From a bacterium (GTDB lineage: Bacteria > RBG-13-61-14 > DATKZS01): DNA of 64,000 nucleotides. The stretch lies in the NCBI GenBank assembly GCA_046484135.1, contig JAWOBU010000269.1:401-64400 (forward strand). Reading direction: 5' to 3'. Below are positions 1 through 64,000 of the stretch, one piece after another (within the stretch, counting starts at the first letter, position 1; every line of letters begins with the position of its first letter). The notes below the pieces were generated by a model. That model was not told the DNA's origin, did not search any database, and was given only the letters and a program-made list of their open reading frames with translations. The translations under genes were made by a program, and so were the position numbers.

Positions 1-103
1 AGGGATAACCCGGCGGGGCTCATCAGACGATGAGAGGGGCGTAGGGATTTCCCCTGCGCCCACCCGATAAATCTCTCATCGGATGATAGACCCCTTATGC
101 CTC
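1..103 (-). repeat. Window-truncated second copy of a ~100-nt hairpin-forming repeat module (homologous to 20575-20677, opposite orientation)
   Basis: Reverse complement of 1-103 aligns almost base-for-base with 20575-20677; differences concentrate in the apical loop and include a compensatory stem change. Confidence 0.75.
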
Positions 104-128
104 AAAAAACTCCCGCCCGAAGGGCGGA
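103..128 (-). terminator. Rho-independent terminator after the 165-416 gene
   Basis: Minus strand reads CCGCCC-TTC-GGGCGG followed by GAGTTTTTT, about 40 nt after the stop codon at 165. Confidence 0.55.
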
Positions 129-164
129 AACAAAGGCAGTGAGTACCACCATCGTACTCACAAA

Positions 165-416
165 TCAAAAACGGAGGCTCTCCAATTCACGCTGAACCAG
201 GACAAAAAGTGGAGAGCCCACTTCCATATTGAAGCTTACGGTGCAGTCGGCCGAACAACCGTCTCCCACAGTAAGGTTTCCATCGTCGCATTGCTCTCCC
301 GCGTCAACACTGCCGTCTCCGCAAACGTCTTTTTCAAAAACAAAGTAGGAGATCAAAAAAAGACCGACAAGCAGAAAAAAGCAGATGAATATAAAGAATT
401 TTGATTTGTCATTCAT
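165..416 (-). CDS. Small membrane-anchored protein with one cysteine-rich repeat (CGDG..D.GE.CDDGN...GDGC...C, Myxococcus-type Cys-rich repeat pattern)
   Basis: ATG at 416 is preceded by GGAGAG; the track start at 455 is a TTG. Hydrophobic N-terminal helix followed by the Cys-rich repeat. Confidence 0.5.
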
Positions 417-483
417 TCTTCTCTCTCCAAAAATAAAGTGAAGCAAGTTTATCAAAACATCTTATTCTTCTACATTGGTGTTG

Positions 484-2262
484 TTATTCTCGCCCCCTCT
501 GGTCGGAGTAGGGTTTGCCGGGAGTGTACTTGAACAACATGCTGTTGGATTCCGGAAGACGGTAGACAAGCTGGAACCGTTCCCGAAAGTTGTTTATGGC
601 CGGCTGAAAGTGTTCCTTCATGGCCGGATAGACTTCGTCCACCAGCATGTAGCTCACCCGCTTTTGTTCCATCTGGCGGATGAACTCGGCAGGCTCAGGC
701 GCGAACGGAGGGCCCACCGTGGTTCTCTCGGAGGCGAACGCCACCAGGCGGGGCTTCCGGGCTATAATGACCGTATCGGGTGAAGTGTTTTCCCTTGCGT
801 AAATGGCGACTCCCAGCATATGGGCCATTCCCCGGTTGAAGCTGATAATATGGAAGTTCTCGTTTATCTCGACCCCTCGAGCTCTTTTCATCCTGGAGGC
901 CCGGCTCAAGAAATCGAGGTTCTCGGGAACGTAAGAGCCGAGCAAAAGGACGCTTACTATCAGGATGGCCGCATATTTAAAGGCAGGATGTCCCACTCTC
1001 TTGTCCGCCCTGGAGAGCAGAACCGGCACGGTTTCCACCCCTTTTAGAAAGTAATATATAAGCACGGGGTAAAGCGGGATAAGAAAGCGGTTTTCCACGA
1101 AAGTCCATATTACGATGAGCGCCGAGTAAAAGAGCGCGTAGAGCTCGGAAGCTCCGCGCCTGTTCAGCAGGCTGCGCACAAGCCCGACCGTGGCCACCGC
1201 AAAAATAATGGCTCCCGGAACAATAAGCTCGCTTTCTTGCGCCTTGTCCAGGTAAGGCCATAAGGTTTTGGCGAGCTCCTTCAAGTAAAAGACAAAGTGC
1301 TCACCGACCCTGGAGATGAATCCCCCCACCCCTATAAGCGGAGAGTCCAGGTTGGAAGGGTCCTTTAACAGAAGCTCTTGCCAGTAAGCCGTGCCCTCGC
1401 CTCCAGTAACCGAGCGATTCCTCAAAGACCAGCCCAAAAAGCCGATTATAAAAGGACCGGTCATGACAGCGGCCAGGACCGCGTTCTTCTTGAGCCTTGG
1501 CCTTATCGGGCTTCTAAGGAGTGCCGCTCCCACAACCACCGGCGCCAGCACGATGCCCGCCGATCGGGTGAAGTAGGCTATCACCAGAAATATGGCGGCG
1601 AGATAGGTATAGGGACTTTTGAGAGAGTCTCTATCGAGGGCGAGCTCAGTGAAAAGGAGTGTCAAAACCACAAACGCGGTAAAAGGTATCTCTGACAAAA
1701 GACGGATGGAATAGGACAGTGTAAAAGGCACGGACATCAGGAGAAGCGCGGCAAGAAAAGCTATCAGGTTATGGTCCCTTTGCTTGTAGAGCAGGGCCGT
1801 GCCTGCAGTAGCGACAGCGGCAGACAGCGCTATCAGTGATTTCATTAACACCATGTTCTTTCCGAACAAAAGAATAATGCTCGCCAGCATGAGCGGGAAG
1901 AAAGGAGGATACTTGGTGTGGGGCTCGGGTGGAGAGCTGTTGATGCTCATGTACTCGCCGTCGAGCAGGGAGCGGGCCAGGTTCAAGTACTCGGCGTTGT
2001 CTCCGCCCTGGAAGAAAAAAAGCTTGTTGACTCCCCCCCAATACTGGAGCAGGCAGAGGAGTGCGACCAGTATCACCCAGTAGCTCAGCAGCACCCGCAC
2101 CTCGGGTCTCTGGAGAAGTTGCTGGTAAGGGGACGGCTCCGGGGGTTTAGGGGCTTTTGGGGAGGAAGGTTTCTTGGCCCCCTTCTTGGCTGGTCTTTCT
2201 TTTTCGGGTTGGTCGGGTTTATCTTTGGACTTTTTTGTTCTGGATTTCTTTTTCTTGGTCAA
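484..2262 (-). CDS. GT-C fold membrane glycosyltransferase-like protein (ArnT/PMT, GT39-like) with a Lys/Pro-rich N-terminal tail
   Basis: 592-aa ORF with many TM segments; paralogous to 44995-46638 (shared HTKYPP(F)FP(L)(M)L motif). TTG start, so the start is uncertain. Confidence 0.55.
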   Translation of the reverse strand: MTKKKKSRTKKSKDKPDQPEKERPAKKGAKKPSSPKAPKPPEPSPYQQLLQRPEVRVLLSYWVILVALLCLLQYWGGVNKLFFFQGGDNAEYLNLARSLLDGEYMSINSSPPEPHTKYPPFFPLMLASIILLFGKNMVLMKSLIALSAAVATAGTALLYKQRDHNLIAFLAALLLMSVPFTLSYSIRLLSEIPFTAFVVLTLLFTELALDRDSLKSPYTYLAAIFLVIAYFTRSAGIVLAPVVVGAALLRSPIRPRLKKNAVLAAVMTGPFIIGFLGWSLRNRSVTGGEGTAYWQELLLKDPSNLDSPLIGVGGFISRVGEHFVFYLKELAKTLWPYLDKAQESELIVPGAIIFAVATVGLVRSLLNRRGASELYALFYSALIVIWTFVENRFLIPLYPVLIYYFLKGVETVPVLLSRADKRVGHPAFKYAAILIVSVLLLGSYVPENLDFLSRASRMKRARGVEINENFHIISFNRGMAHMLGVAIYARENTSPDTVIIARKPRLVAFASERTTVGPPFAPEPAEFIRQMEQKRVSYMLVDEVYPAMKEHFQPAINNFRERFQLVYRLPESNSMLFKYTPGKPYSDQRGRE

Positions 2263-2488
2263 GGTATTTTACCCTTTGGTCCGGACGCCGGTTTCAGGCT
2301 CCGGGGAGGACTGTTTTTTGAAAGAGAGATGAATTTAACAACGGCAGAAATATACCGGAGGCCGGAGTTGCTGTCAAATGCACCTTGAAGACAATTTGAC
2401 TTGGCAGTTGTTTCGGAGAGAAAATAATATAATCTAGAAGCCATGCTTAGTGTATGGATTTCCCTTTAAGTTAGAGGAAGGAAGGTAG

Positions 2489-3169
2489 ATGGAAGTATTA
2501 GCTGATGCCTTGAAGAAGAAGTCCCATAGTCTCTCCGAGTATGATTCCAAGCGGGTCTTGCAGGAGTACGGCATACCGGTTACCAGAGAGCGCCTGGTGC
2601 GGGGTCAGAAGGACGCGGTGGCGGCCGCGGAGGAGATAGGCTACCCGGTGGTGATAAAGGCGACCGGTCCCGAGCTCACCCACAAGACGGAGATGGACGC
2701 CATCCGCTTGAACCTCGCAGACGCCAAGTCTGTCCGGCAGGCCGTACGCGAGCTCAAGGAGGCAACCAAGGGCGAAAAGATTCAGGGGCTGGTGGTCCAG
2801 GAGATGGTAAAGGGCCGGCGCGAGCTGGTGTTGGGTCTCATCCGGGACCCGCAGTTCGGTCCCTGCGTGATGTTCGGCCTGGGAGGCATCTACACGGAGA
2901 TTCTCCGCGACGTGTCTTTCCGGGTGGCGCCCCTCTCCGAGCGGGACGCCCTCGAGATGATGGACGAGATCAGGGGCAAGAAAATCCTGGACGCGGTCCG
3001 GGGGATGGCCGCGGCCGATCGCCAAGCCCTGGCCGAGTCCCTGGTGGCCCTGGGCAGGATCGGCATGGACCAGGACGAGGTCAAAGAAATAGACGTAAAC
3101 CCGATGATCCTGACCGGGGAAGGCCGGCCGGTGGCAGTGGACGCCCTGGTGGTATTAAAAAGCCAGTAG
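2489..3169 (+). CDS. ATP-grasp protein resembling the beta subunit/domain of ADP-forming acetyl-CoA synthetase
   Basis: 226 aa. LSEYDSKRVLQEYGIPV ... GYPVVIK ... VVQEM ... EIDVNP pattern typical of ATP-grasp_5/AcdB; ATG with GGAAGG upstream. Confidence 0.65.
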   Translation: MEVLADALKKKSHSLSEYDSKRVLQEYGIPVTRERLVRGQKDAVAAAEEIGYPVVIKATGPELTHKTEMDAIRLNLADAKSVRQAVRELKEATKGEKIQGLVVQEMVKGRRELVLGLIRDPQFGPCVMFGLGGIYTEILRDVSFRVAPLSERDALEMMDEIRGKKILDAVRGMAAADRQALAESLVALGRIGMDQDEVKEIDVNPMILTGEGRPVAVDALVVLKSQ

Positions 3170-3231
3170 CCCACACAGAGGTCTGTTAATAAGCGGCGGT
3201 AGCCCACTTCCGTTGCAGGGCTCTTTGGAGT

Positions 3232-4296
3232 TTGACAAGCCATTTTATATCCGGAGCGAACAAGACGCCATCTACGGACAGTAAAATATCAAGGGCATCG
3301 AAGAGCTTGATTAAAAAGGCCGGCGGCCGCCCGCTGAAGCTGCTGTATCAACAGGCCCTCCTCAGGTACTCCTCCGAGGTCCGGAACCTGTCGCCATACG
3401 CGCCGAACCCGCGGATCGTCCTGCTCGAACTCTCCAGCCTGTGCAACCTCCATTGCCCCAAGTGCGCGCTCAAGGCGACCAGGCGCGAAAAAGGGCTCAT
3501 GCCCGCGGAAAAGGCCATGGAGCTGATAGACCGGTGCAGCGAAATCAGTCCCGACATCATTAACCTGTCCATGCTGGGAGAGCCGCTCCTGCACCCGGAG
3601 GCAGAAAGGATCGTTTCTTATGCATCGGGCAAAGGGTTTCCGGCCGGGCTTACCACCAACGCCATTCTCCTTGCCCCGGAAAGGTCGAAAAAGCTCCTGC
3701 AAGCCGGGATCAAGTTAATCGTGGTTTCCATAGACGGATGGGACCGCGAGTCGAACGCAAAGCGCCAGCACGGCGCCGACCTGGACAAGATGCTTTTCAA
3801 CCTGAATAAACTCCGCGAGATGCGAGGAAAGAGCGCAAAACCCCGCATCGTGGCCAACACCATCTGGGACAGGGAATGCCTCGAGCATCTTTCCGAAATA
3901 AAAGCGCTGCTCGCTCCCTACGTGGACGACATCCGCCCCATTCCCCTCATAGACTTCGGGGTCCCCGGCCATGAAATAGACCCCGCTCTTGTGCCCGGAA
4001 CCAGATCGTGGAAAAGAGTGCCCTGCCGCTACCTGTGGAACATATTGAGCATCGGGTGGGACGGAGCGGTCACAGCCTGCTGCAGCGACTACGCCTACAT
4101 GCTGAAATACCACCACGTAGACTTAGCCCCCCTTTCCGAAATATGGAACAGCGAAAAGATAAGAAAATGGCGCGAGCTTCATATCGAGGGCAGGTTCAAC
4201 GAAATGCCCATGTGCGGCAGGTGTACAAAAGACTATCTCGATTCCTTTGCCTTCTACCGGCTGAAAGACCGCTTCCATGGAATCGAGGTAAGCTAA
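3232..4296 (+). CDS. Radical SAM enzyme with a C-terminal SPASM/twitch-like Cys cluster
   Basis: CNLHCPKC (CxxxCxxC) plus a C-terminal C..C..CC....C..C region. Track start is TTG; the true start is uncertain. Confidence 0.65.
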   Translation: MTSHFISGANKTPSTDSKISRASKSLIKKAGGRPLKLLYQQALLRYSSEVRNLSPYAPNPRIVLLELSSLCNLHCPKCALKATRREKGLMPAEKAMELIDRCSEISPDIINLSMLGEPLLHPEAERIVSYASGKGFPAGLTTNAILLAPERSKKLLQAGIKLIVVSIDGWDRESNAKRQHGADLDKMLFNLNKLREMRGKSAKPRIVANTIWDRECLEHLSEIKALLAPYVDDIRPIPLIDFGVPGHEIDPALVPGTRSWKRVPCRYLWNILSIGWDGAVTACCSDYAYMLKYHHVDLAPLSEIWNSEKIRKWRELHIEGRFNEMPMCGRCTKDYLDSFAFYRLKDRFHGIEVS

Positions 4297-4300
4297 GGCA

Positions 4301-4330
4301 TATAAAAAGGCCGCTCTTTAAGGCGGCCGG
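4301..4330 (-). terminator. Terminator after the tRNA pair (hairpin may also stop the convergent + strand gene)
   Basis: GGCCGC / GCGGCC stem (4309-4314 with 4323-4328), followed on the minus strand by TTTTTATA. Confidence 0.5.
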
Positions 4331-4337
4331 AATCTTA

Positions 4338-4415
4338 TGGCGGGGCCGACGGGACTTGAACCCGCGACCTCTGGCTTGACAGGCCAGCGTTCTATCCGGA
4401 CTGAACTACGACCCC
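4338..4415 (-). tRNA. tRNA-Asp (anticodon GTC), CCA encoded
   Basis: Manual cloverleaf: GGGGTCG acceptor, GTTCAGTCCGGATAGAAC D-arm, CTGGC-CTGTCAA-GCCAG anticodon arm, GGTTCAAGTCC T-arm, ends GCCA. Confidence 0.9.
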
Positions 4416-4479
4416 TTATGTTTTACGGATACGCGGAACTCTCTTTCATCAAGACTGAAGCGTGCCGCTACTTCTTAAA

Positions 4480-4552
4480 TAGGCGGGACAGGGATTGAAC
4501 CTGCGACTTTCGGCTTGTAAGGCCGACGCTCTCCCAACTGAGCTACCCGCCT
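4480..4552 (-). tRNA. tRNA-Val (anticodon TAC), CCA not encoded
   Basis: Manual cloverleaf: AGGCGGG/CCCGCCT acceptor (7 bp), GCTCAGTTGGGAGAGC D-arm, TCGGC-CTTACAA-GCCGA anticodon arm, GGTTCAATCC T-arm. Confidence 0.9.
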
Positions 4553-4567
4553 TTATGACATCAGATT

Positions 4568-4595
4568 ATTATAATAGCAGTTTCTCCAAAGTCAA
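4568..4595 (-). promoter_or_regulatory. Sigma70-type promoter for the tRNA-Val/tRNA-Asp unit
   Basis: Minus strand has TTGACT, a 16-nt spacer, then TATAAT; the -10 element ends 15 nt before the tRNA-Val 5' end. Confidence 0.5.
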
Positions 4596-4681
4596 TCACC
4601 CCCGCATCAGAAAACCCGGAAAATCTGCATGAAACCGCTGTCGGCATGAGCTCCGATCAAATGCCCGGCTTCTTACCATGC

Positions 4682-5731
4682 TCAACCAGGGGGATTAGCC
4701 GGTATGAGCCCTGCGCCGGGAACGTGAACACGATATTTTTGCGGCGCGAGCATTTCAAAGGACACGGACACACTGAGAAAGCTTTTTATGACCTCGGCGT
4801 GGGTCCGAGTGTGCTCGGTGACTTCAGAGGTCAAGAAACTTCCGCCTTGCCCCAGCGCCAGCGGCAGAAGCAACTGGTCTGCCAGCCGGGGATCAACCGG
4901 CACCCGGGTCCGGACAAAGTTTTTCGCCTCCCGCGCCGCTTCCCTCGCGACCCGCTCCGCTTTCTTGCCCGGCTGGCCAAAGCCGGTTATAAGGACAGTC
5001 CGGTCTCCCGACTCATACCTTATGAGAAGGGCATTGCCGGGCCCCACTTCGCCGGGAAGCACTCGCGTGTGGACAGAGGCGGGGTCCAGCCCCAGCCGCT
5101 CCGAAAGCTCCATCTGCTCTCGGTCCGCAACGTGCTCCGGCAGGTTGCTTATCAGGACCTCGCAATCGGGCCCCCGCCAGTCCGTCTCCTCTTCCAGCCG
5201 GAGAGGCGAAGAAAAACGCCAGGGACGCACAACCGCACGGAGCGCGCCGCCTCCCCTCGGATAAAAGCCGTGCCTGATAAGCTCGACCTCTGCGTCCATG
5301 CCCAGCTTGCGGACCTCGGGAAGGAAGCACTCCGAAAGGTACTCCACCGGCGGCGCGCCCGGGTTATGGGTCCCGCCGTGAATGGTTATCACGCTCTCGT
5401 CCTTTCCGAAAGAGAGTACCGGCAAAAGGGTCTGGAAAACCAGCGCAGTGCTTCCCGCGGTGCCTATCTCGAAGCTGTACCTGCCCGGCCGAACTTCGCC
5501 CGGCTCGAACTCGAGATCGCCGGAGAAGCGCTTGGCCCCTGTTGCCGTGCCCTTAACCACCTTGTTTATTGACCGGACCGCGGAGAGGTGCTGGGGCTGC
5601 AAACCGGGCTTGGAACGGCGCGAGCGGATGTTCTCCATCTTAAGACTGCGGCCCGAAACCGCGGCCAGGGAAAGCGCGCTCCGGAGTATCTGCCCTCCGC
5701 CCTCGCCGAAACTGCCGTCAATAAATATCAT
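4682..5731 (-). CDS. rtcA: RNA 3'-terminal phosphate cyclase
   Basis: 349 aa. N-terminus IDGSFGEGGGQILRSALSLAAVSG and overall length are typical of RtcA. Confidence 0.85.
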   Translation of the reverse strand: MIFIDGSFGEGGGQILRSALSLAAVSGRSLKMENIRSRRSKPGLQPQHLSAVRSINKVVKGTATGAKRFSGDLEFEPGEVRPGRYSFEIGTAGSTALVFQTLLPVLSFGKDESVITIHGGTHNPGAPPVEYLSECFLPEVRKLGMDAEVELIRHGFYPRGGGALRAVVRPWRFSSPLRLEEETDWRGPDCEVLISNLPEHVADREQMELSERLGLDPASVHTRVLPGEVGPGNALLIRYESGDRTVLITGFGQPGKKAERVAREAAREAKNFVRTRVPVDPRLADQLLLPLALGQGGSFLTSEVTEHTRTHAEVIKSFLSVSVSFEMLAPQKYRVHVPGAGLIPANPPG

Positions 5732-5874
5732 AACCGCTCCCGCGCCGGAGGTCTCGACTCGCGAAGAATGAACATATCCTCCTCCGGCTTTTCAAGCCCC
5801 TATGATAATAGCGCCTTTGCTTAAAAAAAAGTCCTTCCGGGCCGGGAATGCATAAGATAAGCTCTTTTCGGTGA

Positions 5875-5902
5875 TTGACACTGCCGGTGAAGCGTTTATA
5901 AT
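5875..5902 (+). promoter_or_regulatory. Near-consensus sigma70 promoter upstream of rplC
   Basis: TTGACA (5875-5880), 16-nt spacer, TATAAT (5897-5902); GAAAGGAGAG RBS and GTG start follow. Confidence 0.5.
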
Positions 5903-5944
5903 AAATAGTTCAGTTTTTCCTCACGGCAGAAAGGAGAGTCGGCG

Positions 5945-6607
5945 GTGATTGAAGGAATAATAGGCAAGAAGCTCGGAATGACCAGTATATTTGACGAAGC
6001 GGGCCGGATGATACCGGTTACGGTCATCGAGGCGGGGCCGATAACGGTGATGCAGATCAAGACCCCGGAGCGGGACGGCTACGCCGCCTTGCAGGTGGGG
6101 TTCGAGGACAAAAAGCTTCAGCGGGCCACAAAGCCCGAGATAGGCCGGGCCCGGAAGTCCGAGACCAGTCCCAAGAAGGTGATAAAAGAGGTCCGCATCG
6201 AACCGGAGGAAGTTGCGAACTATAAGCTCGGCCAGGCGTTAAGCCTTTCCGAGATGCCGTTTGCCAAGGGAGACTTGGTAGACATAATCGGCAAGAGCAT
6301 CGGCAAAGGCTTCAGCGGGGTAATGAAGCGTCACAACTTCTCCGGCGCCCGCGCGACGCACGGGACCCACGAGTACAAACGGCATGGCGGCGCCATCGGC
6401 CACTCCGCGGACCCCTCCCGCGTGTTCAAGGGAAAAAAGATGGCAGGCCAGCAGGGCAATAAAAGAATCACGACCCAGAACCTGGAGATCGTCGAGGTCC
6501 GGCCGGAAGAGAACCTGATCATGATTAAAGGAGCGGTGCCCGGCCACCGGAACGGCATTTTGAAGATAAGAAGCGCCAAGAAAAAGAAAGCCGGCCGGGC
6601 CGCTTGA
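5945..6607 (+). CDS. rplC: Ribosomal protein uL3 (stand-alone copy)
   Basis: GKKLGMTSIFDE.G..IPVTVIE ... FKGKKMAGQQGN ... IKGAVPG match the L3 pattern. GTG start with RBS; no rpsJ or rplD neighbours. Confidence 0.85.
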   Translation: MIEGIIGKKLGMTSIFDEAGRMIPVTVIEAGPITVMQIKTPERDGYAALQVGFEDKKLQRATKPEIGRARKSETSPKKVIKEVRIEPEEVANYKLGQALSLSEMPFAKGDLVDIIGKSIGKGFSGVMKRHNFSGARATHGTHEYKRHGGAIGHSADPSRVFKGKKMAGQQGNKRITTQNLEIVEVRPEENLIMIKGAVPGHRNGILKIRSAKKKKAGRAA

Positions 6608-6643
6608 TTCAATCACTCCGCCTTCGTAAAACAGCCGCTCGAC

Positions 6644-7453
6644 ATGGATGAATCTTTTAAAAAGGCCATAGACCATCCTCTCATAACCGAGGTCCTGTTC
6701 TTTCCCCGCCGGATCAGCGAGCACGACCTGCCCAAAGACCCGAACGGCCGGGTGGAACGCATTCCTGCAGGGAACGACACCCTGGGCGCTTACTGGTACC
6801 GTCCTTTTCCGGAGTCGCCCACCGTTTTGTTCTTCCACGGCAACGGCGAGGTCATAAGCGATTATCTTATGGACTTCCACGGCTTCCTGGAAAAGCTCTC
6901 GCTGAACTTCCTGCCCGTGGATTATCGCGGTTACGGCCTTTCCACCGGCTCTCCCTGCCTGTCCGCGATGCTGGAAGACGCCCGGGCGGCATGGGACTAC
7001 GCCGTGTCCGAGCTGGGGTTGTCCTCCCGGGACATCATCATCATGGGAAGGTCGCTGGGTTCCCTGGCCGCGCTCGAGATCGCAGGCGGGCCAGGCAAGG
7101 ACGCCCGGGCTCTCGTGATCGAAAGCGGCATCGCCAGGTTTGACAACTGGATCAAACGGATGGAGTACCTCCTGCAACAGATGGGAGTTGACGTCGAGCT
7201 TTTAAGGAAAGCACTTAATCAAGCCTTTGACCACCAGACCAAAATACGCTCATATAAGGGGCCCCTCCTTGTCATGCACGCGCCCAACGACGAGATAGTG
7301 CCGGTCGAACAAGGCAAACAGCTCGCCTCATGGGCCGACCCCGAAAAAACCACCCTCCACGTCTTTCCCCGCGGCGGACACAACGACATCCAGATTTTCA
7401 ACCGCGAGGAGTACTTCCGGGTGCTGGCCGACTTTATCAATAATTTCTGTTGA
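6644..7453 (+). CDS. Alpha/beta-fold serine hydrolase
   Basis: FFHGNGE oxyanion region, GRSLGS nucleophile elbow, C-terminal ND...GGHND. Confidence 0.65.
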   Translation: MDESFKKAIDHPLITEVLFFPRRISEHDLPKDPNGRVERIPAGNDTLGAYWYRPFPESPTVLFFHGNGEVISDYLMDFHGFLEKLSLNFLPVDYRGYGLSTGSPCLSAMLEDARAAWDYAVSELGLSSRDIIIMGRSLGSLAALEIAGGPGKDARALVIESGIARFDNWIKRMEYLLQQMGVDVELLRKALNQAFDHQTKIRSYKGPLLVMHAPNDEIVPVEQGKQLASWADPEKTTLHVFPRGGHNDIQIFNREEYFRVLADFINNFC

Positions 7454-7601
7454 CCCGCGTTTCCGGAAAAACATGAGCTTCTTTGCAAGTGCTCCATTGG
7501 AAGCGATATGCTTTTAATGAGAGACAATTAAAGTGAAAAGATTGCCTTCTCTCGCGTGTGCACTTCTTTCGGTCCGCAAAAGCGGAAGAAGAGAGAAGGG
7601 G

Positions 7602-7633
7602 AAAAAAAAAGCGGGCCGAAGCTGAAAAGCCCT
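7602..7633 (-). terminator. Weak hairpin plus T9 tract after the radical SAM gene
   Basis: Minus strand reads GGGC...GCCC followed by GCTTTTTTTTT, immediately after the stop at 7636; the stem is short. Confidence 0.35.
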
Positions 7634-7635
7634 TC

Positions 7636-8586
7636 CTACATGTCTTCAGAGAGTCCGAGGTAGAACGGGTCCTGGACCCAGCCGCGGCCGAGTCCCAGGC
7701 TTTCCATGGTCTCGACTGCCTGCCGGTACTCGGCGCGGCTCGGTCTTCTTGCAAGGCCCGGAAAGTCGAAGGCCTGGTAAGCGGGGAAGTACTGGCTCAT
7801 GAGGCTGATGGCGGTATTGGGCGATATCTTGCGGGCGATAAAATCGAGCACTCCTTCCGATCCGGCGTGTCCAGCGGGAAGCACCAGGTGGCGGATAAGC
7901 AGGCCCCGCATGGCAATGCCGTCTTCGTCCAGGACCAGGTCTCCCGCCTGCCGGTGCATCTCTTTAACAGCGGCGCGGTTCCGCCGGGGGTAGTCGGGAG
8001 CTTCGGATATGAGGCGGGCCGAGTCGCTGCTGCCGTACTTCATGTCCGGCATGTAAATGTCCACGACTCCATCCAGCAGCTTGAGCGCTTCCACTGATTC
8101 GTACCCTCCGCAGTTGTAAACCAGGGGCAGCCGGAGCCCCAGCCGGACGGCGACGGGCAGTGCCTCCACTATAAAAGGCATCATGTGGGTGGGGGTTACG
8201 AAATTGATGTTGTGGCAGCCCCGGTGCTGGAGGCGCATCATCATGTCCGCGAGCTCGTCTGCATCCGTCTCGTCGCCGTTTTCCAGGTGGCTTATGGGAT
8301 AGTTCTGGCAGAACACGCACCTTAAGTTGCAGTGGCTGAAGAAGATGGTTCCCGATCCATGCCGGCCGGAGACAGGCGGCTCTTCACCGTGATGGGCGTT
8401 AAAGGACGCCACCCTGGCCTTGCCGCCGGCCCCGCAAAATCCCTTCTCGCCGGAAAGCCGGTCCACGCCGCAGCCGCGGGGACACAGCCGGCAGGAGGCA
8501 AGCAAGCTCCTCGCCTTTTCTGTCCTTTCGGCCCACTCCCCTTGGGCTATCCCCAGGTAAGCGGGCCACGGCTCATTAACCCGCAT
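7636..8586 (-). CDS. Radical SAM protein, PflX-like (pyruvate formate-lyase activase homologue family)
   Basis: CNLRCVFCQN CxxxCxxC motif plus an N-terminal CRLCPRGC cluster; 316 aa. Confidence 0.7.
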   Translation of the reverse strand: MRVNEPWPAYLGIAQGEWAERTEKARSLLASCRLCPRGCGVDRLSGEKGFCGAGGKARVASFNAHHGEEPPVSGRHGSGTIFFSHCNLRCVFCQNYPISHLENGDETDADELADMMMRLQHRGCHNINFVTPTHMMPFIVEALPVAVRLGLRLPLVYNCGGYESVEALKLLDGVVDIYMPDMKYGSSDSARLISEAPDYPRRNRAAVKEMHRQAGDLVLDEDGIAMRGLLIRHLVLPAGHAGSEGVLDFIARKISPNTAISLMSQYFPAYQAFDFPGLARRPSRAEYRQAVETMESLGLGRGWVQDPFYLGLSEDM

Positions 8587-9199
8587 AGACCTTGTCCTTG
8601 ACCGGGCGGGGCGCCCGTTCGTACTTCGTGTTCAATAAGATAAGAGAAAGAAGCAGCTCATCCGGGTCGCCGCCGTTTTTTCTTAACTCCTTGAGCTTCT
8701 TCTTGATGTGTTTTTTGGCGGAATAAGGATGGACGCACAGCGCGTCAGTGGCATACCAGTCCTCGCCCAGCGGGAAGATGCGCAGGTCAGCCATGTCACC
8801 TTTACCAAGGGTAACCGGCGCCCGCTTTACTTCTTTATAAACTTTGTTCGAAAGCATGTCCTTGAGGTTGACCTTGCCGGGCGCGCGCTTTTTTACCAGG
8901 AAGATGCTGTGGACCGCCTGCTGGAGGCCCTGCAGGGCTTCCTTGACCGGCGCGTCAAGCTCGGGGTGGCGCTGAAGGCACTCGGCAGCGGGTGTACGGC
9001 CGGAGGACAGCAAAGGCCGGTCGAACGCGAACCACTCGACGAAGCTGCCCAGCCTGATCTCCTCCAGCGGCTCGCCCGGCAAAGGAGCGCCTACTTTACG
9101 GAAGTAATCCTCCTTGGCTTTCTGCAGCTCCTCCCGGAACTCTTCATTGCCGATCATTTCGTGGACCAGCCGCAGAGCTTCATAAACCGCTTCCGCCAT
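8576..9199 (-). CDS. Hypothetical protein (207 aa), no motif recognised
   Basis: ORF overlaps the carA stop (ATGA at 9199) and overlaps the next gene by 11 nt; coding-like composition. Confidence 0.5.
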   Translation of the reverse strand: MAEAVYEALRLVHEMIGNEEFREELQKAKEDYFRKVGAPLPGEPLEEIRLGSFVEWFAFDRPLLSSGRTPAAECLQRHPELDAPVKEALQGLQQAVHSIFLVKKRAPGKVNLKDMLSNKVYKEVKRAPVTLGKGDMADLRIFPLGEDWYATDALCVHPYSAKKHIKKKLKELRKNGGDPDELLLSLILLNTKYERAPRPVKDKVYAG

Positions 9200-10344
9200 C
9201 AGCGTTCCTCCAAAAGCTCGATGAACTCGTCGAACAAACCAGCCGCGTCGTGCGGTCCCGGCGAAGCCTCGGGGTGGTACTGCACGCTCATGACGGGCCT
9301 CTCAAGATGCTGCATCCCTTCGCACGTCTTGTCGTTCAAGTTAAGGTGGGTCATTACCAGGTCAGTGCCTTCTCGCTCGACCCAGTCGGTGGGCACGGCA
9401 AAGTTATGGTTCTGGCTGGTGATGGCGACCTCCCTGGTGCGCAGGTCCATGACCGGATGGTTGGCCCCGTGATGACCGAACTTGAGCTTCAAAGTCTTGC
9501 AGCCCATGGCCAGGCCCAGAAGCTGGTGCCCGAGACAGATGCCGAAGAGGGGAAGCTCGGGTTTCCGGTTCATGATCTCCCGCACCGCCTGGAAAGCGTA
9601 CGGCACGCCTTCCGGGTCGCCCGGGCCGTTGGACAGGAATAGCCCGTCCGGCTGGTGCGAAAGGATGGTTTCCGCGTCAGTGGACGCTGGCACAACAACC
9701 ACCCGGCAGCCCCGGTCGGAGAGCATGCGCAGGATGTTGGTCTTGATGCCGAAGTCCATGGCCACTACCGTAAAGCGCGGTTCTTGCTCCGGCCTGCAAT
9801 GCCCGGTCTCGAGCTTCCAGGTGCCTTCGTAAAACTCGTAGGGTTCGGCGCAGGTGACCTCTTGGACCAGGTCGCGGCCCACGATCTCGGGCGCTTCCCT
9901 CACCGTCGTCAGAAGCTCGTCCGGGTCGCGCTCGCCGGTGGCGATGATACCCGGCATGCTGCCTTTGTCGCGAATAAGCCGGGTGAGGTACCGGGTGTCA
10001 ACTCCCTCGATGCCGATAATACTGTTTTCGACCAGGTAGTCTCTCAATGTCATGGCAGAACGGAAGTTGCTCGGATAGTCAATGCACTCCTTTACAATGA
10101 AGCCGTTTAAGTTCACCGCGGATGACTCCGTATCTTCCGGGTTGACACCGGTGTTTCCGATCTCGGTGTAGGTCATGGTGACGATCTGGCCGTAATAGGA
10201 AGGATCGGTCAGAATCTCCTGGTAGCCGGTCATGCCCGTGTGGAAGACGACCTCTCCGATGGTCTCGCCATCCGCGCCAATGGACCGGCCCGACAACACG
10301 GTACCGTCCGCCAAAACCAGCGTGGCCTTTTGTCTACTCTTCAA
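9199..10344 (-). CDS. carA: Carbamoyl-phosphate synthase small (glutaminase) subunit
   Basis: LVLADGT...[27 protein letters not shown] (Cys nucleophile), QYHPEA. TTG start preceded by GAGAGGTGA. Confidence 0.85.
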
Positions 10345-10558
10345 GCTTCACCTCTCTCCCCTGAGCTCACAGATTCAGTTTAATAGAGATTATCCGCAAA
10401 GTAAGGTGCGAAGTAAAAAATTTTTTCGTGCACGAAGTCGGCAAGTCAAAGGCCGGTCTCTGGGGGACAGGAGTGTTCACTCGGCAGGGTCCGCGCATTG
10501 AGGAGTACTCGAAACGAGGTGCCTCAATTTCGGTTACGCGAGACGTGTCTGTTGGTCA

Positions 10559-12205
10559 TTAGTCGCTTTGTAATTTGCCGGCACGCGAGTCGCCGCCTTC
10601 TTCCGGCGGCAGAATCTTGTATGCGTTGATCCCCAAAGAGTGCAGAAACACCGGCCGCGGGTAGAACGGGTAATGAAACCTATCCATGAGACCCAGCCGG
10701 TAGAGGCGGCCATAGTCCTTCTTTACGCCGGTGATCCTTTCGGAGTCGTGTCTTACCATGGCGAAGTAATGGGTGGCATTCTTTTCCATCAGATATGGGC
10801 CGGTGCGGTCCTTCTCCAGCCAGGGGATTACCGCCGGGTCTATAAGCCCGCCCAGGTCTATAACGTATCTTTCCGAGTAAAAGCCCAGTATGCCCACGTC
10901 CAGGCAGGCGATGCGGGCGTCCTTCTCCAGGAACACATTAGCCCATTCTGCCGCGGCTTTATGCTCCTTCTGGAGCTGGTCCGTGTTCCTCGCATAGTAG
11001 GTTCTCCACCTTTGGATTCCCATACCTTCGATTATTACAGGCGCGAGAAGAAATAAAATCGCTAGAACGAAAACCGCGCGGCTTCGGCCGGCGCGAGCAA
11101 AAGCGGCTGCACAGTAGAAGAGCGAAATCGCGGAAAGACTGAAGACGGCGGGGAACAGCATGGGATGATACCTGAGGTTGTGATAGGGGGTGATGATCTC
11201 CGCGGAACGGAATAACAGCATGTGGGCGCCAAAATGAAGGACAAACCACAGGCCGAGCACGGACGCGGGTGAGAGGGAGGCTATGCGTTCTGCAAGGCGT
11301 TTTCCGTCTCGGGTTTGGGTATCCTTGTTTTTCTTTTTTGTAGCAAGGTAAAGAACGAGCGACAGGATTGCCGCGGCCAGGCAGATAAGGGCCATGATCA
11401 CGATGCCGCGCTCGTAGAGCCACAGGTGGGCCAGGTGCCGCCAGGCATAGAGTGCCGCGCCTTTGGCTGAAGGTCCGGCGTTGAAGAGGTTGGAGGCCAG
11501 CTTTCCCGCCCGGGTGGGCGGGATCAGGTGGCCGGTGGCAATAAAGGAGTAGAGGTGCCATGCCGCCGGCAAAAGAACTGCCACGGCAAGTCCCGCCCAC
11601 GCCCGCAGGCTGCGCTTTCGGCTGAAGACGGTTATAAGGGCGATTATTATGATAAGCGCGAGCGCGCTGGTGCGGGCCAGCCCTGCCAGACCGAGCAGTG
11701 CTCCCGCGCAAAGCGGTTTCGGCTTTTCGGTTTGTACAAGAAGTATGGCGCCGAGTCCGAGCGCCAGGAACAAGAACGGCTCCATACCCGCTCCTGCGAG
11801 CCAGAGCATGTTTCCGGAGAGAAACACGCCGGCGCTCGCGAGCATGGCCATGGCCAGATGCCGCCACTGGTCAGCCTGATCTTTTGGCAGGGACCTCCTG
11901 GTTATCTCGAAGACGAGTGCGCAGGATATTGCGAAGGCGATCTGGGAGAAGACTTTTGCGGCCTGGACCAGTGCCGCGCCTGCGAGCTTCGCTCCGGCGA
12001 GGAGAGCTATCCAGAGGGGGCTGGAGAACCCGAGGCTGAACTCTCCGGGATTGAAGCACAGGCCTTTGCCCTGGGCCAGGTTGCGGGCGAAGGTGAGATG
12101 GATATAAGCATCGTCCAGGGGCAGGCCGGTCAAACCTCGGCTAAAGGCCGCGGCTGCCGCCAAAGAGGCCGCTCCTACGGCGGCCATGATGATCTTGTAA
12201 CGCAT
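10559..12205 (-). CDS. Polytopic membrane protein, probable GT-C type glycosyltransferase (family unassigned)
   Basis: 548 aa with at least 10 hydrophobic segments; N-terminal LDDAYIHLTFARNLAQGKG motif followed by a soluble C-terminal domain. Confidence 0.45.
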   Translation of the reverse strand: MRYKIIMAAVGAASLAAAAAFSRGLTGLPLDDAYIHLTFARNLAQGKGLCFNPGEFSLGFSSPLWIALLAGAKLAGAALVQAAKVFSQIAFAISCALVFEITRRSLPKDQADQWRHLAMAMLASAGVFLSGNMLWLAGAGMEPFLFLALGLGAILLVQTEKPKPLCAGALLGLAGLARTSALALIIIIALITVFSRKRSLRAWAGLAVAVLLPAAWHLYSFIATGHLIPPTRAGKLASNLFNAGPSAKGAALYAWRHLAHLWLYERGIVIMALICLAAAILSLVLYLATKKKNKDTQTRDGKRLAERIASLSPASVLGLWFVLHFGAHMLLFRSAEIITPYHNLRYHPMLFPAVFSLSAISLFYCAAAFARAGRSRAVFVLAILFLLAPVIIEGMGIQRWRTYYARNTDQLQKEHKAAAEWANVFLEKDARIACLDVGILGFYSERYVIDLGGLIDPAVIPWLEKDRTGPYLMEKNATHYFAMVRHDSERITGVKKDYGRLYRLGLMDRFHYPFYPRPVFLHSLGINAYKILPPEEGGDSRAGKLQSD

Positions 12206-12255
12206 GGGAGTCCATTATTAAGGGAAGTGCGGGGGGATGCAACCGCGGAGGAGTT

Positions 12256-15200
12256 TCAGAGTCGTGCGACTGCCCTTGCTATCACGCGCAGCCAGTTGGA
12301 GACGTCGTCGAAGATGGAGTAGATCATGGGAATGATAAAGGGCGTCAGGAAGGTTGACACGAGCAGTCCTCCCAGGACGGCGATGGCTAGGGGGGAGTAC
12401 ATCATTCTTCCGGTGTCGTTCAGGCCCAGCGCCATGGGCAAGAGCCCGACAATGGTGGTGAGGGCTGTCATCATGATGGGCCGGAGCCGGTCGCGGGATG
12501 CGTTTATGAGGCTGTCGTGATGGGAGTAGCCGCGCTTTCTCAGGTTATGAATGTGGTCCACCAGCACGATGGCGTTGTTGACCACGATGCCCACCAGCAA
12601 GAGGCATCCGGCTCCGGAGAGGATATTGAAGGTTGCGCGCGATATGAGTAGTGCCAGGACGACCCCTATCATGGCGAAGGGGAGGGTGAACATGATGACA
12701 AAGGGCAGGAAGAAGGACTCGAACTGTGCGGTCATGACCAGGAACACCAGTACCATGGCGAGAAGGATGGCGACGCCCAGAACCATGAGGTCCCGCTTTA
12801 CTTCCTGGAACTCCTCTCCCAGTACCCAGGAGTATCCGCTGGGAAGCCGGTAGTTGGCGAGCCGTTCATGGATACGTTTCGAAACGGTGCCCAGGTCTTT
12901 GCCCTTGGGAATGACGGGTATGCGTACCGTAATCAAGCGGTTGTCCCTGCGCACCATGTCGGGTATGGGGACCTGTCGGAAGGAGGCGATGTTTTTCAAG
13001 GGGATGTACTCTCCCCTCATATTTTGGACCATCATGGACTGGAGCTCCGGCAGGCTCTTTTCGTCCGCCCCCTTGATCTGGATGTAGATGTCCAGGGGGG
13101 TCTCGGCTGACAAAAGCTGGCCTACCGGGACGCCCCGGATGGAGTAGGATATGGCCATGGCCACTTGAGAGGGATCAAAGCCGAACTGCTTGGCTTGCAG
13201 CCTGTCCACTATTACGTGGACCTCTTCCTCTCCGGAGCGCTCCAGCGGTTTTATCTCTTTGAGGCCGTCAATGGTCAAGAGCTTTTTGCGGATGTCCTCG
13301 GCAAACTTGTAGACCTGGTGCGGGTCCGGACCCCGGACCTTGATGGAAGTGCTCATTCCGCCCATGCCGGGCGGACCGCCTCCCATGCCCTCGCCTCCCA
13401 CGTCCAGCTTGATGCCGGGCCAGTTAACGTTTTTCTTGACATACTCGCGGGCTTTGTCCTGGACCTCTGCCGCGGTGTACTTGGGGGTCTCGTCGAAAGG
13501 GAGCACGAGAAGGATGCGGTTTACCCGCTGGCTCACTATGGCGGCCACGGTGTCAATCCCCCAGTCTTCTCTTTTGTCCATGAACATTCTTTCCAAGAGG
13601 GCCATCTTCCGGTCCACTTCTTTCAGGGTCGGTTTTTTCTCGAAGTCGACTTTGATGCGGACGATGCGCAAAAGCGCCTTGGGGATGGCTTCCTTTTCTA
13701 TGAGCGGATAAAACTTGTAGTCCTTGAACTTTTCGTTCTTGTCCCAGGGACTGGGCCAGATGAAGATGAGTACGGATACGATAAAGATGGCCCCGACCGT
13801 GCTCATGGCCAGGAGGCGGTGTCGTAATGCCTTTTCCAGCAGACGGATGAACCGGTCGGAGAGGGCGGCGTACCAGCGTGGTATTCCTCCGGCGGTGGGC
13901 TTCATGATGCGTGAAGCCAGAAGAGGTATGAGGGTCAGGCTTACCACCAGGCTGGACCCGATGGACAGCACCAGCACTATCCCCATCTGGCGCATCAGCA
14001 CCGTCTCCATGCTCTTCTCCACGAAGATGAGCGGCAAAAACACGATCAGGGTGGTAGTGGTGGCCACGCTGATGGCCAGTCCCACTTCCCTGGCGCCGAA
14101 TATGGCCGCCCGGATGGGAGACATTCCCTGCCGGTGCCGGAGGTCTATGGCCTCCAGGATGACCACGGAGTTGTCCACCAGCATGCCCACGGCAACGATG
14201 AGACCGGAGAGGGTGATCATGTTGAAGGTAAGGCCCATAAAGTACATGCAGGCTATGGTGGCGAGGATGGACATGGGAACCGCGGCGGACACGATCAGGG
14301 TGGACCGGAAGTCCCTGAGAAAAAGCCACAGCACGAAGAAGGCGAGCAAAGCTCCCGCCACTCCGCTTTTGACCAGGATGTCCAGCGAGGTCGTGATCTC
14401 CTGGGACTGGTCGAACCATATCTTCAGCCTGGCCCCCTCGAGCCGTTCACTGGCAAGAAGCTCGTCCAGCCTTTCCCTGACGTTCCGGCAGACCTCGACC
14501 GTGTTGGCTCCGGACTCCTTGAGCACCGTGAGGAAGTAAGCACGGCGGCGGTTGAACCTGCCCACGAAATAAGGCTCCACGTAATCCACGTGCACGTTGG
14601 CCACGTCCCTTATGTCCACCTTCGAGTTCAGCGGCAGGTCGCGGATGTCCTCCAGGTCCTGGAACTCGCCCACGATCCGGACGTTGTGGGTCTTGTCCGC
14701 ATAGTCCACCGACCCCGCGGACATGGTCATGTTGCCCGAGGTCAGGCTTTCGAAGACCTGGATCACGGAAACGCCGTAGTTGGTGAGCCGGTCCTCGTTC
14801 ATCTCCACCAGGACGCGCCTCTCCTCCAGCCCCTCGATCCGGATGTCGGCCACACCGTCCAGGGTCTTCAGCGGCCTTACAATGTAGCGTTCTATGAGAC
14901 GGTTGTTCTCCGCCCGGTCCTCGGTAAAGGTAAGGGCGCCCATGATTACGGGGAACTGCTCGGTGTCGAACTTCATGATCATGATGTTGCGCACGTCGTC
15001 GGGTAGCTCGTTCCGGACTGCGTCTATCCTTTCCTGCACGTCCATGACCATGTAGTCCATGTTGGCGGAGGAGGCGAGCTCGAGGCCTATGTAGCCATAG
15101 CCGGGGGAGCAGCGGGAGCGTATCTTGTCTATTCCGGGAAGGGTGGCCACCGACTCCTCGATGGGCTCGGCGATCTTGTCGCAGATTTCGACCGGGCTCG

Positions 15201-15360
15201 CTCCTTCATAGGGCACGTGGATTTCCACGAAAGGCACGTCCAGCTTGGGCATGAACTCGAGCGGTATCTTGGGAATGGCCACCGACCCCAACAGCACCAG
15301 CAGCACGTAGCACATGGCAGTGGTGATTCCCCGCCGGATGGCCTTTTCCGATATCTTCAA
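12256..15360 (-). CDS. RND efflux permease (second of two tandem permeases)
   Basis: 1034 aa with AcrB-like organisation (12 TM, two large periplasmic loops). TTG start preceded by AAGGGAGGG. Confidence 0.85.
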   Translation of the reverse strand: MKISEKAIRRGITTAMCYVLLVLLGSVAIPKIPLEFMPKLDVPFVEIHVPYEGASPVEICDKIAEPIEESVATLPGIDKIRSRCSPGYGYIGLELASSANMDYMVMDVQERIDAVRNELPDDVRNIMIMKFDTEQFPVIMGALTFTEDRAENNRLIERYIVRPLKTLDGVADIRIEGLEERRVLVEMNEDRLTNYGVSVIQVFESLTSGNMTMSAGSVDYADKTHNVRIVGEFQDLEDIRDLPLNSKVDIRDVANVHVDYVEPYFVGRFNRRRAYFLTVLKESGANTVEVCRNVRERLDELLASERLEGARLKIWFDQSQEITTSLDILVKSGVAGALLAFFVLWLFLRDFRSTLIVSAAVPMSILATIACMYFMGLTFNMITLSGLIVAVGMLVDNSVVILEAIDLRHRQGMSPIRAAIFGAREVGLAISVATTTTLIVFLPLIFVEKSMETVLMRQMGIVLVLSIGSSLVVSLTLIPLLASRIMKPTAGGIPRWYAALSDRFIRLLEKALRHRLLAMSTVGAIFIVSVLIFIWPSPWDKNEKFKDYKFYPLIEKEAIPKALLRIVRIKVDFEKKPTLKEVDRKMALLERMFMDKREDWGIDTVAAIVSQRVNRILLVLPFDETPKYTAAEVQDKAREYVKKNVNWPGIKLDVGGEGMGGGPPGMGGMSTSIKVRGPDPHQVYKFAEDIRKKLLTIDGLKEIKPLERSGEEEVHVIVDRLQAKQFGFDPSQVAMAISYSIRGVPVGQLLSAETPLDIYIQIKGADEKSLPELQSMMVQNMRGEYIPLKNIASFRQVPIPDMVRRDNRLITVRIPVIPKGKDLGTVSKRIHERLANYRLPSGYSWVLGEEFQEVKRDLMVLGVAILLAMVLVFLVMTAQFESFFLPFVIMFTLPFAMIGVVLALLISRATFNILSGAGCLLLVGIVVNNAIVLVDHIHNLRKRGYSHHDSLINASRDRLRPIMMTALTTIVGLLPMALGLNDTGRMMYSPLAIAVLGGLLVSTFLTPFIIPMIYSIFDDVSNWLRVIARAVARL

Positions 15361-15387
15361 GCGCGGCCCTCCCTTATCAGCATGAGC

Positions 15388-18300
15388 TCAAGAAGAGGAG
15401 TCGCCGGAGGAACCGGGAGTGAGGTGCTCCTCCCTGCTCTCTTCCTCCGCGGTTTCATACTCTTTCACCATCTTCCGCCGGTGCTGGTAGGACCGGGGAA
15501 TTATTTTGTCCAGGACCAGGTAGAGGCAGGGGATGGCGAAGATGGTAAAGATGGTGGACGAGGTCAGCCCGCCTATAACGCTGAGGGCCATGGGCGTCCG
15601 GAGCTCCGCGCCCGGTCCCAAAGCCAGCGCCAGCGGCACCATGCCGAGCGCGGTGGTGAGAGTGGTGATGGCGATGGGCCGCAACCGCGATTTGCCCGCT
15701 TCCACGATGGCGTCGGAGCGCTCCATGCCCTCGTCCCGCCGGTTGTTGATGGTGGTGACTAACACGATGGCGTCGTTCACCGCGATCCCTATCATCATCA
15801 GCATCCCGATCAGGGAGAAGATGTTGATGGTCTGGCCCGTCAAAAAGAGGATCACGGCGAGCCCCACCAGCGAGAAGGGCACGCAGAACATGATGACGAA
15901 AGGATGGAGAAGGCTCTCGAACTGGGCGGCCAGCACGATGTAAACCAGGGCGATGGCCAGGGTGAGGGCCAGGTAAAGGCTGGACTTGGACCTTTCCATC
16001 TCCTCGTTCTGGCCGGTGATGTCCCACCGGATGTCCGGCGGGAGCGAGCGGACCGTCTCCTCTTCGGAAAGCGCTCTCTTGATGTCCGCCACCACGTCTC
16101 CCAGAGGACGGCCGTGGATATTGGCCCGGATCAATGCCACCCGGCTGTTCTCAGAGCGGGTGATATTGGCCGGTCCCTGCGCGCGCCGGATGGACGCCAC
16201 CTGGCCGAGACGGATGTTCCCGGAAGCCGAAGGAATAGTGATACGCCGCAGCCGCTCCGGGGAGTTCCGGTCCCTCTCCTGCAGGGCCACCACGATATCA
16301 ATCTGTTCTTCCGGAAGCTCGAAAGTGGTGGAAGCTTCTCCCTTGACCTTGCGGCGGACCACCTCGGTGATCTCGGAAACCGACAGGCCCAGCGCCGCCG
16401 CCCTGTCCCGGTCAATGGTAATGTTGACCTCCGGGTTCTTCTCCGCCATGCTCGACTCGATCTCCAAAAGACCCGGGATGCGCCGGATGCGGCCCATGAC
16501 CGTTTCCGCGGCGCTGGAGAGACCCGCCAGGTCGTTGCCTTCCAGCTCGATCTCCACCGGCGTCTTGTAGCTCAGAATCCGGGGCTTGCTCGAACGGGCG
16601 TCCACCTCCACCGACCTCTCCACCCCGTGCATGGCCTGGGTGATAATGACCTCGTCCACCACGTCCCGCATGTCCCGGTCCACCAGGTTCACGTGTATCT
16701 CGCCGATGTTCTCCGCCTTCTCCTCCGCGCCTTCTCCTTCGGCCGAGCCCGTGCCCACGGTGGCGAAAAGCGAAGTGATCTTGTCCGCGTGGGAGATGGT
16801 TTTGATCTTGTCCTCCAGGTCGGCGATCCGCCGGTTGGTCTCCTGGATGGGGGTCCCGGTGGGAAGCTCGACCCGGATGCGGAACTCTCCCTGGTCCACC
16901 GAAGGCAGAAGCTCCCATCCCAGCCGATAGAGCCCGTAGGCCGCGGAACCTGCCAGGGACACGGCCACCAGGATGACAATAAAAGGATGGGCCAGGAGCT
17001 TGCGCAGGGCGCCCGGGTACCACGCCTTCAAGCGGTTGAAACCGGCGTCGAACAGAGCGAGCGGGTACCTGGCTATGGCACCCGCGCCGGTTGAGGCGCC
17101 CCGGCCGAGCTTTTTTGCCACAAAGGCCACGGGCACGATCATGATGATAAAGAACAGGTAAGATACGATAGTCATTACGAGATGAAGACAGCCGGGCTTT
17201 TCTCCTTTTTTCCGCAGGGCGTTTTCCCGGAGCTCCCTGAAGTTCCTGAACCTGACGGAGGAGCCGGCAGTGGTTTTTTTGTCTTCCGGTGCCGGTCCTG
17301 TTTGCCCGGCATTATTCTCCTCCCCGCGGGTGGGGGAGCCTCCGGTGGCCCCGCTTTCCCGGAGCATCTCGGGGGGCAGTCGGACCCGGTTTCCCATGAC
17401 CACCGAGAGCATGGGCACCACGGACAGGGCCACGGCCTCGGAGCACACCAGGCTGAAGGCCACGGTATAAGCCAGGTCCCCGAAAATCTGTCGGAACATT
17501 CCTTCCAGATAAAGGATGGGGAAGAAGACCATGATGTTGGTCAGGGTGGAAGCGGTAATGGCGGATGCGACCTCGGAGGTCCCGCTATGGGCGCTTTGAC
17601 CGAGGTCGGGCTCGAAGGTTCTTCGTCGCAGGATGTTCTCGAGGACCACGATGGAGTTGTCCACCATCAGGCCCACTCCCAGGGCCAGTCCTCCCAGGCT
17701 CATGACGTTAAAGGAGATGTCGCCGAAGTACATGAGGTTGAAGGTCGCGATAATGGAGACCGGAATGGCTATGCCCACGATAAAGGTCGAGCTTATGTTG
17801 CGGAGGAACACGTAAATGATAAAAACGGCCAGGAGCGCTCCCCAGATCGCGGTCTGGGCCACCGAGAAGACGGACTGGACAATGAACACCGACTGGTCGG
17901 AGATGACTTCCAGGTTAATGCCGTGTTTGAGCTGGACCGGTTCTTTCTCGATCTTGAAAGGACGGTAGTTTAAAAGAACGTGGGAGACGCCGTTTGCGAA
18001 CTTCTTCAGATGGCGCCGCGGGTCTTTCAGTTTTTTCTGCCACTCGATGGAGCGCGGCTCCGCCCGGTGCCCCAGCCGTATGCCTTGCAGGGCTTTCTCC
18101 ACCTCGTCGGCCACGGTGACAATGTTGGCGTCGCCTTCTTTGTATACCGAGACCTTGATGCACTCGTTGCCGTTGAGCCTGGCTATCTCGGTCCTTTCTT
18201 TATGTCGCTTGCGTACGCGGGCCACGTCCTTGACCCGGATCAAGGACTTATAGTCCTCCTCTGCGGCGGGAGCGGCGGCAGCCGGTGTTTCCATGTCTCC

Positions 18301-19161
18301 CAGCAGGCCGGACAGGCCGGCGGGAAAGCCGCCGCCCATTCCCATGCCGCTCATTCCCATGCCTCCCATGGAGATGGAAGGAAGGGAAGGACCGCCGCTT
18401 ACAGCCTCCTTTTCGCCCTTCTCCGCCACCACCACGTTCCTTATGTCCTCGAGGCTTTGAAAGCGGTTGATGGTCCGGACCGCCAGCTTGGCCCCCCCGT
18501 GCTCCAGGGACCCGCTCGCCACGTTAAGGTTGGCCCGGGAGAGACGATCGGAGACGGTGGAGATGCTCAAACCGTAGCGGCTCAGCTTCTCTTCGTCTAT
18601 TTCCACTCTGACTTCGTCCTGGTAGCCGCCTTCGATCTTGACCGCGGCGATCCCGTCCAGGCGCTCGAGCTCGAGCTCCACGTTCATCTCCACCCACCGG
18701 CGAAGCTCGGAGAGGTCCTCCATCTCCCCGCTTACCGCCAGCGTCATGATCGGGTCCTGGTTCGGGTCGTAACGGAGCAGGATGGGCTTTTCCACCTCCT
18801 CCGGAAGAAGGTTGTTCAAAAGCTGGAGCTTCTCCCGGATGTCCATGGCGATCACGTCCACGTCCGAGCCCCAGATGAACTCGACGTAAACGTCGGACCA
18901 GCCGGGCCGGGAGACCGAGCTCACCTTGACCACGTTGTTGATGATGCCCACGTAGCTCTCGATGGGCTTGGTTACCCTCTCCTCGATCTCGCGGGGTGCC
19001 GCGTGAGGGTACTCGGTCCGGATGGTTATCTTGGGGTAGGTGATGTCAGGCAGAAGGTTTAAGGGTATCTTTTGCAGGCTCACGAACCCGAGAAGCAGTA
19101 TCCCCATTACCACCATGGAGACCGCCACCGGGCGGCGTATGGAAATACCGGACAGGTTCAA
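15388..19161 (-). CDS. RND efflux permease, enlarged (1257 aa) with Gly/Met-rich and inter-half insertions
   Basis: AcrB-like N-terminus (ISIRRPVAVSMVVMGILLLG). TTG start overlaps the MFP stop (TTGA). Confidence 0.8.
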   Translation of the reverse strand: MNLSGISIRRPVAVSMVVMGILLLGFVSLQKIPLNLLPDITYPKITIRTEYPHAAPREIEERVTKPIESYVGIINNVVKVSSVSRPGWSDVYVEFIWGSDVDVIAMDIREKLQLLNNLLPEEVEKPILLRYDPNQDPIMTLAVSGEMEDLSELRRWVEMNVELELERLDGIAAVKIEGGYQDEVRVEIDEEKLSRYGLSISTVSDRLSRANLNVASGSLEHGGAKLAVRTINRFQSLEDIRNVVVAEKGEKEAVSGGPSLPSISMGGMGMSGMGMGGGFPAGLSGLLGDMETPAAAAPAAEEDYKSLIRVKDVARVRKRHKERTEIARLNGNECIKVSVYKEGDANIVTVADEVEKALQGIRLGHRAEPRSIEWQKKLKDPRRHLKKFANGVSHVLLNYRPFKIEKEPVQLKHGINLEVISDQSVFIVQSVFSVAQTAIWGALLAVFIIYVFLRNISSTFIVGIAIPVSIIATFNLMYFGDISFNVMSLGGLALGVGLMVDNSIVVLENILRRRTFEPDLGQSAHSGTSEVASAITASTLTNIMVFFPILYLEGMFRQIFGDLAYTVAFSLVCSEAVALSVVPMLSVVMGNRVRLPPEMLRESGATGGSPTRGEENNAGQTGPAPEDKKTTAGSSVRFRNFRELRENALRKKGEKPGCLHLVMTIVSYLFFIIMIVPVAFVAKKLGRGASTGAGAIARYPLALFDAGFNRLKAWYPGALRKLLAHPFIVILVAVSLAGSAAYGLYRLGWELLPSVDQGEFRIRVELPTGTPIQETNRRIADLEDKIKTISHADKITSLFATVGTGSAEGEGAEEKAENIGEIHVNLVDRDMRDVVDEVIITQAMHGVERSVEVDARSSKPRILSYKTPVEIELEGNDLAGLSSAAETVMGRIRRIPGLLEIESSMAEKNPEVNITIDRDRAAALGLSVSEITEVVRRKVKGEASTTFELPEEQIDIVVALQERDRNSPERLRRITIPSASGNIRLGQVASIRRAQGPANITRSENSRVALIRANIHGRPLGDVVADIKRALSEEETVRSLPPDIRWDITGQNEEMERSKSSLYLALTLAIALVYIVLAAQFESLLHPFVIMFCVPFSLVGLAVILFLTGQTINIFSLIGMLMMIGIAVNDAIVLVTTINNRRDEGMERSDAIVEAGKSRLRPIAITTLTTALGMVPLALALGPGAELRTPMALSVIGGLTSSTIFTIFAIPCLYLVLDKIIPRSYQHRRKMVKEYETAEEESREEHLTPGSSGDSSS

Positions 19162-20285
19162 TTGTCGGGCTCTCCCGTGGTGCTTCCGGAACTTCCTGCA
19201 GGCTTTCGGGAGGGAAGCTCTTTAACTACGACCTTGCTCTTCGAGGTCAGCGCCGACTGGCCATCCACGATGACCTTATCATCCGGGGACAGGCCGGAAA
19301 CCACCTCGATGCCGTGCTCGTCAATAAGCCCCCTCTTGATTCGGACCATGTGCGCGCCGTCCCCTTTTACTACCCATACCCGATTGCCGTCCTCGGTCGC
19401 GGGCGCACGGCGGGGAATGACCATGGCCTCCGGATGGAGCTCGGTTACGATCTTCAAGCGGGCGAACATGCCCACCCGCAGACGCGGGTCCTGGTTGGGA
19501 AGGGTGACCTCGACCTGCACCGTGCCCGTCTGGGGGTCCACCCTCGGGGATATCCGGGAGACCTCGCCTTCAAAAGGAAAAGAGGAGGGATCGTCAGTAA
19601 GCGCGTCCACCCGGACCCGGACCTCCTGACCCCGCTCGAGCTCGGACACCTCCGACTCGGTTACGGTAATGGGGACCTTGAACTCGGAAAGATCGGCCAC
19701 CGTGAAAAGCTGCTCCATGGCTCCCGCCCGGTCATGAAGCTCGATCTTGCGGTTTACTACTATGCCCTTTATAGGGCTCTTGATCCGGGTCTCGGACAAG
19801 CGGAGCTCGGCCATCTCCAGGTTAGAGCGGGCGTCGTCATAGCTCCTTTTCATCTTTTCCATCTCCGACCGCGACTTCATCCCCTGCTCGTAGAGCTCCT
19901 TGGTGGAAAGATAGTCCGACCGGGCCACCCGATAGGCGCTCCGGGCCTGCTCCAGGCTGAGCCTCGCTTCATTGTCCTCAAGCCGCGCCAGTACCTGGCC
20001 CGCGCTTACCTTGTCCCCCTCTTCCGTCAGAAGCTCAACCACTTCGCCGGAAGTCTTGGCGGTGACCTCTACCTTGTCAACAGCCTCCAGGTTGCCGTGG
20101 ACCTCGATGACCTCCTCCATGGGACGGAGCTCCGGCTTGACCGCGTGAACGTAGATCGGGGCCTCTTCTATCTTCTCTTCCGACTCCGAGGGGTCCTTGC
20201 GCTGGCAGGAAAAAAGAACCAGAAAGACAGCAATAACGAAAACAACAAAGGTTAAGTACGAAAAACAAGAAAATCTTTTTATCAT
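19158..20285 (-). CDS. RND efflux periplasmic adaptor (membrane fusion protein, HlyD-like)
   Basis: 375 aa: N-terminal anchor, coiled-coil hairpin region, beta-barrel domain; directly upstream of the two RND permeases. Confidence 0.8.
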   Translation of the reverse strand: MIKRFSCFSYLTFVVFVIAVFLVLFSCQRKDPSESEEKIEEAPIYVHAVKPELRPMEEVIEVHGNLEAVDKVEVTAKTSGEVVELLTEEGDKVSAGQVLARLEDNEARLSLEQARSAYRVARSDYLSTKELYEQGMKSRSEMEKMKRSYDDARSNLEMAELRLSETRIKSPIKGIVVNRKIELHDRAGAMEQLFTVADLSEFKVPITVTESEVSELERGQEVRVRVDALTDDPSSFPFEGEVSRISPRVDPQTGTVQVEVTLPNQDPRLRVGMFARLKIVTELHPEAMVIPRRAPATEDGNRVWVVKGDGAHMVRIKRGLIDEHGIEVVSGLSPDDKVIVDGQSALTSKSKVVVKELPSRKPAGSSGSTTGEPDN

Positions 20286-20536
20286 TTTGCCGACCCTTGT
20301 CCGTAAGTGGTTCTAAAGCATTGGAACTATCCATTCCATCATCCGCCCGAGCTGACTTTTGAAAAAGTTTCCAGGATAAAGAATGTGTATGTTCGACTAG
20401 TGTAGTGTCACACTCTGTTTGATCCTTATTAATTCAGTGTAAAGGTTACGGGAGCACCTATGCGATGACAGCTTTCCCTCGCCCTTTCAATATAGACCTA
20501 TGTCCGACCGCTCTCTTGTTTCCGCCCTTTGGGCGG

Positions 20537-20574
20537 CCTGCCTGCCGCGCTACGGCGCAGGCAGGGGGTTTTTT
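20537..20574 (+). terminator. Inward-facing intrinsic terminator just inside the left end of the element
   Basis: CCTGCCTGC...GCAGGCAGG stem followed by GGGTTTTTT on the + strand; preceded by a second small hairpin CCGCCC-TTT-GGGCGG. Confidence 0.5.
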
Positions 20575-20677
20575 GAGGCATGAGGGGTCTATCATCCGAT
20601 GAGATTTATCGGGTGGGCGCAGGATGTGTTTCCTACGCCCTTCTCATCGTCTGATGAGCCCCACCGGGCTATCCCTT
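20575..20677 (+). repeat. Structured ~100-nt module (candidate ncRNA or DNA hairpin), copy 2
   Basis: Rod-like fold: 20584-20596 with 20650-20662, 20597-20604 with 20642-20649, 20615-20623 with 20632-20640. The second copy is at 1-103. Strand of function unknown. Confidence 0.5.
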
Positions 20678-20755
20678 GGCGGGTTGCTCCCCAGCAGAGC
20701 CCGCCTCCGTTTGACCCGGCAAAAACATATTAGCATCCTAACAATATCAAGGCAA

Positions 20756-21526
20756 TCACTCGGCTCCTCCCAGTTCGTCATCAATGGCAAGGTACTCGCG
20801 CACCAACGACAGGCCCATGTTAAGCGTGTAAGCGGTCTCCTCCACGCCAAGGCCTTGAAGTCGGCAGTGGCGTACGCGGTCGTATTGACCCAGGTAGCGG
20901 TCTACCGACTCAAGGCTGTGATAGGTTTCCTCCGCGATCTGGTGCGGCTCCTTGCCTTGGGCGTAACGCTTCAGGCAAATTATCCGCTTGTGGGTCAGGC
21001 CGCTGCCCATGTCGTGAAGAGTGGAGCGGCGAGGAACGATCTTGCCCGTCTTCCGTTCGTGCTCGCAAAGCAAAGAAGCTATTCCGCTGTCAGTGATATT
21101 CATCATCATGGCAAGGTCGCAATTGGACAATAACGCCCCCTGCTCGTAGGCCTGGCGGCACAAACGCAGGGCCTTTTGCAGATGCCTTTCTCGATATCCG
21201 GTCCTTTCCAAAATCAAATCGAGGTCTTCGGGTGTCACCAGATCAAGGACCACGGGAACAAGATCGCTGTCCCGGGTGAGTCGGTATTGCTTCGGCGGAT
21301 CGTTGATGGAATAGCCGAGCCAGAGAACCTGGCCGTGGCTCAAGTTCTCGCGGGAACGCACGTGATCGTCGATCACTTCAAGGACCATGTCGGCGCAAAG
21401 ATCGAGGATGCGAGCGCCACCGAGCCGAGGGAACTCCTTGCCGATCTTGTGGGCAAGCGCGGCCCGCAAGTCCTTGTCCTTGAGCGGGAGGCACTTCTTG
21501 GACACGTAATCAACCTTGCCGCCCAT
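20756..21526 (-). CDS. DUF1670-like helix-turn-helix protein (paralogue B, 256 aa)
   Basis: ATG at 21526 with AAGGAG 8 nt upstream. Motif QGALLSNCDLA...IVPRRSTLHDMGSGLTHKRII plus a second HTH-like segment. Family name is from memory only. Confidence 0.6.
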   Translation of the reverse strand: MGGKVDYVSKKCLPLKDKDLRAALAHKIGKEFPRLGGARILDLCADMVLEVIDDHVRSRENLSHGQVLWLGYSINDPPKQYRLTRDSDLVPVVLDLVTPEDLDLILERTGYRERHLQKALRLCRQAYEQGALLSNCDLAMMMNITDSGIASLLCEHERKTGKIVPRRSTLHDMGSGLTHKRIICLKRYAQGKEPHQIAEETYHSLESVDRYLGQYDRVRHCRLQGLGVEETAYTLNMGLSLVREYLAIDDELGGAE

Positions 21527-22229
21527 GGCCGACGCTCCTTGTTCTTTTTTTCCCCCGGGTCCGGCCGAGTCGCAAAAGCTCGTCAAGGTGGTAACTCATG
21601 TTCTTGTCGCCCTCGCATTCGTTCAAAAGATCGAGGTAATGCTTGATGAGGCCGGGCCCGCGCTTGAGAAGGAAGGCGATCTGACCGACCTGCATCTCCT
21701 GCCGGGCCAAGTGAGCGCACCTTGCGAACGTGGACAAATAGTTGGCCACCGCCTCCGGAGAATGGCGCATGATGCTGCAAATCTGGGTCGTGGTCTTTCC
21801 TTGAAGAGCAAGGCGGATGATCTGCACTCGATGGGTCAACACCGGCCCGATGTCATGCACCGTGCTCCGCAGAGGAAGCGGGACCCCGGGATCGGCCTGC
21901 CTGAGCCAAGAGAGGTCCCGGGTGATGGTGCGAGTAGAGACGAAAAAGATGCGATAGGCAAGGTCCTCGCGGGTCAGCAAAGCTCCCTGGCTCATCGCCT
22001 CTTGGCACAGCTTGGGAATTTTAGTTCTTCTAAACGAGGACGCTCCTTGCCGGCAAAGAAGCTCGTCGTCTTGTACACCATTATGAACGGTAAGGTGGAC
22101 CGTCCGCTTCTCGCAATCCACCACCGGCTTGCCCGCCGGCTCGTCAGCGCTGACCGCCACGAGCGTGATTTTGCCCGGATGACCGGTGGGAGCCTCACGG
22201 TCAATGAACGGTAAATACACTGACAACAT
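21510..22229 (-). CDS. DUF1670-like HTH protein (paralogue A), main frame
   Basis: Homologous to 20756-21526 from FIDREAPTGHPGKITLVAV onward. The region upstream of 22229 in this frame looks non-coding (Arg-rich). Confidence 0.5.
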   Translation of the reverse strand: MLSVYLPFIDREAPTGHPGKITLVAVSADEPAGKPVVDCEKRTVHLTVHNGVQDDELLCRQGASSFRRTKIPKLCQEAMSQGALLTREDLAYRIFFVSTRTITRDLSWLRQADPGVPLPLRSTVHDIGPVLTHRVQIIRLALQGKTTTQICSIMRHSPEAVANYLSTFARCAHLARQEMQVGQIAFLLKRGPGLIKHYLDLLNECEGDKNMSYHLDELLRLGRTRGKKRTRSVGHGRQG

Positions 22230-22356
22230 TAACAACCGCCTCCGCCTCGAAAGGCGAGCAGTTAAGCCCGTGCTGTACTTCGTTTTTGAACCTGGCATCA
22301 AGCGTCTTGCACTCCAGCCTGAGCAACTCCTCCCTGCTTTGGTTGCGTATACCCAT
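22201..22356 (-). CDS. 51-codon ORF likely encoding the N-terminus of paralogue A in a different frame
   Basis: ATG at 22356 has AAGGAGGTG 5 nt upstream. The product (..REELLRLECKTLDARF..FEAEAVVNVV) aligns with the N-terminal helices of paralogue B; overlaps the main frame by 29 nt. Confidence 0.4.
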   Translation of the reverse strand: MGIRNQSREELLRLECKTLDARFKNEVQHGLNCSPFEAEAVVNVVSVFTVH

Positions 22357-22534
22357 CGCAACACCTCCTTTCCATATGCCAATATAATGTATAAATTACC
22401 GGTGGGACATATGTCTAGAAGGGTAGGGCGGAAACAAGAGAGCGGTCGGACATATGTCTATATTGAAAGGGCGAGGGAAAGCTTAAAAGGAATTCATAAG
22501 TGCCAAACAAAGTGATACACTAGCTCCCGTCCGC

Positions 22535-22592
22535 CTCCCACCATCCAAAACCTTTATTGCCGCCTCGATAATCAGACTTTTGCAAGGGGCTC
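22535..22592 (+). repeat. 3' half of a MITE of the 55563-55693 family
   Basis: CTCCCACCATCCAAA...CCTCGATAATCAGACTTTTGCAAGGGGCTC matches the right half of the 55563-55693 element; starts 12 nt after the mobile element flank. Confidence 0.55.
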
Positions 22593-22728
22593 CTACAAAA
22601 TGGATTTTTTCACTCAAAGGCGCGAAAGCCGCAAAGAAAAAACATGACAAGATGGCGCCGCTTCGTTATTCTATTGTAAGAATCTACAAGGGACTTAAGC
22701 CGGAAAGAAAGGGAGGTGTGGAGGTCCC

Positions 22729-23001
22729 ATGAGCAAAAAGATACCTGAGTTTAAAAACGAAGAGGAAGAGCGGGAGTTCTGGTCAAAGCATGACTCCACC
22801 GAGTACGTGGATTGGGAAAAGGCTGAACGCGCAGTGCCTTCTAAGTTGAAACCCGCGTTGAAGACCATTTCGATCCGGCTGCCCCTGTCCATGATCGAGG
22901 AACTCAAGCTCCTCGCCAATAAAAAAGACGTGCCCTACCAGTCACTTTTGAAAATCTTTCTCGCGGAAAGAATCCGAGAGGAGAGGCAGTCTTCCAAGTA
23001 A
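22729..23001 (+). CDS. BrnA-like / ribbon-helix-helix antitoxin (orphan)
   Basis: 90 aa. EEREFWSKHDSTEYVDW...ISIRLPLSMIEELKLLANKKDVPYQSLLKIFL is the BrnA-type pattern; no intact toxin gene upstream. Confidence 0.6.
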   Translation: MSKKIPEFKNEEEEREFWSKHDSTEYVDWEKAERAVPSKLKPALKTISIRLPLSMIEELKLLANKKDVPYQSLLKIFLAERIREERQSSK

Positions 23002-23033
23002 CGCCTCGCCGGTTTTTGCCAAGGGTTCGTCTG

Positions 23034-23918
23034 CTACATGCTCTCTTCCGCCTCGGAGAGCTCCAGTAGCTTCAGGGTCACACTTCCGAAAAACACGTCC
23101 GCTTCCGCCTTGATAATGTGACGCGGCTTGTCCTTGGCCATCCAGACGTGGACTTCTTCGATCATGTGCATCTTCTCTTCGTCTTTCTTCTTGATCTTCT
23201 CCCACCAGTGCTTGGACTCGCGGGTGTGGTCGCTGGGCCCTTCAAAAATGCTGGTCTGAAAACGAACGCAATCATAGGTCCCGGTTTTCACTTTCACGCT
23301 TTCCTCTTTGTCCGCCTTGATGACCAAAAGGTAGCGGTCATTGCCGTCAATGACCTCGAAGCGCCGCTTCTGGCCCACCTCCCAGGGAAGGCTCCGGATC
23401 AAGAGGTAGGTGCTTACCGGGCAGTAGGCGTTGGTATAGGTGAAGTCCTTGGTGCTCTCGCCATCCTTGTCCACCTTCCGCCGGAAGGCGGTCTCTTGTT
23501 CGTGGTTGAAGTCCACCACCATGTTGTACTTGACCAGGGTCTCGTTGATGCTGACCGAGTAAGAGTCCGGCTTGAAACTCTCGGCGTTCATGCAGGAGTG
23601 GACCGAGTCGCGCGCTTTATAAAGGGCGGCTACGTGGCCGAAGATGCTGCCCTTGGCGCCCGCGCAAATCCAGCCTTCCCGCTCCGGGTGCTTCGTAACC
23701 TCCAGCTTGGCCGTAACCGCGGGAATGCCGTTCCAATACGCCCGGTAAACCGCGACCTCGCCCGGACAAACTATGTCAAAGTGCGGCTCGTAATCGGGAT
23801 AAGCAACCTTGCCCTCCGGATAAGGAGCAGGACCCAGAGCAGGCAAGGTCCCCCCTGCAACGATCACCAGAAAACAGGAAACAACACAAATCGAAGCTAC
23901 TGATAATAATTTTCTCAT
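23034..23918 (-). CDS. Secreted DUF3108-like protein
   Basis: Signal peptide, then EVAVYRAYWNGIPAVTAKLEV, resembling the DUF3108 N-terminal motif; GGAGGG RBS. Confidence 0.5.
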   Translation of the reverse strand: MRKLLSVASICVVSCFLVIVAGGTLPALGPAPYPEGKVAYPDYEPHFDIVCPGEVAVYRAYWNGIPAVTAKLEVTKHPEREGWICAGAKGSIFGHVAALYKARDSVHSCMNAESFKPDSYSVSINETLVKYNMVVDFNHEQETAFRRKVDKDGESTKDFTYTNAYCPVSTYLLIRSLPWEVGQKRRFEVIDGNDRYLLVIKADKEESVKVKTGTYDCVRFQTSIFEGPSDHTRESKHWWEKIKKKDEEKMHMIEEVHVWMAKDKPRHIIKAEADVFFGSVTLKLLELSEAEESM

Positions 23919-23982
23919 AGAACCCTCCGGGAAAAGATTATTACATGAACCGGACCACAGCTAACATCTTGTTACTTGTGAT

Positions 23983-24211
23983 CTAGTTAGTGCCTGCGAA
24001 ACTCCGTTTTAGAGTGCGAAAGCCTGCTTTCGCTTTCATAAGTCCCGGCTTGCCGGGACTAAAAAAAGGCGCTCCGTAAACTATGAGCCCTTTGTGGAGC
24101 TGATTTCCGGGAAGCAAGCTTCCCGGCAGACAAAGCGGCAGCAAGCTGCCGCAGTCCAAAGTGGCGCACCAGAGCCAGCAAAACCTCCCTTTCGCATCAG
24201 GCACTAGTTAA
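23983..24211. repeat. MITE-like cassette of four consecutive GC-rich hairpins with short terminal inverted repeats
   Basis: TAGTGCCTG..GCGAAA at the left end and its complement at the right. Internal hairpins: GCGAAAG/CTTTCGC, AGTCCCGG/CCGGGACT, CCGGGAAGC/GCTTCCCGG, GCGGCAGC/GCTGCCGC. Confidence 0.5.
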
Positions 24212-24267
24212 TACCCCCAACAGGGCCGATGGGAAAGACACCTCTCGGAGTGATTAGCCGGGGGACT

Positions 24268-24609
24268 TCAAGTTAAAGGCTTTCCCTGTGCGTCCACCGA
24301 TATCGTGCAGATCTCTACTATCACCCAGATGAATACCCCTACCAACGGCAGAACCAGCCAACCGGCAAAGATAGTTATCAAAAGTTGAGCCAAGCCTCTA
24401 CCCGTGTATCCGGCGTAGAAGTTGTGGACACCAAGTGCTCCCAGGAAAAGGCCGAGCAAGATATACCCCACCCTGCTTTTCGAGGGACTCGCCGGCTGGT
24501 ACACGTTAGTCTGCATGGCGAGGTTGGGAAATCTGTTGGTGGAGGCACCGCAGTGCGGGCACATAACTGCGTTATCAGCTAACTGTTGTCCGCAATTCTG
24601 ACAAAACAT
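24268..24609 (-). CDS. TM2-domain membrane protein with an N-terminal zinc-ribbon
   Basis: CQNCG...CPHCG ribbon, then LGLFLGALGVHNFYAGYTGRGLAQLL (TM2 pattern); GGGAGGGAG RBS. Confidence 0.7.
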   Translation of the reverse strand: MFCQNCGQQLADNAVMCPHCGASTNRFPNLAMQTNVYQPASPSKSRVGYILLGLFLGALGVHNFYAGYTGRGLAQLLITIFAGWLVLPLVGVFIWVIVEICTISVDAQGKPLT

Positions 24610-24652
24610 GATCGGATTCTCCCTCCCTTACACTGGATAATCACTTTTAATT

Positions 24653-25960
24653 TCAATGTGAGCTCTTCATAAGATCATTATCCCACAGGTCTTCGATCAT
24701 GGCCAGCCGGTTGATCTGGTTGGTCCCTTCATAAATCTGGGTAAGCCGGGCGTCGCGCAAGGTTTTCTCCACGTTGTTTACCTGAAGATATGCGTGGTCC
24801 CCCATGAGCTCCATGACCCGCTCGCAGACCTCGACCGCGGTGTCGGAGCAGTAAGACTTGCACGCCGCGGAGGTCATCTGCATGGGCGGCATGAACCGGC
24901 AGACGGTATACCAGGCCATTGACCGGGAGGCTATCAGCTTGGCCAGCATGGAGGCCAGCTCGAGCTGGACCTCCTGGTACTCGATCAGTCTCTTGTTGCC
25001 CTGCTTTGTATTTCTGCAGAAATCCACGCAGCTCTCGAAAGCACCACGCGCGATCCCCAGCGCAATCGCGCCCACCGCCGGACGCGAGGTGTTCAGCACG
25101 TTCCGGTTTATGGCCCACCCCGCGCGCTCCGGGCCCACACGGTTCCTCTCCGGAACGAATACGTCCTCCAGGATAAGCTCGGTGGCGTCTCCTCCCTTCT
25201 GGCCCATCTTCTTCTCCTGCCGGCCCAGTGAAAACCCCTTCATCCCTTTCTCGATCACAAAGCACGTCCAGCTCTCCGCCCCTTCGTCCTCCAGGCAGGA
25301 GAACAAGGTAACGTAATCAGCGATGCCCCCGTCCGAGATAAACACCTTGCGGCCGTTTATGACATAACCCCCGGAGACGCGCCTCGCCCGGGTCACCAGC
25401 CGCGCTCTTACCGCGCCCTCGGTGTCCTCTACGTCCGAGCCTGCGCCCGGCTCGGTTATGGCAAAGGCCACCACGCACTTCTCGCCGCGGTTCAATCGCC
25501 GGTAGATGGGCACCAGCCAGCGGAAGAAGGCCTTCGTGTCCGCACCCACCAGGAGAGGCGCCACCCCCAGGTCGTGGGCCAAAAGCATGAGCCCGATCCC
25601 TCCGCAGGCCGCGCAAAGCTCTTCCACCTTTAACACCAGGCTGAAGCCCCAGTTTCGAATGCAGGCCATCTTCATCCTGCCCACCGGCGGCGGCAGCATC
25701 TCCGAGGCCCATCCCCGCCGGGCGTACTCCCGGAAGAGCCATTCTCGGTCCAAGGACGCCGGGTCCTGGTCAACCGCGAGCGCCCGCGGCCGGATGTACT
25801 GGTCGGCAAACTCCTTGTACTGCCTGCGCAGCCGTCGCAGGGTCCACGGCAGGGTCCGGGTCTCGTCCTCCCAGAAGTCGCCGTAATGCTTGCGCACCAG
25901 TAGCTTGCCCAGAAACCCGAGGTGCTCTTTGGCCACGTCCATGTGGGTGGGTGGCTTCAT
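24653..25960 (-). CDS. Acyl-CoA dehydrogenase (catalytic-type subunit, 435 aa)
   Basis: AFAITEPGAGSD and a C-terminal RDARLTQIYEGTNQI with the canonical catalytic Glu. Start ATG at 25960 overlaps the upstream stop (TGATG). Confidence 0.8.
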   Translation of the reverse strand: MKPPTHMDVAKEHLGFLGKLLVRKHYGDFWEDETRTLPWTLRRLRRQYKEFADQYIRPRALAVDQDPASLDREWLFREYARRGWASEMLPPPVGRMKMACIRNWGFSLVLKVEELCAACGGIGLMLLAHDLGVAPLLVGADTKAFFRWLVPIYRRLNRGEKCVVAFAITEPGAGSDVEDTEGAVRARLVTRARRVSGGYVINGRKVFISDGGIADYVTLFSCLEDEGAESWTCFVIEKGMKGFSLGRQEKKMGQKGGDATELILEDVFVPERNRVGPERAGWAINRNVLNTSRPAVGAIALGIARGAFESCVDFCRNTKQGNKRLIEYQEVQLELASMLAKLIASRSMAWYTVCRFMPPMQMTSAACKSYCSDTAVEVCERVMELMGDHAYLQVNNVEKTLRDARLTQIYEGTNQINRLAMIEDLWDNDLMKSSH

Positions 25961-27120
25961 CACCACCCCTCCCGGAAGCCGACTATGACCGCCTTCATGT
26001 CGCGGGGGCCGCCCCCCATGCACTTTAGCGTGTTTACGTCCCGGTAGCGCTTCTCCATGCCGTAGTCCTCCATGTACCCGTAGCCGCCAAAGGCCTGGAG
26101 GCAGTCGGTAACCGCGCGGGCGGCATGGTCGAGACCCGCGAGCCTGGCCCCGGCCGCCTCGGCCACGTTCCGGAAAGACTCGCCGCTGCCTGCGGAAGCC
26201 CGGTCCAGGAGCGACTGGCACGCCGCAATGCCGGCCTCCGCCTTGCCGAGAAGAAGAGAGTTTACCCCCGGATGGTTTATGATCTCGGTGCAGCACTGGT
26301 AACGCTCGCGCGCGTAAGCAAGCGCCGCATCCAGCGCTCCCCTGGCAACGCCGGTGGCTATCGCTAAATTTCCCAGCCAGTAAAACCGCAGATACTCGAG
26401 GACCGCTTCGTAGCCCGGATGGCCGAACTGAAGCTCACGCTCCTTTCCCACCCGCACATCTTCCAGAACCAAATGCACGACCGGAGCGGACCGCAGACCC
26501 ATGCGCCTGCCCGCGCTTTCGGCTTTAAGGCCGTGCGCGTCCGTATCAGCCAGGAAAGCACGCCATTCGTCACCGGTCCTCGCAAAAACAATATAAGCGC
26601 GCGTACCTTCGGCCTGGCAGACAAAGTCCTTCCTGCCATCGAGCGCGACCTCGTCGCCCCGGTCCTCCGCAACCGTCTCCACCGCGGCAGGGAACTGCCG
26701 GGAAGGATACCGGAGCACCTCTGGAGTAAAGGCAAACCCGCCTTCCAAAAGCGCCACCGCAGTGTTTTCCGGGACCTCAGGGCACTCCAGCGCAGAACCG
26801 GCCACCAGCGCGGAAAGCCCCAGAACATGGGCGTTGAGTGCCACTCCGCCGCAGGCCGCGGCCAGCTCCTCCAGAAGAAGAAGCGACACCCGGGGACCCA
26901 TGTCCTTCGCGAACCTGCCCCAGATGCCCGTCTCGTGCCCAGGAGCCTCGGGGTTGGACGAAGCTATGAGGCCGTTCTCCCGCGCTTTTTCCATAAGAGC
27001 GGGCACGCGGGCCAGGTCCCCGTCAGGCGTGTCATGGCCGAGCACAGGCCGGATGCTCTTTTCTGCAAACGACTCGGCCATGTTCTGGAAGGCCCTTATG
27101 TCTTCCTGGCTGAAGATCAT
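25960..27120 (-). CDS. Acyl-CoA dehydrogenase-like protein lacking the canonical C-terminal catalytic Glu
   Basis: ACAD fold motifs (FGGYGYMEDYGMEKRYRDV), but the YEGT position reads CMGGG. Translationally coupled to 24653-25960. Confidence 0.7.
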   Translation of the reverse strand: MIFSQEDIRAFQNMAESFAEKSIRPVLGHDTPDGDLARVPALMEKARENGLIASSNPEAPGHETGIWGRFAKDMGPRVSLLLLEELAAACGGVALNAHVLGLSALVAGSALECPEVPENTAVALLEGGFAFTPEVLRYPSRQFPAAVETVAEDRGDEVALDGRKDFVCQAEGTRAYIVFARTGDEWRAFLADTDAHGLKAESAGRRMGLRSAPVVHLVLEDVRVGKERELQFGHPGYEAVLEYLRFYWLGNLAIATGVARGALDAALAYARERYQCCTEIINHPGVNSLLLGKAEAGIAACQSLLDRASAGSGESFRNVAEAAGARLAGLDHAARAVTDCLQAFGGYGYMEDYGMEKRYRDVNTLKCMGGGPRDMKAVIVGFREGW

Positions 27121-27179
27121 GTCTTACCTCCGATGCCGGATGCGGGATTGAAGAAGCTGAAGAAAATCATGGGAGGGGA

Positions 27180-27211
27180 GCGACGAAAGTCGCGACTAAA
27201 GTCGCTCGCAC
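27180..27211. repeat. REP-like palindromic unit (CGCGACTRAAGTCGCTCGCAC family)
   Basis: GCGACGAAAGTCGC and GCGACTAAAGTCGC hairpins. Related copies at 31224-31237 (partial), 31320-31340, 43207-43244 and 48070-48087. Confidence 0.6.
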
Positions 27212-27305
27212 GATATTCGTCATTTTGAACTTGACAAGGGCAGTAGCAATGTTCTGCTTCTTTTTTCGCGCAAACGATGATTATCATTCTCTCATGTTTT
27301 TCAGC

Positions 27306-28565
27306 TTAAATAGCCTTGACCCGCTCCAGGATAATAATGTTCATGGCCGCTTCCTCGACCCCGATGTTGCCGCCGCCGTTCTCGCACATGCCGATCCTGG
27401 CGTTCTCAACCTGTCTTTTGTCCGCTTCTCCTCTGAGCTGCCAGACCAGCTCGCACACCTGGCCAACACCGGTGGCCCCTACCGGATGGCCCTTGCTCTC
27501 CAGTCCTCCCGAAGTGTTCACCGGAATTTTTCCATCCAGAGCGGTGGCCCCGGACTCGGAGAACGGGCCGCCTTGGCCGAGGGGACAGAACCCCAGTCCT
27601 TCCAGCGCCCGGAGTTCGCCAAACGCGGTGGCGTCGTGCACCTCGAGAACGTCCACGTCCTCCGGCCCCAGGTCGGCCATCTCGTAGGCCCGGGAAGACA
27701 GCCTCTCTCCCAGGTCGGGGGCGTTCATGTCCCGGTCCATGCCGGAGCCCAGCACCGCGGCCCTGACCTTGACCGGCTTGGTGGATATGCCCATCTTCTT
27801 GAGACCCGCCTGGGTGCAGAGGATGACCGCGGCCGCGCCGTCCCCCACCGGCGAGCACATGGGCCGCGTCAACGGATACGATATCTCGGGCGCCGCCAGC
27901 ACCTCCTCGACCGTCATGGGCTCCCGGTACTGGGCATAAGGGTTATACTGGCTGTTGGTGTGGTTCTTGGCGCTGATGATTGCGAACTGGCGCTGGGTGG
28001 TCCCGTACTTGTCCATGTGCATGCGCGCGGCCATGGCGTAAAGGTCCATGAAAGCGCTCCGCTTGCCCTTGCTCTGCTTGGCCTCGCCGCCTTCGCTCTC
28101 GCGCTTCTTCCGGGACTCCTCCTCGTTCCGGCCGGCCATCTTCATGATCATCTGCACCACGTCCTGGTCCATGGCGGCGGAGAACAGGGAAAGCCGCTTC
28201 TCCCGGTCCTCCAGGTACATCTTCTCGAACCCGAGAGCCAGGGCCACGTCCTGGATACCGAGCGCCAGGTTCATCCAGGCCACCTGGAAGGCGGTGGCCG
28301 AGCTGGCGCAGGCGTTCTCGAGGTTGAAAACCGGAATGTCGCCGATGCCCATGGCCCTGAGCACCACCTGGCCCCGGATGGACTCCTGCCCGGTGGCTAT
28401 CCCCTGGAAAGCGTTTCCCACCGCGGCCATCTCGATCTTCGACTTGTCTATGTCCGCGTGCTCGCATGCCTTGTCCACTGCAGTCTTGGAAAGCGACTTT
28501 ATGGACTCCTCCTGCCACTTGCCGAACCTGGTCATACCGGCGCCGATTACGTATACCTTTTCCAT
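27306..28565 (-). CDS. Thiolase, SCP-x / non-specific lipid-transfer-type
   Basis: VYVIGAGMTRFGK N-terminus, NLENACASSATAF active-site Cys region, C-terminal GLGFCP...NTSGGL..KGHPVGATG...NGGG. Confidence 0.8.
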   Translation of the reverse strand: MEKVYVIGAGMTRFGKWQEESIKSLSKTAVDKACEHADIDKSKIEMAAVGNAFQGIATGQESIRGQVVLRAMGIGDIPVFNLENACASSATAFQVAWMNLALGIQDVALALGFEKMYLEDREKRLSLFSAAMDQDVVQMIMKMAGRNEEESRKKRESEGGEAKQSKGKRSAFMDLYAMAARMHMDKYGTTQRQFAIISAKNHTNSQYNPYAQYREPMTVEEVLAAPEISYPLTRPMCSPVGDGAAAVILCTQAGLKKMGISTKPVKVRAAVLGSGMDRDMNAPDLGERLSSRAYEMADLGPEDVDVLEVHDATAFGELRALEGLGFCPLGQGGPFSESGATALDGKIPVNTSGGLESKGHPVGATGVGQVCELVWQLRGEADKRQVENARIGMCENGGGNIGVEEAAMNIIILERVKAI

Positions 28566-28637
28566 GGTTCATCCTCCGACTGTACTCTTGCTTTTACCAC
28601 GAGGTTAACCCTTTCGCAACGGCCTTTCCCGCCTTGT

Positions 28638-29426
28638 CTATAAAGCCTTCACCGTCATTCCTCCGTCTATCACCAGCACCGCTCCGGTTATAAAAGAGGC
28701 CTCCGGTCCGGCCAGGAAAGCCACGGCGCCGGCCACGTCCTCGGGCTCGCCCAGCCTGCGGAGCGGTATGCCCTTTTTGCACTTTTGCCGGAACCTCTCG
28801 TCAGCCAGAAGAGGCGCCAGCATGTCGGTGTTGATGGGCCCGGGACAAAGCGCGTTCACGGTGACCCCGTAGCGGGCGAGTTCTACGGCGTTGGACCTCG
28901 TGAGCCCTATCAAACCGGCCTTGGAAGAGCTGTACACCGGCACCAGGCCGGAGCCCCTTATGCCTTCCACCGATGATATGTTCACGATCCTTCCGCGGCC
29001 GCTCTCCTTAAGATATGAAGCAAAAGCACGGGTCATGCGAATAGCTCCCGTGAGGTTCACCTTGAACACCTTGTCCACGTCCTCGTCGCTCACCGACTCG
29101 ATGAAACCCGCCGCGGAAATGCCGGCGTTGTTCACCAACACGTCCAGGCCGCCCAGGAGCTTTTCGCACTCTTTGGCCAGAGCATCCACCCGTCCCTGGT
29201 CTGACACGTCCGAGGGAACCGTATACGCGTCCCCTCCCCTCTTTCGGACTTCCTCCGCGGTCTGCTCCGACCGCTCGGGGAGAACGTCACTCACCAGGAC
29301 CCGCGATCCCGCCCCCGCCAGCCGCAATGCTACGGCCCGGCCGATGCCGGAACCAGCTCCCGTAACCAGAGACCTCACCCCTTCAAGGTCCAACTTTTCC
29401 TCCTCCTTTTCATTCACGCTCTCCAC
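28638..29426 (-). CDS. Short-chain dehydrogenase/reductase (3-oxoacyl or 3-hydroxyacyl-CoA type)
   Basis: TGAGSGIGRA, NNAG, S...YSSSK catalytic motifs. Start is uncertain: GTG at 29426 or 29417; the track TTG at 29501 is unlikely. Confidence 0.75.
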   Translation of the reverse strand: MESVNEKEEEKLDLEGVRSLVTGAGSGIGRAVALRLAGAGSRVLVSDVLPERSEQTAEEVRKRGGDAYTVPSDVSDQGRVDALAKECEKLLGGLDVLVNNAGISAAGFIESVSDEDVDKVFKVNLTGAIRMTRAFASYLKESGRGRIVNISSVEGIRGSGLVPVYSSSKAGLIGLTRSNAVELARYGVTVNALCPGPINTDMLAPLLADERFRQKCKKGIPLRRLGEPEDVAGAVAFLAGPEASFITGAVLVIDGGMTVKAL

Positions 29427-29616
29427 TCGAGCCGCTTTTTCCTCTCTACCTCTCCTGAAGTTAAAAGTATATGCGGCAAACCACAAAGGCGGCATAACCA
29501 ATCTACCCGCGTCATCTTTACCCTATCAAAAGTACGGCCCGCAGACCAGGGTCCGACAAGTATGCTTGCGAATCCAAGGAGAAGGATTAAGATTATAAAA
29601 CAAGGAACCTTTCAGA

Positions 29617-30717
29617 ATGATCTACTATCTTGTGTTCGGCGTGAGCGTGGTGGCAGTGCTCCTGGCGGTGGGAATTCCCGCGGTTACGAAGCTGGTCCGA
29701 ATCCCGGCCCGCGTCCGGCTGCGGCCGGTAAACGACAGCGAGCTTTCCGACCAGGCCCGCTCTTATTTCGAAAGCGTTGATGACGAGGCCCTTGCTGTCG
29801 GGTTTCAGCATGAGCTTGACTTCGTTCTTTCCGGACACATGACCGCGAACGAGAACCGGCTTTATTACCGGCCGTCGGAGGGGACCATGCTGGTGGTCTC
29901 TCTGCAAAGCTCGGGGAGCCGCTCGGTACGGCTTTTCGAGCTCATCACCACCCTCTCCGACGGCACCGAGATCACCACCACCAATGCGCCCGTGTCGCTG
30001 GTTTTTGAAGAGCCTCCCTGGCAGGACATAAAGAGGCTCCCGAACGTCTCCCGGCTGGAGAGTCTTTATAACTCGCACAAAAGCCGCGTTGCAAAGAGCA
30101 GTGCCGGTATCCGCTACCCAGAGGAGGATCGGCTCCTGGAAGAGATTGCCGATTCCCAGGCGCGGCTTCTCAAGCACCAGGTGGAAGCCGGACTTTTCCG
30201 GGAGGACGAAGAGAGCGGCATGTATGTGGCGACCTATAAGGTGGCCCTCCGGAGCGTGGCCAACATCCTGAACCCTTTTACGGAGGAGTTCACCTGGGGC
30301 CGGTTTGCCGTGGGGGTCGGAGGTTCTCTGGGACTGTACCTCGGTGGGTTGGTTATCGCCCGGGAAGCGGGGCTATCCGGCTTTCTCCGCGATTTTCTTT
30401 CGGGGGCAACCGAAGGCCAGGTGGTGTTTGTGGTGTTCGCGCCCTGCTTTGTGCTGGCGGGCCTGGTGGCGGGCTTTGCCTTCACGAGAAAGGGGTTCCT
30501 GTGGGGGTTTCTGGTAAGCTTGCCCGCCATCCTGGTGGCGGTAGGCTTTCAGCCGGACCTGTCCCACCCCATCTTTTACTCGCTCATCTCCGCCCAATCA
30601 GGGAGGACGGCAAACGTACTGGGGGCCGCCCGCAGGGAGAGCTCGAGGCAGGCCGCCAGCACCACTTTGCTGGTTCTGTTTTTCCTTCTGGTGGTGGGCT
30701 ACTATTATTTGACCTGA
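29617..30717 (+). CDS. Hypothetical membrane protein (N-terminal TM, soluble middle, 4-5 C-terminal TM)
   Basis: 366-aa ORF with coding-like composition and clear hydrophobic segments; no motif recognised. Confidence 0.45.
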   Translation: MIYYLVFGVSVVAVLLAVGIPAVTKLVRIPARVRLRPVNDSELSDQARSYFESVDDEALAVGFQHELDFVLSGHMTANENRLYYRPSEGTMLVVSLQSSGSRSVRLFELITTLSDGTEITTTNAPVSLVFEEPPWQDIKRLPNVSRLESLYNSHKSRVAKSSAGIRYPEEDRLLEEIADSQARLLKHQVEAGLFREDEESGMYVATYKVALRSVANILNPFTEEFTWGRFAVGVGGSLGLYLGGLVIAREAGLSGFLRDFLSGATEGQVVFVVFAPCFVLAGLVAGFAFTRKGFLWGFLVSLPAILVAVGFQPDLSHPIFYSLISAQSGRTANVLGAARRESSRQAASTTLLVLFFLLVVGYYYLT

Positions 30718-30929
30718 GTTTTCTATCCAGTCCACATCTCGACTTGCAACTTTCTGGAATAATTAGACATTATACGGCCGTTCGTGTATGGTTAAAAGTC
30801 TTTCCTTCTCTCCCAGATCAAAGAGCTGCCAAAGTTTCTCTTGGAGGTGAGGTGCGGGGTCAGTTCTTTACAATTAAGTTTATGTAGGTCTTGAGACGCC
30901 ATACTTTAGAACAGCAGCAGTTATCTTTG

Positions 30930-31790
30930 GGAGTGCGGTGGCTTGCCGCCGCTTTGTGTCAGGGAGCTTGCTCCCGGTTGCCTTTCTTCCAGCTCCAACG
31001 GAGCGCCGTATATTAGCCAGGGGTTTTAACCCCTGGAAAAATGGGTATGGTTATGGCGCGTCCTGAAGGGACGCTGGAGTCCGTGGGATCGCGGGCGTCC
31101 CTGTCTGCGTGCGGACACGCACAGGCAGGCCGCCCGCTCTTGTTCTGCGGCCGAGACGGCCGCGTTCCCGGCCATTCTCCGCCGTCCCTTTGGGACTTGA
31201 GATGCTGGTCTTGATCGTGTCTGGAAGTCGCTCGCACAGGGGAGATGGGAGGAAACGCAACGGCGCTATGACGCAAGGGAAGAAGGAATATATTTTCAGC
31301 TAACGGAACAAAGACATATCGCGACTGAAGTCGCTCGCACTAAAGTCATGTTGAAAAAAAGAACCGTTGCGGCGTTGTGTCGTTGCGTTTAGAGCCAGGC
31401 TGGTGCTTGGCGGTCCCGGGGGAATTTTGCCAGGCTTCCGCCTGGCGGTCCCGGGGGGAGTTGCGTTTGGAGCCAGGCTGTGCTTATGGTGGGAGAGACC
31501 TCCAGGTCTCGATTATCGTGAGCAGGAGCTCACTCCCACCCGGATAGGCTATGCAGGCGGCGAGAAGCCGCAGGATGAAACCATCCTGTGCCAATGGCAC
31601 CCGGATAGACGAGCTATCCGGGCTACCGATCCATCCTGCGCTTTTTTCAACCGCCAGGCTGGAGCCTGGCGCTCCCAGGTTTTTTTGCCGGGCTCCCGCC
31701 CGGCGGTCCGGGGGGCAGGGCTCAGGCCCTTTCAACCAACTTCATCCTCACAACATCTTCCCTGAATATCCCTCCTGAAGCCTGCGCATG
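30930..31790. repeat. Non-coding mosaic of more than 20 short GC-rich hairpin repeats (REP-like cluster)
   Basis: Includes GCCRGGC-N4-GCCYGGC(GGTCCCGGGGG) units at 31393, 31428, 31653 and 31687; a CGCGACTGAAGTCGCTCGCAC unit at 31320; a 53-nt junction module at 31488-31540; a 28-nt direct repeat at 31381 and 31460. Confidence 0.65.
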
Positions 31791-31960
31791 ATGATAAGGC
31801 GGCTTAAAAGATCGCGTCTTTTCATGCTCGTAACATGACTTCAAAGTACTCGGAGCCGGTCGCGGAGAGCGCGTCCTGTTTATTCATTTCCAATGCCTCT
31901 TATAAAGGGACTTTGACACCTTCACCGCCTCCACCTAAAATGTCCTCGCAAGGAGGCTCC

Positions 31961-34900
31961 ATGAGCTTTTACGCTGATCTTCATATCCATTCCAAGTACT
32001 CGCGGGCCACGAGCCTGGAGTGCGACCTCGAGCACCTGGCGTTGTGGGCGGCCAGGAAAGGCATCGCGTTGGTGGGCACCGGCGACTTCACCCACCCGGC
32101 CTGGTTTGCCGAGATCAAGGACAAGCTGGTGGCCGCGGAGCCGGGTCTGTTCCGTCTTCGCGACGACATTAATCGCGAGGTCTTCAAAACGGCTGACACG
32201 GTGCCCTCCGTGCCGGTGCGGTTCATGCTCACGGTGGAGATATCCACCATCTACAAGCGCGGCGACTACACCCGCAAGGTCCATCACGTGATCGTGTGCC
32301 CGGACCTCGAGTCCGCGGGCCGCTTCCGGGAAAGCCTCGACCGGATCGGCAACATCAGCTCGGACGGCCGGCCCATCCTGGGCCTGGACTCGCGGGACCT
32401 CTTGGAGATCACCCTCGAGACGGGCGGCGACAACTACTTGATCCCTGCCCATATCTGGACGCCGTGGTTCTCCGTGCTCGGCTCCAAGTCGGGCTTCAAC
32501 TCCATCGAGGAGTGTTACGGCGACCTGTCTTCCCATATCTTCGCCCTGGAGACCGGGCTATCATCGGACCCGCCCATGAACTGGCGGCTCTCCGGCCTCG
32601 ACCGCTACACCCTGGTGTCCAACTCCGATGCCCACTCGCCGGCCAAGCTGGGCCGGGAGGCCTGCGTGTTCGAGTGCGACCCGGACTACTACTCGATTCG
32701 CAAGGCCATGGAGACGGGCCACGGCTACCAGGGCACCGTCGAGTTCTTCCCCGAAGAAGGCAAGTATCACATGGACGGGCACCGCAAATGCCGCGCCTGC
32801 CTGGAGCCGGGCGAGACCCGGTCGCGGGACGGGGTGTGCCCGGTGTGCGGCAAGCCGGTTACCGTGGGGGTCATGCACCGGGTGGAGGCGCTGGCTGACC
32901 GGGCCGACGGTGCCAGGCCGGAGAACCCAGACCCCTTCCGCAGCTTTATCCCCCTTGACGAGATCATCTCCGAGACCTTGCAGGTAGGTCCCAAGAGCAA
33001 GAAGGTCATGAGAGCCTACGAGTCCATAGTGGCGCGGCTGGGGCCGGAGCTTGATATCCTCGAACAGGTGCCGATAGAAGACATAAAAACCGGTGGCTCG
33101 ACCCTGATCGCGGAGGCTGTCTCAAGAATGCGAGAGGGCCGGGTCATAAAGCAGGCGGGCTACGACGGCGAGTATGGAGTGATAAGGCTTTTCCAGCCCG
33201 AAGAGCTCGAATGTCAAAGCAAGGGCGGGCTCCTGTTCGAGCTCCCGGAGGCGCAGAAAGAGCCCCGCAAAAAGCAGAAGGAGAAGAAAGCCGCAAAACC
33301 GGCAAGCAAAGGAGAAGCTGAAAAGCGAAAGACAGAAAAGGCGCAGCCCGAAACCGGGGTTGCTAGCGGAACAGCCTCGGAGCCCGGCACAGGCGTTCTT
33401 GCGGGACTGGACCCCGACCAGGCAGAGGCCGCCCGAATCATGGAAGGACCTCTGCTTATCCTGGCCGGACCCGGCACCGGCAAGACGCGTACGCTTACTC
33501 ATCGCATCGCTGCACTGGTCTCGGATAAAGGAGCGGACCCCGACTCCTGCCTGGCGCTCACCTTCTCGAGACGGGCGGCCTTCGAGATGAAGGAAAGGCT
33601 GGAGGTGCTTCTGCCTGAGACCTGTTCACAAGTGCCGGTCATGACCTTCCACGCCCTGGGTCTGTCCATCCTGCGCGAGCACGCGGACAAGCTGGACATT
33701 CCCCGCAGGTTCGCTGTCATGGGCGAACAGGAAAGGGTGGAGCTTTTGGCCGCGGCCGGCGGGTGGAGCGAGTCCAAGGCCCGGAAGCTGGTCTCGCGCA
33801 TCGCCCGGCAAAAGCGCACCGGCGAGGCGCCTGCGCCGGACAGCGAGTTCAGCTCTGCTTACGAGCTTTATGAAAAGGAGCGGAGCTCGCGCGGTCTGGT
33901 TGATTTCGAGGACCTGGTGGGACTCGCGGCGTGGCTTTTGGAGTCCGATCCCGGTGTTTGCGCCGACTACCGGGAGCGATTTCAGTGGGTGTCGGTGGAC
34001 GAGTACCAGGACGTGGACGAGCTCCAGTACCGGCTGGTGCGCGCGCTTTGTCCTTCGGACGGCAACATCTGCGCGATCGGCGACCCGGACCAGGCGGTGT
34101 ACGGTTTCCGGGGCTCGGACGTGCGTTTCTTTCTGCGCTTTCAGGAGGACTTCCCCGGCGCCCGCGTGGTCCGGCTCAGCCGGAACTACCGTTCGAGCCG
34201 GAACATCCTGGACGCGGGTCTGCAGGTGATCTCGGAGTCGGAGCTTTGCCTGGAGCGGTCGCTGGAGCCTCTGCTGGAGGACCCGTCTCGAGTGGCCATC
34301 CATGAAGGGGCCACCGAGCGCGCCGAGGCCGAGTTCGTGGTCCAGTCCCTGGAGCGGATGCTGGGCGGGCACAGCTTCTTTTCCATTGACAGCGGCCGGG
34401 CGGAGGAGGACGAAGGCAAGGATTATACCTTCTCCGACTTCGCTGTACTCTATCGCACTGATGCGCAGGCGGCTCCTTTGGTGGAGGCACTAGACCGGTC
34501 GGGCATCCCCTTCCAGAAGCGCTCGCATGAAAGGCTCATGGACAGGCCGGGCGTGCAAAAGCTCACCGAGCTTCTTCGGCAGGAGGAGCGCGGCAGACCG
34601 GTTTCCGAGCTGATCGGGGAGGCCGCGGAAAAAGCGAAAGAGCTAACAGAGAGCTTTTCTTCTGGAGAGCCGGAGGCGAAAGAAGAAGATTTTTCAGCGG
34701 AGCTGAACAAGGCGGTGGAGCTTTTGTCGCTCCTGGCGGACAAGTGGGACCGGGACCTGGCCGGGTTTTTGGCCGAGATATCGTTGGGCGCCGAGGTTGA
34801 TACGTGGGACCCGCGTGCGGAGCGGGTCTCGCTTTTGACGCTTCACGCGGCCAAGGGCCTCGAGTTCCGGGTGGTCTTTATCACGGGCTGCGAGGACGGG

Positions 34901-35158
34901 CTTCTGCCGCTCCGGTGGAAAAAGGAGGACGACTCGAACATCGAGGAGGAGCGTCGGCTCTTTTACGTGGGAATGACCCGGTCGAAGGAAAGGCTTTTTT
35001 TAAGCCGGGCCGTGAAAAGAAAGATCGGCTCCGCTTACCGCAAGCTCGGTCCTTCCCCGTTTTTGAAACAGATCGAAGAGCGGCTTCTGGAGAGGATCGA
35101 GTCAAAGCCGCTGCCGAAGAAGGAGAAGCCCGCCGCGGAGCAGTTGGACCTGTTTTGA
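31961..35158 (+). CDS. Fusion protein: EndoQ-like PHP nuclease plus Zn-ribbon (N-terminal) and UvrD/PcrA-type SF1 helicase (C-terminal)
   Basis: ATG at 31961 with AGGAGG 4 nt upstream. N-terminus: YADLHIHSKYSRA, LVGTGDFTHP, SNSDAHSP..LGRE, CPVCGK, GYDGEYGVIRLF. C-terminus: AGPGTGKT, VDEYQD, GDPDQAVYGFRG, NYRS, VGMTRSKERL. Confidence 0.8.
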   Translation: MSFYADLHIHSKYSRATSLECDLEHLALWAARKGIALVGTGDFTHPAWFAEIKDKLVAAEPGLFRLRDDINREVFKTADTVPSVPVRFMLTVEISTIYKRGDYTRKVHHVIVCPDLESAGRFRESLDRIGNISSDGRPILGLDSRDLLEITLETGGDNYLIPAHIWTPWFSVLGSKSGFNSIEECYGDLSSHIFALETGLSSDPPMNWRLSGLDRYTLVSNSDAHSPAKLGREACVFECDPDYYSIRKAMETGHGYQGTVEFFPEEGKYHMDGHRKCRACLEPGETRSRDGVCPVCGKPVTVGVMHRVEALADRADGARPENPDPFRSFIPLDEIISETLQVGPKSKKVMRAYESIVARLGPELDILEQVPIEDIKTGGSTLIAEAVSRMREGRVIKQAGYDGEYGVIRLFQPEELECQSKGGLLFELPEAQKEPRKKQKEKKAAKPASKGEAEKRKTEKAQPETGVASGTASEPGTGVLAGLDPDQAEAARIMEGPLLILAGPGTGKTRTLTHRIAALVSDKGADPDSCLALTFSRRAAFEMKERLEVLLPETCSQVPVMTFHALGLSILREHADKLDIPRRFAVMGEQERVELLAAAGGWSESKARKLVSRIARQKRTGEAPAPDSEFSSAYELYEKERSSRGLVDFEDLVGLAAWLLESDPGVCADYRERFQWVSVDEYQDVDELQYRLVRALCPSDGNICAIGDPDQAVYGFRGSDVRFFLRFQEDFPGARVVRLSRNYRSSRNILDAGLQVISESELCLERSLEPLLEDPSRVAIHEGATERAEAEFVVQSLERMLGGHSFFSIDSGRAEEDEGKDYTFSDFAVLYRTDAQAAPLVEALDRSGIPFQKRSHERLMDRPGVQKLTELLRQEERGRPVSELIGEAAEKAKELTESFSSGEPEAKEEDFSAELNKAVELLSLLADKWDRDLAGFLAEISLGAEVDTWDPRAERVSLLTLHAAKGLEFRVVFITGCEDGLLPLRWKKEDDSNIEEERRLFYVGMTRSKERLFLSRAVKRKIGSAYRKLGPSPFLKQIEERLLERIESKPLPKKEKPAAEQLDLF

Positions 35159-35171
35159 AACATTCCGCTAT

Positions 35172-35212
35172 ATAAAAAGCCGGGAGCGGAAGCGCACGGC
35201 CTCCGCTCCGGG
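35172..35212 (-). terminator. Terminator hairpin between convergent genes
   Basis: GGAGCGGA/TCCGCTCC stem (35183-35190 with 35202-35209), followed on the minus strand by CTTTTTATATA. Confidence 0.45.
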
Positions 35213-35240
35213 GAAGGTATACAAAGTAGAGCTCGAAAGC

Positions 35241-36029
35241 TCAGCGTTCCGGTCGGGCGCGGTGGTGCCGCATGCGGGAGCCGGGCCAGGCTTTAAGATA
35301 CGAGTGCTGGCCTGTGATGTCCTCAATGGTGTAGTCCACCACCTGGTCCCAGTTCTCCTCCCGGTCCTTCAGTATCCGCTTCATCTCTTTCAGCTTCTCC
35401 TCCAGCCGCTCGATCCTCTCCTTGTTGTTTTCATGCTGGATCTTGAGCTCTTTTTCCACCAGGGGCCGGAGCTCTTTCTCGATCTCCTTTTCCCGGCTCT
35501 CGCTGTCAGTAGTGCGGTACTCCTCGGCCAGCTCGCGGATTCTGGTAAGCCGCTCATAACGCTCGGGGTCGGTCTGTTTGATCCGCTCCAGGTGCCTGCC
35601 GCGGCCCATACCGGTTCCGGCCGCTCCCATGGAACGACCCGTGCGTGGGCGCTCTCCGGCAGCACGTCCTTTCCCGTCCCGGTCGCCGCGGCGCGCCATC
35701 CAATCATGGTGCCCGTCACCGCGCATCCGGCCATGGCCTTCCGGGTGAGCCATCCTTCCATGACCGCTGCCCACTCCAGCATCCATCAGACCGCTCCCGT
35801 CGCGACGATGGCTACGCACTCCCTTTCCAGAACCATTGCCTTCACGAGGGGAGTCCATGCCGGCAAAGAGCGGCAAGTCGGAGCTGAACTCCTCCTGAAA
35901 AGATTGGCCTTTCACGCCGGCCTTTGCTTTATCGAGCCTGTCCGCGCTTGTCTTGCCCAGATAGGCGAAGCCGCCTATCGTCAACGTCAGCACCGCCATG
36001 CCCACTATCATCCATGCCAGTTTTTTCAT
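35241..36029 (-). CDS. Membrane-anchored/periplasmic protein with a His/Met/Gly/Arg-rich region and a C-terminal coiled coil
   Basis: N-terminal TM/signal, GHGRMAHPEGHGRMRGDGHHDWM tract, heptad-like EKELKIQHENNKERIERLEEKLKEM; last gene of the ECF sigma operon. Confidence 0.55.
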   Translation of the reverse strand: MKKLAWMIVGMAVLTLTIGGFAYLGKTSADRLDKAKAGVKGQSFQEEFSSDLPLFAGMDSPREGNGSGKGVRSHRRDGSGLMDAGVGSGHGRMAHPEGHGRMRGDGHHDWMARRGDRDGKGRAAGERPRTGRSMGAAGTGMGRGRHLERIKQTDPERYERLTRIRELAEEYRTTDSESREKEIEKELRPLVEKELKIQHENNKERIERLEEKLKEMKRILKDREENWDQVVDYTIEDITGQHSYLKAWPGSRMRHHRARPER

Positions 36030-36079
36030 TGTTTTGCTCCTTTCATATTAAGTCGGTTTCATGTTTAAAAAAGCCCGCT

Positions 36080-36754
36080 TCAGTAGTCCTCCGGATATGA
36101 CTCGGCAAGGCCCATCTCATACTCGAGCTCGTTTACGGCCACCTCTATATCGTCAACCGCGGAGGCCTCCACAAACACGTAGTCCAGAACTTCATCCTGC
36201 GCATCCGCGGTTTCATTCTCCGACGCGGGGGTTTCCTGCTTTTCGGGCTGGGCTTCGGTGTAATGTTCCGCGGTGTCTCCGCCTAAAAGCAGGGCCTCTT
36301 CCCGGTACATCATCTGTTCAAGATCATCTATCTCCGTCTCCATTGCGACCAGGTAGGAAGGTACCTCGGATTTTTTCCGCGCTTGTCGGACATCAGAAGC
36401 GCGGTCCGTGAAGAAACTCTGATTTATAATGAGTGCAAGGGCCAGCACCAGCACGGCCGCCGCGGGGACCAGCACCCGCGGATTCGAGAAGACCCCGCCA
36501 AAAATGGATTTAATGGCCCTTCTTTGTTTACGTTTTGCCTTTTTCCGGACCGCGGCCACGGAAGTTTCCGAGGGGATGTCCCACGCCTCGCCGGTGGCGG
36601 CCCTTACTTCGCCTATCATGGAAAGGTAGGCCCCGCAGGCCGGGCAGTCCCGCACGTGCGCGGCGATGGCCGCGTCCGGGGACTCTCCATAAGCGAAAAG
36701 CAGAAGGTCGCCGGTGGAAACCTTGTCACAGCCGTGCTCGTAAAACGGTTTCAT
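36080..36754 (-). CDS. Anti-sigma factor (zf-HC2 type), single TM
   Basis: AAHVRDCPACGAYL (H-x3-C-x2-C), central TM segment; ATGA overlap with the sigma factor gene. Confidence 0.7.
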   Translation of the reverse strand: MKPFYEHGCDKVSTGDLLLFAYGESPDAAIAAHVRDCPACGAYLSMIGEVRAATGEAWDIPSETSVAAVRKKAKRKQRRAIKSIFGGVFSNPRVLVPAAAVLVLALALIINQSFFTDRASDVRQARKKSEVPSYLVAMETEIDDLEQMMYREEALLLGGDTAEHYTEAQPEKQETPASENETADAQDEVLDYVFVEASAVDDIEVAVNELEYEMGLAESYPEDY

Positions 36755-37302
36755 TTTTTCTCCTCCGCAAGCGGGCTCAGCTCTTGCCGGAGCTTCTTCA
36801 TGGCCAGGTGCATCCTGGAGAGGACGGTGTTCAAGTTGGTCTCCTTCATGCTTGCTATCTCTTTAAAAGAAAGTCCTCCATACTCGCGCAAAAGGAAGAC
36901 CTCTTTCTGCTCGGGGGAAAGACTTTCCAAGGCCCCCTCCAGGGCTTTTTTCATCTCGTTTTTCATGGTCCGGGTCTCGGGGTCCTCTCCTCCCGCGTAC
37001 TCAGGAGGATCGGCCTCCATGCTCACCGGGTCGCGCTTCCTCCGCCGGAGCCGGTCTTTTGCCAGGTTCGTAGCTATGGAAAAGACCCATGTCGAAAAGC
37101 TCCGGTCCGAATCAAAGCTGTCCCGGTGTTTGACCACCCTGATGAAGGTGTCCTGAAAGATGTCCTCGGCTTCCTGTCGGTCTCTAACCATTCTCATGAC
37201 CACCGTGAAAAGCGGCTTCCGGTAACGCTCCAAAAGCTCCTCGAACGATCCCCTGTCACCTGCGCGATATCTGTCAAACAGCTCCTCGTCGGAATTCTTC
37301 AT
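36751..37302 (-). CDS. ECF (group 4) RNA polymerase sigma factor
   Basis: 183 aa. Region 2 (FEELLERYRKPLF...DIFQDTFI) and region 4 (LSPEQKEVFLLREYGGLSFKEIA) patterns. Confidence 0.85.
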   Translation of the reverse strand: MKNSDEELFDRYRAGDRGSFEELLERYRKPLFTVVMRMVRDRQEAEDIFQDTFIRVVKHRDSFDSDRSFSTWVFSIATNLAKDRLRRRKRDPVSMEADPPEYAGGEDPETRTMKNEMKKALEGALESLSPEQKEVFLLREYGGLSFKEIASMKETNLNTVLSRMHLAMKKLRQELSPLAEEKK

Positions 37303-37473
37303 TATGCTCTCCGATTTCCCGCTTCCATTAGATACTACGAACGGAAGACGGATTTATTTGAACAACGCCGGGTGTTCCCGTTTGGGTTAAAATAAAAAAG
37401 CAGGGCTTCTTCGCCCCGGTGCGGAAAGGATAAAGTTTCCTGGACAAAAGTCGGGGGGGTAAAAAATATGCAT

Positions 37474-37503
37474 AAAAAAGGGCGGCAAAGCCGCCCTTTT
37501 TTA
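37474..37503. terminator. Bidirectional intrinsic terminator
   Basis: AAAAAA-GGGCGG-CAAAG-CCGCCC-TTTTTT; directly follows the RRM gene stop (37508) on the minus strand. Confidence 0.65.
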
Positions 37504-37507
37504 CTTT

Positions 37508-37789
37508 TTAAAACCTGTTTTGCTGAGGTTTCCTTTTCTGCTGCTCCCTGGCATAGTTCACCTTGAGGTTTCTTCCCTCAAAGGCATAGCCGTCGAGCGC
37601 GTCTATGGACTGCTGGGCTTCGTCTTCCGTTCCCATTTCCACAAACCCGAAACCCCTGGACCTCCCCGTCTCGCGATCGGTTATGATCCTGCATTCCACT
37701 ACCTGTCTCCCGTCGCCCTCGAAGAGCTCGCGCAGAGCCTCCTCCGAGGTACGGAAGGGCAGGTTGCCCACGTACAAACGATTACTCAT
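37508..37789 (-). CDS. RRM-type RNA-binding protein (93 aa)
   Basis: RNP2 LYVGNL and RNP1 RGFGFVEM motifs. ATG at 37789 with AAGGAG RBS; the upstream part of the track ORF is unlikely to be coding. Confidence 0.8.
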   Translation of the reverse strand: MSNRLYVGNLPFRTSEEALRELFEGDGRQVVECRIITDRETGRSRGFGFVEMGTEDEAQQSIDALDGYAFEGRNLKVNYAREQQKRKPQQNRF

Positions 37790-38265
37790 CTCTCTTTTCT
37801 CCTTTTCGAAACTTGACCGCTTACGGTCTTCCATCCTCGCTTCCGGGCCGCGATCCAGAAGCCTCCTTACCAAGCCCTGCTGACGAAGCCGTGCATCCTT
37901 TGCGATCAAGCGAACGAAAGGAGCCGATCGAGCACGAGCCGTCCGGGTAGATTACTTCGCGGCGAACTGCCCGGCTATTTAATTGTAGATTACTCCAGTA
38001 TTTTCAATCTGTCAATATGGAAATTGAAAAAAAACGAAATAAACTCTCCGCGCCGGCGAGGAAAAAGCCGGGCCTGTAGAACACTCTTTTTATGGACCGT
38101 TACCGAAAAACCTTCCCCCTCTTAAAACCATACCGGCCCTGATGCGTTTTACCCTGACAGGTTTTGGAAACAGCCGGTCGCTATATTTGGCCGGACCCGG
38201 TTGCCGGAGATAAAATTCTTCCGGTACCAAGAAAGATGAGGATTCAAACAAAGGAGAGAGTAAAG

Positions 38266-41200
38266 ATGAAATCTTACGCTGCCATCGCAACCCTGTTTCT
38301 GGCCATGTTCCTGACCCTGTTCAGCACGGGAGAAACCAGGGAGAACCCGGTACTGGACGTCTACGTTTTCTCGCCGGCGGAGCTCGATCCCGGCTCCCGC
38401 GCCTCCTTCCGGGTGGTGGTCAAGGAAGCGAAGAGCCTGACCGACTCCCGGCCGGTGGAAGGCGCCCGGGTGTGGGTAGGCTTAAAGGGCGAAGAAGACC
38501 ATTCCCTTTTGGTGGCCCGGACCAATGAGTCGGGCAGTATAACCCGGTCGGCGCGAATACCCGATGTGCCCGCGGGAGATGATTACGAGCTCGAGGTCCG
38601 GGTATCATCCCGGCTCGGAACAAAGAAGCTCAGCAAAGAAGTAAAGATAGCGCCGCGCTACCGGGTGCTCCTAACTACTGACAAGCCGCTCTACCAGCCG
38701 GGGCAGCTCATCCACATCAGGTCGGTGTCGCTGGGCATGGCCGAGCTTTCGCCCGTGGCAAATGAAAAGGTGGTCCTCGATGTCGAGGACCCGCAAGGCA
38801 ACAAGGTGTTCAAGAAGATCGGCGAGACCGACGAGTACGGCATCTTTGCCGCGGACTTTCAACTGGCGTCGGAAATCCGACTGGGCAGATACCTGGTCCG
38901 GGCCAGCGTGGGTGACCGGAGCGCGGAAAAGACAATCAAAGTTGACCGCTACGTGCTTCCCAAGTACAAGGTGGTCCTGGACACCGACCGGAGCTACTAC
39001 AAGCCGGGCGAGGAGGTGCACGGCACGGTGAGCGCCAACTACTTCTTCGGAAAGCCGGTTGCGGGCGGCAAGGTAGAGGTAACCGCAGAGGCCTTTGACG
39101 TGGAGTTCCACAAGGTGGCTGAGGTTACCGGCCGCACCGACGACGACGGCAACTTCGAGTTCGAGCTCGAGCTTCCCGACTACTTTGCCGGACAGCCCTT
39201 GGAGCAGGGGGACGCTTTTGTAAAGATCACCGCCAAGGTAACGGACCAGGCCGAGCACGAGGAAGAGGCCACGGTACAGCGCAAGGTGTCGGCCACCGAC
39301 CTCAACCTTGCGCTGGTGCCGGAGGCCGGCCGGATCATTCCCGGGGTCGAGAACACCATCTACGCGGTGGCGTCCACCCCGGACGACAAGCCGGCCCGCG
39401 CCCGCGTAACCATCAAGGCGGGAGACAAGACCATGACCGCCCGCACCGGCCGGGCGGGTATCGCGTCCGTGTCTTTCGTGCCCGAGGCCGACGACTTCCT
39501 GCGTCGCGGCAACAAACTTCATCTTTCCATCCGGGCGCACGCAGAGGACAGGCGCGGCAACGAGGTCGAGATAAAAAAGGACTTATCCGCAAAGGACACT
39601 AATGACAATGTCATGTTGCGCACCGACCGGGCGCTCTACACTGCGGGCGAGGACATGGAGCTCGAGGTCCTGTCCACCCGTGGCACCGGCACGGTTTACA
39701 TAGACCTCATCAAGAACCGGCAGACGGTGCTCACGCGGTCGGTGGAGATCAAGGACGGCAGGGGCCACACCCGGGTCTCCATTGGACCGGACGTTTTCGG
39801 GACCGTCGAGGTCCACGCTTACTCGATCCTGGGCGACGGCGAGATCATGCGGGACAGCCGGGTGGTCTACATCGAGCCGCAAGACGACCTCGATATTGAC
39901 GTGTCCCTGGACAAGGACACCTACCGGCCGGGGGAAGAGGCCCGGCTTGTATTCAAGGTTACGGATGATAAAGGCCGGGGAAAGGCCGCGGCCCTGGGCC
40001 TGTCCATAGTTGACGAAGCGGTGTTCGCCATCCAGGAGATGCAGCCCGGGCTTCTCAAGGTGTACTTCACCCTGGAGAAGGAGCTGGCCAAGCCGCGCTA
40101 CGAGGTCCACTTCTCGCCCGGCGGCTACACCATGGAAAAGGCGATACAGGAGCAAGAAGCCAAGGCGTCCCGCGACCGGGCCATGAAGGTCATGCTGGCG
40201 GGCGTGAAAAACCCCACCGAGCCGGAGTGGGCCAACAACCCGGCAAAGGAAAGGCTGGAAAAGGAGAAGAAACAGCTTCAAAGCTACGCCCGCAAGTTCG
40301 CTGGCTGGGCGAGCTCGCACCGGTTCCTGGAGAAAAACCGGCAGGGACAGTGGGTGTACCGGAGCGATGTAACCGAGCGGATGATAAAGGACGGCGCCAT
40401 CAGCGAGAAAAAGGCCCGCGACTCTTTCGGCGGGCTTTATAAGCCGGAGATGCTGGAGAGGGTGGATTCGATTTTCAAGCTCCCGAACTTTGCCCGCAAC
40501 ATGGCTTCTTACCGGCTGGCGGTGATCTACTCGGCGCTGAACATAATGTTCGAGGAGGAGGAAGAATCGTGGCTGGGCGGCATGTTTGACGGAGGCGAGG
40601 AGCCCGAGATAACGCCTGAGCTCCTGGATAAGATGGTAAAGAAAGAGTACCTGACAGAAGGCCACATCAAGGACCCGTGGGGGAAGCGCTACATAGTGCG
40701 CTATGACGAGGACAGCAAGCGAAACCCCTACAGCAACCAATACAAGCATTACGTGATAAAGTCGGCGGGACTGGACGGAGAGCCGGACACCAGGGACGAC
40801 ATCTCCGACCCGTGGGGAGCGGGACCCCGGTTTTATCAATATGTATCGAGAATCCGCAGAGAACAGGACAAGGGGCTTTTGGGCAGGGTCCTGGACCGGG
40901 TCCGGCCGTGGTTCTCGGTGGAGGAAAAAGCCCTGCGCCGGGCCCGGCCCGTAGCAGAAGCTCCCGAGGCCCAGGGGGGCGCTATGCTGGGCGACGCTGC
41001 GGAAATGGAAAGCACGGGCAAAGACACGAGCGGCAGCGGCTCGGGCAACCAGGGCGAACAAATCCGGGTCCGGGACTACTTCCCGGAGACCCTGCTGTGG
41101 GAGCCTTCGCTCATCACCGACCGGAACGGCCGCGCCGAGCTTACTTTGCCGCTTGCCGACTCGATCACCACCTGGCGGCTCACTGCGCTGGGTCATTCCG

Positions 41201-43176
41201 CGGACGGTATGTTGGGTTCGGTAACCGACGGCATCAAGGTTTTCCAGGACTTTTTCGTTGACATAGACTTCCCGGTACAGCTCACTCAGGGCGACGAGGT
41301 CGAGGTCCCGGTAGCGGTTTACAACTACCTTCCGGGCTCGCAAAAGATCAAGCTCGAGGTCCGCGAGCACCAGGGATTCGAGCTTCTTTCCGGGGCGGTA
41401 AAAAGACTCAGGCTGAAGACGAACCAGGTGGACGTGGTGTACTTCCGGGTGAAGGCGGAGGAGCTCGGCAAGCAGAGCCTGACGGTCTATGCCATCGGCT
41501 CGAAGATGAGCGACGCTGTGAAGCGGTCGGTGGAGGTTATCCCGGACGGCCTGCGCATGGAGGACGTAAAGAACGGGCAGATCACGGGAGACCTTGCCGA
41601 GACCATCAAGATACCGGATTACGCCATCGAGGACGCCAGCCGGATCATGGTGAAAGTTTACCCGGGCGTGTTCGCGCAGGTGCTGGAGGGGCTGGACAGC
41701 ATCTTCCGCATGCCCAACGGCTGCTTCGAGCAGACCACCTCGACCACCTACCCCAACGTCATGGTCCTGGCCTACATGAAAAAGACCGGCACCATCAGGC
41801 CGGAAATCCAGATGAAGGCGGAGGAGTACATCAACCTGGGCTACCAGCGACTCCTTTCCTTCGAAGTCCCCGGCGGAGGGTTCGAATGGTTCGGAAAAGA
41901 GCCAGCCCACAAGGTACTCACCGCGTACGGGCTCATGGAATTCCATGACATGAGCAAGGTCTATCCGGTAGACCCCGCGGTGATCGAAAGAACTCAGAGG
42001 TGGCTCGCTGACAAGCAGAAGGACGACGGCTCCTGGGAGCCTGCTAAGCACTGGATGGAGACCCTGTCCGGCAACGCCTTCTCGAGGTCGGTCGAGCTCA
42101 ACACCGCCTATATAACATGGTCGCTGGCCGAGACCGGCTATGAAGGACAAGAGGTGCAGAAAGGGATCAATTACTTGAAGGAGAACATGAAAGAGATTGA
42201 TGACGCTTATACCCTGGCGCTGGCCCTGAACGCGCTGGTGGCCCACGACCGGAATGATCCCGCTGCCCGCGACATCATGGACAAGCTGAACCGGCTCAAG
42301 AAAAAGGACGACAAGCGCGGGACCATCCACTGGGAGCCCGCGGGCGAGACCGCGGTGAACGGCAAGGGCAAGACCGCCAAGATCGAGACCACGGCGCTGA
42401 TCCTCTATGCCATGATCAAGGCAAGGGCTTACCCCGCCACCGTGAACCAGGGGCTTGGCTGGCTTTCGCAGCAGAAAGACGCGTTCGGGACCTTCCAGTC
42501 CACCCAGGCCACTATTCTTACATTCAAGGCCATGCTGGCCGCGGAAGAAGGGACCGGCTCGGACGTAAAAGGGGACATCACCATCAAGGCGGGAGACCGC
42601 GAGCACACCGTGTCCATCACCCCCGAGACCTCGGACGTGATGAGGATGATAGACTTCAAAGGCCAGACCGTAAAAGGCAAAAACAGAATCGAGATCGAAG
42701 CTCCCGACAACATGGGCCTCATGTACCAGGTGGTGGGCATACACTACGCGCCCTGGAAAAAGGTTGCTGAGATAAAGGGAGAGCCGCTCCTGTCCCTGGA
42801 TGTGGACTACGACCGCACGAAGCTCGAGACCAATGACGTGCTCACCGCGAATGTAAAAGCCCAGTACAACGGCGAGAAGTCAACCGAGATGGTGATCCTG
42901 GACCTCGGCATTCCGCCGGGATTCGAGCTCCTGCCCGAGAACCTGCAAAAACTGAGAGATAAGAACGTGATCGAGAAGTACAACGCCACCGGCAGGCAGA
43001 TCACGGTTTACGTGCGCAGGATGAAAAAAGGCGAGCCCCTCGAGTTCTCCTATGAGCTCAAGGCCAAGTTCCCGGTCAAGGCCAAGGCACCCAAAAGCGC
43101 GGCCTACGAGTACTACAACCCGGAGAACCGGGTGGAGACCACCCCGGTGGAGATCGAGGTAAAGAAGGCAAATTAA
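38266..43176 (+). CDS. Alpha-2-macroglobulin family protein with a thioester motif (1636 aa)
   Basis: Signal peptide after the ATG at 38266 (AAGGAGAG RBS); repeated MG-type domains; GCFEQTTSTTYPN thioester (CxEQ) motif; VRDYFPETLLWEP. Confidence 0.85.
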   Translation: MKSYAAIATLFLAMFLTLFSTGETRENPVLDVYVFSPAELDPGSRASFRVVVKEAKSLTDSRPVEGARVWVGLKGEEDHSLLVARTNESGSITRSARIPDVPAGDDYELEVRVSSRLGTKKLSKEVKIAPRYRVLLTTDKPLYQPGQLIHIRSVSLGMAELSPVANEKVVLDVEDPQGNKVFKKIGETDEYGIFAADFQLASEIRLGRYLVRASVGDRSAEKTIKVDRYVLPKYKVVLDTDRSYYKPGEEVHGTVSANYFFGKPVAGGKVEVTAEAFDVEFHKVAEVTGRTDDDGNFEFELELPDYFAGQPLEQGDAFVKITAKVTDQAEHEEEATVQRKVSATDLNLALVPEAGRIIPGVENTIYAVASTPDDKPARARVTIKAGDKTMTARTGRAGIASVSFVPEADDFLRRGNKLHLSIRAHAEDRRGNEVEIKKDLSAKDTNDNVMLRTDRALYTAGEDMELEVLSTRGTGTVYIDLIKNRQTVLTRSVEIKDGRGHTRVSIGPDVFGTVEVHAYSILGDGEIMRDSRVVYIEPQDDLDIDVSLDKDTYRPGEEARLVFKVTDDKGRGKAAALGLSIVDEAVFAIQEMQPGLLKVYFTLEKELAKPRYEVHFSPGGYTMEKAIQEQEAKASRDRAMKVMLAGVKNPTEPEWANNPAKERLEKEKKQLQSYARKFAGWASSHRFLEKNRQGQWVYRSDVTERMIKDGAISEKKARDSFGGLYKPEMLERVDSIFKLPNFARNMASYRLAVIYSALNIMFEEEEESWLGGMFDGGEEPEITPELLDKMVKKEYLTEGHIKDPWGKRYIVRYDEDSKRNPYSNQYKHYVIKSAGLDGEPDTRDDISDPWGAGPRFYQYVSRIRREQDKGLLGRVLDRVRPWFSVEEKALRRARPVAEAPEAQGGAMLGDAAEMESTGKDTSGSGSGNQGEQIRVRDYFPETLLWEPSLITDRNGRAELTLPLADSITTWRLTALGHSADGMLGSVTDGIKVFQDFFVDIDFPVQLTQGDEVEVPVAVYNYLPGSQKIKLEVREHQGFELLSGAVKRLRLKTNQVDVVYFRVKAEELGKQSLTVYAIGSKMSDAVKRSVEVIPDGLRMEDVKNGQITGDLAETIKIPDYAIEDASRIMVKVYPGVFAQVLEGLDSIFRMPNGCFEQTTSTTYPNVMVLAYMKKTGTIRPEIQMKAEEYINLGYQRLLSFEVPGGGFEWFGKEPAHKVLTAYGLMEFHDMSKVYPVDPAVIERTQRWLADKQKDDGSWEPAKHWMETLSGNAFSRSVELNTAYITWSLAETGYEGQEVQKGINYLKENMKEIDDAYTLALALNALVAHDRNDPAARDIMDKLNRLKKKDDKRGTIHWEPAGETAVNGKGKTAKIETTALILYAMIKARAYPATVNQGLGWLSQQKDAFGTFQSTQATILTFKAMLAAEEGTGSDVKGDITIKAGDREHTVSITPETSDVMRMIDFKGQTVKGKNRIEIEAPDNMGLMYQVVGIHYAPWKKVAEIKGEPLLSLDVDYDRTKLETNDVLTANVKAQYNGEKSTEMVILDLGIPPGFELLPENLQKLRDKNVIEKYNATGRQITVYVRRMKKGEPLEFSYELKAKFPVKAKAPKSAAYEYYNPENRVETTPVEIEVKKAN

Positions 43177-43206
43177 ATTTCAAGTAAAACCAGTGATAAT
43201 AAAAAT

Positions 43207-43244
43207 CGTGCGAGCGACGGAGGCCGTGGCTTCCGTCGCTCGCA
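43207..43244. terminator. Long hairpin (REP-family) between convergent genes, probable bidirectional terminator
   Basis: GTGCGAGCGACGGA...TCCGTCGCTCGCAC, a 14-bp stem, between the macroglobulin stop (43176) and the hsp20 stop (43285). Confidence 0.5.
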
Positions 43245-43284
43245 CATGCATTTGTTACTGGAGCCGATTAAAGAGATATAGAAA

Positions 43285-43788
43285 TCACTTGCTGCTTTTA
43301 ACCTTGATGCTCTTCTGCTTTCCGGTCTCGGTCTTGGGGAGGGTTACGTTCAGGACCCCGTCCTTGAACTCGGCTTCCACCTTGTCCTCGTCAATCTCAG
43401 AGGGCACCGGTATGCGGCGGTAGAAGGAACCGTAGCCTCTTTCCACCACGTGGTAGCCCTCTTCGTCGCTCTCTCTTTCGTGCTTCTTCTCGCCCTTCAG
43501 TACCAGGTTGTTGCCGTCCAGGCTCAACTCCACGTCGTCTTCCTTCATGCCGGGAAGCTCCGCGGTGACCTCGATCTTGTCCTTCTTCTCCTTCACGTTG
43601 ACGCGCGGCTCGAACTCGGTCAAGATTTCCCTTCCGCTAAAGGGAGCGAGTCCGGCGTCGCCAAAGAAGCTGTCGAACATCCGGTTCATCTCGCGCTGAA
43701 AGGCGGTGAAGGGGTCCGCGTATTCCCTCGGACTCAGACCTTCCTCTGCTTCACGTCTCCTCCACGGTACCAAGCTCCGTATGGTCAT
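43285..43788 (-). CDS. Small heat-shock protein (Hsp20/alpha-crystallin)
   Basis: Alpha-crystallin domain ...VTAELPGMKEDDVELSLDGNNLVLKGEK...FYRRIPVP...A.FKDGVLNVTLPK; AGGAGGG RBS. Confidence 0.85.
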   Translation of the reverse strand: MTIRSLVPWRRREAEEGLSPREYADPFTAFQREMNRMFDSFFGDAGLAPFSGREILTEFEPRVNVKEKKDKIEVTAELPGMKEDDVELSLDGNNLVLKGEKKHERESDEEGYHVVERGYGSFYRRIPVPSEIDEDKVEAEFKDGVLNVTLPKTETGKQKSIKVKSSK

Positions 43789-43834
43789 CTCTCATCCCTC
43801 CTTTCGAGATTAGAGTTATATAGTTTGCGGCCTC

Positions 43835-44185
43835 TTACGCCGCGTTGACCTTGATCTGCCTGGGCTTCTCTTTCTCCGACTTGGGCAGGGTCAAGGTCAG
43901 GATGCCGTCTTTGAGCTCCGCGTTAATGTTGTCCCGGTCAATCTCGCCGGCGATCCGGAGAGTAGTCTCGAAATCGCCTATGTTGTACTCCCGGTAAAGC
44001 CTGGGAAGGTCTTTTGGTTCCTCGTTCACGTTTCCTTTTATGGTGAGCAGATCACCTTCGAGGTGAACTTCTATATTCTCAGAGGCGGTCCCCGGCAGAT
44101 CGCCTTTGACCAGGTAGGAGTCGCTTTTTTCCACTATATCCAGCGTCGGCGAGAACACCGGTTTTCTCGTTTCTCTCTCCGCCAT
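43835..44185 (-). CDS. Small heat-shock protein (Hsp20), short form
   Basis: YLVKGDLPGTASENIEVHLEGDLLTIKG...AELKDGILTLTLPK; AGGAGGG RBS. Confidence 0.8.
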   Translation of the reverse strand: MAERETRKPVFSPTLDIVEKSDSYLVKGDLPGTASENIEVHLEGDLLTIKGNVNEEPKDLPRLYREYNIGDFETTLRIAGEIDRDNINAELKDGILTLTLPKSEKEKPRQIKVNAA

Positions 44186-44232
44186 GCTCTGTCCCTCCTT
44201 TCGTGTGTTGGAAGTTTTTACTTTTCAGCTTT

Positions 44233-44649
44233 TCAAGCCACCTTTACGGGTATCTTGCGCGGCTTCTCCTCTTCCGCCCGGGGAAGATGGATGTAAAGCA
44301 CGCCGTTCTCATAGTTGGCCTCCACTTTGTCCGATTCCACTCCATAAGGCAGTGTCACCGAGCGGGAGAAGTCGCCGGATGCACGTTCGTTCAAAACCAC
44401 TCTTTCGTCTTCTCCCGGCTCTATCCCCTGGCGGGTGCCGCTAAGGGTCAGGTTCCTTCCCTGGATGGATATGTCCAGGTTCTCCATGTCCAGCCCCGGG
44501 ATCTCGCTCGTTATAACAAGCTTTTCATCATTGCCGTACATGTTGATGGCCGGGAACGTGCCGTAGCCGACTCCCCTGCCCCGATAAGGCGTCCTGCCTC
44601 TTGCCGCGAGGGGGGACCCCCACATATCGCTTGCTAGTCCGAAAGGCAT
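44233..44649 (-). CDS. Small heat-shock protein (Hsp20)
   Basis: VITSEIPGLDMENLDISIQGRNLTLSG...FSRSVTLPYGV...A.YENGVLYIHLPR. ATG at 44649, 6 nt after AAGGAGGTG (the track GTG lies inside the RBS). Confidence 0.8.
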   Translation of the reverse strand: MPFGLASDMWGSPLAARGRTPYRGRGVGYGTFPAINMYGNDEKLVITSEIPGLDMENLDISIQGRNLTLSGTRQGIEPGEDERVVLNERASGDFSRSVTLPYGVESDKVEANYENGVLYIHLPRAEEEKPRKIPVKVA

Positions 44650-44994
44650 AACGGTCACCTCCTTTGCTTTTTGTGCTATAACTTACTCTTTTGACTCACT
44701 TTTTCACTTCAGCCTATAAATAAATTTAAACACAACTTTCATTCTGTCAAGGCCGAAAATAAACACCCCCCTAAAATTTTTCGGACTTGAACTTGCTTCG
44801 CCATCTACAGCAACGACCCGGCGATTGCGGCACCTGGATAGGGCCTGCAAAACGGATGCAAAACTTGACTGGAGAGACGGGAAGCGCGTACCATTGTTTT
44901 GTTTTCTTTTTCCATGGCTTCTGGTTTAGGTTTATGAGTTCATGCCCTGACATTAAATGACAGGAGGCCGGCTCGTTGGCGGAGGAAGGACCTT

Positions 44995-46638
44995 TTGACA
45001 GGGGGTATTAATAACCGGGGATGGTTATGGAACCGACAGCTTGCTCTGGCAGGGGCGGGGCTTGTGTTCCTGTCTTTTTTGTATCTTTCTACCGTTCGGG
45101 ACCAGCTTGGTGATTTTGGAGGAGATGCCTGCACCTATATCATGCTGGCCGAGAACATAGCGGAGGGCCGGGGCTATGAGGACCCCTCCATGCCGGGCCA
45201 CTTTACTCATACCAAGTATCCTTTCATGTTCCCTTTGCTTCTTTCGCCGGTGGTGGCCGCCTTTGGGCGGGACCTGCTTGCTGTGCGTATCGAGACTGCG
45301 CTTATGGGCGTGCTTTCGGTCATGGCGTGGGGGGCTTTTTTCTTCAGGTCCACTTCCCGGCAAAGGGCGCTGGCTCTTACGGTCCTGTTCGCTATTCATC
45401 CGTATACCTTCAGCTTTCTTACCAGGACCCTGTCCGAGACCCCCTTCCTTTTTTTCACCGGACTTTGTCTTTACCTTTTTCACCGTTACGAACAAGAGGA
45501 TGAGAGGAAAGCGCTTCTGTTCTGCATCGGCATTGCCGCGGCGGCCTACTTGACAAGGACGGCGGCGTTGCCGCTTTTGGGGGCCCTTGTCCTGGCCATG
45601 GTTGCCTCCGGCCGTTTGCGCCGACGCAGGATCATCGGGCGGGTGCCCGACTTTGCGCCGATGCTTGTGGCATTCGCGGCCGTGGTTCTGGCGTGGTCCG
45701 CTTTCGTGGCCCTCCATCCCAATCCGTCCTATAATTACTTCCAGGAGCTGTCGCAGGTCATCAGGTCCGGACAACAGCTCGGGTTCTCCCCCCTTCTGTC
45801 GAGAATAACAACCAACCTCAATTACTACTCGCTCGAGATACCGCGGCAGATGGTGCCAGTACTGCCTGCCGGCTCCACTGCTTTGCCGGCCCTGGCCATA
45901 CCGGTATGGGCGCTTATAGGCTGGGGCATGGTTTCCATGCTTCGGGAAAAACGACTTCTCGAACCAGCTTATTTTTTGGCCTACGCCGTCATGGTGGCAG
46001 TGTGGCCTCCTCACCTCGACTTCCGCTTCTTCTATCCCTTACTGCCGCTGTTCCTGTTCTTTATGCTCCAGGGCCTGCCGGTGGAAAAGGAAGCACGGAC
46101 ACGGCGCCGGGCCTTTCGCGTGGCTTTCGCTCTCCTGTGTCTTTTCCTTCTCGGCATTAACGCAACCAGGACCGTGCAGACCATCATCGCCCAGCATACG
46201 CCGGACCCGTACCCGCCCCGTCCCGCGGTCATGTTCGGACACCAGATCAATAAACCGGTCATTGACTGGTCACACACCGTTTTCGCTTACAACACCCCGC
46301 CCCACCTCTTCGCGCTGGGAGAGTTCATCGTTTTAAACCGCATCGCCAAAGACGCCCTGCCGGCCGATTCCGTCATCGCCGGCAACAAACCGAGAGTAAC
46401 CACTTTCTATACGGGAAAAAAAGCCGTCCAGATACCTCTCAATGCCGCTCCCGAGCAGGCTTTGGAGTTCCTGGCTTCCTGGAAAGTGGATTACATTATA
46501 GCGGACAGGTTCAGTGCCGAGACCAAAAACGTTGTCCTTCCCCTGTTGCGCAAAAACCCGGAGCTGTTCGAGAGGGAGATAGGTAAAAGCGGCAAGATCG
46601 CACCTGCCATTTATCGCTTCAGCCACGGTATGGATTGA
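44995..46638 (+). CDS. GT-C fold membrane glycosyltransferase-like protein (ArnT/PMT-like), paralogue of 484-2262
   Basis: 547 aa, polytopic; LAENIAEGRGYEDPSMPGHFTHTKYPFMFPLLLSP. TTG start preceded by GGAGGAAGG. Confidence 0.55.
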   Translation: MTGGINNRGWLWNRQLALAGAGLVFLSFLYLSTVRDQLGDFGGDACTYIMLAENIAEGRGYEDPSMPGHFTHTKYPFMFPLLLSPVVAAFGRDLLAVRIETALMGVLSVMAWGAFFFRSTSRQRALALTVLFAIHPYTFSFLTRTLSETPFLFFTGLCLYLFHRYEQEDERKALLFCIGIAAAAYLTRTAALPLLGALVLAMVASGRLRRRRIIGRVPDFAPMLVAFAAVVLAWSAFVALHPNPSYNYFQELSQVIRSGQQLGFSPLLSRITTNLNYYSLEIPRQMVPVLPAGSTALPALAIPVWALIGWGMVSMLREKRLLEPAYFLAYAVMVAVWPPHLDFRFFYPLLPLFLFFMLQGLPVEKEARTRRRAFRVAFALLCLFLLGINATRTVQTIIAQHTPDPYPPRPAVMFGHQINKPVIDWSHTVFAYNTPPHLFALGEFIVLNRIAKDALPADSVIAGNKPRVTTFYTGKKAVQIPLNAAPEQALEFLASWKVDYIIADRFSAETKNVVLPLLRKNPELFEREIGKSGKIAPAIYRFSHGMD

Positions 46639-46795
46639 TCTTCTCTGAGACCGGTAGTGAAGTTCCCCCATTTTTTATGACCGGTCAATCCCTCCATCAG
46701 CGTCTCCGGCAAGCAGGACGTTTCTCTTAAGTTTCCAATCGGCCACATACATCTCTTCCTTGTCAAATGAACTACACCAGTCGGCCACCATGATG

Positions 46796-47047
46796 GCCCA
46801 CACAACTTGTTGTGTGGGCAGACTCACGAAGTGGGTCTGCAGGTACATTGTAAAAGATGTTTGCCGTACCCCTCCGTCAGCAAACAATCCGGTCTTCTTC
46901 GTGTACTTTACCAACCGAAGCGGATTCTCTCATGATCTTTGATCCCCACACAACAAGTTGTGTGGGCCATCTTCGGGAGTTGTGTGGGCTGCCTTACGGG
47001 CGTTGTGCGGGTTGGCTTTCGGGGGTTGTGTGGGCCGGCTTGCGGAA
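46796..47047. repeat. Array of GTTGTGTGGGC motifs: two perfect palindromes plus four phased direct repeats
   Basis: Palindromes at 46796-46819 and 46945-46966. Direct motif copies start at 46957, 46979, 47002 and 47025 (22-23 bp phasing). Confidence 0.7.
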
Positions 47048-47253
47048 AGGAGTCATGGCCTACATCACAGTCCGCGGCTTATGCACGCCCCGGCAGCTTG
47101 TGTGTTTTCCCATTTTCACTTTGGCCCCGAGGCATCTGTGCGTTTTCAAAGAGGACGCGAGAGTAACACGAGAATTTTTGAGGAAAGTTCAAAGACCGGT
47201 ACGCTTGCAATTCCGAACCAACCCTCCACAATAGTCAGCAAGGAGGTTTAATA

Positions 47254-48036
47254 ATGGGAGAGTGGGAGTACGAAGTAAGCAGGATTATAATTGATCGCTA
47301 CAACCGCAAGCTCATGAACGCCTTGCGCTGCGACGTGCTTATCACCGGCGCCGGTCCCGCCGGCCTGGTGGCTGGTTATTACCTCGCCGGTAACGACGTG
47401 CGGGTCACTATAATAGAGAAGAAGCTGGCGCCCGGCGGCGGCATCTGGGGCGGGGGCATGGAAAGAAACGAAGTGGTGGTCCAGGAAGAGGCCCGGTTCA
47501 TCCTGGACGAGATCGGTATCGCGGTAGAGCCGGAGGGCGATGGCTTCTACGCCCTGGATGCGGGGACCCTGGCCTCCGGCCTCGCCTTCAAGGCCCTCCA
47601 GGAAGGCGCGACCCTGTTAAACCTGGTAACGGTGGAAGACGTGATGATAGAAGACAAACGGCTTACCGGCCTGGTGATAAACGCAACCGGTGTAATGCTG
47701 GCCCGGATGCACGTGGACCCCTTGACCCTGGCCGCGGACGCAGTCATGGACGGCACCGGCCACGACGCTGTGCTGGCATCCCTGGTCCAGTCCCACGGCT
47801 ACAAGCTCGACACCGAAACAGGGAGCATGAAAGGACAGGGTCCCATGGAGGCCCAATCTGCCGAGAACTTCGTGGTGGACAACACCCGGCAGGTGTTCCC
47901 CGGCCTTTTCCTGGCGGGTATGTCTGTAGCAGCAGTGCATGGCGGACCCCGCATGGGACCTATCTTCGGCGGCATGATCCTGTCCGGCAAAAAAGCCGCG
48001 GACATGATCCTGGAAGAGCTGCGGCCAAAAGGGTAG
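47254..48036 (+). CDS. thi4: Thi4-family thiazole synthase (non-Cys, TGHD type, presumably sulfide-dependent)
   Basis: DVLITGAGPAGL, IEKKLAPGGG.WGGGM, VMDGTGHDA; GGAGG RBS. Confidence 0.8.
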   Translation: MGEWEYEVSRIIIDRYNRKLMNALRCDVLITGAGPAGLVAGYYLAGNDVRVTIIEKKLAPGGGIWGGGMERNEVVVQEEARFILDEIGIAVEPEGDGFYALDAGTLASGLAFKALQEGATLLNLVTVEDVMIEDKRLTGLVINATGVMLARMHVDPLTLAADAVMDGTGHDAVLASLVQSHGYKLDTETGSMKGQGPMEAQSAENFVVDNTRQVFPGLFLAGMSVAAVHGGPRMGPIFGGMILSGKKAADMILEELRPKG

Positions 48037-48243
48037 TAGCGGCTCACATTAAAGCTTACGAGTTGGATCCGAGCGACTTTAGTCGCGAATGGAGATGTTC
48101 GGCCGGTAACCGGGATTTTCCCTTCGAGACCTTGGATACACTTGACATAATGCTCGTGCCCGGCTTAATCTACGGGACAGCTTTGTTGAGAGTGCTTGCT
48201 TGTAAACACTGTCAATTATCACGCCTTTTGGAAGGAGGATTTC

Positions 48244-49086
48244 ATGGCTATTAATCTTGACCTGGTGGGCCAGGAATTGAAGGAGGTCGAGCACCCTTAC
48301 ACCTGGAAGGACGTGGTTCTTTATCACCTGGGCATCGGGGCCCGGGCTACCGAGCTCCAGTACGTTTACGAGAACGTGAAGGGCGGGCTCAAGGTGATCC
48401 CCACCTTTTCGGTGATACCGTCGCTGGCGGCCATGGCAACCCAGGTGATTGGAAGCCTGGGCGCAAACCCCATGATGCTTTTGCACGGCGAGCAGGGCAT
48501 CTTCATGAACAAGCCCATCCCGCAGAAGGGGACCTTCAAGACCACTCCCGAGGTAAAGGGCATCTATGACAAGGGCAAGGGCGCGCTGGTGGCGATTGAA
48601 ACGCGGACCACCGACGAGAGCGGGGAGGAGCTTTTTAGAAATTACATAAGCCTGTTCTGCCGGGGCGAGGGCAACTTCGGGGGCGAGCGGGGACCGGAGC
48701 AGCCCTCTTACGATCCCCCGGAAGGCAAGGCCCCGGACTTCGAGGACTCCTATAAAACCTCGGAGGACCAGGCCGCGCTCTATCGCCTGTCCGGCGACTT
48801 AAACCCGCTTCATATAGACCCCAACTTCGCCAAGGTGGGCGGGTTCGACCGGCCCATCCTTCACGGCCTCTGCACCTTCGGGATCGTGTGCAAGCTGTTG
48901 GTGAAGGGCCTTTGCGAGGACGAGCCTTCCCGGGTGAAGGAGTACAAGGCCCGGTTCTCGAAACCGGTCATGCCGGGCGACACCATCACCGCCAAGGCCT
49001 GGAAGCTGGAGGACGGAACTTACGCGGTCCAGGCCTTTACCCAAGAGAACCAGGTCATGAACCAGGCCTATATCAAGGTCGAGTGA
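48244..49086 (+). CDS. MaoC-like (R)-specific enoyl-CoA hydratase, double hot-dog
   Basis: Hydratase-2 motif YRLSGDLNPLHIDPNFA. ATG at 48244 with GGAAGGAGG upstream. Confidence 0.75.
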   Translation: MAINLDLVGQELKEVEHPYTWKDVVLYHLGIGARATELQYVYENVKGGLKVIPTFSVIPSLAAMATQVIGSLGANPMMLLHGEQGIFMNKPIPQKGTFKTTPEVKGIYDKGKGALVAIETRTTDESGEELFRNYISLFCRGEGNFGGERGPEQPSYDPPEGKAPDFEDSYKTSEDQAALYRLSGDLNPLHIDPNFAKVGGFDRPILHGLCTFGIVCKLLVKGLCEDEPSRVKEYKARFSKPVMPGDTITAKAWKLEDGTYAVQAFTQENQVMNQAYIKVE

Positions 49087-49126
49087 TAAGCGGCCCGCCT
49101 CCAAAATAAAGAGGGCAAGTAAAACC

Positions 49127-49939
49127 ATGACGGAGAGCTATCAGGTCATAACCCTGGAAAAAAGGGACGGCGTGGCCGAGGTGTTCTTAAACCGGCCGGA
49201 GAAGTCCAATGCCATGGGTCCGGACCTGTGGCCGGAGCTCCGGGACGTGTTCGGAAAGATAGATGCTGATGACGATGTCCGGGCCGTGGTGGTCGGAGGC
49301 GCAGGCAAGAACTTCTGCGCCGGTCTGGACCTGGCGGCCTCCGCCCAGGAGTTCGGCGGGACCATGGGCTCGGGCGAGATGAGCTCGATTTTTCATCACA
49401 TCCTTGGTCTCCAGGAGTCATTGAACGCGATCGAGGAATGCAGGAAGCCGGTTATCGCGGCCGTGCACCGGGCCTGCATCGGAGGCGGTCTGGACCTGAT
49501 TGCAGCGTGCGACGTGCGGCTGTGCACTGAGGACGCCCGGTTCTCGCTCCGGGAAGCCCGGGTCGCCATGATCGCGGACCTGGGCAGCTTGAACCGCCTT
49601 CCCGCCATCATCGGCCAGGGGCACACCCGGGAGCTGGCCTTTACCGGCAAGGACATTGACGCACAGCGGGCGCTTCGCATAAACCTGGTAAACGACATCT
49701 ACCCCGACCGGGAGAAATGTCTCGATGCGGCGCGGGAGCTGGCGCGCGAGATGGCTGCGGCCGCTCCGCTCGCGGTGCAGGGCGCCAAGGAGGTCATGAA
49801 CTACAGCCGCGACAAGTCCGTCCGGGACGGCCTCCACTACGCCGCGGCCCGGAGCTGCCTGATCCTGAAATCCAACGACCTTGCGGAGGCCATGAGCGCC
49901 TTCATGAAAAAGAAAGAGCCGGAGTTCAAGGGAAAGTAA
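49127..49939 (+). CDS. Enoyl-CoA hydratase/isomerase (crotonase) family protein
   Basis: VFLNRPEKSNAM, GAGKNFCAGLDL, AAVHRACIGGGLDL patterns. Confidence 0.8.
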   Translation: MTESYQVITLEKRDGVAEVFLNRPEKSNAMGPDLWPELRDVFGKIDADDDVRAVVVGGAGKNFCAGLDLAASAQEFGGTMGSGEMSSIFHHILGLQESLNAIEECRKPVIAAVHRACIGGGLDLIAACDVRLCTEDARFSLREARVAMIADLGSLNRLPAIIGQGHTRELAFTGKDIDAQRALRINLVNDIYPDREKCLDAARELAREMAAAAPLAVQGAKEVMNYSRDKSVRDGLHYAAARSCLILKSNDLAEAMSAFMKKKEPEFKGK

Positions 49940-49951
49940 AAAGTCAAAATC

Positions 49952-51061
49952 TCAGTTGTCTTCTCTTTCGGAGGGAGGATCGGGAAAAGGCAGGAGCATC
50001 TGCCGCCATCTTCGCGGATAGTCCTCCCAAGGCGCCAGCCCGGATATGCTCACCCCCAAAAGCCGGACCGGTTTTTCACCTACCTTTGTCTTATCAAGAA
50101 GCTTTTTAACATTCTTCATGATCTCGACCGCGGTTGCCGGCGGGTCCTCCAGGGTCAGGCTCCGGGTTATGAGTGTAAAGTCCGCGTACCTTACCTTGAG
50201 GGTTACGGTACGCCCTTTGAGCCCCTTTTGTTCGAGCCTGTCATAAACCTTGCCGGCCAGCTCTTCCAGCATCCGGAGCGCTTCTTCCCGGTCGCTTATG
50301 TCCCGCTCGAAGGTCTTTTCTTTGCCCACCGACTTGCGGTCGCGGGACGGGTTTACCTGCCGGTCATCCTCTCCGTGGGCTATGGCGTGGTAGTACTCGC
50401 CCGCCTTTCCGAAAAGCCCGGTCAGCTCTTCGCGAGATAGTCGCTTCAGGTCGGCGCCGGTTTTAATCCCGATCTCTTTCATCTTCTGTTCGGTCACCTT
50501 GCCCACTCCGTGGAACTTGCCTACCGGCAGGCGATCAATGAACTCGGGCGCCTTTTCGGGAGTGATCACGGTAAGCCCGTCCGGCTTTTGCCAGGCGGAT
50601 GCGACCTTGGCCAGGAACTTGTTGAAGGACACCCCTGCTGACGCGGTCAAGCCGGTCTTTTGTTTTATCTTGTCCTTGATCTGTTTTGCTGCTTCGGTTG
50701 CGGAGGGGATGTTTTTCTTGTTCTCGGTTACGTCCAGGTATGCTTCATCCAGTGAGAGCGGCTCGACCAGGTCGGTGTACTCGTGAAAAATCTCGTGGAC
50801 TTCTCGGGAGACGCTCTCGTAGACCCGGAAGCGGGGCCTTATAAACACGGCATGCGGACAAAGCCGATAGGCCCTGCTTGCGGGCATGGCCGAGTGGATG
50901 CCGTACTTGCGGGCTTCGTAAGAGCAGGCCGCCACCACTCCCCTGCCTTCCGGGTCGCCCCCCACGATCACCGGCTTGCCTTGATGGTCCGGATTATCAC
51001 GTTGCTCCACTGACGCATAAAAAGCGTCCATGTCCACGTGGATGATTTTGCGGGTTGTCAT
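49952..51061 (-). CDS. dinB: DNA polymerase IV (Y-family)
   Basis: IIHVDMDAFYASVEQRDNP...KPVIVGG, SLDEAYLDVT and the HhH region are typical of DinB. Confidence 0.85.
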   Translation of the reverse strand: MTTRKIIHVDMDAFYASVEQRDNPDHQGKPVIVGGDPEGRGVVAACSYEARKYGIHSAMPASRAYRLCPHAVFIRPRFRVYESVSREVHEIFHEYTDLVEPLSLDEAYLDVTENKKNIPSATEAAKQIKDKIKQKTGLTASAGVSFNKFLAKVASAWQKPDGLTVITPEKAPEFIDRLPVGKFHGVGKVTEQKMKEIGIKTGADLKRLSREELTGLFGKAGEYYHAIAHGEDDRQVNPSRDRKSVGKEKTFERDISDREEALRMLEELAGKVYDRLEQKGLKGRTVTLKVRYADFTLITRSLTLEDPPATAVEIMKNVKKLLDKTKVGEKPVRLLGVSISGLAPWEDYPRRWRQMLLPFPDPPSEREDN

Positions 51062-51126
51062 GTAATAACGGGCTTTGTTTCACTCCATCGCCATGAAGGT
51101 CTTGACAAGCTCGGTCGCGGTTTCGG

Positions 51127-52725
51127 CTACGGGCTCGAGCTCGGAGACCTCGACCTTGTCCAGGGTGTCGTGCTCGTCGAGGAGGTAGTAAGGACAGCCT
51201 CCAGGGTGTCGTGCTCGTCGAGGAGGTAGTAAGGACAGCCGATCCAGGAGATCACGGGCACTCCGGCTTCCAGCACGTAGCCGGAGGCGTCCGAGGTTGG
51301 CGCGGGCCCGAAGAAATCGGCGGGTATGGACGCGGTGGCTGCCGCGGGTTTCCGCTCCAGGCTCTTCATGACCGCGGCCACCACGTCTTCCTGCGGTGAG
51401 GTGAACATCACGGTGAGCGCGAGGTTCCCGGTTTCCTTGTACCCTCTCCCGCTCTCTTCCACTTCCTTGGCCGCCAGGTGTTCGAGGGTGATAAGGATTC
51501 GGGTCCGGTCCATGATGTCGGGATGATTGCGGGCGAAAAAGTGGCCTCCCTTGGAGTCGTAGAAATGACCGCCGTCCACCACAAAGACCATGGTCTTTTG
51601 CCTTTGTTCCTTCGGCACGCGCGACCATGCCCATGCCTGGGCCAGCACCTGGGCCACTCCGGCGCCGTCTTCCACCGCCCCTTTAAAGGGCGCGTCGTGA
51701 TGCGAGGTTACCAGTATGACTTCGTCTGACTGGCCGGGAAGCACTCCCCATACGTTGTGCATGACCCCCGGCTGTTTGATGCCGGTAAGGTTCAACGTGG
51801 CTTGTTCTCCGGCGATGGCCATCTCGCGGAGCTTTTCTCCTTCGTACTTTCCTATCCACAGGCCGGGCATGGGCTTCATGATGCCGTCGTAAGGGCCGTA
51901 ATGTGAATTGGTGCCGCCGGGCTGGTCCTTGAGTATAAGGCAGATGCCCGCGGCGCCGTTTTTTACGGAGTTCCAGTACACGTCGTTTGGCGGCGCCGTG
52001 CCTACTGTGGTGCCTCCCAGGAAGTTGGGCCGGACGAAGTTCAGGTACTGGCCGGAGCCGAGATTGATGGACCCGTGCGGATCGGACACGGTATAGGCCG
52101 CGTTCAGATATTTCAAAAGCAGGCCGCTGGGAAGGTATGGAAACGGCAGGTCAGCGACCACTATCTTGCCCTTGACGCCTTTTTCCTCGAAGTCCGCGGG
52201 AGTGCCCTCGCCCACGTACACCAGGGGAGCGGTTACTCCTTCCGGACCGGTAAAGCCGGTGTTTACCACGAAGAAGCTCGGTATGGTCTGTCCTCCTGCT
52301 TTAAGGGACCAGTTCTTTGCGTCCCATACGGTTACGGGCACGGGATCCATGGTGATGTTCTGGAGTCCGATTTCCTGGAACCGGTCGCGGACCCACTTTT
52401 CCGCGGCGTGGTCTTCTTCGGTCCCGGGCCGGCGGTGGGGCCACTGGCAGATGCCTTTGATCCAGGAGAAGATGGTCTCCGAATCCGGCACCCGGACCTC
52501 GCCCTGGTAGTCGGGCAGGTCGCGGGCTTTCATCTTTGCCTTCATGGTAAGGGACCAGACCGAAGGAAGTCTTTTCAATATCTTTACAAGGGTCTGGTTT
52601 TCACTAACCGGCGACTCGTCTCCCCACATCTCGGTGGTTCCCGACCCCATGAAAAAAGGAGCCGCGGCAATCAACAACGCCAGCATATAGATCGCTTTCT
52701 TCTTTGTCGTGCTCATGCGCTTCAT
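51127..52725 (-). CDS. Secreted M28-family peptidase with a PA domain; 3' end frameshifted by a 41-bp tandem duplication
   Basis: Signal peptide after the ATG at 52725; SHHDAPFKGAVEDGAGVA metal-ligand motif. The last 24 codons are out of frame relative to the ancestral end, which is still readable to 51080. Confidence 0.7.
   Translation of the reverse strand: MKRMSTTKKKAIYMLALLIAAAPFFMGSGTTEMWGDESPVSENQTLVKILKRLPSVWSLTMKAKMKARDLPDYQGEVRVPDSETIFSWIKGICQWPHRRPGTEEDHAAEKWVRDRFQEIGLQNITMDPVPVTVWDAKNWSLKAGGQTIPSFFVVNTGFTGPEGVTAPLVYVGEGTPADFEEKGVKGKIVVADLPFPYLPSGLLLKYLNAAYTVSDPHGSINLGSGQYLNFVRPNFLGGTTVGTAPPNDVYWNSVKNGAAGICLILKDQPGGTNSHYGPYDGIMKPMPGLWIGKYEGEKLREMAIAGEQATLNLTGIKQPGVMHNVWGVLPGQSDEVILVTSHHDAPFKGAVEDGAGVAQVLAQAWAWSRVPKEQRQKTMVFVVDGGHFYDSKGGHFFARNHPDIMDRTRILITLEHLAAKEVEESGRGYKETGNLALTVMFTSPQEDVVAAVMKSLERKPAAATASIPADFFGPAPTSDASGYVLEAGVPVISWIGCPYYLLDEHDTLEAVLTTSSTSTTPWTRSRSPSSSP
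51159..51240. repeat. Perfect 41-bp tandem duplication (2 copies)
   Basis: TCCAGGGTGTCGTGCTCGTCGAGGAGGTAGTAAGGACAGCC occurs at 51159-51199 and again at 51200-51240. Confidence 0.9.
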
Positions 52726-52750
52726 AGGTTTCACCTTCCTTGAATGAGTG

Positions 52751-54433
52751 TTATAAAAGCCCGAAGATGTCTCGCCAGGTTACGCCGCAACCGACGCCCC
52801 GCTTCTGCATGTCCTTTTTGACCCTTTTAAGACGCGACTGGAAGTGCTCCCAATCCTTGAGCTCAGGCGGGGTCCACATGACCTCGGCGTGGCCGATCAC
52901 GCGGGGAAAGGCCTTCCGGTCAATGTTGTCCACTGTAACCCGCTCGCCCCACAGGTTGACCTCGCCGCCCAGGATGTAATGGCGGAGCTCCCGGTCGAGC
53001 CCTTCCGGTATCGGCTCGAAGTGATAGAGGTTCTTCAGGGTAAAGGTAAGCTGGGGGTAATCAATATAGCAGTGGGAGGTGGGCGAGACCACCGAGTAGT
53101 GTCCTTTCTCCGCGGCGACGCGGGCGTACTTGTGCTTTCGCCAGGCCTGGACCACCGCGCCTTCAGGAATATAGTGGGTTACCTCGTCCCAGGCGATCAT
53201 GGTCTTGCCGTGCTTTTCGAGAATCTCGTTTACCCGCTCGACAAAGTACCTCTGGAGCCCTTCCCTCCCCTTATACCCGGTTTTTTCCAGGATGTCCTGA
53301 TTGGGAGGATACTCCATCCAGTCGGATGCCACGACCTCGTCGGAGCCGATGTGCAGGTAGGGCGCCGGGAATACGGTCTCGAGCTCGCCGAACAGGGTGT
53401 CCAGGAACTCGTACACCGACTCCTTACCCGGGCAGACCGCGGTGGGGTAGATGCCGGGGCCTTTTCGGAGGGGGACCTCTTTGCCGGAGCAGGAAAGCTC
53501 GGGGTAGGCCGCCAGCATGGCAGAGGTGTGGCCGGGCACGTCTATCTCGGGCACGATCATGACCTGCCGGGCCTCGGCGTACTCGACTATCTCCTTTAAC
53601 TCTTCCTGCGTATAGTAGCCGCGGTTGTCCGAGCCCCAGCCGTGCCGGTCCAAAGCACGCTTCTTTTTGTCTTCAAGGTTCGAAAGCACTCCGCCCCCTT
53701 CATGGAGCCGGGGCAGGGATTTCACCTCTATCCGCCATCCCTGATCATCCACCAGGTGCCAGTGGAGCACGTTCAGCTTGAGCTCGGAAAGGAGGTCAAT
53801 GTACTTTTTGATGATGTCGGGCGGCAGGAAGCTGCGGGCGGAGTCGAGGAGCATCCCCCTCCACTGGAAGCGCGGATGGTCGAGTACGTGGACCGCGGGC
53901 AGCTCCGGACCGCGCTCGTTTTCCCGGACAAGCTGAAGCAGGGTCATGAGACCGTTGTGCATCCCGGCCGGGCTCATGGCGGTGAGCTTGACGGTATGGG
54001 GTCCTGCTTTTATTTCGTAGCCTTCTGCTTCCGGGAAGTTTATATGCTTCTTTTCCTGCTCCTGGCACCAGCCGGGGGGGCCGGAGATGATGGAGCTCTG
54101 GCAGGGCATACATCCGGTCGAGACCGGTACCTCGTCTTTTCCGCACCTGCTTTCTGCTTCTGAAGCCGCAACCGGGCTGTAGGCCTCGAGCTTCACCCCG
54201 TGGCGTTTCTCTATTTTTTCCATGAACACCAGCGCCGGCCGCTTCCAATCTTCCTTGCCAGGAAACACAAAGGCGGCGCCGTCCCGGAGGGGAAAATCTC
54301 CGGACTTCTCTGTAAGCTGTACCGGCCTTGGTATGACAGGCATGGGCTTCTCCTTATTAATCCACCCCGGCGCTGACACCACCGGCGTGCAAAGCGTCAG
54401 GAACAATAGAGCGGCAATGATTTTTCTTTTCAT
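52751..54433 (-). CDS. Beta-N-acetylhexosaminidase (GH20), secreted
   Basis: Signal peptide after the ATG at 54433 (GGAGG RBS); RGMLLDSARSF and HWHLVDDQGWRIE catalytic-region motifs. The upstream part of the track ORF is non-coding. Confidence 0.8.
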   Translation of the reverse strand: MKRKIIAALLFLTLCTPVVSAPGWINKEKPMPVIPRPVQLTEKSGDFPLRDGAAFVFPGKEDWKRPALVFMEKIEKRHGVKLEAYSPVAASEAESRCGKDEVPVSTGCMPCQSSIISGPPGWCQEQEKKHINFPEAEGYEIKAGPHTVKLTAMSPAGMHNGLMTLLQLVRENERGPELPAVHVLDHPRFQWRGMLLDSARSFLPPDIIKKYIDLLSELKLNVLHWHLVDDQGWRIEVKSLPRLHEGGGVLSNLEDKKKRALDRHGWGSDNRGYYTQEELKEIVEYAEARQVMIVPEIDVPGHTSAMLAAYPELSCSGKEVPLRKGPGIYPTAVCPGKESVYEFLDTLFGELETVFPAPYLHIGSDEVVASDWMEYPPNQDILEKTGYKGREGLQRYFVERVNEILEKHGKTMIAWDEVTHYIPEGAVVQAWRKHKYARVAAEKGHYSVVSPTSHCYIDYPQLTFTLKNLYHFEPIPEGLDRELRHYILGGEVNLWGERVTVDNIDRKAFPRVIGHAEVMWTPPELKDWEHFQSRLKRVKKDMQKRGVGCGVTWRDIFGLL

Positions 54434-54656
54434 GGTAATGAACCTCCGGGGCCGGTATATATCATAACTTGGCAAAGAGTTGAAGTTCGGGAGGATGCCC
54501 CGCTTTTCGGGGACCATCAGGGGTAGAACCGGTTCCGGAAATCGCCGTCCCTTATGGCCCGGATGACGCGGTCCTGGTCCCGGCCGGCATTTCCAGGGCG
54601 TCGTATGGGGGTATGTACGTGGAAGGCGCACTTCATGCGGGAACAGACGTGTTGCT

Positions 54657-54947
54657 TCACAGCCCGCGTTCTTCGATCTCCTCTGCGGAGCGGTGGGTGG
54701 CCTTATCCCAATTGTCGCTCGACTTGTCAATGGCCTTGCCCATGAAGCCGCGCTCCTCGTCTTTGTTCTCCTCCTGGCCGGAGTCCTTGTTCACGAGCTT
54801 CTCGGCACGCTCTTGCGCCCTCTGTTCCTTCTTTTTCATGTCCTCTTTGCGCTCCGCTTTCTCTTTTTCGAGGATGCCGGGAAGCACGAACACGATAAAC
54901 GCAACTATCGCCCCGATCACCACTCCGAGGAAAATCTTCTTGCCCAT
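54657..54947 (-). CDS. Small membrane-anchored charged protein (96 aa)
   Basis: ATG with a strong AGGAGG RBS; one N-terminal TM, then a Lys/Glu-rich tail. Confidence 0.55.
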   Translation of the reverse strand: MGKKIFLGVVIGAIVAFIVFVLPGILEKEKAERKEDMKKKEQRAQERAEKLVNKDSGQEENKDEERGFMGKAIDKSSDNWDKATHRSAEEIEERGL

Positions 54948-54969
54948 GGCTCCTCCTGTTCCGGCCGGT

Positions 54970-55542
54970 TCAGGTCGGCCTCATTCCCGCTTTCCGGAAA
55001 ATGCGGAACATGGTGATCAATGCAGCCGCGGCCAAGAGGGCCACAACTGGTATGACGTACCCGATGGTGTGCCCGTACAGGAAAACGGTTTCTTTGGGCG
55101 AAGCAGTGAACTCCGCATACGTGCCGACCTCCATGAGCCGGGGCATGGTGATAAGACTGAATAGGCCGAGGCCCGCGGCCAACACCGCGAACGCCATCCA
55201 CGCCTGCCTGGCCCGGTTCTTACGGATAAGAGTGGCGGACACTGCGAAGCCCGCCATGGCCGCGATCATGTAGCCCGACACCGCGAAAAGGCCGGTAAGC
55301 CGCACCGCTACCGGGTCCATGGCTGCGGGGTCCGCAAAGAACATGAGGCTCCAGTCCGGGTAATAGAAGTACAGGTACGTCCCCAGCGGAATAAAGAAGA
55401 ACAGTTGGAACATGACGAGCGCCATGAAGTACCAGTTTCTGACCGCGTACCGGGCCTGCTTTACATATGCGGGGCATAAGAGCGGAACCACCAGGCCCAG
55501 CACCAGGCTTGCTGTTATGTCGAATTGAACGGTTTTAATCAC
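54970..55542 (-). CDS. Hypothetical polytopic membrane protein
   Basis: 5-6 hydrophobic segments. The track ORF extends into the MITE at 55563-55693, so the start is placed tentatively at the GTG at 55542 (poor RBS spacing). Confidence 0.4.
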   Translation of the reverse strand: MIKTVQFDITASLVLGLVVPLLCPAYVKQARYAVRNWYFMALVMFQLFFFIPLGTYLYFYYPDWSLMFFADPAAMDPVAVRLTGLFAVSGYMIAAMAGFAVSATLIRKNRARQAWMAFAVLAAGLGLFSLITMPRLMEVGTYAEFTASPKETVFLYGHTIGYVIPVVALLAAAALITMFRIFRKAGMRPT

Positions 55543-55562
55543 CCCCTTTTTTCTATCGTTTA

Positions 55563-55693
55563 GAGCCTCTTGCAAAAAGGGCGGAGAGAAGGTGGGAGAG
55601 ACCTCCAGGTCTCGATGATCGCGAGCTGGAGCTCGCTCCCACCATCCAAAGTCTAACTTACCCCCTCGATAATCAGACTTTTGCAAGAGGCTC
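55563..55693. mobile_element. 131-bp MITE with 15-bp TIRs and a 5-bp target duplication
   Basis: GAGCCTCTTGCAAAA (55563-55577) is the inverted complement of 55679-55693. GTTTA flanks both sides (55558-55562, 55694-55698). Contains the 53-nt junction module at 55591-55643. Confidence 0.7.
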
Positions 55694-55695
55694 GT

Positions 55696-58209
55696 TTATA
55701 TAAAGTCGCTCCCGTCCATCTGGATGTCGTCCTCGGGACCGCCTTCTTCCTTGCCGGCCTCGTCCATGCGGCGGTAGCCCTCCAGCATCAGGGACTCGTA
55801 GGACACGGTAATGAGCCGCTCGGATATCTCCGCGGTCGGGTCTATGGTAAAGGAGCCTTCGCTCCAGTAGAGAATCTGGTAAAAGGCCTCCTCGCCCTTA
55901 AGGTCGTCCACGGAAGCGTTTACCACCTGGCCGTCCTCCATGTCTATGGAACAGGATTTGCCGTTGTTCTCGAGAATGATCCGGCCGGTCTTCCGGCCGG
56001 CGCCCATGATCTGGATGATGTCCGGTAGCGCCATCTCGGAGAGGCTCCCGGAGACCCCCGCGGCTTTTGACTCGGTCTTCTTCTCACTCCGGAGCTTGGT
56101 CATCAGGTTGTTGATCTTGGCCGCCAGGATCTCGATCCGGACCGGCTTTATCATGTAGTCCTCGGCTCCCAGCCGGAAGCCCTTGGTAACGGAGTTGGAG
56201 TCGTCCTTGCTGGCCAGGAACAAGAAGGGCACGTCTTTGGTCTCCGGTTCTTGCTTTATCTTTTCGATGAACTCGAAGCCCGAGTAGTCGGGCAGGTCGG
56301 TCTCGGTAATGATCAAGGAAGGGTTTTCCGCGCTCGCCTTTTCCAGGGCGTCCTCCGCGGTCTTGGCGGTGGACACGTTGAATCCCATGTTCACCAGCCG
56401 GAGCTCGAGCAGGGTCAGCATCTCCATCTCGGTGTCAACCACCAGCACTTTCTCTTGCCCCTCGGAAATCTGCTGGAGGTAGATGTCGTCCCGGACCACG
56501 CCCATAAAGTAGTCCACCAGGTCGGGATCGAACAAGGACCCGGAGGCCTGCTTTATCTTTTCCAGGGCCGCGGTGGCCTCGAGCGGCTCCTGTCCGGAGG
56601 ACTTGTTGGTCAGGTCTTCAAAGGCCTCGACAATGGACAGCACCCGGGAACCCACCGGTATCTCCTCGCCCTTGAGGCCGTCGGGCAGACCGCTCCCGTC
56701 CCATTTCTCGTACTGGTGCTTGATCACGGGCTTGATATCAAAGGGGTACTTGGCGGAGGCCAGTAGTTTCAGCGGTATCTCGGTCTGCTCCATGAGCTGT
56801 TCGGGGTCGGTGTTTTTATCCACCTTGAAGGCGGACCAGTGATACATCCCCTTCTTGCCCAGGTCGTGTACGTAGCCGGCCAGGGCGATGGAATCAATCT
56901 CCTTTTGCAACAGGTCCAGCTTGGAGGCCAGGAGCCGGGAGTACTTGCCCACGTTATGGCTGTGGCCCCGCATGCCGCCGCTCTCCATCTCCAGAAGACC
57001 CACCAGTATGTCCAGGGTCTCCAGGAAGGAGGTCATCAGGTTCTTGTATTGCCTGGTCTCTCCGATTACCGCGGAAGCGTAGTCCTTGATGATACAGAGC
57101 TGTACCGCGGGGAACTGCTCGGCCATGCGGTTGGCGAACTCCTCGCCTTCCCCTAAGTCCTGCTCCTTTATTACCAGGGAATCGTACTCCTCGCTCTCCA
57201 AAGCCTCCACCGCTTCCTCCCGCGACTTGACGCCGTGCACGCGGAAGCCTTCCGTGTTGAAAAGCTTGACTATGAACTTCTTGATGTTTTCGTGGGACTC
57301 GACCACCAGCATCCGGAGGCGGTAACGCTTGGACTCCGACCGGCGGGACGGCTTCTGTTCCACCTCTTCTACCGACTGGACCTGTTCCGAGGCCTCGGAG
57401 CCTCCCACCGGCGACACCATGACCTCTTCCACGTTCTCCTCGGCACCGGAGTCCATGTCCTGGATGACCACCTGGTCCCGGGCCGTATTATCGTCCCCCG
57501 GCATGTCGGCCATCCCGCCCAGGAAAACGCCCTCTTCGTCCTCCGTGTCAGCGCCCAAGGATATCCGGTCGTCCTCCTCTGCCTCCTCTCCCTCGGGAAC
57601 TATCTCCACCTGCCCCTCGTCCTTGGAGGAAGAAACCAGTTGAGAGAGGTCCAGGGACTTGTCCTGCTCGCCCAGGTCCTGGGAAAAGCTGGACCCCTGC
57701 AGCTCGTATCCGGCCATGCCGTCCCCCGAACCCAGTATCCGGTTAAAGGCGGACTCGTCTTTTTTGTACCACTTGTCTATAGCGGCCTGGATGGCCTCCT
57801 CCATGCCCACCAGGGCCTTGACGGTGCCGATTCCGGAAACAAAGGTGACCTCGTCCACCGCGGCCACGTTCTGAGGGTTGGTCATCACGATGGTCAGGGT
57901 CTTCTCGCTGCGCTTGTACTGGACCGGGAACAGGCGGTGCTTCTCCGCCACGTTCTGGGGGACCATCTTCAAAACGATCTCGGGGACTTTTAACTCGGAG
58001 AGCTTCTTGGTGGTAAGGTACTGGGTATGGAACTGCTTGGCCAGAAGACGTAAAAGGTCGGACTCCTCGATGTAGCCGAACTCCATCAAGACTTCGCCTA
58101 TGGATTTGCCATAGGCCTGCTCCTGCGCCTGCAGAGCTTCCTGGAGCTGGGCTTCGGTTATAATGTTCTCCCGTAAAAGTATTTGCCCGATTTTTTGATC
58201 TTCCATCAT
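55696..58209 (-). CDS. Multidomain signalling protein: MshEN (T2SSE_N) / degenerate REC / HD-GYP-like (HD...GLP) / atypical REC / DUF4388
   Basis: Tandem MshEN motifs KIGQILLRENIITEAQLQEALQAQ and SIGEVLMEFGYIEESDLLRLLAKQ; HSHNV...YVHDLGK...HQYEKWDGSGLP; C-terminal LSEMALPDIIQIMGAGRKTG. Confidence 0.75.
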   Translation of the reverse strand: MMEDQKIGQILLRENIITEAQLQEALQAQEQAYGKSIGEVLMEFGYIEESDLLRLLAKQFHTQYLTTKKLSELKVPEIVLKMVPQNVAEKHRLFPVQYKRSEKTLTIVMTNPQNVAAVDEVTFVSGIGTVKALVGMEEAIQAAIDKWYKKDESAFNRILGSGDGMAGYELQGSSFSQDLGEQDKSLDLSQLVSSSKDEGQVEIVPEGEEAEEDDRISLGADTEDEEGVFLGGMADMPGDDNTARDQVVIQDMDSGAEENVEEVMVSPVGGSEASEQVQSVEEVEQKPSRRSESKRYRLRMLVVESHENIKKFIVKLFNTEGFRVHGVKSREEAVEALESEEYDSLVIKEQDLGEGEEFANRMAEQFPAVQLCIIKDYASAVIGETRQYKNLMTSFLETLDILVGLLEMESGGMRGHSHNVGKYSRLLASKLDLLQKEIDSIALAGYVHDLGKKGMYHWSAFKVDKNTDPEQLMEQTEIPLKLLASAKYPFDIKPVIKHQYEKWDGSGLPDGLKGEEIPVGSRVLSIVEAFEDLTNKSSGQEPLEATAALEKIKQASGSLFDPDLVDYFMGVVRDDIYLQQISEGQEKVLVVDTEMEMLTLLELRLVNMGFNVSTAKTAEDALEKASAENPSLIITETDLPDYSGFEFIEKIKQEPETKDVPFLFLASKDDSNSVTKGFRLGAEDYMIKPVRIEILAAKINNLMTKLRSEKKTESKAAGVSGSLSEMALPDIIQIMGAGRKTGRIILENNGKSCSIDMEDGQVVNASVDDLKGEEAFYQILYWSEGSFTIDPTAEISERLITVSYESLMLEGYRRMDEAGKEEGGPEDDIQMDGSDFI

Positions 58210-58400
58210 GGAAAAGCCTTGAGAAGCAGACTGCCCTCCCCCTGCCGATCGGATAATGCCCCTTACAATCGGTCGGTGTTTGTTAGTATATCATCAGCCC
58301 ATAATCCTCGCAACAGCCGAAAAACCTTCCTCAGAAAGGAAAACCACGGCTTCGGGGGCTGGAGATCAAGTTAGCATGGATAGCCGTTCATAAAAAGTAA

Positions 58401-58411
58401 GGGGGGGGGGG
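58401..58411. repeat. G11 homopolymer in a divergent intergenic region
   Basis: Eleven consecutive G residues between the HD-GYP gene start (58209) and the DsbA-like gene start (58538). Confidence 0.9.
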
Positions 58412-58455
58412 AATATTCGTCCCCCGGGATTTTGAACAGAACGGCGTAATGCGGT

Positions 58456-58484
58456 TTGACAGTTGCCCTCAATAAAGTTATTTT
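58456..58484 (+). promoter_or_regulatory. Possible sigma70 promoter for the DsbA-like operon
   Basis: TTGACA (58456-58461), 17-nt spacer, TATTTT (58479-58484). Confidence 0.3.
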
Positions 58485-58537
58485 TCTTAAAACAGTATGA
58501 AAGAATGCGCACGAACCCACCAAAAAGGGAGAATGAA

Positions 58538-59479
58538 ATGGAAAATACTGCCTGGAACACAAAGCTGGTCTCGCGGCTTTCGATTGCATCGCTTCTGGTT
58601 GCGGTTGCGGTCCTGGCCGCGGGTTACTTTGCCGGATGCCGGAACTCTTCCGCGGACTCGGGCGGAGAGCGGGTCAAGGTGGTGCTGGAAGACGGGACCC
58701 CCCTGGCGGATCGGCTTGACAAGCTCGAGAGCGACATCGCCGAGCTCAAGTCCGGCTCGACCGGCGCTGCCGCCGGAGGGTGCGAGAATCTTGATAAGAG
58801 CCTTTCCGACTCGAACCAGAATCTCGTAAAAGAGGTACAGAAGTTACTCAAGAACCACAGTCTTATAAATATCAATCCCACTTACCCTCCTCTTCAGCTT
58901 TTCGACCTCAGTAAGCTGCCCAGCAAAGGCTCCAAGGACGCGCTGGTCACTATCATCGAGTTCTCCGATTTCCAGTGCCCTGCCTGCCGCCGCATGGCCC
59001 TTTACCTGGACAACCTGGTAAACAAGAACCAGGGCCAGGTGCGGCTGGTGTTCGTGGACCGCATTCTTCGGGCCGAGTACAGGGACGGATACCCCTTTCA
59101 TCCTTACGCCCTGATCGCCCACGAGGCGGCCGCGGAAGCACAGGTCCAGGGCAAGTTCTGGGACATGTACATCCACATCTTTAAGAACCAGAAGGCCCTG
59201 TTCCCGGCAAGGCCCAAGAGCGAAGAGGACTACGAGAAGAAAAAGAAACAGGTGCGGGAAAAACTCATTCAGGCCGCCGGAGAGCTCGACATGGACAAGG
59301 AGGCCATGCGGGAGGCCCTTTCCAACCATACTCACAGAGAAGCTCTTTTAGATACCAACGAGATGGCTAAGAAGATGGACATAAACTCCACGCCCACTGT
59401 CTGGAGCAGCGCCTTCTTCCGGACCAAGAACCCTCAGCAGGTGGTGGACATGATAAACCGGGCCACCGAGCTCAAGTAA
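58538..59479 (+). CDS. DsbA-family thiol:disulfide oxidoreductase lipoprotein
   Basis: Lipobox-like LAAGYFAGC; thioredoxin-fold FSDFQCPACRR active site. ATG at 58538 after GGGAGAA. Confidence 0.7.
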   Translation: MENTAWNTKLVSRLSIASLLVAVAVLAAGYFAGCRNSSADSGGERVKVVLEDGTPLADRLDKLESDIAELKSGSTGAAAGGCENLDKSLSDSNQNLVKEVQKLLKNHSLININPTYPPLQLFDLSKLPSKGSKDALVTIIEFSDFQCPACRRMALYLDNLVNKNQGQVRLVFVDRILRAEYRDGYPFHPYALIAHEAAAEAQVQGKFWDMYIHIFKNQKALFPARPKSEEDYEKKKKQVREKLIQAAGELDMDKEAMREALSNHTHREALLDTNEMAKKMDINSTPTVWSSAFFRTKNPQQVVDMINRATELK

Positions 59480-59506
59480 GACAGCGCCCTGCCGGAAAAG
59501 GAGAGG

Positions 59507-61030
59507 ATGAAGATGAAAAAGGCCGCGCTATTTGCTGTCATTGCTTTGGCGGCCGCTGTCTGTTACTGCAAGCCGTCCCCTGATAAACCAGCACCCGAGC
59601 CCGCGGAACAGCCGGAAAAGGAACCGGCGCCCGCCCGGGTGCGACCGGCTGTTGCCGACGGTTCATCCCTGGCAGTCGTGTTCAAGTCCATCGAAAAAAA
59701 CCTGGACCGGCTCTCCCGGGAGGCCGAGCTTTTAAAACACAAGCCCTCGCTGAAGCGGGACAAAACCTATGAGTTCGACACCGCCGGGGCCCCCACTAAA
59801 GGCCCGGAGGACGCCGACATCAAGGTGGTGGCCTTTACCGACTTCGAATGTCCGGCCTGTGCCAAGTTTGCCTCCACCATGAAAAAGATCGTGAAAAAGT
59901 TCCCCGACCACGTGAGCATCACCGTCATGAACTTTCCCTTGAATAAAGAATGCAACCCTATGCTCGCAACCCGCATGCATCCCCGGGCCTGCTTCCTGGC
60001 CGAGCTCGCCATGGCTGCCCACGACCAGGAAAAGTACTGGACCATGCACGACTACATCTTTGGAAACCGCTCCCGCGTCCGGAGGGACAACATAAAGGAG
60101 TTCGCCAAACGCCACGGCATGGAGGGGGAGAAGCTTCTCCAGGCGGTGCAGGAGCACAAGTACAAGCAGAAAATCCAGGACCAGGCCCGGCAGCTTGCCA
60201 AGACCGGGAAGCGCGGGACCCCTGCGGTGTTCATTAACGGCATGGAGGTCAAAAAACCCGCCTGGCACAACGCCGAGAAAACCGAGAGCTTCATAAAAGA
60301 ACTGATAAGTCCCGAGCGGGAAGAGGAACCCGTGCAAAAGACGGTTTCGGACCCGGCTTCACTGCCTGCGGCCGCGGTGGTACTCGAGGACGGGACCTCT
60401 CTTGATGAGCGGCTCCGCCGTGTCCTCGACAAGCTGGAAAACATAAGACTCCGAAGAGAACGCGAATCATCCGCGACCTCCCGGCAGAGCAACCCGCGCG
60501 ACCCGGACAGGAAGTACCCCTTTCATCTCGAAAACCGGCCCGGCCTGGGGCCGGAAGACGCTCCGGTTACAGTAGTGGCCTTTCTGGACCTCCTCTCCGC
60601 CCACACCGAAAGGATGGTCCCCGTCCTTCGCGAGGTCCACAACGAGTATCCGGAAAAAGCAAGGATTGTCTTCAAGTTCAAGCCGCGCGCCCGCAGGGAC
60701 GTGGCGGGCGACGTTCACGTCATCGCGCTGGAAGCATGGCGGCAGGGCAAGTTCCACGAGCTTCTGGACCTGGTACTGGAACAAAGAAGGGACCTTACCG
60801 AGCAGGACCTCGCCAATCTCGCGAAAGAGGCCGGTCTGGACATGGAAGCCTATAAAAAGGCTTTGGATGACAACAAGGCCAGGAGACCTCTTATAAAGGA
60901 CCTCCAGGACGCCAGGCACGCCCGGGTAAAAAGGACCCCCGCCGTCTTCGTGAACGGCAAGTTTCTGCCCGAGGTGAACAAATCCTCAATCCTGGAAGCG
61001 ATCGAGAAGAAAGTTAATGGCGGTGATTAA
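59507..61030 (+). CDS. Lipoprotein with two DsbA-like thioredoxin-fold domains (first CPAC, second without CxxC)
   Basis: AAAVCYC lipobox-like; FTDFECPACAKF in domain 1; the equivalent site in domain 2 reads FLDLLSAHTER. The start may be the second ATG (59513). Confidence 0.7.
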   Translation: MKMKKAALFAVIALAAAVCYCKPSPDKPAPEPAEQPEKEPAPARVRPAVADGSSLAVVFKSIEKNLDRLSREAELLKHKPSLKRDKTYEFDTAGAPTKGPEDADIKVVAFTDFECPACAKFASTMKKIVKKFPDHVSITVMNFPLNKECNPMLATRMHPRACFLAELAMAAHDQEKYWTMHDYIFGNRSRVRRDNIKEFAKRHGMEGEKLLQAVQEHKYKQKIQDQARQLAKTGKRGTPAVFINGMEVKKPAWHNAEKTESFIKELISPEREEEPVQKTVSDPASLPAAAVVLEDGTSLDERLRRVLDKLENIRLRRERESSATSRQSNPRDPDRKYPFHLENRPGLGPEDAPVTVVAFLDLLSAHTERMVPVLREVHNEYPEKARIVFKFKPRARRDVAGDVHVIALEAWRQGKFHELLDLVLEQRRDLTEQDLANLAKEAGLDMEAYKKALDDNKARRPLIKDLQDARHARVKRTPAVFVNGKFLPEVNKSSILEAIEKKVNGGD

Positions 61031-61034
61031 AAAC

Positions 61035-61964
61035 ATGAAGAAAAAAATTCTTTTACTTTTCCTGGTCCCTGTTTTGCTTGTCGGAACCAATGCCGGCCCT
61101 TTACAGGCCGCAGAGGACGAGAGGGCCGCGTTGCAAAAATATCCCTCGCGGGAGACACAACGGCCCATTACCATGGGGAAACATCTTTACGAGACCAACC
61201 TGTCCATTAGCTCGCTTTCCACCGACCGGGCGTGGAACGAGGACGGCGAAGTAGTGGAGACCTACGGGCCCTATAACCTTTTTACTGCCGAGCTCATGAT
61301 ACGCTACGGGCTCTCCGAAAGCTGGCAGGTGTCGGCTACCCTGCCTTACATAACCGGCGAGATAGGAGAGACCACCGGCGGCTCCATCGGGGACATCCGG
61401 GCGGGGCTCGAATACGAGCTCTTTTTCGGTCCGCGTAACAGCATGAGCTTTGCCGCCGAGGCTTCCTACCCCAGCGGGCTGTCCGATTACCACTACGAGA
61501 TACTGGGTGAGGACCTGCGGGCGAAGAACTTTCGGACCGGGGACCCCGGCTATAACGTGTATCCGTCCATGGCCTACCGGTACCGCAGCGAGAGCTTCTC
61601 GTTCCGCTTGCGGGCCACCGGCGTGTTTACCGGCCCGGGCGAAATCCGTTTCAACCAGATACGGGGGTTCGAAAAAAACGTGGACATGGACCCGGGCGAC
61701 GGTTACCGGGCCAAAGTCGGCTTTTATTACCAGTTCCATGACAAGTGGGCCGGGGGACTGTTCGGCAGGTACGTAACGATCTCGGCGAGCGAGGTTGACG
61801 GCGAGAGCCTGGAGGACGACAATGAATTATTCGAAGCCAGGCCCTTCCTGGCGTATCAGCCCAATCAAAAGCTGGATGTTTCCCTGGGGGTCGGCGTTCC
61901 CGTCTACGGCAGGAACAACCCCTTGGGGTATCCGGTGCTGCTGGAAGTAAGAAGCAGGTTTTAA
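61035..61964 (+). CDS. Outer-membrane beta-barrel protein (MetA/phenol-pathway-like transporter family)
   Basis: Signal peptide MKKKILLLFLVPVLLVGTNAGPLQA, alternating beta-strand pattern, C-terminal ...LLEVRSRF with a terminal Phe. Confidence 0.6.
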   Translation: MKKKILLLFLVPVLLVGTNAGPLQAAEDERAALQKYPSRETQRPITMGKHLYETNLSISSLSTDRAWNEDGEVVETYGPYNLFTAELMIRYGLSESWQVSATLPYITGEIGETTGGSIGDIRAGLEYELFFGPRNSMSFAAEASYPSGLSDYHYEILGEDLRAKNFRTGDPGYNVYPSMAYRYRSESFSFRLRATGVFTGPGEIRFNQIRGFEKNVDMDPGDGYRAKVGFYYQFHDKWAGGLFGRYVTISASEVDGESLEDDNELFEARPFLAYQPNQKLDVSLGVGVPVYGRNNPLGYPVLLEVRSRF

Positions 61965-61971
61965 GGAGGAT

Positions 61972-63219
61972 ATGATGGAGTACTCCGACAGGTACAAGGG
62001 TTCTTATCAGTTGTTTGAAAGGGCCACCGAGGTCATCCCCGGAGGGATTCCCAGCCCCCGCACTCCCTACTTTCTGGTGTTCGGACAACAGCCCGTGTTT
62101 ATTGACCGGGCGGAAGGGGCAAAGCTCTGGGACGTGGACGGCCACGAGTACATTGATTACATGTGCGCCTATGGAGCGGTGTTCCTGGGATACAAGCACC
62201 CCGCGGTGGAAAAAGCTGTCCGCGAACAGTCGGAAAAAAGCAACTGCACCAGCCTGCCCAGCAGAAAATGGGTCGAGCTTGCCGAGTTCCTGGTGGACGA
62301 GGTCCCCATGGCGGACTGGTGCGTGTTCGCCAAGAACGGGTCGGACGTGACCTCACACGCCGCCATGGTCGCCAGGACCCACACCGACAAGCCCGGCATC
62401 GCCAGGGCACATCACGCCTACCACGGCCTCCATCACTGGTGCGTCGAGTCCCAGGTGGGAATACCGCCCGAGTACAAGGCCCACAATTACTTTTTCAACT
62501 ACAACGACATCGAGGACATGGAGGACGTGGTCGAGAAAAACAAGGACCAGCTCGCAGCCCTCTTCCTCACCCCGGTCGGACACTGGGCCCTCAAAGACCA
62601 GGAAGAGCCGGTCCCCGGCTTCATGGAAAAGGCCCGCGAGCTGTGCGACAAGCACGGCATGCTGCTCGTGATTGACGACATCCGTTGCGGCTTCCGCATT
62701 CAGTATGAAGGCACTCATGCCTACTACAGCAACATCGAACCGGACATCATCTCCTTCGGAAAAGCCATCGGAAACGGACACCCCCTGGCGGTCAACCTGG
62801 GAAAGAAAGAGTTCTTCGAGTCAGCCAAGAGGCTCTACTTCTCCGGCACCCACTTCTACTCCGCCGAGCCCATGGCAGCGGCCATGGCGTGCCTTAACGA
62901 GATCAAAGCATCCGGCGCCATCGAAAAGGTCCATAAGCTGGGCACCAGGCTCATGGAAGGGCTCCGCCAGGCCGGTAAAACCAACGGCTTCAACGTCTCC
63001 GTTACCGGACATCCCGCCATGCCCTACATCACCTTCGAGGACGACCAGAACCGTGAGAAAAACCGGGCCTTCTGCGCAGAGGCCGCCAAGCGGGGAGTGT
63101 TCTTCCACCCCCACCATAACTGGTTCGTAAGCGCCGCACTTACCGAAGAAGACATCGAGAAAACACTGGAAGCGTCCGAGCAGTCCTTTAAGGCGATGAA
63201 GGAGACATACGGCGGCTGA
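61972..63219 (+). CDS. Class-III PLP aminotransferase (glutamate-1-semialdehyde aminomutase-like)
   Basis: IDRAEGAKLWDVDGHEYIDY, LVIDDIRCGFR, ISFGKAIGNG (PLP lysine); AAGGAGG RBS. Confidence 0.75.
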   Translation: MMEYSDRYKGSYQLFERATEVIPGGIPSPRTPYFLVFGQQPVFIDRAEGAKLWDVDGHEYIDYMCAYGAVFLGYKHPAVEKAVREQSEKSNCTSLPSRKWVELAEFLVDEVPMADWCVFAKNGSDVTSHAAMVARTHTDKPGIARAHHAYHGLHHWCVESQVGIPPEYKAHNYFFNYNDIEDMEDVVEKNKDQLAALFLTPVGHWALKDQEEPVPGFMEKARELCDKHGMLLVIDDIRCGFRIQYEGTHAYYSNIEPDIISFGKAIGNGHPLAVNLGKKEFFESAKRLYFSGTHFYSAEPMAAAMACLNEIKASGAIEKVHKLGTRLMEGLRQAGKTNGFNVSVTGHPAMPYITFEDDQNREKNRAFCAEAAKRGVFFHPHHNWFVSAALTEEDIEKTLEASEQSFKAMKETYGG

Positions 63220-63552
63220 TCACTGTTTTACCCTGCCGTATCCAAGAGCGGGAGCTTCTCCTGCCTTTCGAAAACCTTCGGCATTTCCGCCGAGGATATC
63301 AGCAGAATCTAGAGGTCCGCCGAGCTCATAAAGGAAGGCCAATACGCCATGCTGACAGACCCCAACGTGGTTTACCCCCACAATAATTTCTTGCTCCTGA
63401 TGAAAATCTGCTCTGAAACAGACTTCTCAGTAACCAATATCTTGACAATATGAGCTTTCAACAAGCCGGAGGACAAATCACCCGAACCCCCAGGGATTTT
63501 GGAGGCATGGCTCCGGTGGCCCATGGCATGAGATGAAGGAGGTGTTTTTAGC

Positions 63553-64000
63553 ATGGAGAAAACGATATCGGGAGTCATAATCGAGTGTGTCATGGGAGAT
63601 ATCGCCTCGCAAACAGGGATTACCGCGGTTGTCAATGCCGCGAATGCTCAGCTCATGATAGGCGGAGGTGTGGCGGGTGCGATTCACCGTGCAGCGGGTC
63701 CGGGGCTTGCGGAAGAATGTCGTCCCTTAGCGCCCATCGAACCGGGCGAGGCGGTGATTACGGGCGGACACAATCTGCCCAACCAGTATGTCATTCACTG
63801 CCTGGGGCCTGTTTACGGCGCGGATAAACCGGAAGATGAGCTCCTTGCGAACTGCTATCGCAACGCCTTACAGCTCGCCGAAAAACATGGGATAGAATCG
63901 GTTGCGTTTCCTGCGATCTCCACCGGCGCGTTCGGGTATCCCCTGCAAGACGCGGCCGAGGTGGCATTCGGAACCATCATGGATATCGTTCCGAACCTGA
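63553..64000 (+). CDS. Macro-domain protein (MacroD/YmdB-like), 3' end cut by the window
   Basis: Not in the ORF track (no stop in the window). ATG at 63553 after GAAGGAGG. GDIASQTGITAVVNAANAQLMIGGGVAGAIHRAAG and AFPAISTGAFGYP motifs read directly from the sequence. Confidence 0.75.
   Translation, partial: MEKTISGVIIECVMGDIASQTGITAVVNAANAQLMIGGGVAGAIHRAAGPGLAEECRPLAPIEPGEAVITGGHNLPNQYVIHCLGPVYGADKPEDELLANCYRNALQLAEKHGIESVAFPAISTGAFGYPLQDAAEVAFGTIMDIVPNL

Follow-up and report, generated by a model that had tools for sequence, protein, structure and literature searches.

The window, by which is meant the whole stretch of 64,000 nucleotides analysed here, opens with a sequence (positions 1-204) that can be assigned with high confidence to the right end of an insertion sequence (IS) of the IS3 family. 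The best explanation of the observations, held at a probability of about 0.6, is that this IS end carries a conserved RNA unit in common with a second type of mobile element, encoding DUF1670 proteins and represented in the window at 20.4-22.5 kb, and that the unit is likely a small RNA borne by the elements. The 103-nt module described in the original prediction corresponds to one helix, called P3, of a conserved, strand-specific structured element of ~160-200 nt. That this element functions as an RNA structure on the sense strand is very probable. A specific regulatory or cofactor role for the RNA is a tentative proposal.

The right end of an IS3-family insertion sequence

The reverse complement of positions 1-103 is 93-95% identical to positions 20575-20677, with the pairing kept across the differences, in agreement with the original prediction. 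A repeat finder resolves the match into two ungapped arms, 1-45 with 20632-20676 (93%) and 74-114 with 20564-20604 (95%), which are separated by a swapped apical loop and an indel of 2 nt. A 20-mer from the arm occurs at exactly two sites in the 64-kb window, compared with a chance expectation of 0.01. Both copies of the module are preceded by GTTTCCGCCCTTYGGGCGG and a T-run, as had been noted earlier, and the copy at 20.5 kb has an additional hairpin of 29 nt (20537-20565) between the GTTTCCGCCCTTYGGGCGG hairpin and the T-run. The folds are much more stable than those of shuffled sequence, with z = -7.4 for 1-135 on the + strand and z = -5.6 for 20560-20690 on the - strand. The differences between the copies preserve structure, as had been claimed: the apical loop is exchanged while the stem is kept, and the GA insertion together with the T-to-C change adds pairing in the 1-103 copy. 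This last state is common to the closest IS3 copies, at loci L011 and L016. Each window copy groups with its own element lineage, the one at 1-112 with L011 and L016 and the one at 20.6 kb with L018 and L019, so that the differences are taken to be divergence under structural constraint and not the outcome of a recent duplication.

Positions 1-204, read on the + (sense) strand, align over their whole length, at 91.2% identity, with the final 204 nt of L011 and L016, which are complete IS copies, and the alignment stops exactly at the terminus of these copies. The repeat boundary TGTCCTGGTTCAGCG is common to 12 loci with differing flanks. The terminal repeat has the form expected for the IS3 family (TG...CA): the window at 180-204 ends in ...GCTGAACCAGGACA, and the inverted repeat found there, IRR CTCCAATTCACGCTGAACCAGGACA with its CA end, matches the IRR TGTCCTGGTTCAGCGGGAA and the IRL TGTCCTGCCTCAGTTGGAA of the complete copies. 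The genes orfA and orfB of this IS are expected to lie to the left of position 1, outside the window. A solo right end exists at locus L002, and 1-204 could be another such end. The original prediction had correctly remarked that the copy at 1-135 lacks the terminal inverted repeat (TIR) of the 20.4-22.5 kb element, and had held that it was not simply another element end. The latter point has to be revised, as 1-204 appears to be the right end of a different element, including its own TIR at 180-204. The alternative that had been offered, a complete copy of the same mobile element with a rearranged end, was thus right about the element end and wrong about the element family.

Along the + strand, the IS end starts with the junction sequence AGGGAUA and the 3' strand of helix P1, CCCGGC (1-14), which are the remainder of a P1-P2 domain cut by the window edge. 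These are followed by P3 (15-94), the long imperfect hairpin that constituted the original module, and by a linker, UUAUGCCUC-A6-CUC, leading into the GC hairpin B (95-127 together, with hairpin B at 113-127). Next comes hairpin A (GUGAGUAC..GUACUCAC, 139-161), whose stems are conserved and covarying in IS3 copies, and the IRR (180-204) closes the element.

A DUF4215-type (Pfam) open reading frame occupies 165-416 on the - strand, and the IS end at 204 falls within it. This ORF was probably truncated by the IS insertion, because its last ~12 codons and its stop codon are supplied by IS sequence. The local annotation is corrected accordingly: the first 204 bases are assigned to an IS end and ORF 165-416 to a probably truncated gene. 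Since 1-204 aligns end to end with the IS termini, the hairpin at 113-127 and the U-tract at 104-109 are IS sequence as well, so that the hairpin, contrary to what had been proposed, is not the terminator belonging to the 165-416 gene. On the - strand, 104-127 reads CCGCCCTTCGGGCGG-GAG-TTTTTT. This is a GC stem-loop with a T-run (104-109), the arrangement of an intrinsic terminator, and it faces into the IS. A terminator scan calls the homologous hairpin B site in L011. Hairpin B may well stop the transcript of ORF 165-416, though it would do so as the inward-facing terminator of the IS itself.

Scanning metagenomes for a 20-mer taken from the hairpin yielded 14 loci. At most of them homology extends past the hairpin to a sharp boundary at TGTCCTGGTTCAGCGGGAA, beyond which the flanks are unrelated, and two contigs start exactly at this boundary. 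On the other side of the hairpin the IS3 copies have a pair of genes that overlap and run opposite to the search pattern, encoding a ~100-aa helix-turn-helix (HTH) protein and a ~335-aa rve/DDE protein. In complete copies orfA and orfB match NCBIfam NF033516 (IS3 family transposase) and Pfam rve and HTH_Tnp_1. IRL TGTCCTGCCTCAGTTGGAA and IRR were located in seven complete relatives (L003, L005, L011, L012, L013, L016 and L028). Complete copies are ~1.62 kb long with TG..CA inverted repeats, and the 1,624-nt contig of L003 is a whole IS from end to end. A short (3-4 bp) target duplication of the IS3 kind may be present in L011, which has TTAT at both flanks; none is found in L016, and the window copy shows one end only. 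The insertion flanks of the IS3 copies have no target sequence in common. IS3 relatives that were fetched through their proteins, at 67-72% identity, have the unit as well.

A scan of representative genomes with the 20-mer gave one true match (L002) and one chance match in an Acetobacter coding region (L001). L002 is a solo IS right end with no transposase genes nearby; it is identified as an IS remnant because it retains the IS3 terminal repeat. One copy of the unit, at L009, has a different context and adjoins an IS110-type gene on the opposite strand, which is read as a secondary insertion. With the exceptions of L002 and L009, the unit is nearly always situated within an IS3-type or a DUF1670-type element among the ~40 related loci. 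The repeat had no match in a plasmid blastn search, and a scan of viral contigs gave 0 matches.

Architecture and covariation of the structured unit

On the gene strand the order of features is a promoter-like site, P1, P2, P3, the linker AUGCCUUAAAAAAC and the GC hairpin B, to which IS3 elements add hairpin A and the terminal repeat. P1 (GCCGGG / CCCGGC) encloses the almost invariant junction strands UGAAACGGAG and AAGGGAUAG and the hairpin P2. P3 contains a tandem GA/GA internal loop and a 3' bulge of 10-12 nt (ACC..AAA). The original module, then, does not constitute the whole unit, being only the P3 arm of a larger one that is cut by the window edge. In both the IS3 clade and the DUF1670 elements the unit takes up the stretch from the last stop codon to the terminal repeat, and the right non-coding end of the IS3 elements measures ~290 nt. 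The unit is found down to ~60-70% protein identity, and its junction and loop nucleotides do not vary even between elements whose proteins differ by 30-40% in sequence. The P1-P2 domain also has a more divergent form, "variant 2", which is seen among IS3 elements (L029) as well as among DUF1670 elements (L034 and L042).

A covariance model, R1, was built from 13 sequences with a hand-derived structure and has 157 positions and 44 pairs. R1 matches all these loci, including variant 2 (E ~4e-5), and finds two sites only in the 64-kb window. The match on 1-112 extends over model positions 47-157 only and is marked as 5'-truncated, because the window edge cuts the junction before the 3' strand of P1. 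The complete unit lies at 20566-20722 on the - strand and comprises P1-P2 (20663-20720), P3 (20584-20662) and the linker; it matches model positions 1-157 with 185 bits.

Covariation, which had been suggested as a check on the original prediction, supports a conserved structure. In an alignment of 25 sequences, which was fitted to the model and therefore leans toward the structure, 38 of the 44 pairs show compensatory changes, compared with 11.1 in 500 shuffles and 10-14 when the pairing partners were slid. The fraction of cells that are paired is 95.3%, compared with 83.4% in the shuffles and 36-44% with slid partners. None of the 500 shuffles reaches the observed pairing or compensatory values. 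Within P3 the compensatory changes involve 26 of 27 pairs. Many of the IS3 copies were fetched by an exact P3 20-mer, and the lower P3 stem is consequently invariant in that subset. A plain MAFFT alignment of 13 close sequences shows covariation of P2 and of the apex of P3, with an invariant lower P3 stem; the covariation of the lower stem comes from loci fetched by protein. On the gene strand there are 66 G·U cells as against 22 A·C cells, 13 of the latter being contributed by one doubtful pair. As the ratio would be reversed on the opposite strand, this excess of G·U shows the pairing to be strand-specific.

The promoter-like site precedes P1 at a fixed distance. In an anchored comparison of 24 loci, nearly all have a -10-like hexamer whose end is 4 nt ahead of the first model position and, 16-19 nt upstream of this hexamer, a TTGnnn. 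The IS3 site, TTGACA-18-TAAACT (10/12) in L011, is situated inside the variable C-terminal tail of OrfB. The OrfB residue after a conserved Asp varies (N, R, K, T, M) while the first base of its codon is always A, which points to a constraint on the nucleotide and not on the protein. The promoter-like site of the DUF1670 elements, by contrast, is non-coding and begins at the stop codon. The site of the window element, TTGCCT-17-TAATAT (20727-20755, - strand), follows directly after the stop codon of ORF2 (20756-20758), and its -10 hexamer likewise ends 4 nt before the RNA model; it scores 8/12, below the cut-off of the scan tool.

No intrinsic terminator was found on the sense strand of the unit, and terminator-like hairpins occur on the antisense strand only. 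In the DUF1670 element of the window, sequence and alignment place hairpin B at 20522-20536, hairpin C at 20537-20565 and a T-run at 20569-20574. Read on the + strand, the region 20522-20574 looks like a tandem terminator reading into the element. Hairpin C was considered as a small dispersed repeat and rejected as such, as only the window DUF1670 copy and L002 carry it.

Neither window copy has a match in Rfam 15 at the gathering threshold, so that the suggested comparison with known families returned none. Permissive Rfam searches (E up to 1-10) gave sub-threshold hits only, located on the element ends: Fibro-purF reached 14.7 bits, and anti-hemB scored 21-22 bits against the antisense hairpins. 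Several other identities were tried and rejected. A CUGAUGAG box on the antisense strand recalls a hammerhead ribozyme; there is no GAAA after the stem and no model match at E up to 10. For a small antisense ORF (MRFIGW...PFSSSDEP...), the copy length differences (38, 39, 32 nt) are not multiples of three, and its conservation is at the nucleotide level. A mini-ORF in the linker, AUG-CCU-UAA, is not conserved, some copies having CAA for UAA and L020 having AUA for AUG. An ωRNA of the IS200/IS605 type was dismissed, there being no TnpB or IscB gene at any locus and no match to the HEARO and IS605-orfB models of Rfam. The bridge RNA of IS110/IS1111 elements was likewise dismissed: the neighbours of the unit are IS3 orfA/orfB or DUF1670 pairs, without a DEDD recombinase, and the sole IS110-type neighbour (L009) is on the opposite strand. 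Nothing relevant to an IS3-associated RNA was found in the literature searched.

DUF1670 elements and exchange of the unit

The DUF1670 element in the window has two paralogous genes on the - strand, ORF2 (20756-21529) and ORF1 (21510-22356), both of which match Pfam PF07900 (E = 1e-47 and 4e-37). ORF1 has a deletion of 5 nt near 22220, which causes a frameshift relative to L018. The right terminal repeat (20482-20511), with the sense sequence GCGGTCGGACATAGGTCTATATTGAAAGGG, was identified from the ends of L018, L019, L020, L025, L034, L035 and L042. Directly after the true left terminal repeat (22399-22428), the right end recurs in inverted form together with its flank (22429-22483). The long TIR of the original description arose because this extra copy follows the left repeat.

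DUF1670 relatives were retrieved by protein, independently of the DNA search pattern. In relatives with 94, 73, 65, 62 and 61% amino acid identity the unit follows the stop codon of the second gene and precedes the terminal repeat, except at two loci: L017, in which the 3' region is replaced, and L033, where the contig ends too early. The elements are ~2.1 kb long and consist of a pair of paralogous genes, terminal repeats of ~30 bp and the structured unit. Three copies (L025-L027) occupy different sites in one assembly, showing that the ~2.1-kb DUF1670 elements are mobile.

A confident AlphaFold2 model of a DUF1670 protein (pLDDT 87) has a small α/β part and several helix-turn-helix units. 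A Foldseek search with this model found nothing below E = 0.1, the top matches being winged helices of SelB and domains of the Pax and LuxR types. DUF1670 proteins have no NCBIfam model and no solved relative detectable by sequence, and there was no mention of DUF1670 in the literature searched. Judged by the predicted fold and these searches, the elements are without a recognisable catalytic protein or transposase and encode HTH-array proteins only. Comparison of the profiles of IS3 OrfA and DUF1670 revealed no relationship and no sign of a common RNA-binding domain.

The homology between the IS3 and DUF1670 copies of the unit sets in at P1, the expected start of a transcript, and stops shortly past hairpin B (GGAAACAAGRG), and the promoters and termini of the two types are not homologous. 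For the module of the window DUF1670 element, identity is 96-97% with its closest DUF1670 relatives and 89-90% with IS3 modules, and falls to 71-75% with other DUF1670 modules. As it is thus nearer to the IS3 modules than to those of DUF1670 elements beyond its closest relatives, and as both variants of the P1-P2 domain occur in both types, the unit seems to have passed laterally between the two families on more than one occasion.

Possible roles of the RNA and comparison with known systems

In the preferred reading, a small RNA of ~160-200 nt would be transcribed, from P1 in the direction of the element end, by its own σ70-type promoter, which overlaps the last gene at its end. Its 3' end would be set by the GC hairpin or hairpins, which are proposed for this purpose because the sense strand has no terminator. 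Read on the other strand, these hairpins and the T-runs beside them would act as inward terminators, shielding the RNA and the element genes from transcription that reads in from outside. The invariant junction nucleotides may mark the binding site of a protein partner. The RNA, together with the HTH proteins of the element (OrfA or OrfAB of IS3, or DUF1670) or with a host factor, might then control or assist transposition. IS3-type DDE transposases are not known to require an RNA, which weighs against such a role.

The unit might instead be a structure acting only in cis at the element end, as a stabiliser of the 3' UTR and an insulator, with neither a separate small RNA nor a specific partner. 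This is rather unlikely, though several observations are as expected from it: at every locus the unit comes immediately after the last gene and on the same strand, its sense strand is without a terminator, and hairpins B, C and A have T-runs, and score as terminators, on the antisense strand only. A generic stabiliser would, however, have no need of junction and loop nucleotides that stay invariant while the proteins diverge by 30-40%. Nor would it account for a promoter-like site that keeps its distance from P1 in coding and non-coding contexts alike, or for an IS3-DUF1670 homology that begins exactly at P1.

A further alternative is that the outward-facing promoter crosses the IRR-IRL junction of a circle or tandem dimer formed in copy-out-paste-in transposition, so that the unit becomes a structured 5' leader for expression that depends on this junction. 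The promoter does face the element end, no sense-strand terminator intervenes before the terminus, and the orientation of the unit relative to the genes is identical in IS3 and DUF1670 elements. The circle-dependent promoters known in the IS3 and IS110 families also favour such a leader, those of the IS3 family being established. For the IS110 family a circle-dependent promoter has been established too (PMC11208160). A leader of this kind is nevertheless improbable, given that the IRL already holds what reads from the sequence as a good promoter (TTGGAA-17-TAAAAT in L011, TTGGAA-17-TAGAAT in L016), and that a very stable leader of 270 nt would be superfluous for mere transcription. For the DUF1670 elements, moreover, formation of a circle would have to be assumed.

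Pairing of the RNA with the element ends or with the target, in the manner of a guide or bridge RNA, would make it a cofactor essential for the DUF1670 elements and borrowed by the IS3 clade. The RNA is located in a long non-coding end beside a terminal repeat, as in IS110/IS1111 elements (PMC11208160), and the three insertion sites in one assembly show that the DUF1670 elements do move. Against this, stretches of complementarity between the RNA and the termini or flanks reach only 6-9 nt in the complete IS3 copies, seven in number, and shuffled controls do as well (means 6.8-7.4, maxima 9-11); the ends of the DUF1670 elements were compared by eye only. The variable loops, furthermore, change while the IS3 terminal repeats stay constant, and a target sequence common to the IS3 insertion flanks is lacking. 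Guide-type pairing is therefore very improbable. A broader proposal, that the RNA is a cofactor which the DUF1670 elements need in order to move, making them a new kind of RNA-dependent mobile element from which the IS3 clade acquired the RNA by cassette exchange, is a long shot.

The original interpretation, an autonomous structured repeat or ncRNA, holds as far as a conserved RNA-type structure common to other elements is concerned and fails as to autonomy: a small REP- or MITE-like repeat that landed in or near different elements would fit the solo copy without nearby transposase genes at L002 and the different context of L009 beside an IS110-type gene, but is hardly credible when both copies in the 64-kb window lie within elements, L002 retains the IS3 terminal repeat, the unit keeps one position and orientation throughout the IS3 and DUF1670 elements examined and diverges together with them, and it has neither terminal repeats nor target duplications of its own.

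The preferred reading, an IS3 end with an RNA unit that it has in common with the DUF1670 elements, can be set beside several known systems. The IS3 copies resemble other members of the family (IS911, IS2, IS150) in having orfA (HTH) and orfB (rve/DDE), imperfect TG..CA repeats of ~25 bp, a length of ~1.6 kb and, in L011, a 4-bp duplication. The ends of IS3-family elements are normally short. The copies described here differ in their ~290-nt right non-coding end with its structured unit and promoter-like site, and we know of no such structured RNA described for IS3-family ends.

The bridge RNA (seekRNA) of the IS110/IS1111 elements is likewise a structured RNA of ~150-200 nt encoded in a long non-coding end by the terminus, with a σ70-type promoter. 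Among IS families, IS110 has been singled out for having the longest non-coding ends (PMC11208160). The present unit differs in being without a DEDD recombinase, in having its promoter complete inside the element instead of rebuilt at the circle junction, in having no loop complementary to the IS3 ends or flanks above chance (for the DUF1670 ends, by eye), and in showing no Rfam or covariance-model relationship.

The enterobacterial 3'-UTR small RNAs DapZ and MicL have a similar layout, with a promoter that overlaps the end of the upstream ORF and an RNA in the 3' UTR of the same strand. They end at the intrinsic terminator of the mRNA and act by Hfq-dependent base pairing, whereas the unit described here has no sense-strand terminator, is far more structured and travels with mobile elements. 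On the antisense strand, hairpins B and C together with the adjoining T-runs have the form of intrinsic terminators and would stop transcription entering the elements, including that from ORF 165-416. They differ from ordinary terminators in belonging to a mobile element, and they cover only ~30-60 nt of the common sequence. Both genes of the window element are clear members of DUF1670 (PF07900). That family is without a described function, while here its members occur as paralogous pairs in ~2.1-kb elements that contain the RNA unit.

The structured RNA unit of the IS3 clade and the DUF1670 elements is absent from Rfam 15 and from the literature searched, and thus appears to be undescribed as far as these sources extend. 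RNAs encoded by the elements themselves are key to the function of IS110 (bridge RNA) and IS200/IS605 (ωRNA), whereas classical DDE insertion sequences such as those of the IS3 family are thought to act by protein alone. If the RNA is made and matters for the mobility or maintenance of the elements, it would represent a new RNA family in transposon biology. It would also give a first handle on the nature of the DUF1670 elements, and a ready covariance model with which such elements can be annotated in metagenomes.

Ends of the DUF1670 element

The mobile element at 20.4-22.5 kb has a long inverted repeat, at 22399-22483 and 20470-20528, that does not represent its canonical end. The terminal repeats in the relatives of this DUF1670 element are about 30 bp long (CCCTACCYTTCTWGACATATGTCMCACCG), and its true left end is situated at 22399-22428. 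Immediately outside, the right end and its flank are present once more in inverted form (22429-22483). This extra copy is joined at the half-site of hairpin B, the GC hairpin that closes the conserved RNA unit, suggesting either an inverted duplication or the deletion of a second copy.

Genes of the elements

The element carries two paralogous DUF1670 genes on the - strand. Relative to L018, an element 94% identical to it, the first of these (ORF1) has a 5-nt deletion at about 22216-22220, which splits it into a 51-amino-acid ORF (22201-22356) and a remainder. As a result, the first gene is probably defective. Other elements of this type are about 2.1 kb long, multi-copy and composed of DUF1670 gene pairs at differing insertion sites (L025, L026 and L027 in one assembly; L020-L024; L034-L041). 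No catalytic domain is recognisable in the DUF1670 proteins of these elements, which have only HTH arrays.

The IS3-family right end at the start of the window overlaps a small ORF (165-416, - strand) that encodes a Cys-rich DUF4215 repeat and has a hydrophobic segment at its N-terminus. The C-terminus and stop codon of this ORF are provided by the IS end, and hence the gene was likely truncated by the insertion.

Other RNAs and repeats in the window

Two tRNA genes are situated at 4341-4415 and 4480-4552 (- strand; Rfam tRNA, 70 and 72 bits). The Acido-Lenti-1 RNA of Rfam matches 30991-31036 (- strand) with 41.2 bits against a gathering score of 37, and a weak, sub-threshold match to the same family occurs at 1319-1365 of L029, an IS3-type locus. 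Four GC hairpin-like units of about 34 nt form an intergenic repeat family at 31394-31720. An intergenic repeat unit of about 100 nt occupies 55591-55693; its first half recurs at 31488-31540 and its second half at 22535-22592, adjoining the flank of the DUF1670 element. A perfect tandem duplication of 41 nt lies at 51159-51240.

Variants of the RNA unit

A GC hairpin of about 27-29 nt (CCTGCCTGC...GCAGGCAGG) occupies the same position of the A-rich linker in the window's DUF1670 copy (20537-20565) and in the solo IS3-type end L002 (5538-5564). It is missing from the closest relatives of both copies. A second, similar hairpin is found within the P1-P2 junction of L002 (about 5376-5402).

At L009 (1460-1860) the RNA unit has neither an IS3 gene upstream nor hairpin B downstream. 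T-runs and a -10-like hexamer, TAAGTT, precede P1. The linker is directly abutted by an IS110-type transposase gene on the opposite strand, and it is possible that an IS110-family element inserted into the hairpin B region.

Follow-up and report, generated by a model that had tools for sequence, protein, structure and literature searches.

What is the cluster of GC-rich hairpins that lies just inside one end of an IS-like element in this 64,000-nucleotide stretch of bacterial DNA (hereafter the window), and on which strand does it act? A sequence-only reading had described positions 20521-20706 as a plus-strand intrinsic terminator followed by a rod-like module of about 100 nt, had proposed either a structured RNA or a DNA hairpin used in cis, and had left the functional strand undecided. 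Inspection of this 186-nt segment recovered all of the listed hairpins at their coordinates, and its folding z-scores against dinucleotide shuffles are -4.6 on the plus strand and -6.1 on the minus strand. The module is thus real, but it is larger than described: the hairpins, the rod and the T6 tract together make up a single unit that reaches to 20720. Judging from comparisons with its relatives, we consider it probable that positions 20522-20720 of the minus strand represent an independently transcribed gene for a structured small RNA, belonging to a large family outside Rfam and portable among elements.

The 5' domain of this gene was delimited by the match of a covariance model (R1; 20653-20725, minus strand, 79.8 bits, E 5e-21), and the downstream parts were placed by alignment to relatives, giving a predicted extent from P1 to P4 of approximately 199 nt. 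The 5' domain (20663-20720) consists, according to the covariance-model (CM) alignment, of a short closing helix P1 (20715-20720 paired with 20663-20668, which also covary), a first junction strand J12 (UCAAACGGA, 20706-20714), the hairpin P2 (20678-20705, with a UGCUGGG loop at 20690-20696 and an AAC bulge at 20683-20685), and a second junction strand J21 (AAGGGAUAG, 20669-20677). P2 reads GGCGGGCUC-UGCUGGG-GAGC-AAC-CCGCC in the window and corresponds to the hairpin previously noted at 20679-20706, whose lower pairs have now gained covariation support across 99 distinct sequences. It is followed by P3, a long imperfect rod (20584-20662, minimum free energy -43 kcal/mol) with compensatory changes relative to a second copy in the window and to locus L048, and by a single-stranded tail, UCAUGCCUCAAAAAACCC (20566-20583; UCAUGCCUCAAAAAACC as RNA), recognized by the tail consensus of the relatives, in which the A6 run (20569-20574) is the complement of the plus-strand T6. 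The last hairpin, P4 (CCGCCC-AAA-GGGCGG, 20522-20536), is possibly the 3' end of the RNA or a terminator, and is kept in the second window copy, in L046-L054 and in L135. Both GC hairpins announced for this end are present, but the second, a 29-nt insertion at 20537-20565 that is specific to this copy, is missing from the other window copy and from L046-L054; it is counted in the length given above.

The second copy (copy B) was characterised by inverted repeat search and alignment. The window contains exactly two matches to the 21-nt rod arm GGGGTCTATCATCCGATGAGA, one at 20584-20604 (plus) and one at 74-94 (minus), against a chance expectation of 0. Copy B lies on the plus strand at 1-127, truncated by the window start, and comprises J21 with the 3' strand of P1 (1-14), P3 (15-94), the tail (95-112) and P4 (113-127), so that the similarity first reported for 1-103 reaches further. 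Its stems are kept, as had been observed: in the apical stem AGGA/UCCU is replaced by AGGG/CCCU, a compensatory change, and the middle stem is longer through a 2-nt insertion and a U-to-C change together. The 10-nt asymmetric internal loop that had been called conserved is so among close relatives, but not family-wide. No end of a DUF1670 element follows copy B.

The complete copy is carried by an IS-like element of approximately 1974 bp (~20490-22463, minus strand, 94% identical to L046) that encodes two overlapping DUF1670 genes on the minus strand, geneA (~22356-21510) and geneB (21526-20756); geneA is frameshifted in the window because of a 4-nt deletion, near 22215, relative to L046. The subterminal palindrome GACATATGTC and variants of it occur at the element ends. 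A 59-nt terminal inverted repeat had been drawn here, yet its outer 20 bp belong to the target and lie outside the element: an inverted repeat search retrieves the halves AGCTTTCCCTCGCCCTTTCA (20470-20489) and TGAAAGGGCGAGGGAAAGCT (22464-22483), the element being inserted at the centre of the perfect palindrome AGCTTTCCCTCGCCCTTTCA^TGAAAGGGCGAGGGAAAGCT, and L046 and L047 diverge from the window immediately past GTCTATAT. Other DUF1670 subfamilies use GC-rich hairpins as targets and insert into their loops (GCCCC^TNCGGGGC). DUF1670 insertions show no visible target duplication, and no empty target site was found elsewhere in the window. The RNA shares with REP/BIME palindromes and with the Rfam Acido-Lenti-1 motif, which is present in the window, the features of GC-rich, multicopy, IS-associated hairpins, but REPs are lineage-specific and promoterless. 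It is apparently into REP-like hairpins that the DUF1670 element inserts, while the RNA is cargo within the element. A likeness between the arms of P4 and those of the target hairpin, seen in the window type, is best regarded as a coincidence between GC hairpins, since the polarity is opposite in type I members of the family (see below).

The strand is suggested by two lines of evidence. On the minus strand, a promoter-like site read from the sequence (TTGCCT at 20750-20755, a 17-nt spacer and TAATAT at 20727-20732) begins directly past the geneB stop codon (20756-20758) and ends approximately 7 nt ahead of P1. These boxes match 8 of 12 consensus positions, which is why a simple promoter scan remains silent there. 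At the equivalent position of relatives, at a fixed distance 5' of P1, GC-rich members carry TTGAC-N17-nAnAAT and AT-rich members TAnnTTTG, a Bacteroidota-type motif from which alone the taxonomy of the AT-rich members is presumed. In each of the family's three subtypes the sense strand moreover has a folding advantage of approximately 5 kcal/mol over its complement (p 5e-7 to 4e-4; better-folding counts of 47 to 12, 24 to 3 and 17 to 4), while counts of G-U versus A-C oppositions in P1 and P2 (71 versus 77) do not discriminate between the strands. Boxes at a fixed distance and the folding advantage together support the minus strand, i.e. that of the DUF1670 genes, as the functional one; transcription, transcript ends and strand are all predictions at this stage. 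The suggestion that the module forms the 3' UTR of the two HTH genes (the DUF1670 genes) does not fit these observations, as the RNA has promoter-like boxes of its own and most loci lack a nearby DUF1670 gene.

The earlier main reading of the plus strand, in which an intrinsic terminator stops incoming transcription and the DNA or RNA hairpin behind it serves the element in cis, retains very little probability in our view. On the plus strand, GGG and U6 do follow CCGCCC-UUU-GGGCGG and another GC hairpin, and folding is good on both strands. Yet a consensus terminator scan of 20400-20900 was negative, with three G separating the stem from the T6 where the criterion is a U-tract within 0-2 nt. 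The U6 is moreover the complement of a tail that is conserved throughout the family regardless of any adjoining hairpin, and the promoter boxes and the folding asymmetry favour the opposite strand. Nor does the module seem to be needed in cis, because DUF1670 elements without the RNA (L007-L010) are multicopy.

The proposal of a structured RNA, in turn, is borne out by a wealth of copies and by strong covariation. Scanning metagenomes with the exact 19-mer of P2 returned at least 120 loci, which, among the matches listed, display a common architecture throughout; frequencies of genomic contexts in this sample are biased because of that exact 19-mer seed and because the loci are the at least 120 listed. 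The R1 model, built on the 5' domain only from the subtypes that we call II and III, detected approximately 160 relatives in genome, metagenome and plasmid loci. It recovers 33 of 54 DUF1670 loci, always just 3' of geneB and on the geneB strand, along with approximately 125 further loci beyond these, and type I sequences, which lay outside its training set, are recovered at E 1e-5 to 1e-8. The three subtypes are split by their junction strands: AGGAUA / GAGCG in type I, the majority type in DUF1670 elements, GAAACGGA / AAGGGAUA in type II, to which the window copy belongs, and AAGAGGA / AGCAAUA in type III.

In a plain MAFFT alignment 83% of the cells in the proposed helices are paired, and the covariation score is 0.465 versus 0.159 for shuffles; in the CM alignment of 99 distinct sequences the values rise to 90% and to 0.562 versus 0.145. 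For both alignments the observed score exceeds that of all 500 shuffles, and the slid controls stay at or below 0.20 overall (at or below 0.10 for the CM alignment). Each pair of P1 and of lower P2 is represented by 4-6 pair types in the CM alignment. P2 itself is nearly invariant (GGCUC-UGCUGRG-GAGC) and forms, together with both junction strands and the tail, the set of elements conserved family-wide. P3 varies in sequence and in length (52-143 nt), but folds as a hairpin in all 48 members tested (every z < -2, median -6.3). The tail consensus (N)AUGCCUYAAAAAACC was found in 55 of 55 parsed relatives, its type I equivalent being AAAGCGAUAAACC, and a stable hairpin follows the tail in only 15 of 48 members. 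The core is invariant from 38% to 73% GC and across phyla, with members in Planctomycetota, Acidobacteriota, Verrucomicrobiota, CPR-labelled MAGs and AT-rich metagenome contigs.

This RNA is a member of a large structured family without an Rfam entry. When the Rfam check proposed at the outset was run, the window site and 44 related loci gave no match to Rfam 15 at gathering thresholds, and permissive filters (E <= 10 or E <= 1) yielded nothing except a chance Fibro-purF match on the other strand (E = 6). Neither the core sequence nor DUF1670 is mentioned in any paper found by full-text search, and broader literature searching led only to work on bridge RNAs, seekRNAs and ISPpu9.

These data also bear on whether the module could be a selfish REP- or MITE-like repeat without RNA function that accumulates wherever element ends tolerate insertion, a reading that we regard as highly improbable. 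It is multicopy in many contexts, two copies lie in the window, and L080 contains tandem partial duplications, all of which would be expected of such a repeat. Against it, however, compensatory changes keep the RNA pairs across phyla, the placement of the promoter is conserved, and terminal inverted repeats of its own were not seen. Within DUF1670 elements the module keeps one stable position through deep divergence of the carrier, with the protein identity among these elements dropping to 52-64%. A random scatter of the kind known for generic REP elements is likewise not what we observed: the module occupies a fixed place within mobile elements.

Which elements carry it is a different matter from what the window suggests. 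The expectation that the module always accompanies DUF1670 genes does not hold, since such genes occur at only 4 of 120 motif-bearing metagenome loci (among the matches listed). Of the nearest downstream ORFs at 76 loci, 60 are convergent with the RNA, and at least 35 encode a transposase. Pfam assigns 17 of these 76 downstream ORFs to rve, 15 to IS110-type transposase domains and 4 to MobV relaxases, with a few Mutator, IS91 and PD-(D/E)XK transposases or IS21 helper IstB proteins, and the upstream ORFs are mixed (TniB-like AAA_22, DUF1670, IS110, integrases, RepL, housekeeping genes). In pairwise comparisons, homology sets in 75-118 nt upstream of the core and continues across the RNA and the whole transposase gene; examples of such blocks extend from -98 to +1518 (L059/L085), from -97 to +1450 (L071/L167) and from -48 to +1677 (L076/L124). 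IS3-type inverted repeats (TGTATCGTCCTGAAATTTGTTTACA / TCTAGTCCTGAAATAGGTTTACA) flank the promoter, the RNA, orfB and orfA, and IS1111-type inverted repeats (CTATGTTGTAA / TTACAAACATAG) likewise enclose the RNA. The homology between the TniA/TniB-type pair L128/L147 stops exactly at the tail.

Two arrangements recur among these carriers. The RNA lies 3' of the last gene and co-directional with it in DUF1670 and TniA/TniB-type elements, and it adjoins the right inverted repeat, convergent with the transposase, in IS3-, IS1111/IS110-, IS481- and Mutator-type units. The cassette is also found on small Rep/Mob plasmids. One circular contig of 3.4 kb (L170) carries the RNA with small HTH-type ORFs, identified by eye; the RepL-family matches among the upstream ORFs were not traced to this contig. 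A collection of 72,556 plasmids gave a single match, on pACPOL3 of Acidisarcina polymorpha, where the RNA (at about 80,221-80,380) lies 12 nt 3' of the annotated IS110 transposase gene and is co-directional with it; strain SBC82, to which this plasmid belongs, is the one cultured carrier that was detected. Only 7 matches were obtained in 2.9 million viral contigs, which indicates that the RNA is not a phage feature. The RNA family is hence shown to reside inside several unrelated types of elements, and it behaves as a portable cassette made of promoter and RNA and ending exactly at the tail.

Structured RNAs borne by transposons have more than once opened up new mechanisms: HEARO pointed the way to the IscB omega RNA, and the non-coding ends of IS110 elements to the bridge RNAs. 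The bridge RNAs (seekRNAs) of IS110/IS1111 elements are the obvious comparison, being structured non-coding RNAs of about 150-200 nt in a non-coding IS end, with stem-loops that contain internal loops, and some members of the present family reside in IS1111-like units beside a guide-like segment. The RNA might accordingly be a guide of this type, or a direct derivative of one, that originated in IS110/IS1111 elements, with P3 as the target-binding loop, the tail as the inter-loop linker and P4 or downstream sequence as the donor-binding loop; the window copy would then be an orphan on a DUF1670 element, used in trans by an IS110-type recombinase, or a relic. We judge this rather unlikely, but it deserves to be taken seriously. 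The RNA is found inside or adjoining IS110-family genes at approximately 18 metagenome loci and on the plasmid of one cultured strain, and IS1111-like units enclose it within their own inverted repeats. In these units a segment approximately 60 nt past the tail, and thus beyond the RNA in our delimitation, varies together with the left junction: AACCUUCUAUCAG accompanies the junction CCTTCTAT|GTTG, and AACUUUCCACAG accompanies TCTTTCCAT|TTAA. The type I tail (CCCAAAGCGAUAAACC) moreover agrees with the linker of the IS621 bridge RNA (CCCAAAGUGAUAAACC) at 15 of 16 positions, the IS621 sequence used for this comparison matching E. coli genomes at 100%.

Several observations speak against such a relationship. 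Searching the 64-kb window with IS110 proteins (tblastn) revealed no IS110-like gene, and most members of the family lack a nearby IS110 gene: the RNA is not tied to a DEDD recombinase (PF01548 / PF02371), as its carrier here encodes DUF1670 proteins only, and it is found in IS3, IS481, Mutator, TniAB and DUF1670 elements and on plasmids as well. At most IS110-linked loci it is antisense to the recombinase gene. IS621 has no counterpart of the invariant 5' domain, the nhmmer profile match to IS621 is weak (3.1 bits, rank 2 of 2001 with 2000 shuffles), and a match of any P3 loop to a target or a donor is hypothetical at this point. The relationship to bridge RNAs is for now a lead and not a result.

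The omega RNAs of TnpB and IscB (HEARO and relatives) are also structured RNAs at transposon ends with a conserved scaffold, and they resemble the RNA of DUF1670 and TniAB elements in lying 3' of the last gene, co-directional with it and near the element end. Unlike these, the present RNA has a predicted promoter of its own and is not matched by the Rfam HEARO and IS605-orfB models, and domains of TnpB (OrfB_IS605) or IscB are absent from the neighbours in the window and from the top 25 Pfam families of 152 ORFs that flank the RNA in relatives. A guide function for the DUF1670 proteins themselves seems unlikely as well: the RNA-less elements L007-L010 occur in multiple copies at targets of the same type, and P3 differs widely among the elements that insert at GCCCC^TNCGGGGC.

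Small RNA genes inside or attached to insertion sequences are also known from IS10 (RNA-OUT), IS200 (art200) and ISPpu9 (Asr9 and Ssr9-MITEPpu9). Ssr9 has been found with and without its transposase and is regarded as a hitchhiker (PMC12288879). The IS-encoded antisense RNAs are specific to single insertion sequences and act by complementarity to their own mRNA, whereas the core of the present RNA is conserved across phyla and common to unrelated IS families. That the tail might seed antisense pairing with the transposase mRNA of its carrier was rejected, the best complementarity in 25 elements being no better than that of shuffled tails. Other candidates were tried and abandoned in the same way: the tail does not covary with J12 or J21 in 55 sequences, as pairing with either would imply; the sequences of the rod from which a plus-strand hammerhead could be drawn (CUGAUGAG) are not conserved in relatives; and small ORFs (AUG-CCU-UAA in the tail, or a 19-codon frame through P2) are inconsistent across members, and P2 keeps its sequence where the flanks show paired covariation.

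Since the carriers share no protein and the core is nevertheless invariant across phyla, an action of the RNA in trans seems the most likely. Reasoning by exclusion, we tentatively propose that it acts through a conserved partner and thereby modulates the maintenance or the mobility of its carrier, a scheme held with less confidence than the existence of the RNA gene. The P2 loop, the junction and the tail would be the putative contacts, and the partner might be a factor of the host or a step that mobile elements have in common. Under this proposal, the RNA would be neither a guide for DUF1670 proteins, nor a terminator, nor a DNA hairpin.

A cis-regulatory role is less probable, and we think it improbable overall. 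The RNA would then act at the element edge as a sensor of the riboswitch kind or as a self-cleaving ribozyme, controlling or processing transcription that enters or leaves the element, for instance where read-through enters a convergent transposase gene in antisense. The conservation pattern, with stems that covary freely around fixed nucleotides in the junction and the loop, does recall aptamers and ribozymes. The tail adjoins the stop codon of the transposase gene in IS3- and IS110-type units, and as no terminator separates the two, read-through would run antisense to the transposase; the P3 apex of AT-rich members resembles an intrinsic terminator. However, GC-rich members, the window copy included, have no U-run in P3, and the RNA of DUF1670 and TniAB elements is directed outward, with no gene ahead. 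No mutually exclusive alternative pairing was found, and the Rfam ribozyme and riboswitch models gave no match.

A single RNA in at least six kinds of mobile elements and on small plasmids, following no single protein family, is a situation for which we found no described precedent, and it raises the question of what DDE, DEDD and DUF1670 elements would all gain from it. One answer that we can offer only as a speculative possibility, and do not expect to hold in the end, is that the cassette represents a new class of portable RNA modules, exchanged and kept by unrelated mobile elements for a shared function that is independent of the transposase. If so, it could recruit or neutralise a conserved host factor, or it could provide a handle similar to a bridge RNA for IS110-type recombinases, which could then move or target other elements. 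The invariant, multicopy tail might also serve as a landing site for RNA-guided elements of the IS1111 type.

The carrier in the window deserves attention in its own right. Its two proteins match PF07900 with E 1e-47 and 4e-37, and the DUF1670 proteins were dropped as recognisable transposases: a profile search against the PDB gave only two insignificant matches (E 0.38, the best, and 0.69), and NCBIfam gave none. DUF1670 two-gene units thus represent an uncharacterised family of IS-like elements that target hairpin loops and have no recognisable catalytic fold. A genome scan found 44 DUF1670 loci in Planctomycetota, Acidobacteriota, Verrucomicrobiota and other MAGs. GeneB has 1290 homologues, mostly on contigs of approximately 2 kb, which is the signature of a repeat that breaks assemblies, and in long-read MAGs the elements are multicopy, with up to seven copies in one MAG.

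The two-gene DUF1670 unit, represented in the window by the element at 20490-22463 and elsewhere by loci L001-L054, behaves like an uncharacterised family of IS-like elements, being multicopy, approximately 2 kb in size, and inserted without target duplication. The insertion point is the loop or the centre of GC-rich palindromes (GCCCC^TNCGGGGC), and the unit itself carries a subterminal palindrome, GACATATGTC. Only HTH folds, and no recognisable catalytic domain, were found in the DUF1670 proteins. Compared with its 94%-identical relative L046, the upstream gene of the window element (geneA) has a 4-nt deletion at 22203-22220 that causes a frameshift, and the window copy is therefore probably defective, unless this is an assembly error.

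This element appears to be embedded in a landscape of REP/MITE-like repeats. It is flanked by inverted repeats (20405-20445 versus 22484-22525), and sequences in its vicinity (22535-22592 and 31488-31540) recur at 55591-55693, within a large palindromic repeat. A single match to the Rfam family Acido-Lenti-1 lies at 30991-31036, together with a cluster of similar hairpin repeats at 31394-31720. In L007, a DUF1670 element without the RNA, such matches are found on both sides of the element in inverted orientation (1995-2040 and 3865-3910). These flanking matches lie within arrays containing GCCCC-GAA-GGGGC hairpins, and the Acido-Lenti-1 "sRNA" motif has the appearance of a REP-type repeat serving as a habitat or target for DUF1670 elements. 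A TTGAC-type box directly 3' of the stop codon of the downstream gene (geneB), pointing to the element end, is kept in the RNA-less elements L004, L005, and L007-L012. Its retention suggests that an outward-facing promoter is ancestral in DUF1670 elements, the RNA cassette of the other subfamilies being located downstream of such a promoter.

The RNA is also carried by units of other IS families. Nine IS1111-like units (L059, L064, L085, L092, L142, L162, L165, L166, and L168) have the inverted repeats CTATGTTGTAA / TTACAAACATAG, and the segment AACCUUCUAUCAGUAGAC, ∼60 nt 3' of the conserved A-rich tail of their RNA, shows covariation with their left junction, CCTTCTAT|GTTG: post-tail segment and junction are altered in concert, to CUUUCCA, in L059 and L085. 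Such covariation is guide-like. In the IS3-family elements L071, L167, L078, L137, and L127, promoter and RNA lie between the orfB stop codon and the right inverted repeat, the RNA being convergent with the transposase, and the right-end subterminal sequence is duplicated as a direct copy at the far end. As for IS621, the bridge-RNA element used for comparison, the start of its bridge-RNA region (the first ∼72 nt) is present as a partial tandem duplicate at the left end in one E. coli strain (L176 1780-2050).

The RNA is moreover present on L170 (3533 nt), a contig which represents a circular element of ∼3.4 kb because its termini overlap by 127 nt; of its ORFs, as read by eye, one resembles a wHTH replication initiator and a second one resembles an HTH protein of the XRE type. 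In L070, L072, L075, L091, L112, and L114 (also in L109, L164, L170, and L171), the tail forms a long hairpin with an "anti-tail" (AGGUUUUCNGGCAU) located upstream of it, and in this subgroup the long hairpin is preceded by repeated CAGCGUUGAAGGUUCGCCCUCUGCUG hairpins. At four anti-tail loci, the hairpin lies upstream of a MobV relaxase gene, in the position expected for an oriT. Finally, a second, free-standing copy of the RNA in L086 (2445-2607, minus strand), with a canonical intrinsic terminator 10 nt 3' of the tail, shows the picture of an unencumbered gene of this RNA family.

Follow-up and report, generated by a model that had tools for sequence, protein, structure and literature searches.

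EndoQ of Pyrococcus furiosus and Thermococcus kodakarensis (5zb8, 7k30) and its counterparts in Bacillus pumilus and B. subtilis have in common a layout of PHP, zinc-binding and helical domains. The archaeal protein ends in a PIP box through which PCNA stimulates it (PMC4858679), and EndoQ-type activity is on record for the Bacillus homologues (PMC5961232). According to PMC5961232, EndoQ proteins fall, 'based on the domain organization', into three families. Shiraishi et al. 2016 (PMC4858679, Suppl. Fig. S1) list long bacterial homologues of 945-1244 aa and noted beta-clamp-binding motifs at their C-termini. Among those listed are the proteins of Geobacter metallireducens (WP_004512662, 1075 aa), Sorangium cellulosum, Saccharopolyspora spinosa, Zymomonas mobilis and Desulfovibrio spp. 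They reportedly make up one of the bacterial EndoQ 'families' by domain organisation of Shiraishi et al. 2017 (Biosci Biotechnol Biochem). The available text of the Shiraishi tabulations does not name a helicase domain or mention a test of any fused member. A different type of relative is the UvrD-like SF1 motor physically coupled to a nuclease, with a C-terminal PD-(D/E)XK nuclease domain in AddA/RecB/AdnB and a separate OLD/TOPRIM nuclease in defence pairs such as Gabija (GajA, with GajB). Such systems have partner subunits and act either at the ends of DNA or from within defence islands.

The gene described here, from a 64,000-nucleotide stretch of bacterial DNA analysed as a whole (the window), resembles the latter systems in its coupling. 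Unlike them, however, it carries an N-terminal PHP/EndoQ nuclease, lesion-specific by homology, and lacks a conserved partner. The original prediction saw in it an EndoQ module followed by a UvrD/PcrA helicase in a single polypeptide, and the fusion is confirmed: both halves match far beyond chance, and every motif that had been quoted is found at its residues in the translated protein (Table 1). Relative to stand-alone EndoQ there are ~650 additional residues, comprising a linker and a complete UvrD/PcrA helicase, and relative to UvrD, PcrA and Rep it is the N-terminal nuclease module that is peculiar to the fusion. The protein is a member of the known class of long bacterial EndoQ homologues, with the same length class and C-terminal QL[x]LF and no material difference, and the genome scan performed here shares Sorangium, Saccharopolyspora and Opitutaceae with the 2016 table. 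Of the objection foreseen in the original prediction, that the architecture might already be described and functionally assigned, the first half applies, the class itself being on record, but no biochemical study or functional assignment was found in the literature for any fused EndoQ-UvrD member. Features that the original prediction missed are the C-terminal clamp-binding motif, an internal xLF motif, an HCCC zinc site and a short 2B subdomain.

Table 1. Positions in the window of the fusion gene, its upstream signals and the parts of its product.
Feature	Positions	Strand	Basis
Candidate sigma-70-like promoter, TTGACA-17 nt-TAAAAT, directly upstream of the gene	31913..31941	+	Consensus match, 11/12
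Shine-Dalgarno AGGAGG, 4 nt 5' of ATG	31951..31956	+	Sequence read directly
EndoQ-UvrD/PcrA fusion CDS, 1065 aa, stop included	31961..35158	+	ORF read and homology
EndoQ module, aa 1-415: PHP catalytic, Zn-binding and C-terminal helical domains	31961..33205	+	PfuEndoQ, TIGR00375, Foldseek
Zinc-binding site H274-x2-C277 ... C293-P-x-C296 (HCCC)	32780..32848	+	Conservation and PfuEndoQ alignment
Disordered, charged, low-complexity linker, aa 421-476 (~55 aa)	33221..33388	+	AlphaFold2 and homologue comparison
Internal GGLLF (xLF) motif, EndoQ/linker junction	33224..33238	+	Conservation, fixed offset
UvrD/PcrA-type SF1A helicase module, aa 479-1049, motifs Q, I, Ia, II, III, IV, V, VI	33395..35107	+	PcrA, UvrD, Pfam, Foldseek
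Shortened 2B subdomain, aa ~873-955, three helices	34577..34825	+	Alignment and model
Basic, disordered C-terminal tail, aa 1050-1060	35108..35140	+	AlphaFold2 and composition
C-terminal QLDLF, exact match to beta-sliding-clamp-binding consensus QL[S/D]LF	35141..35155	+	Sequence and conservation

The gene lies inside a longer stop-to-stop ORF (31835-35158), and the preference expressed earlier for its AGGAGG-preceded ATG is borne out on three counts. All homologues begin with MxFYADLHIHS; an NCBI MAG protein (P0001, 'UvrD-helicase domain-containing protein') is identical over its 1065 aa; and the promoter-like site, the only one in 31500-35400 (0.4 expected from shuffles), falls within the longer ORF, which argues for a start at 31961.

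Residues 5-415 align with PfuEndoQ (5zb8, E=3e-45), and the AlphaFold2 model matches it in Foldseek with TM 0.85-0.87 at 32-33% identity. The characteristic motifs are DLHIHS (6-11), VHH (107-109), PAHIWTPW (162-169), ETGLSS (197-202), SNSDAHSP (220-227), CPVCG (293-297) and GYDGEYGVIR (400-409). The PHP His, Asp and Glu ligands, whose absence on careful alignment had been envisaged as a possible objection, are all in place: H8, H10, E93, H108, H164, D223 and H225 are retained from Pyrococcus EndoQ and invariant in sets of 12 and 53 homologues. Mutation of H8, H10, E76, H84, R114, H139, W144, G169, L170, D193 or H195 in PfuEndoQ abolishes or reduces activity, and the corresponding residues here (H8, H10, E93, H108, R137, H164, W169, G199, L200, D223 and H225, respectively) are without exception invariant in the 53 homologues (56-78% identity). 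The lesion pocket is likewise retained, with T167, E197, G199, L200 and S201 invariant among homologues and N221 invariant among the 12 sequences and kept in 90% or more of the 53, apart from a single lining position, Pfu Leu168, which is Thr198. However, the match to NCBIfam TIGR00375 (E=6e-43), at 147.6 bits, is under the trusted cut-off of 326.6 bits, which indicates a diverged EndoQ subfamily whose substrate range could differ.

Of the zinc site proposed earlier, CxxC...CPxCG, the second half stands and the first does not. H274, C277, C293 and C296 are invariant in both homologue alignments (A1 and A2), H274 aligning with Cys249 of PfuEndoQ, so the first ligand is His rather than the Cys of the archaeal C4 site. 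C280 of the sequence 'CRAC' (C277-R-A-C280) is outside the conserved columns of A1 and A2 and is substituted in several homologues. A CxxC...CxxC site was therefore rejected, its first CxxC being peculiar to the window sequence.

The helicase module matches PcrA (1pjr, E=7e-85), UvrD (2is1, E=3e-71) and Pfam PF00580 and PF13361 (E=9e-65 and 2e-41, respectively). It has in common with UvrD, PcrA and Rep (2is1, 1pjr, 1uaa) all the helicase motifs and the division into 1A, 1B, 2A and 2B; identity is 28-31%, and Foldseek gives the AlphaFold2 model a TM of ~0.7. AGPGTGKT (502-509), DEYQD (680-684), GDPDQAVYGFRG (707-718), NYRS (742-745), TLHAAKGLEF (960-969) and VGMTRSKERL (1003-1012) are present, all SF1 motifs are invariant among homologues, and K508, T509, D680, E681, Q711, R744 and R1007 are so in the set of 53. 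By this homology, 3'-5' translocation and a capacity to start from nicks would be expected. However, it falls far short of the equivalog cut-offs for PcrA (396 versus 911 bits), UvrD and Rep, and 2B is ~75 aa shorter than in PcrA, with PcrA residues 401-478 unmatched in the alignment, a family median spacing of 205 aa between motifs IV and V, and model helices at 881-899, 905-929 and 933-941. In UvrD and PcrA an RGIG-type motif grips the duplex; the window 2B has no such sequence and [KR]G[IVL]G is absent from 119 of 120 homologues, so behaviour at nicks may differ from that of UvrD. Nor is there room for the UvrD/PcrA C-terminal extension, which binds RNA polymerase, since beyond aa 1049, where the helicase match stops, the protein has just 16 more residues, a basic tail that includes the clamp motif.

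In the AlphaFold2 model two well-folded modules are separated by a disordered linker (pLDDT 29-36) and followed by a disordered tail (pLDDT <50), as expected where short linear motifs are carried, while pTM is only 0.51, with no confident inter-module geometry that would support direct hand-off. The linker, correctly identified at the outset as Lys/Glu-rich, ranges from 61 to 179 aa in homologues and is not conserved in sequence. The description of the enzyme as self-contained, in contrast, overlooked the conserved C-terminal QLDLF. Q[LM]xL[FL] is within the last 10 aa of 108/120 close homologues and QxxL[FLI...] in 189/207 full-length members (50%-identity representatives included). The motif is thus kept in ~90% of members, the intact fusions at the genome loci have it too, and the tail preceding it varies (mean K/R ~27% in the 25 aa ahead of the last five residues, 120 homologues). 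From this motif QLDLF is predicted to dock the protein on the beta sliding clamp, which would have the enzyme working on the clamp of replication; the archaeal counterpart is the PIP box for PCNA. The fusion has its clamp motif at the helicase end and a second xLF where stand-alone bacterial EndoQs stop with a C-terminal QxxLF. Within this internal GGLLF, 90% or more of the 53 sequences keep L425 and F426; the xLF ends 17 aa past GYDGxYGxIR in 156/207 full-length members and is at most 30 aa past it in 179 (86%), against 7% of shuffled linkers. It is probably a second, or relic, clamp-binding motif, though lacking the leading Gln of the consensus it could instead serve intramolecular or other docking.

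The reading we consider reasonably probable is that of a chromosomal housekeeping repair enzyme, an EndoQ-family endonuclease linked to a 3'-5' SF1A helicase and docked on the beta clamp. QLDLF, probably together with GGLLF, would hold the protein on a DNA-bound clamp, which could be one that stays on the DNA once the fork has passed or one that was loaded at a 3'-OH end. By analogy with the biochemistry of PfuEndoQ and Bacillus EndoQ, the EndoQ module would flip a deaminated base (dU, dI, dX) or abasic site into its pocket, and the two-Zn PHP centre would cut the phosphodiester directly 5' of the lesion, giving a 3'-OH and a lesion-bearing 5'-phosphate. The helicase, kept in reach by the flexible linker, would load at the nick and, translocating 3'-5' on the intact strand, peel off the lesion-bearing 5' strand. 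A clamp-bound polymerase would then extend the 3'-OH, and repair would be completed by a 5' or flap nuclease followed by a ligase. The nick-and-unwind idea of the original prediction is retained as the most economical mechanism; the coupling of nicking to unwinding, its polarity and the strand displaced are inferred. A 3'-5' helicase on the nicked strand would leave the lesion, so that loading on the intact strand has to be assumed for productive polarity.

That the clamp-associated protein processes replication forks, nascent strands or ends instead of repairing base lesions, with PHP/EndoQ as a general phosphoesterase (for example on 3' blocks, ribonucleotides or flaps), is unlikely, even though several features suit it. 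Parallels would be the PHP exonucleases found in Pol X and Pol III alpha, or the AddA/RecB nuclease domains. PHP domains elsewhere are 3'-5' exonucleases or phosphoesterases, and EndoQ has been compared with the phosphoesterase BadPE (PMC5961232). AddA, RecB and AdnB are among the more distant helicase matches, the clamp motifs put the enzyme on intermediates of replication and repair, and the low TIGR00375 score is also pertinent. However, a non-specific nuclease would not need the rigid pocket (H164, T167, E197, G199, L200, S201, N221, D223) and wedge Trp169 that are conserved, and the activity of the Bacillus homologues is of EndoQ type.

Distribution bears on a role against phage or other foreign DNA, which had been offered as one purpose of the enzyme. 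Nicking of uracil-containing or non-canonical invader DNA by EndoQ, with unwinding for degradation, would have analogues in Gabija (GajA/GajB) and Nhi, and the helicase half does hit PADLOC GajB models (best E 1e-78), as any UvrD-like protein would; for the nuclease half and for the complete architecture PADLOC gives no match. The fusion is present in at least 600 species genomes of about ten phyla, the nearest relative being 77% identical and the remainder at most 63%. EndoQ-domain relatives occur in none of 50,697 phage records and in just one of 72,556 plasmids, across 80 loci the gene has no conserved neighbour or partner, and synteny within Micromonospora is conserved as for a core gene, unlike the patchy occurrence of island genes. 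Within the window there is no defence-island context, the neighbours being metabolic and stress genes (acyl-CoA dehydrogenase, thiolase, SDR, ECF sigma factor, RRM protein, alpha-2-macroglobulin and Hsp20), whose GC3 the fusion gene matches at 0.79. The distribution looks like that of a housekeeping gene: chromosomal, in many phyla, syntenic, partner-free and of native GC3. With the clamp motif also pointing to host replication and repair, defence is very improbable, and the earlier interpretation as a whole is partly supported.

An annotation or assembly artefact or decaying gene (read-through of two genes, or a dead relic domain) might be suspected from frameshifted or split versions at a few loci (L005, L038, L075 and L024, the last with adjacent EndoQ and helicase ORFs), but is effectively refuted by the uninterrupted window frame, >8000 full-length homologues at 100% query coverage, intact fusions in ~63 of the 80 species genomes, cultured isolates with complete chromosomes included, and invariant catalytic residues in both halves. 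EndoQ is always N-terminal in the intact loci, and selection acts on the fusion as one unit. As for the clamp-docked repair enzyme, dnaN is ~1 kb off in a small ORF cluster at four loci (representative L026, Gastranaerophilales), a proximity that weakly supports a clamp-linked repair role.

The open reading frame of the fusion gene runs without interruption on the forward strand to its end at 35158, and from the ATG at 31961, which stands 4 nt beyond an AGGAGG, it translates to 1065 aa. This start, proposed in the original prediction, is borne out both by the homologues, all of which open with MxFYADLHIHS, and by the deposited NCBI protein of identical length (1065 aa). A longer ORF from 31835 is rejected because its 42-aa extension is without counterpart in any homologue and because a promoter-like site, TTGACA-17-TAAAAT, the sole strong sigma-70-like site in the region, lies within it. 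The motifs that had been quoted are each present in the translated ORF where they were said to be, and the feature is real and was correctly described, both halves matching known families far beyond chance. The window genes were called with a GC3-based script, and the GC3 of the fusion gene is that of its surroundings.

The N-terminal module matches Pyrococcus furiosus EndoQ (PfuEndoQ, PDB 5zb8) with E=3e-45 (phmmer; query aa 5-415 against 5-385 of the 400-residue chain). The match spans the whole PHP, zinc and helical-domain unit of EndoQ, and the corresponding part of an AlphaFold2 model gives a TM of 0.85-0.87 against PfuEndoQ in Foldseek. TIGR00375 is also matched over its full profile (2-374 of 374; E=6e-43), yet at 147.6 bits the score is under the curated 326.6-bit cut-off, which points to a diverged EndoQ subfamily rather than a TIGR00375 equivalog. 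No model in the local Pfam copy matches the N-terminal half of the fusion. In PfuEndoQ the two-metal PHP site comprises H8, H10, E76, H84, H139 and D193, with R114 and H195 also essential (PMC5961232). Pairwise alignment equates Pfu H8, H10, E76, H84, R114, H139, D193 and H195 with H8, H10, E93, H108, R137, H164, D223 and H225 of the fusion; this set is invariant in 53 homologues, and none of the catalytic His and Asp ligands, whose possible loss had been flagged, is missing. The deaminated-base pocket (H139, T142, E167, L168, G169, L170, N191 and D193 in PfuEndoQ, with Trp144 as wedge; PMC5961232) is similarly retained, Pfu T142, W144, E167, G169, L170, S171 and N191 being T167, W169, E197, G199, L200, S201 and N221 of the fusion. 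Active-site and pocket residues are invariant or nearly so, and the 53 homologues are just 56-78% identical to the query. The only changed pocket position is Pfu L168, here Thr198, and in PfuEndoQ it makes a main-chain contact (PMC5961232).

The putative zinc site is not quite as originally drawn. The second Cys of 'CRAC' lies outside the conserved columns, and the invariants in the family are H274, C277, C293 and C296, with a His where the C4 zinc structure of PfuEndoQ (C249, C252, C268, C271) has Cys249. An HCCC site of this sort would be chemically plausible. The module is at one with the EndoQ family in sequence, active site and pocket, and differs from it by its sub-cut-off TIGR00375 score and its predicted HCCC zinc site. 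Since Pfu, Tko and Bacillus EndoQ cut at the phosphodiester bond directly 5' of dU, dI, dX or an AP site (PMC5961232 among sources), incision at such base lesions may, by analogy, be expected of the fused module.

The C-terminal half (aa 479-1049) matches PcrA (1pjr, E=7e-85), as well as UvrD, Rep and the Pfam UvrD-helicase and UvrD_C families (PF00580, E=9e-65, profile 1-271 of 271; PF13361, E=2e-41). SF1A motifs Q, I, Ia, II, III, IV, V and VI are all present, K508, D680, E681, Q711, R744 and R1007 are invariant in 53 homologues, and the modelled module has a TM of ~0.7 against UvrD/PcrA (Foldseek, AlphaFold2 model). NCBIfam equivalog scores are 395.9 bits against a cut-off of 911 for PcrA, 309 against 1144 for UvrD and 319 against 951 for Rep; to judge from its sequence, the helicase is UvrD-like and not an ortholog of any of the three. 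In UvrD and PcrA the RGIG/GIG motif of the 2B subdomain grips the duplex. Unlike those enzymes with their full-size, GIG-containing 2B, the fusion helicase has a 2B trimmed by ~75 residues (PcrA 401-478 is unmatched in the alignment), and an RGIG-type sequence, sought as [KR]G[IVL]G in 120 homologues, is lacking from 119 of them; the spacing from motif IV to motif V has a median of 205 aa in the family. AddA/RecB-type scores are far under their cut-offs (131 against 708 bits for the AddA profile). Whereas AddA and RecB carry a C-terminal PD-(D/E)XK nuclease and have a partner subunit (AddB or RecC/RecD), the fusion has just a 16-aa tail past the end of the helicase match, and no gene of AddB or RecC/RecD type is adjacent to it in the window.

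The AlphaFold2 model, made with 53 homologues (mean pLDDT 77.8), consists of two folded modules with disorder in the linker (aa 421-476) and in the tail (aa 1050-1065; pLDDT < 50). No usable geometry for inter-module docking could be drawn from it because of the pTM of 0.51 and the disordered linker. The final five residues of the tail, QLDLF, follow a basic, otherwise variable stretch and are an exact match to the bacterial beta-sliding-clamp consensus QL[S/D]LF (PMC4858679, Suppl. Fig. S1). Of the 120 close homologues 108 retain the motif; by a looser definition 189 of 207 full-length members have it, 50%-identity representatives included, and it appears again where the species genomes that were examined carry an intact fusion. 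Disordered, exposed and conserved, the C-terminus has in sequence terms the character of a beta-clamp-binding peptide, and the fusion is predicted to bind the clamp; the authors of PMC4858679 considered interaction of bacterial EndoQ homologs with the clamp still to be investigated. The original prediction, having missed this ~90% conserved motif, proposed a 'self-contained' enzyme, a description better replaced by 'clamp-tethered genome-maintenance enzyme'. A second candidate, GGLLF (aa 422-426; xSLF or xLLF in the family), stands where the disordered linker begins. In 86% of members an internal xLF follows the final EndoQ strand at a constant distance, versus 7% in shuffled linkers, and stand-alone bacterial EndoQs are closed by QxxLF at the matching position. 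The internal xLF may be the ancestral EndoQ clamp motif kept after fusion, in which case the fusion could bind the dimeric clamp bivalently.

The architecture, whose spread the original prediction had proposed for checking, is widespread. A full-length search scored at least 8000 homologues, the best 120 of which have nearly all 100% query coverage and 54-78% identity, names like 'UvrD-helicase domain-containing protein' and a shared precomputed Pfam set that includes PF27218. Searching with just the EndoQ domain as profile yields 4370 clusters at 50% identity, 1398 of them at E<=1e-30; among the best 150 of the 4370 most proteins are 1000-1200 aa, with EndoQ nearly always N-terminal, and the top-scoring clusters are almost without exception helicase fusions. 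Scanning of GTDB species genomes gave matches in at least 600 bacterial species of ~10 phyla. The 80 loci retained from these are from Planctomycetota, Acidobacteriota, Myxococcota, Binatia, Actinomycetota (cultured Micromonospora, Saccharopolyspora and Streptosporangium included), Melainabacteria, Gemmatimonadota, Verrucomicrobiota, Alphaproteobacteria and Chloroflexi. Intact fusions account for ~63 of the 80; a few are frameshifted (numbered loci L005, L038 and L075), one is split and ~8 are stand-alone EndoQ only. The copy in the window adds one more member to a family already on record. At the split locus (L024 10001-12929, from a Gastranaerophilales MAG) a 422-aa EndoQ ORF overlaps a helicase frame of 562 aa, stop to stop, that ends QLTLF, which reflects either a true fission of the gene or a frameshift introduced in sequencing. 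At six loci (L051 and L073, both Streptosporangium, and L042, L043, L053 and L054) EndoQ stands alone as a protein of 430-454 aa, its domain sharing 58-65% identity with the fused one and no helicase following downstream. Several stand-alone EndoQs keep an xLF at or near the C-terminus (L073 ends APTLF and L043 has GLLFDLP), and relatives of this type fit a history in which fusion or fission recurred in the family.

What all this probably describes, though with room for doubt, is a clamp-tethered nick-and-unwind repair enzyme. The EndoQ module would cut 5' of dU, dI, dX or AP sites to leave a 3'-OH; the linked 3'-5' helicase would load at the nick, travel on the intact strand and displace the strand bearing the lesion; and the beta clamp would localise the enzyme, probably stimulate it, and serve as a platform on which the polymerase resynthesises the strand. 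The proposed clamp role is comparable to the stimulation of archaeal EndoQ by PCNA (PMC4858679). In the pathway scheme of the EndoQ discoverers the damaged stretch is removed 'by helicase activity', a step for which the fusion supplies a candidate. For the fusion itself we infer the coupling of nicking to unwinding, the helicase polarity and the clamp binding. A more elaborate proposal, possible but distinctly tentative, is that the single polypeptide initiates a clamp-bound 'alternative excision repair': GGLLF and QLDLF would fill both pockets of one beta-clamp dimer, EndoQ would scan new DNA for dU, dI and AP sites, and the 2B-trimmed helicase would strip the lesion strand for resynthesis. 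The hundreds of species with the fusion would in this way have a replication-coupled route that needs no glycosylase and runs alongside base excision repair by UDG and AP endonuclease. General clamp-associated processing of ends or nascent strands by the PHP module is the strongest competitor to the repair reading and is itself unlikely; it leaves the retention of the base-recognition pocket unexplained.

The genomic context looks housekeeping-like. Neighbours in the window are fatty-acid metabolism genes and genes for an ECF sigma factor, an RRM protein, an alpha-2-macroglobulin and three Hsp20 proteins. When 4152 flank ORFs from the 80 loci were clustered all-against-all, no neighbour was conserved across taxa at either of two stringencies, and a conserved operon partner (ligase, polymerase or exonuclease) is rejected, there being no such cluster across these loci. 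The sole recurring clusters are the fusion itself, its antisense shadow ORFs, synteny confined to Micromonospora and generic families (at most 8 loci); in Micromonospora the genes around the fusion are syntenic, as for a core gene. In the Gastranaerophilales locus L026 a dnaN-like ORF (5554-6675, minus strand; judged by eye from its N-terminus) lies ~1 kb downstream of the fusion and convergent to it. It represents a cluster of four ORFs at four loci and, within that cluster, is a suggestive fit to the clamp motif.

The anti-foreign-DNA activity that the original prediction had offered as an option is not borne out by this or by other searches. Only GajB or generic UvrD models of PADLOC match, and then the helicase half alone. 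Defence systems with a UvrD-like helicase, Gabija (GajA/GajB) among them, come with a cognate partner and a defence-island context, whereas the fusion has no GajA-like gene or other conserved neighbour beside it in the window or across the 80 loci, and no defence-island association in the window. With tblastn, none of 50,697 phage records has a relative of the EndoQ domain and just one plasmid does, a Brevibacillus replicon of 733 kb whose EndoQ stands alone. A defence role, contradicted by context, distribution and clamp motif, is accordingly very improbable. That the fusion is an artefact is excluded, intact copies being the rule among the loci retained.

As to whether such proteins were already described, the class was, in that Shiraishi et al. 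2016 (PMC4858679, Suppl. Fig. S1) tabulate over 30 bacterial 'EndoQ homologs', 945-1244 aa in length, each with a C-terminal beta-clamp motif, from Geobacter metallireducens, Sorangium, Saccharopolyspora, Opitutaceae, Zymomonas and Desulfovibrio among others; a functional assignment, however, is absent from the literature searched. EndoQ proteins have been divided into three families 'based on the domain organization' (Miyazono et al. 2018, PMC5961232, citing Shiraishi et al. 2017). Nowhere in the searchable literature, EndoQ papers since 2021 included, is the helicase half named or a fused member tested. The extra domain of the long EndoQ proteins is reportedly shown in the 2017 Shiraishi et al. 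article (BBB). In reviews EndoQ is an archaeal enzyme that only 'a few bacteria' share, a view contradicted by the numbers of species, phyla and clusters found here. As far as can be told, the internal xLF, the His zinc ligand, the trimmed 2B without RGIG-type motif and the true breadth of the family are absent from the accessible literature.

Were the clamp-tethered nick-and-unwind mechanism to hold, many bacteria (Actinomycetota, Myxococcota, Planctomycetota, Acidobacteriota and gut-associated Melainabacteria among them) would own a glycosylase-independent means of removing uracil, hypoxanthine and abasic sites; the literature searched holds no experimental test of such a route. From a 'Rosetta stone' perspective, the fusion suggests the kind of helicase that acts after EndoQ incision, a step unsettled for the archaeal pathway in the cited literature. 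It is a good target for biochemistry, while unsurprising to a specialist familiar with the EndoQ literature, and for the window itself it is ordinary, one further family member in a housekeeping setting.

Features of the window around and beyond the fusion gene
Feature	Position	Strand	Basis
Two tRNA genes	4341-4415, 4480-4552	-	Rfam RF00005, 70 and 72 bits
RND efflux operon	12256-20285	-	Pfam
Two large AcrB-family ORFs	15388-19161, 12256-15360	-	
RND membrane-fusion protein	19158-20285	-	
Acido-Lenti-1 sRNA match	30991-31036	-	Rfam RF01687, 41.2 bits (gathering score 37 bits), E=6e-6
34-nt GC-rich unit, four copies	31394-31720		
Complementary arms of the repeat pairs	31429-31449, 31650-31670		90% complementary
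TTGACA-17-TAAAAT	31913-31941		
AGGAGG	31951-31956		
Fusion gene	31961-35158	+	
GC-rich hairpin (11 bp), then T-run	35183-35209	-	
Likely three-gene unit	35241-37302	-	ORF calls and Pfam
262-aa Gly/Arg/His-rich ORF, charged C-terminal half; no Pfam match	35241-36029	-	
224-aa ORF overlapping sigma gene; no Pfam match; possible anti-sigma factor	36080-36754	-	
ECF sigma factor	36751-37302	-	Pfam
1670-aa bacterial alpha-2-macroglobulin gene, adjoining Hsp20 trio	38164-43176	+	
Three consecutive Hsp20/alpha-crystallin genes (167, 116, 141 aa)	43285-44658	-	

Several further observations concern the sequence flanking the fusion gene. The hairpin, scored on the minus strand, lies between the fusion stop and the end of the convergent gene at 35241, where it is placed to terminate both convergent transcripts. 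Upstream of the promoter of the fusion gene, the 34-nt units (GCCAGGCT...GGCGGTCCCGGGGG) form two tandem pairs ~225 nt apart, one pair being partly complementary to the other, and they look like intergenic repeats of REP or MITE type. The Acido-Lenti-1 match sits in the non-coding stretch, unusually long at ~1.2 kb, that separates the fusion gene from the upstream gene ending at 30717; this sRNA family is known from Acidobacteria and Lentisphaerae, and the match is in that respect a hint to the phylum of the source MAG. In the RND operon, the best Pfam stretch in the smaller of the AcrB-family ORFs is only the N-terminal half of ACR_tran (2-546 of 1021).
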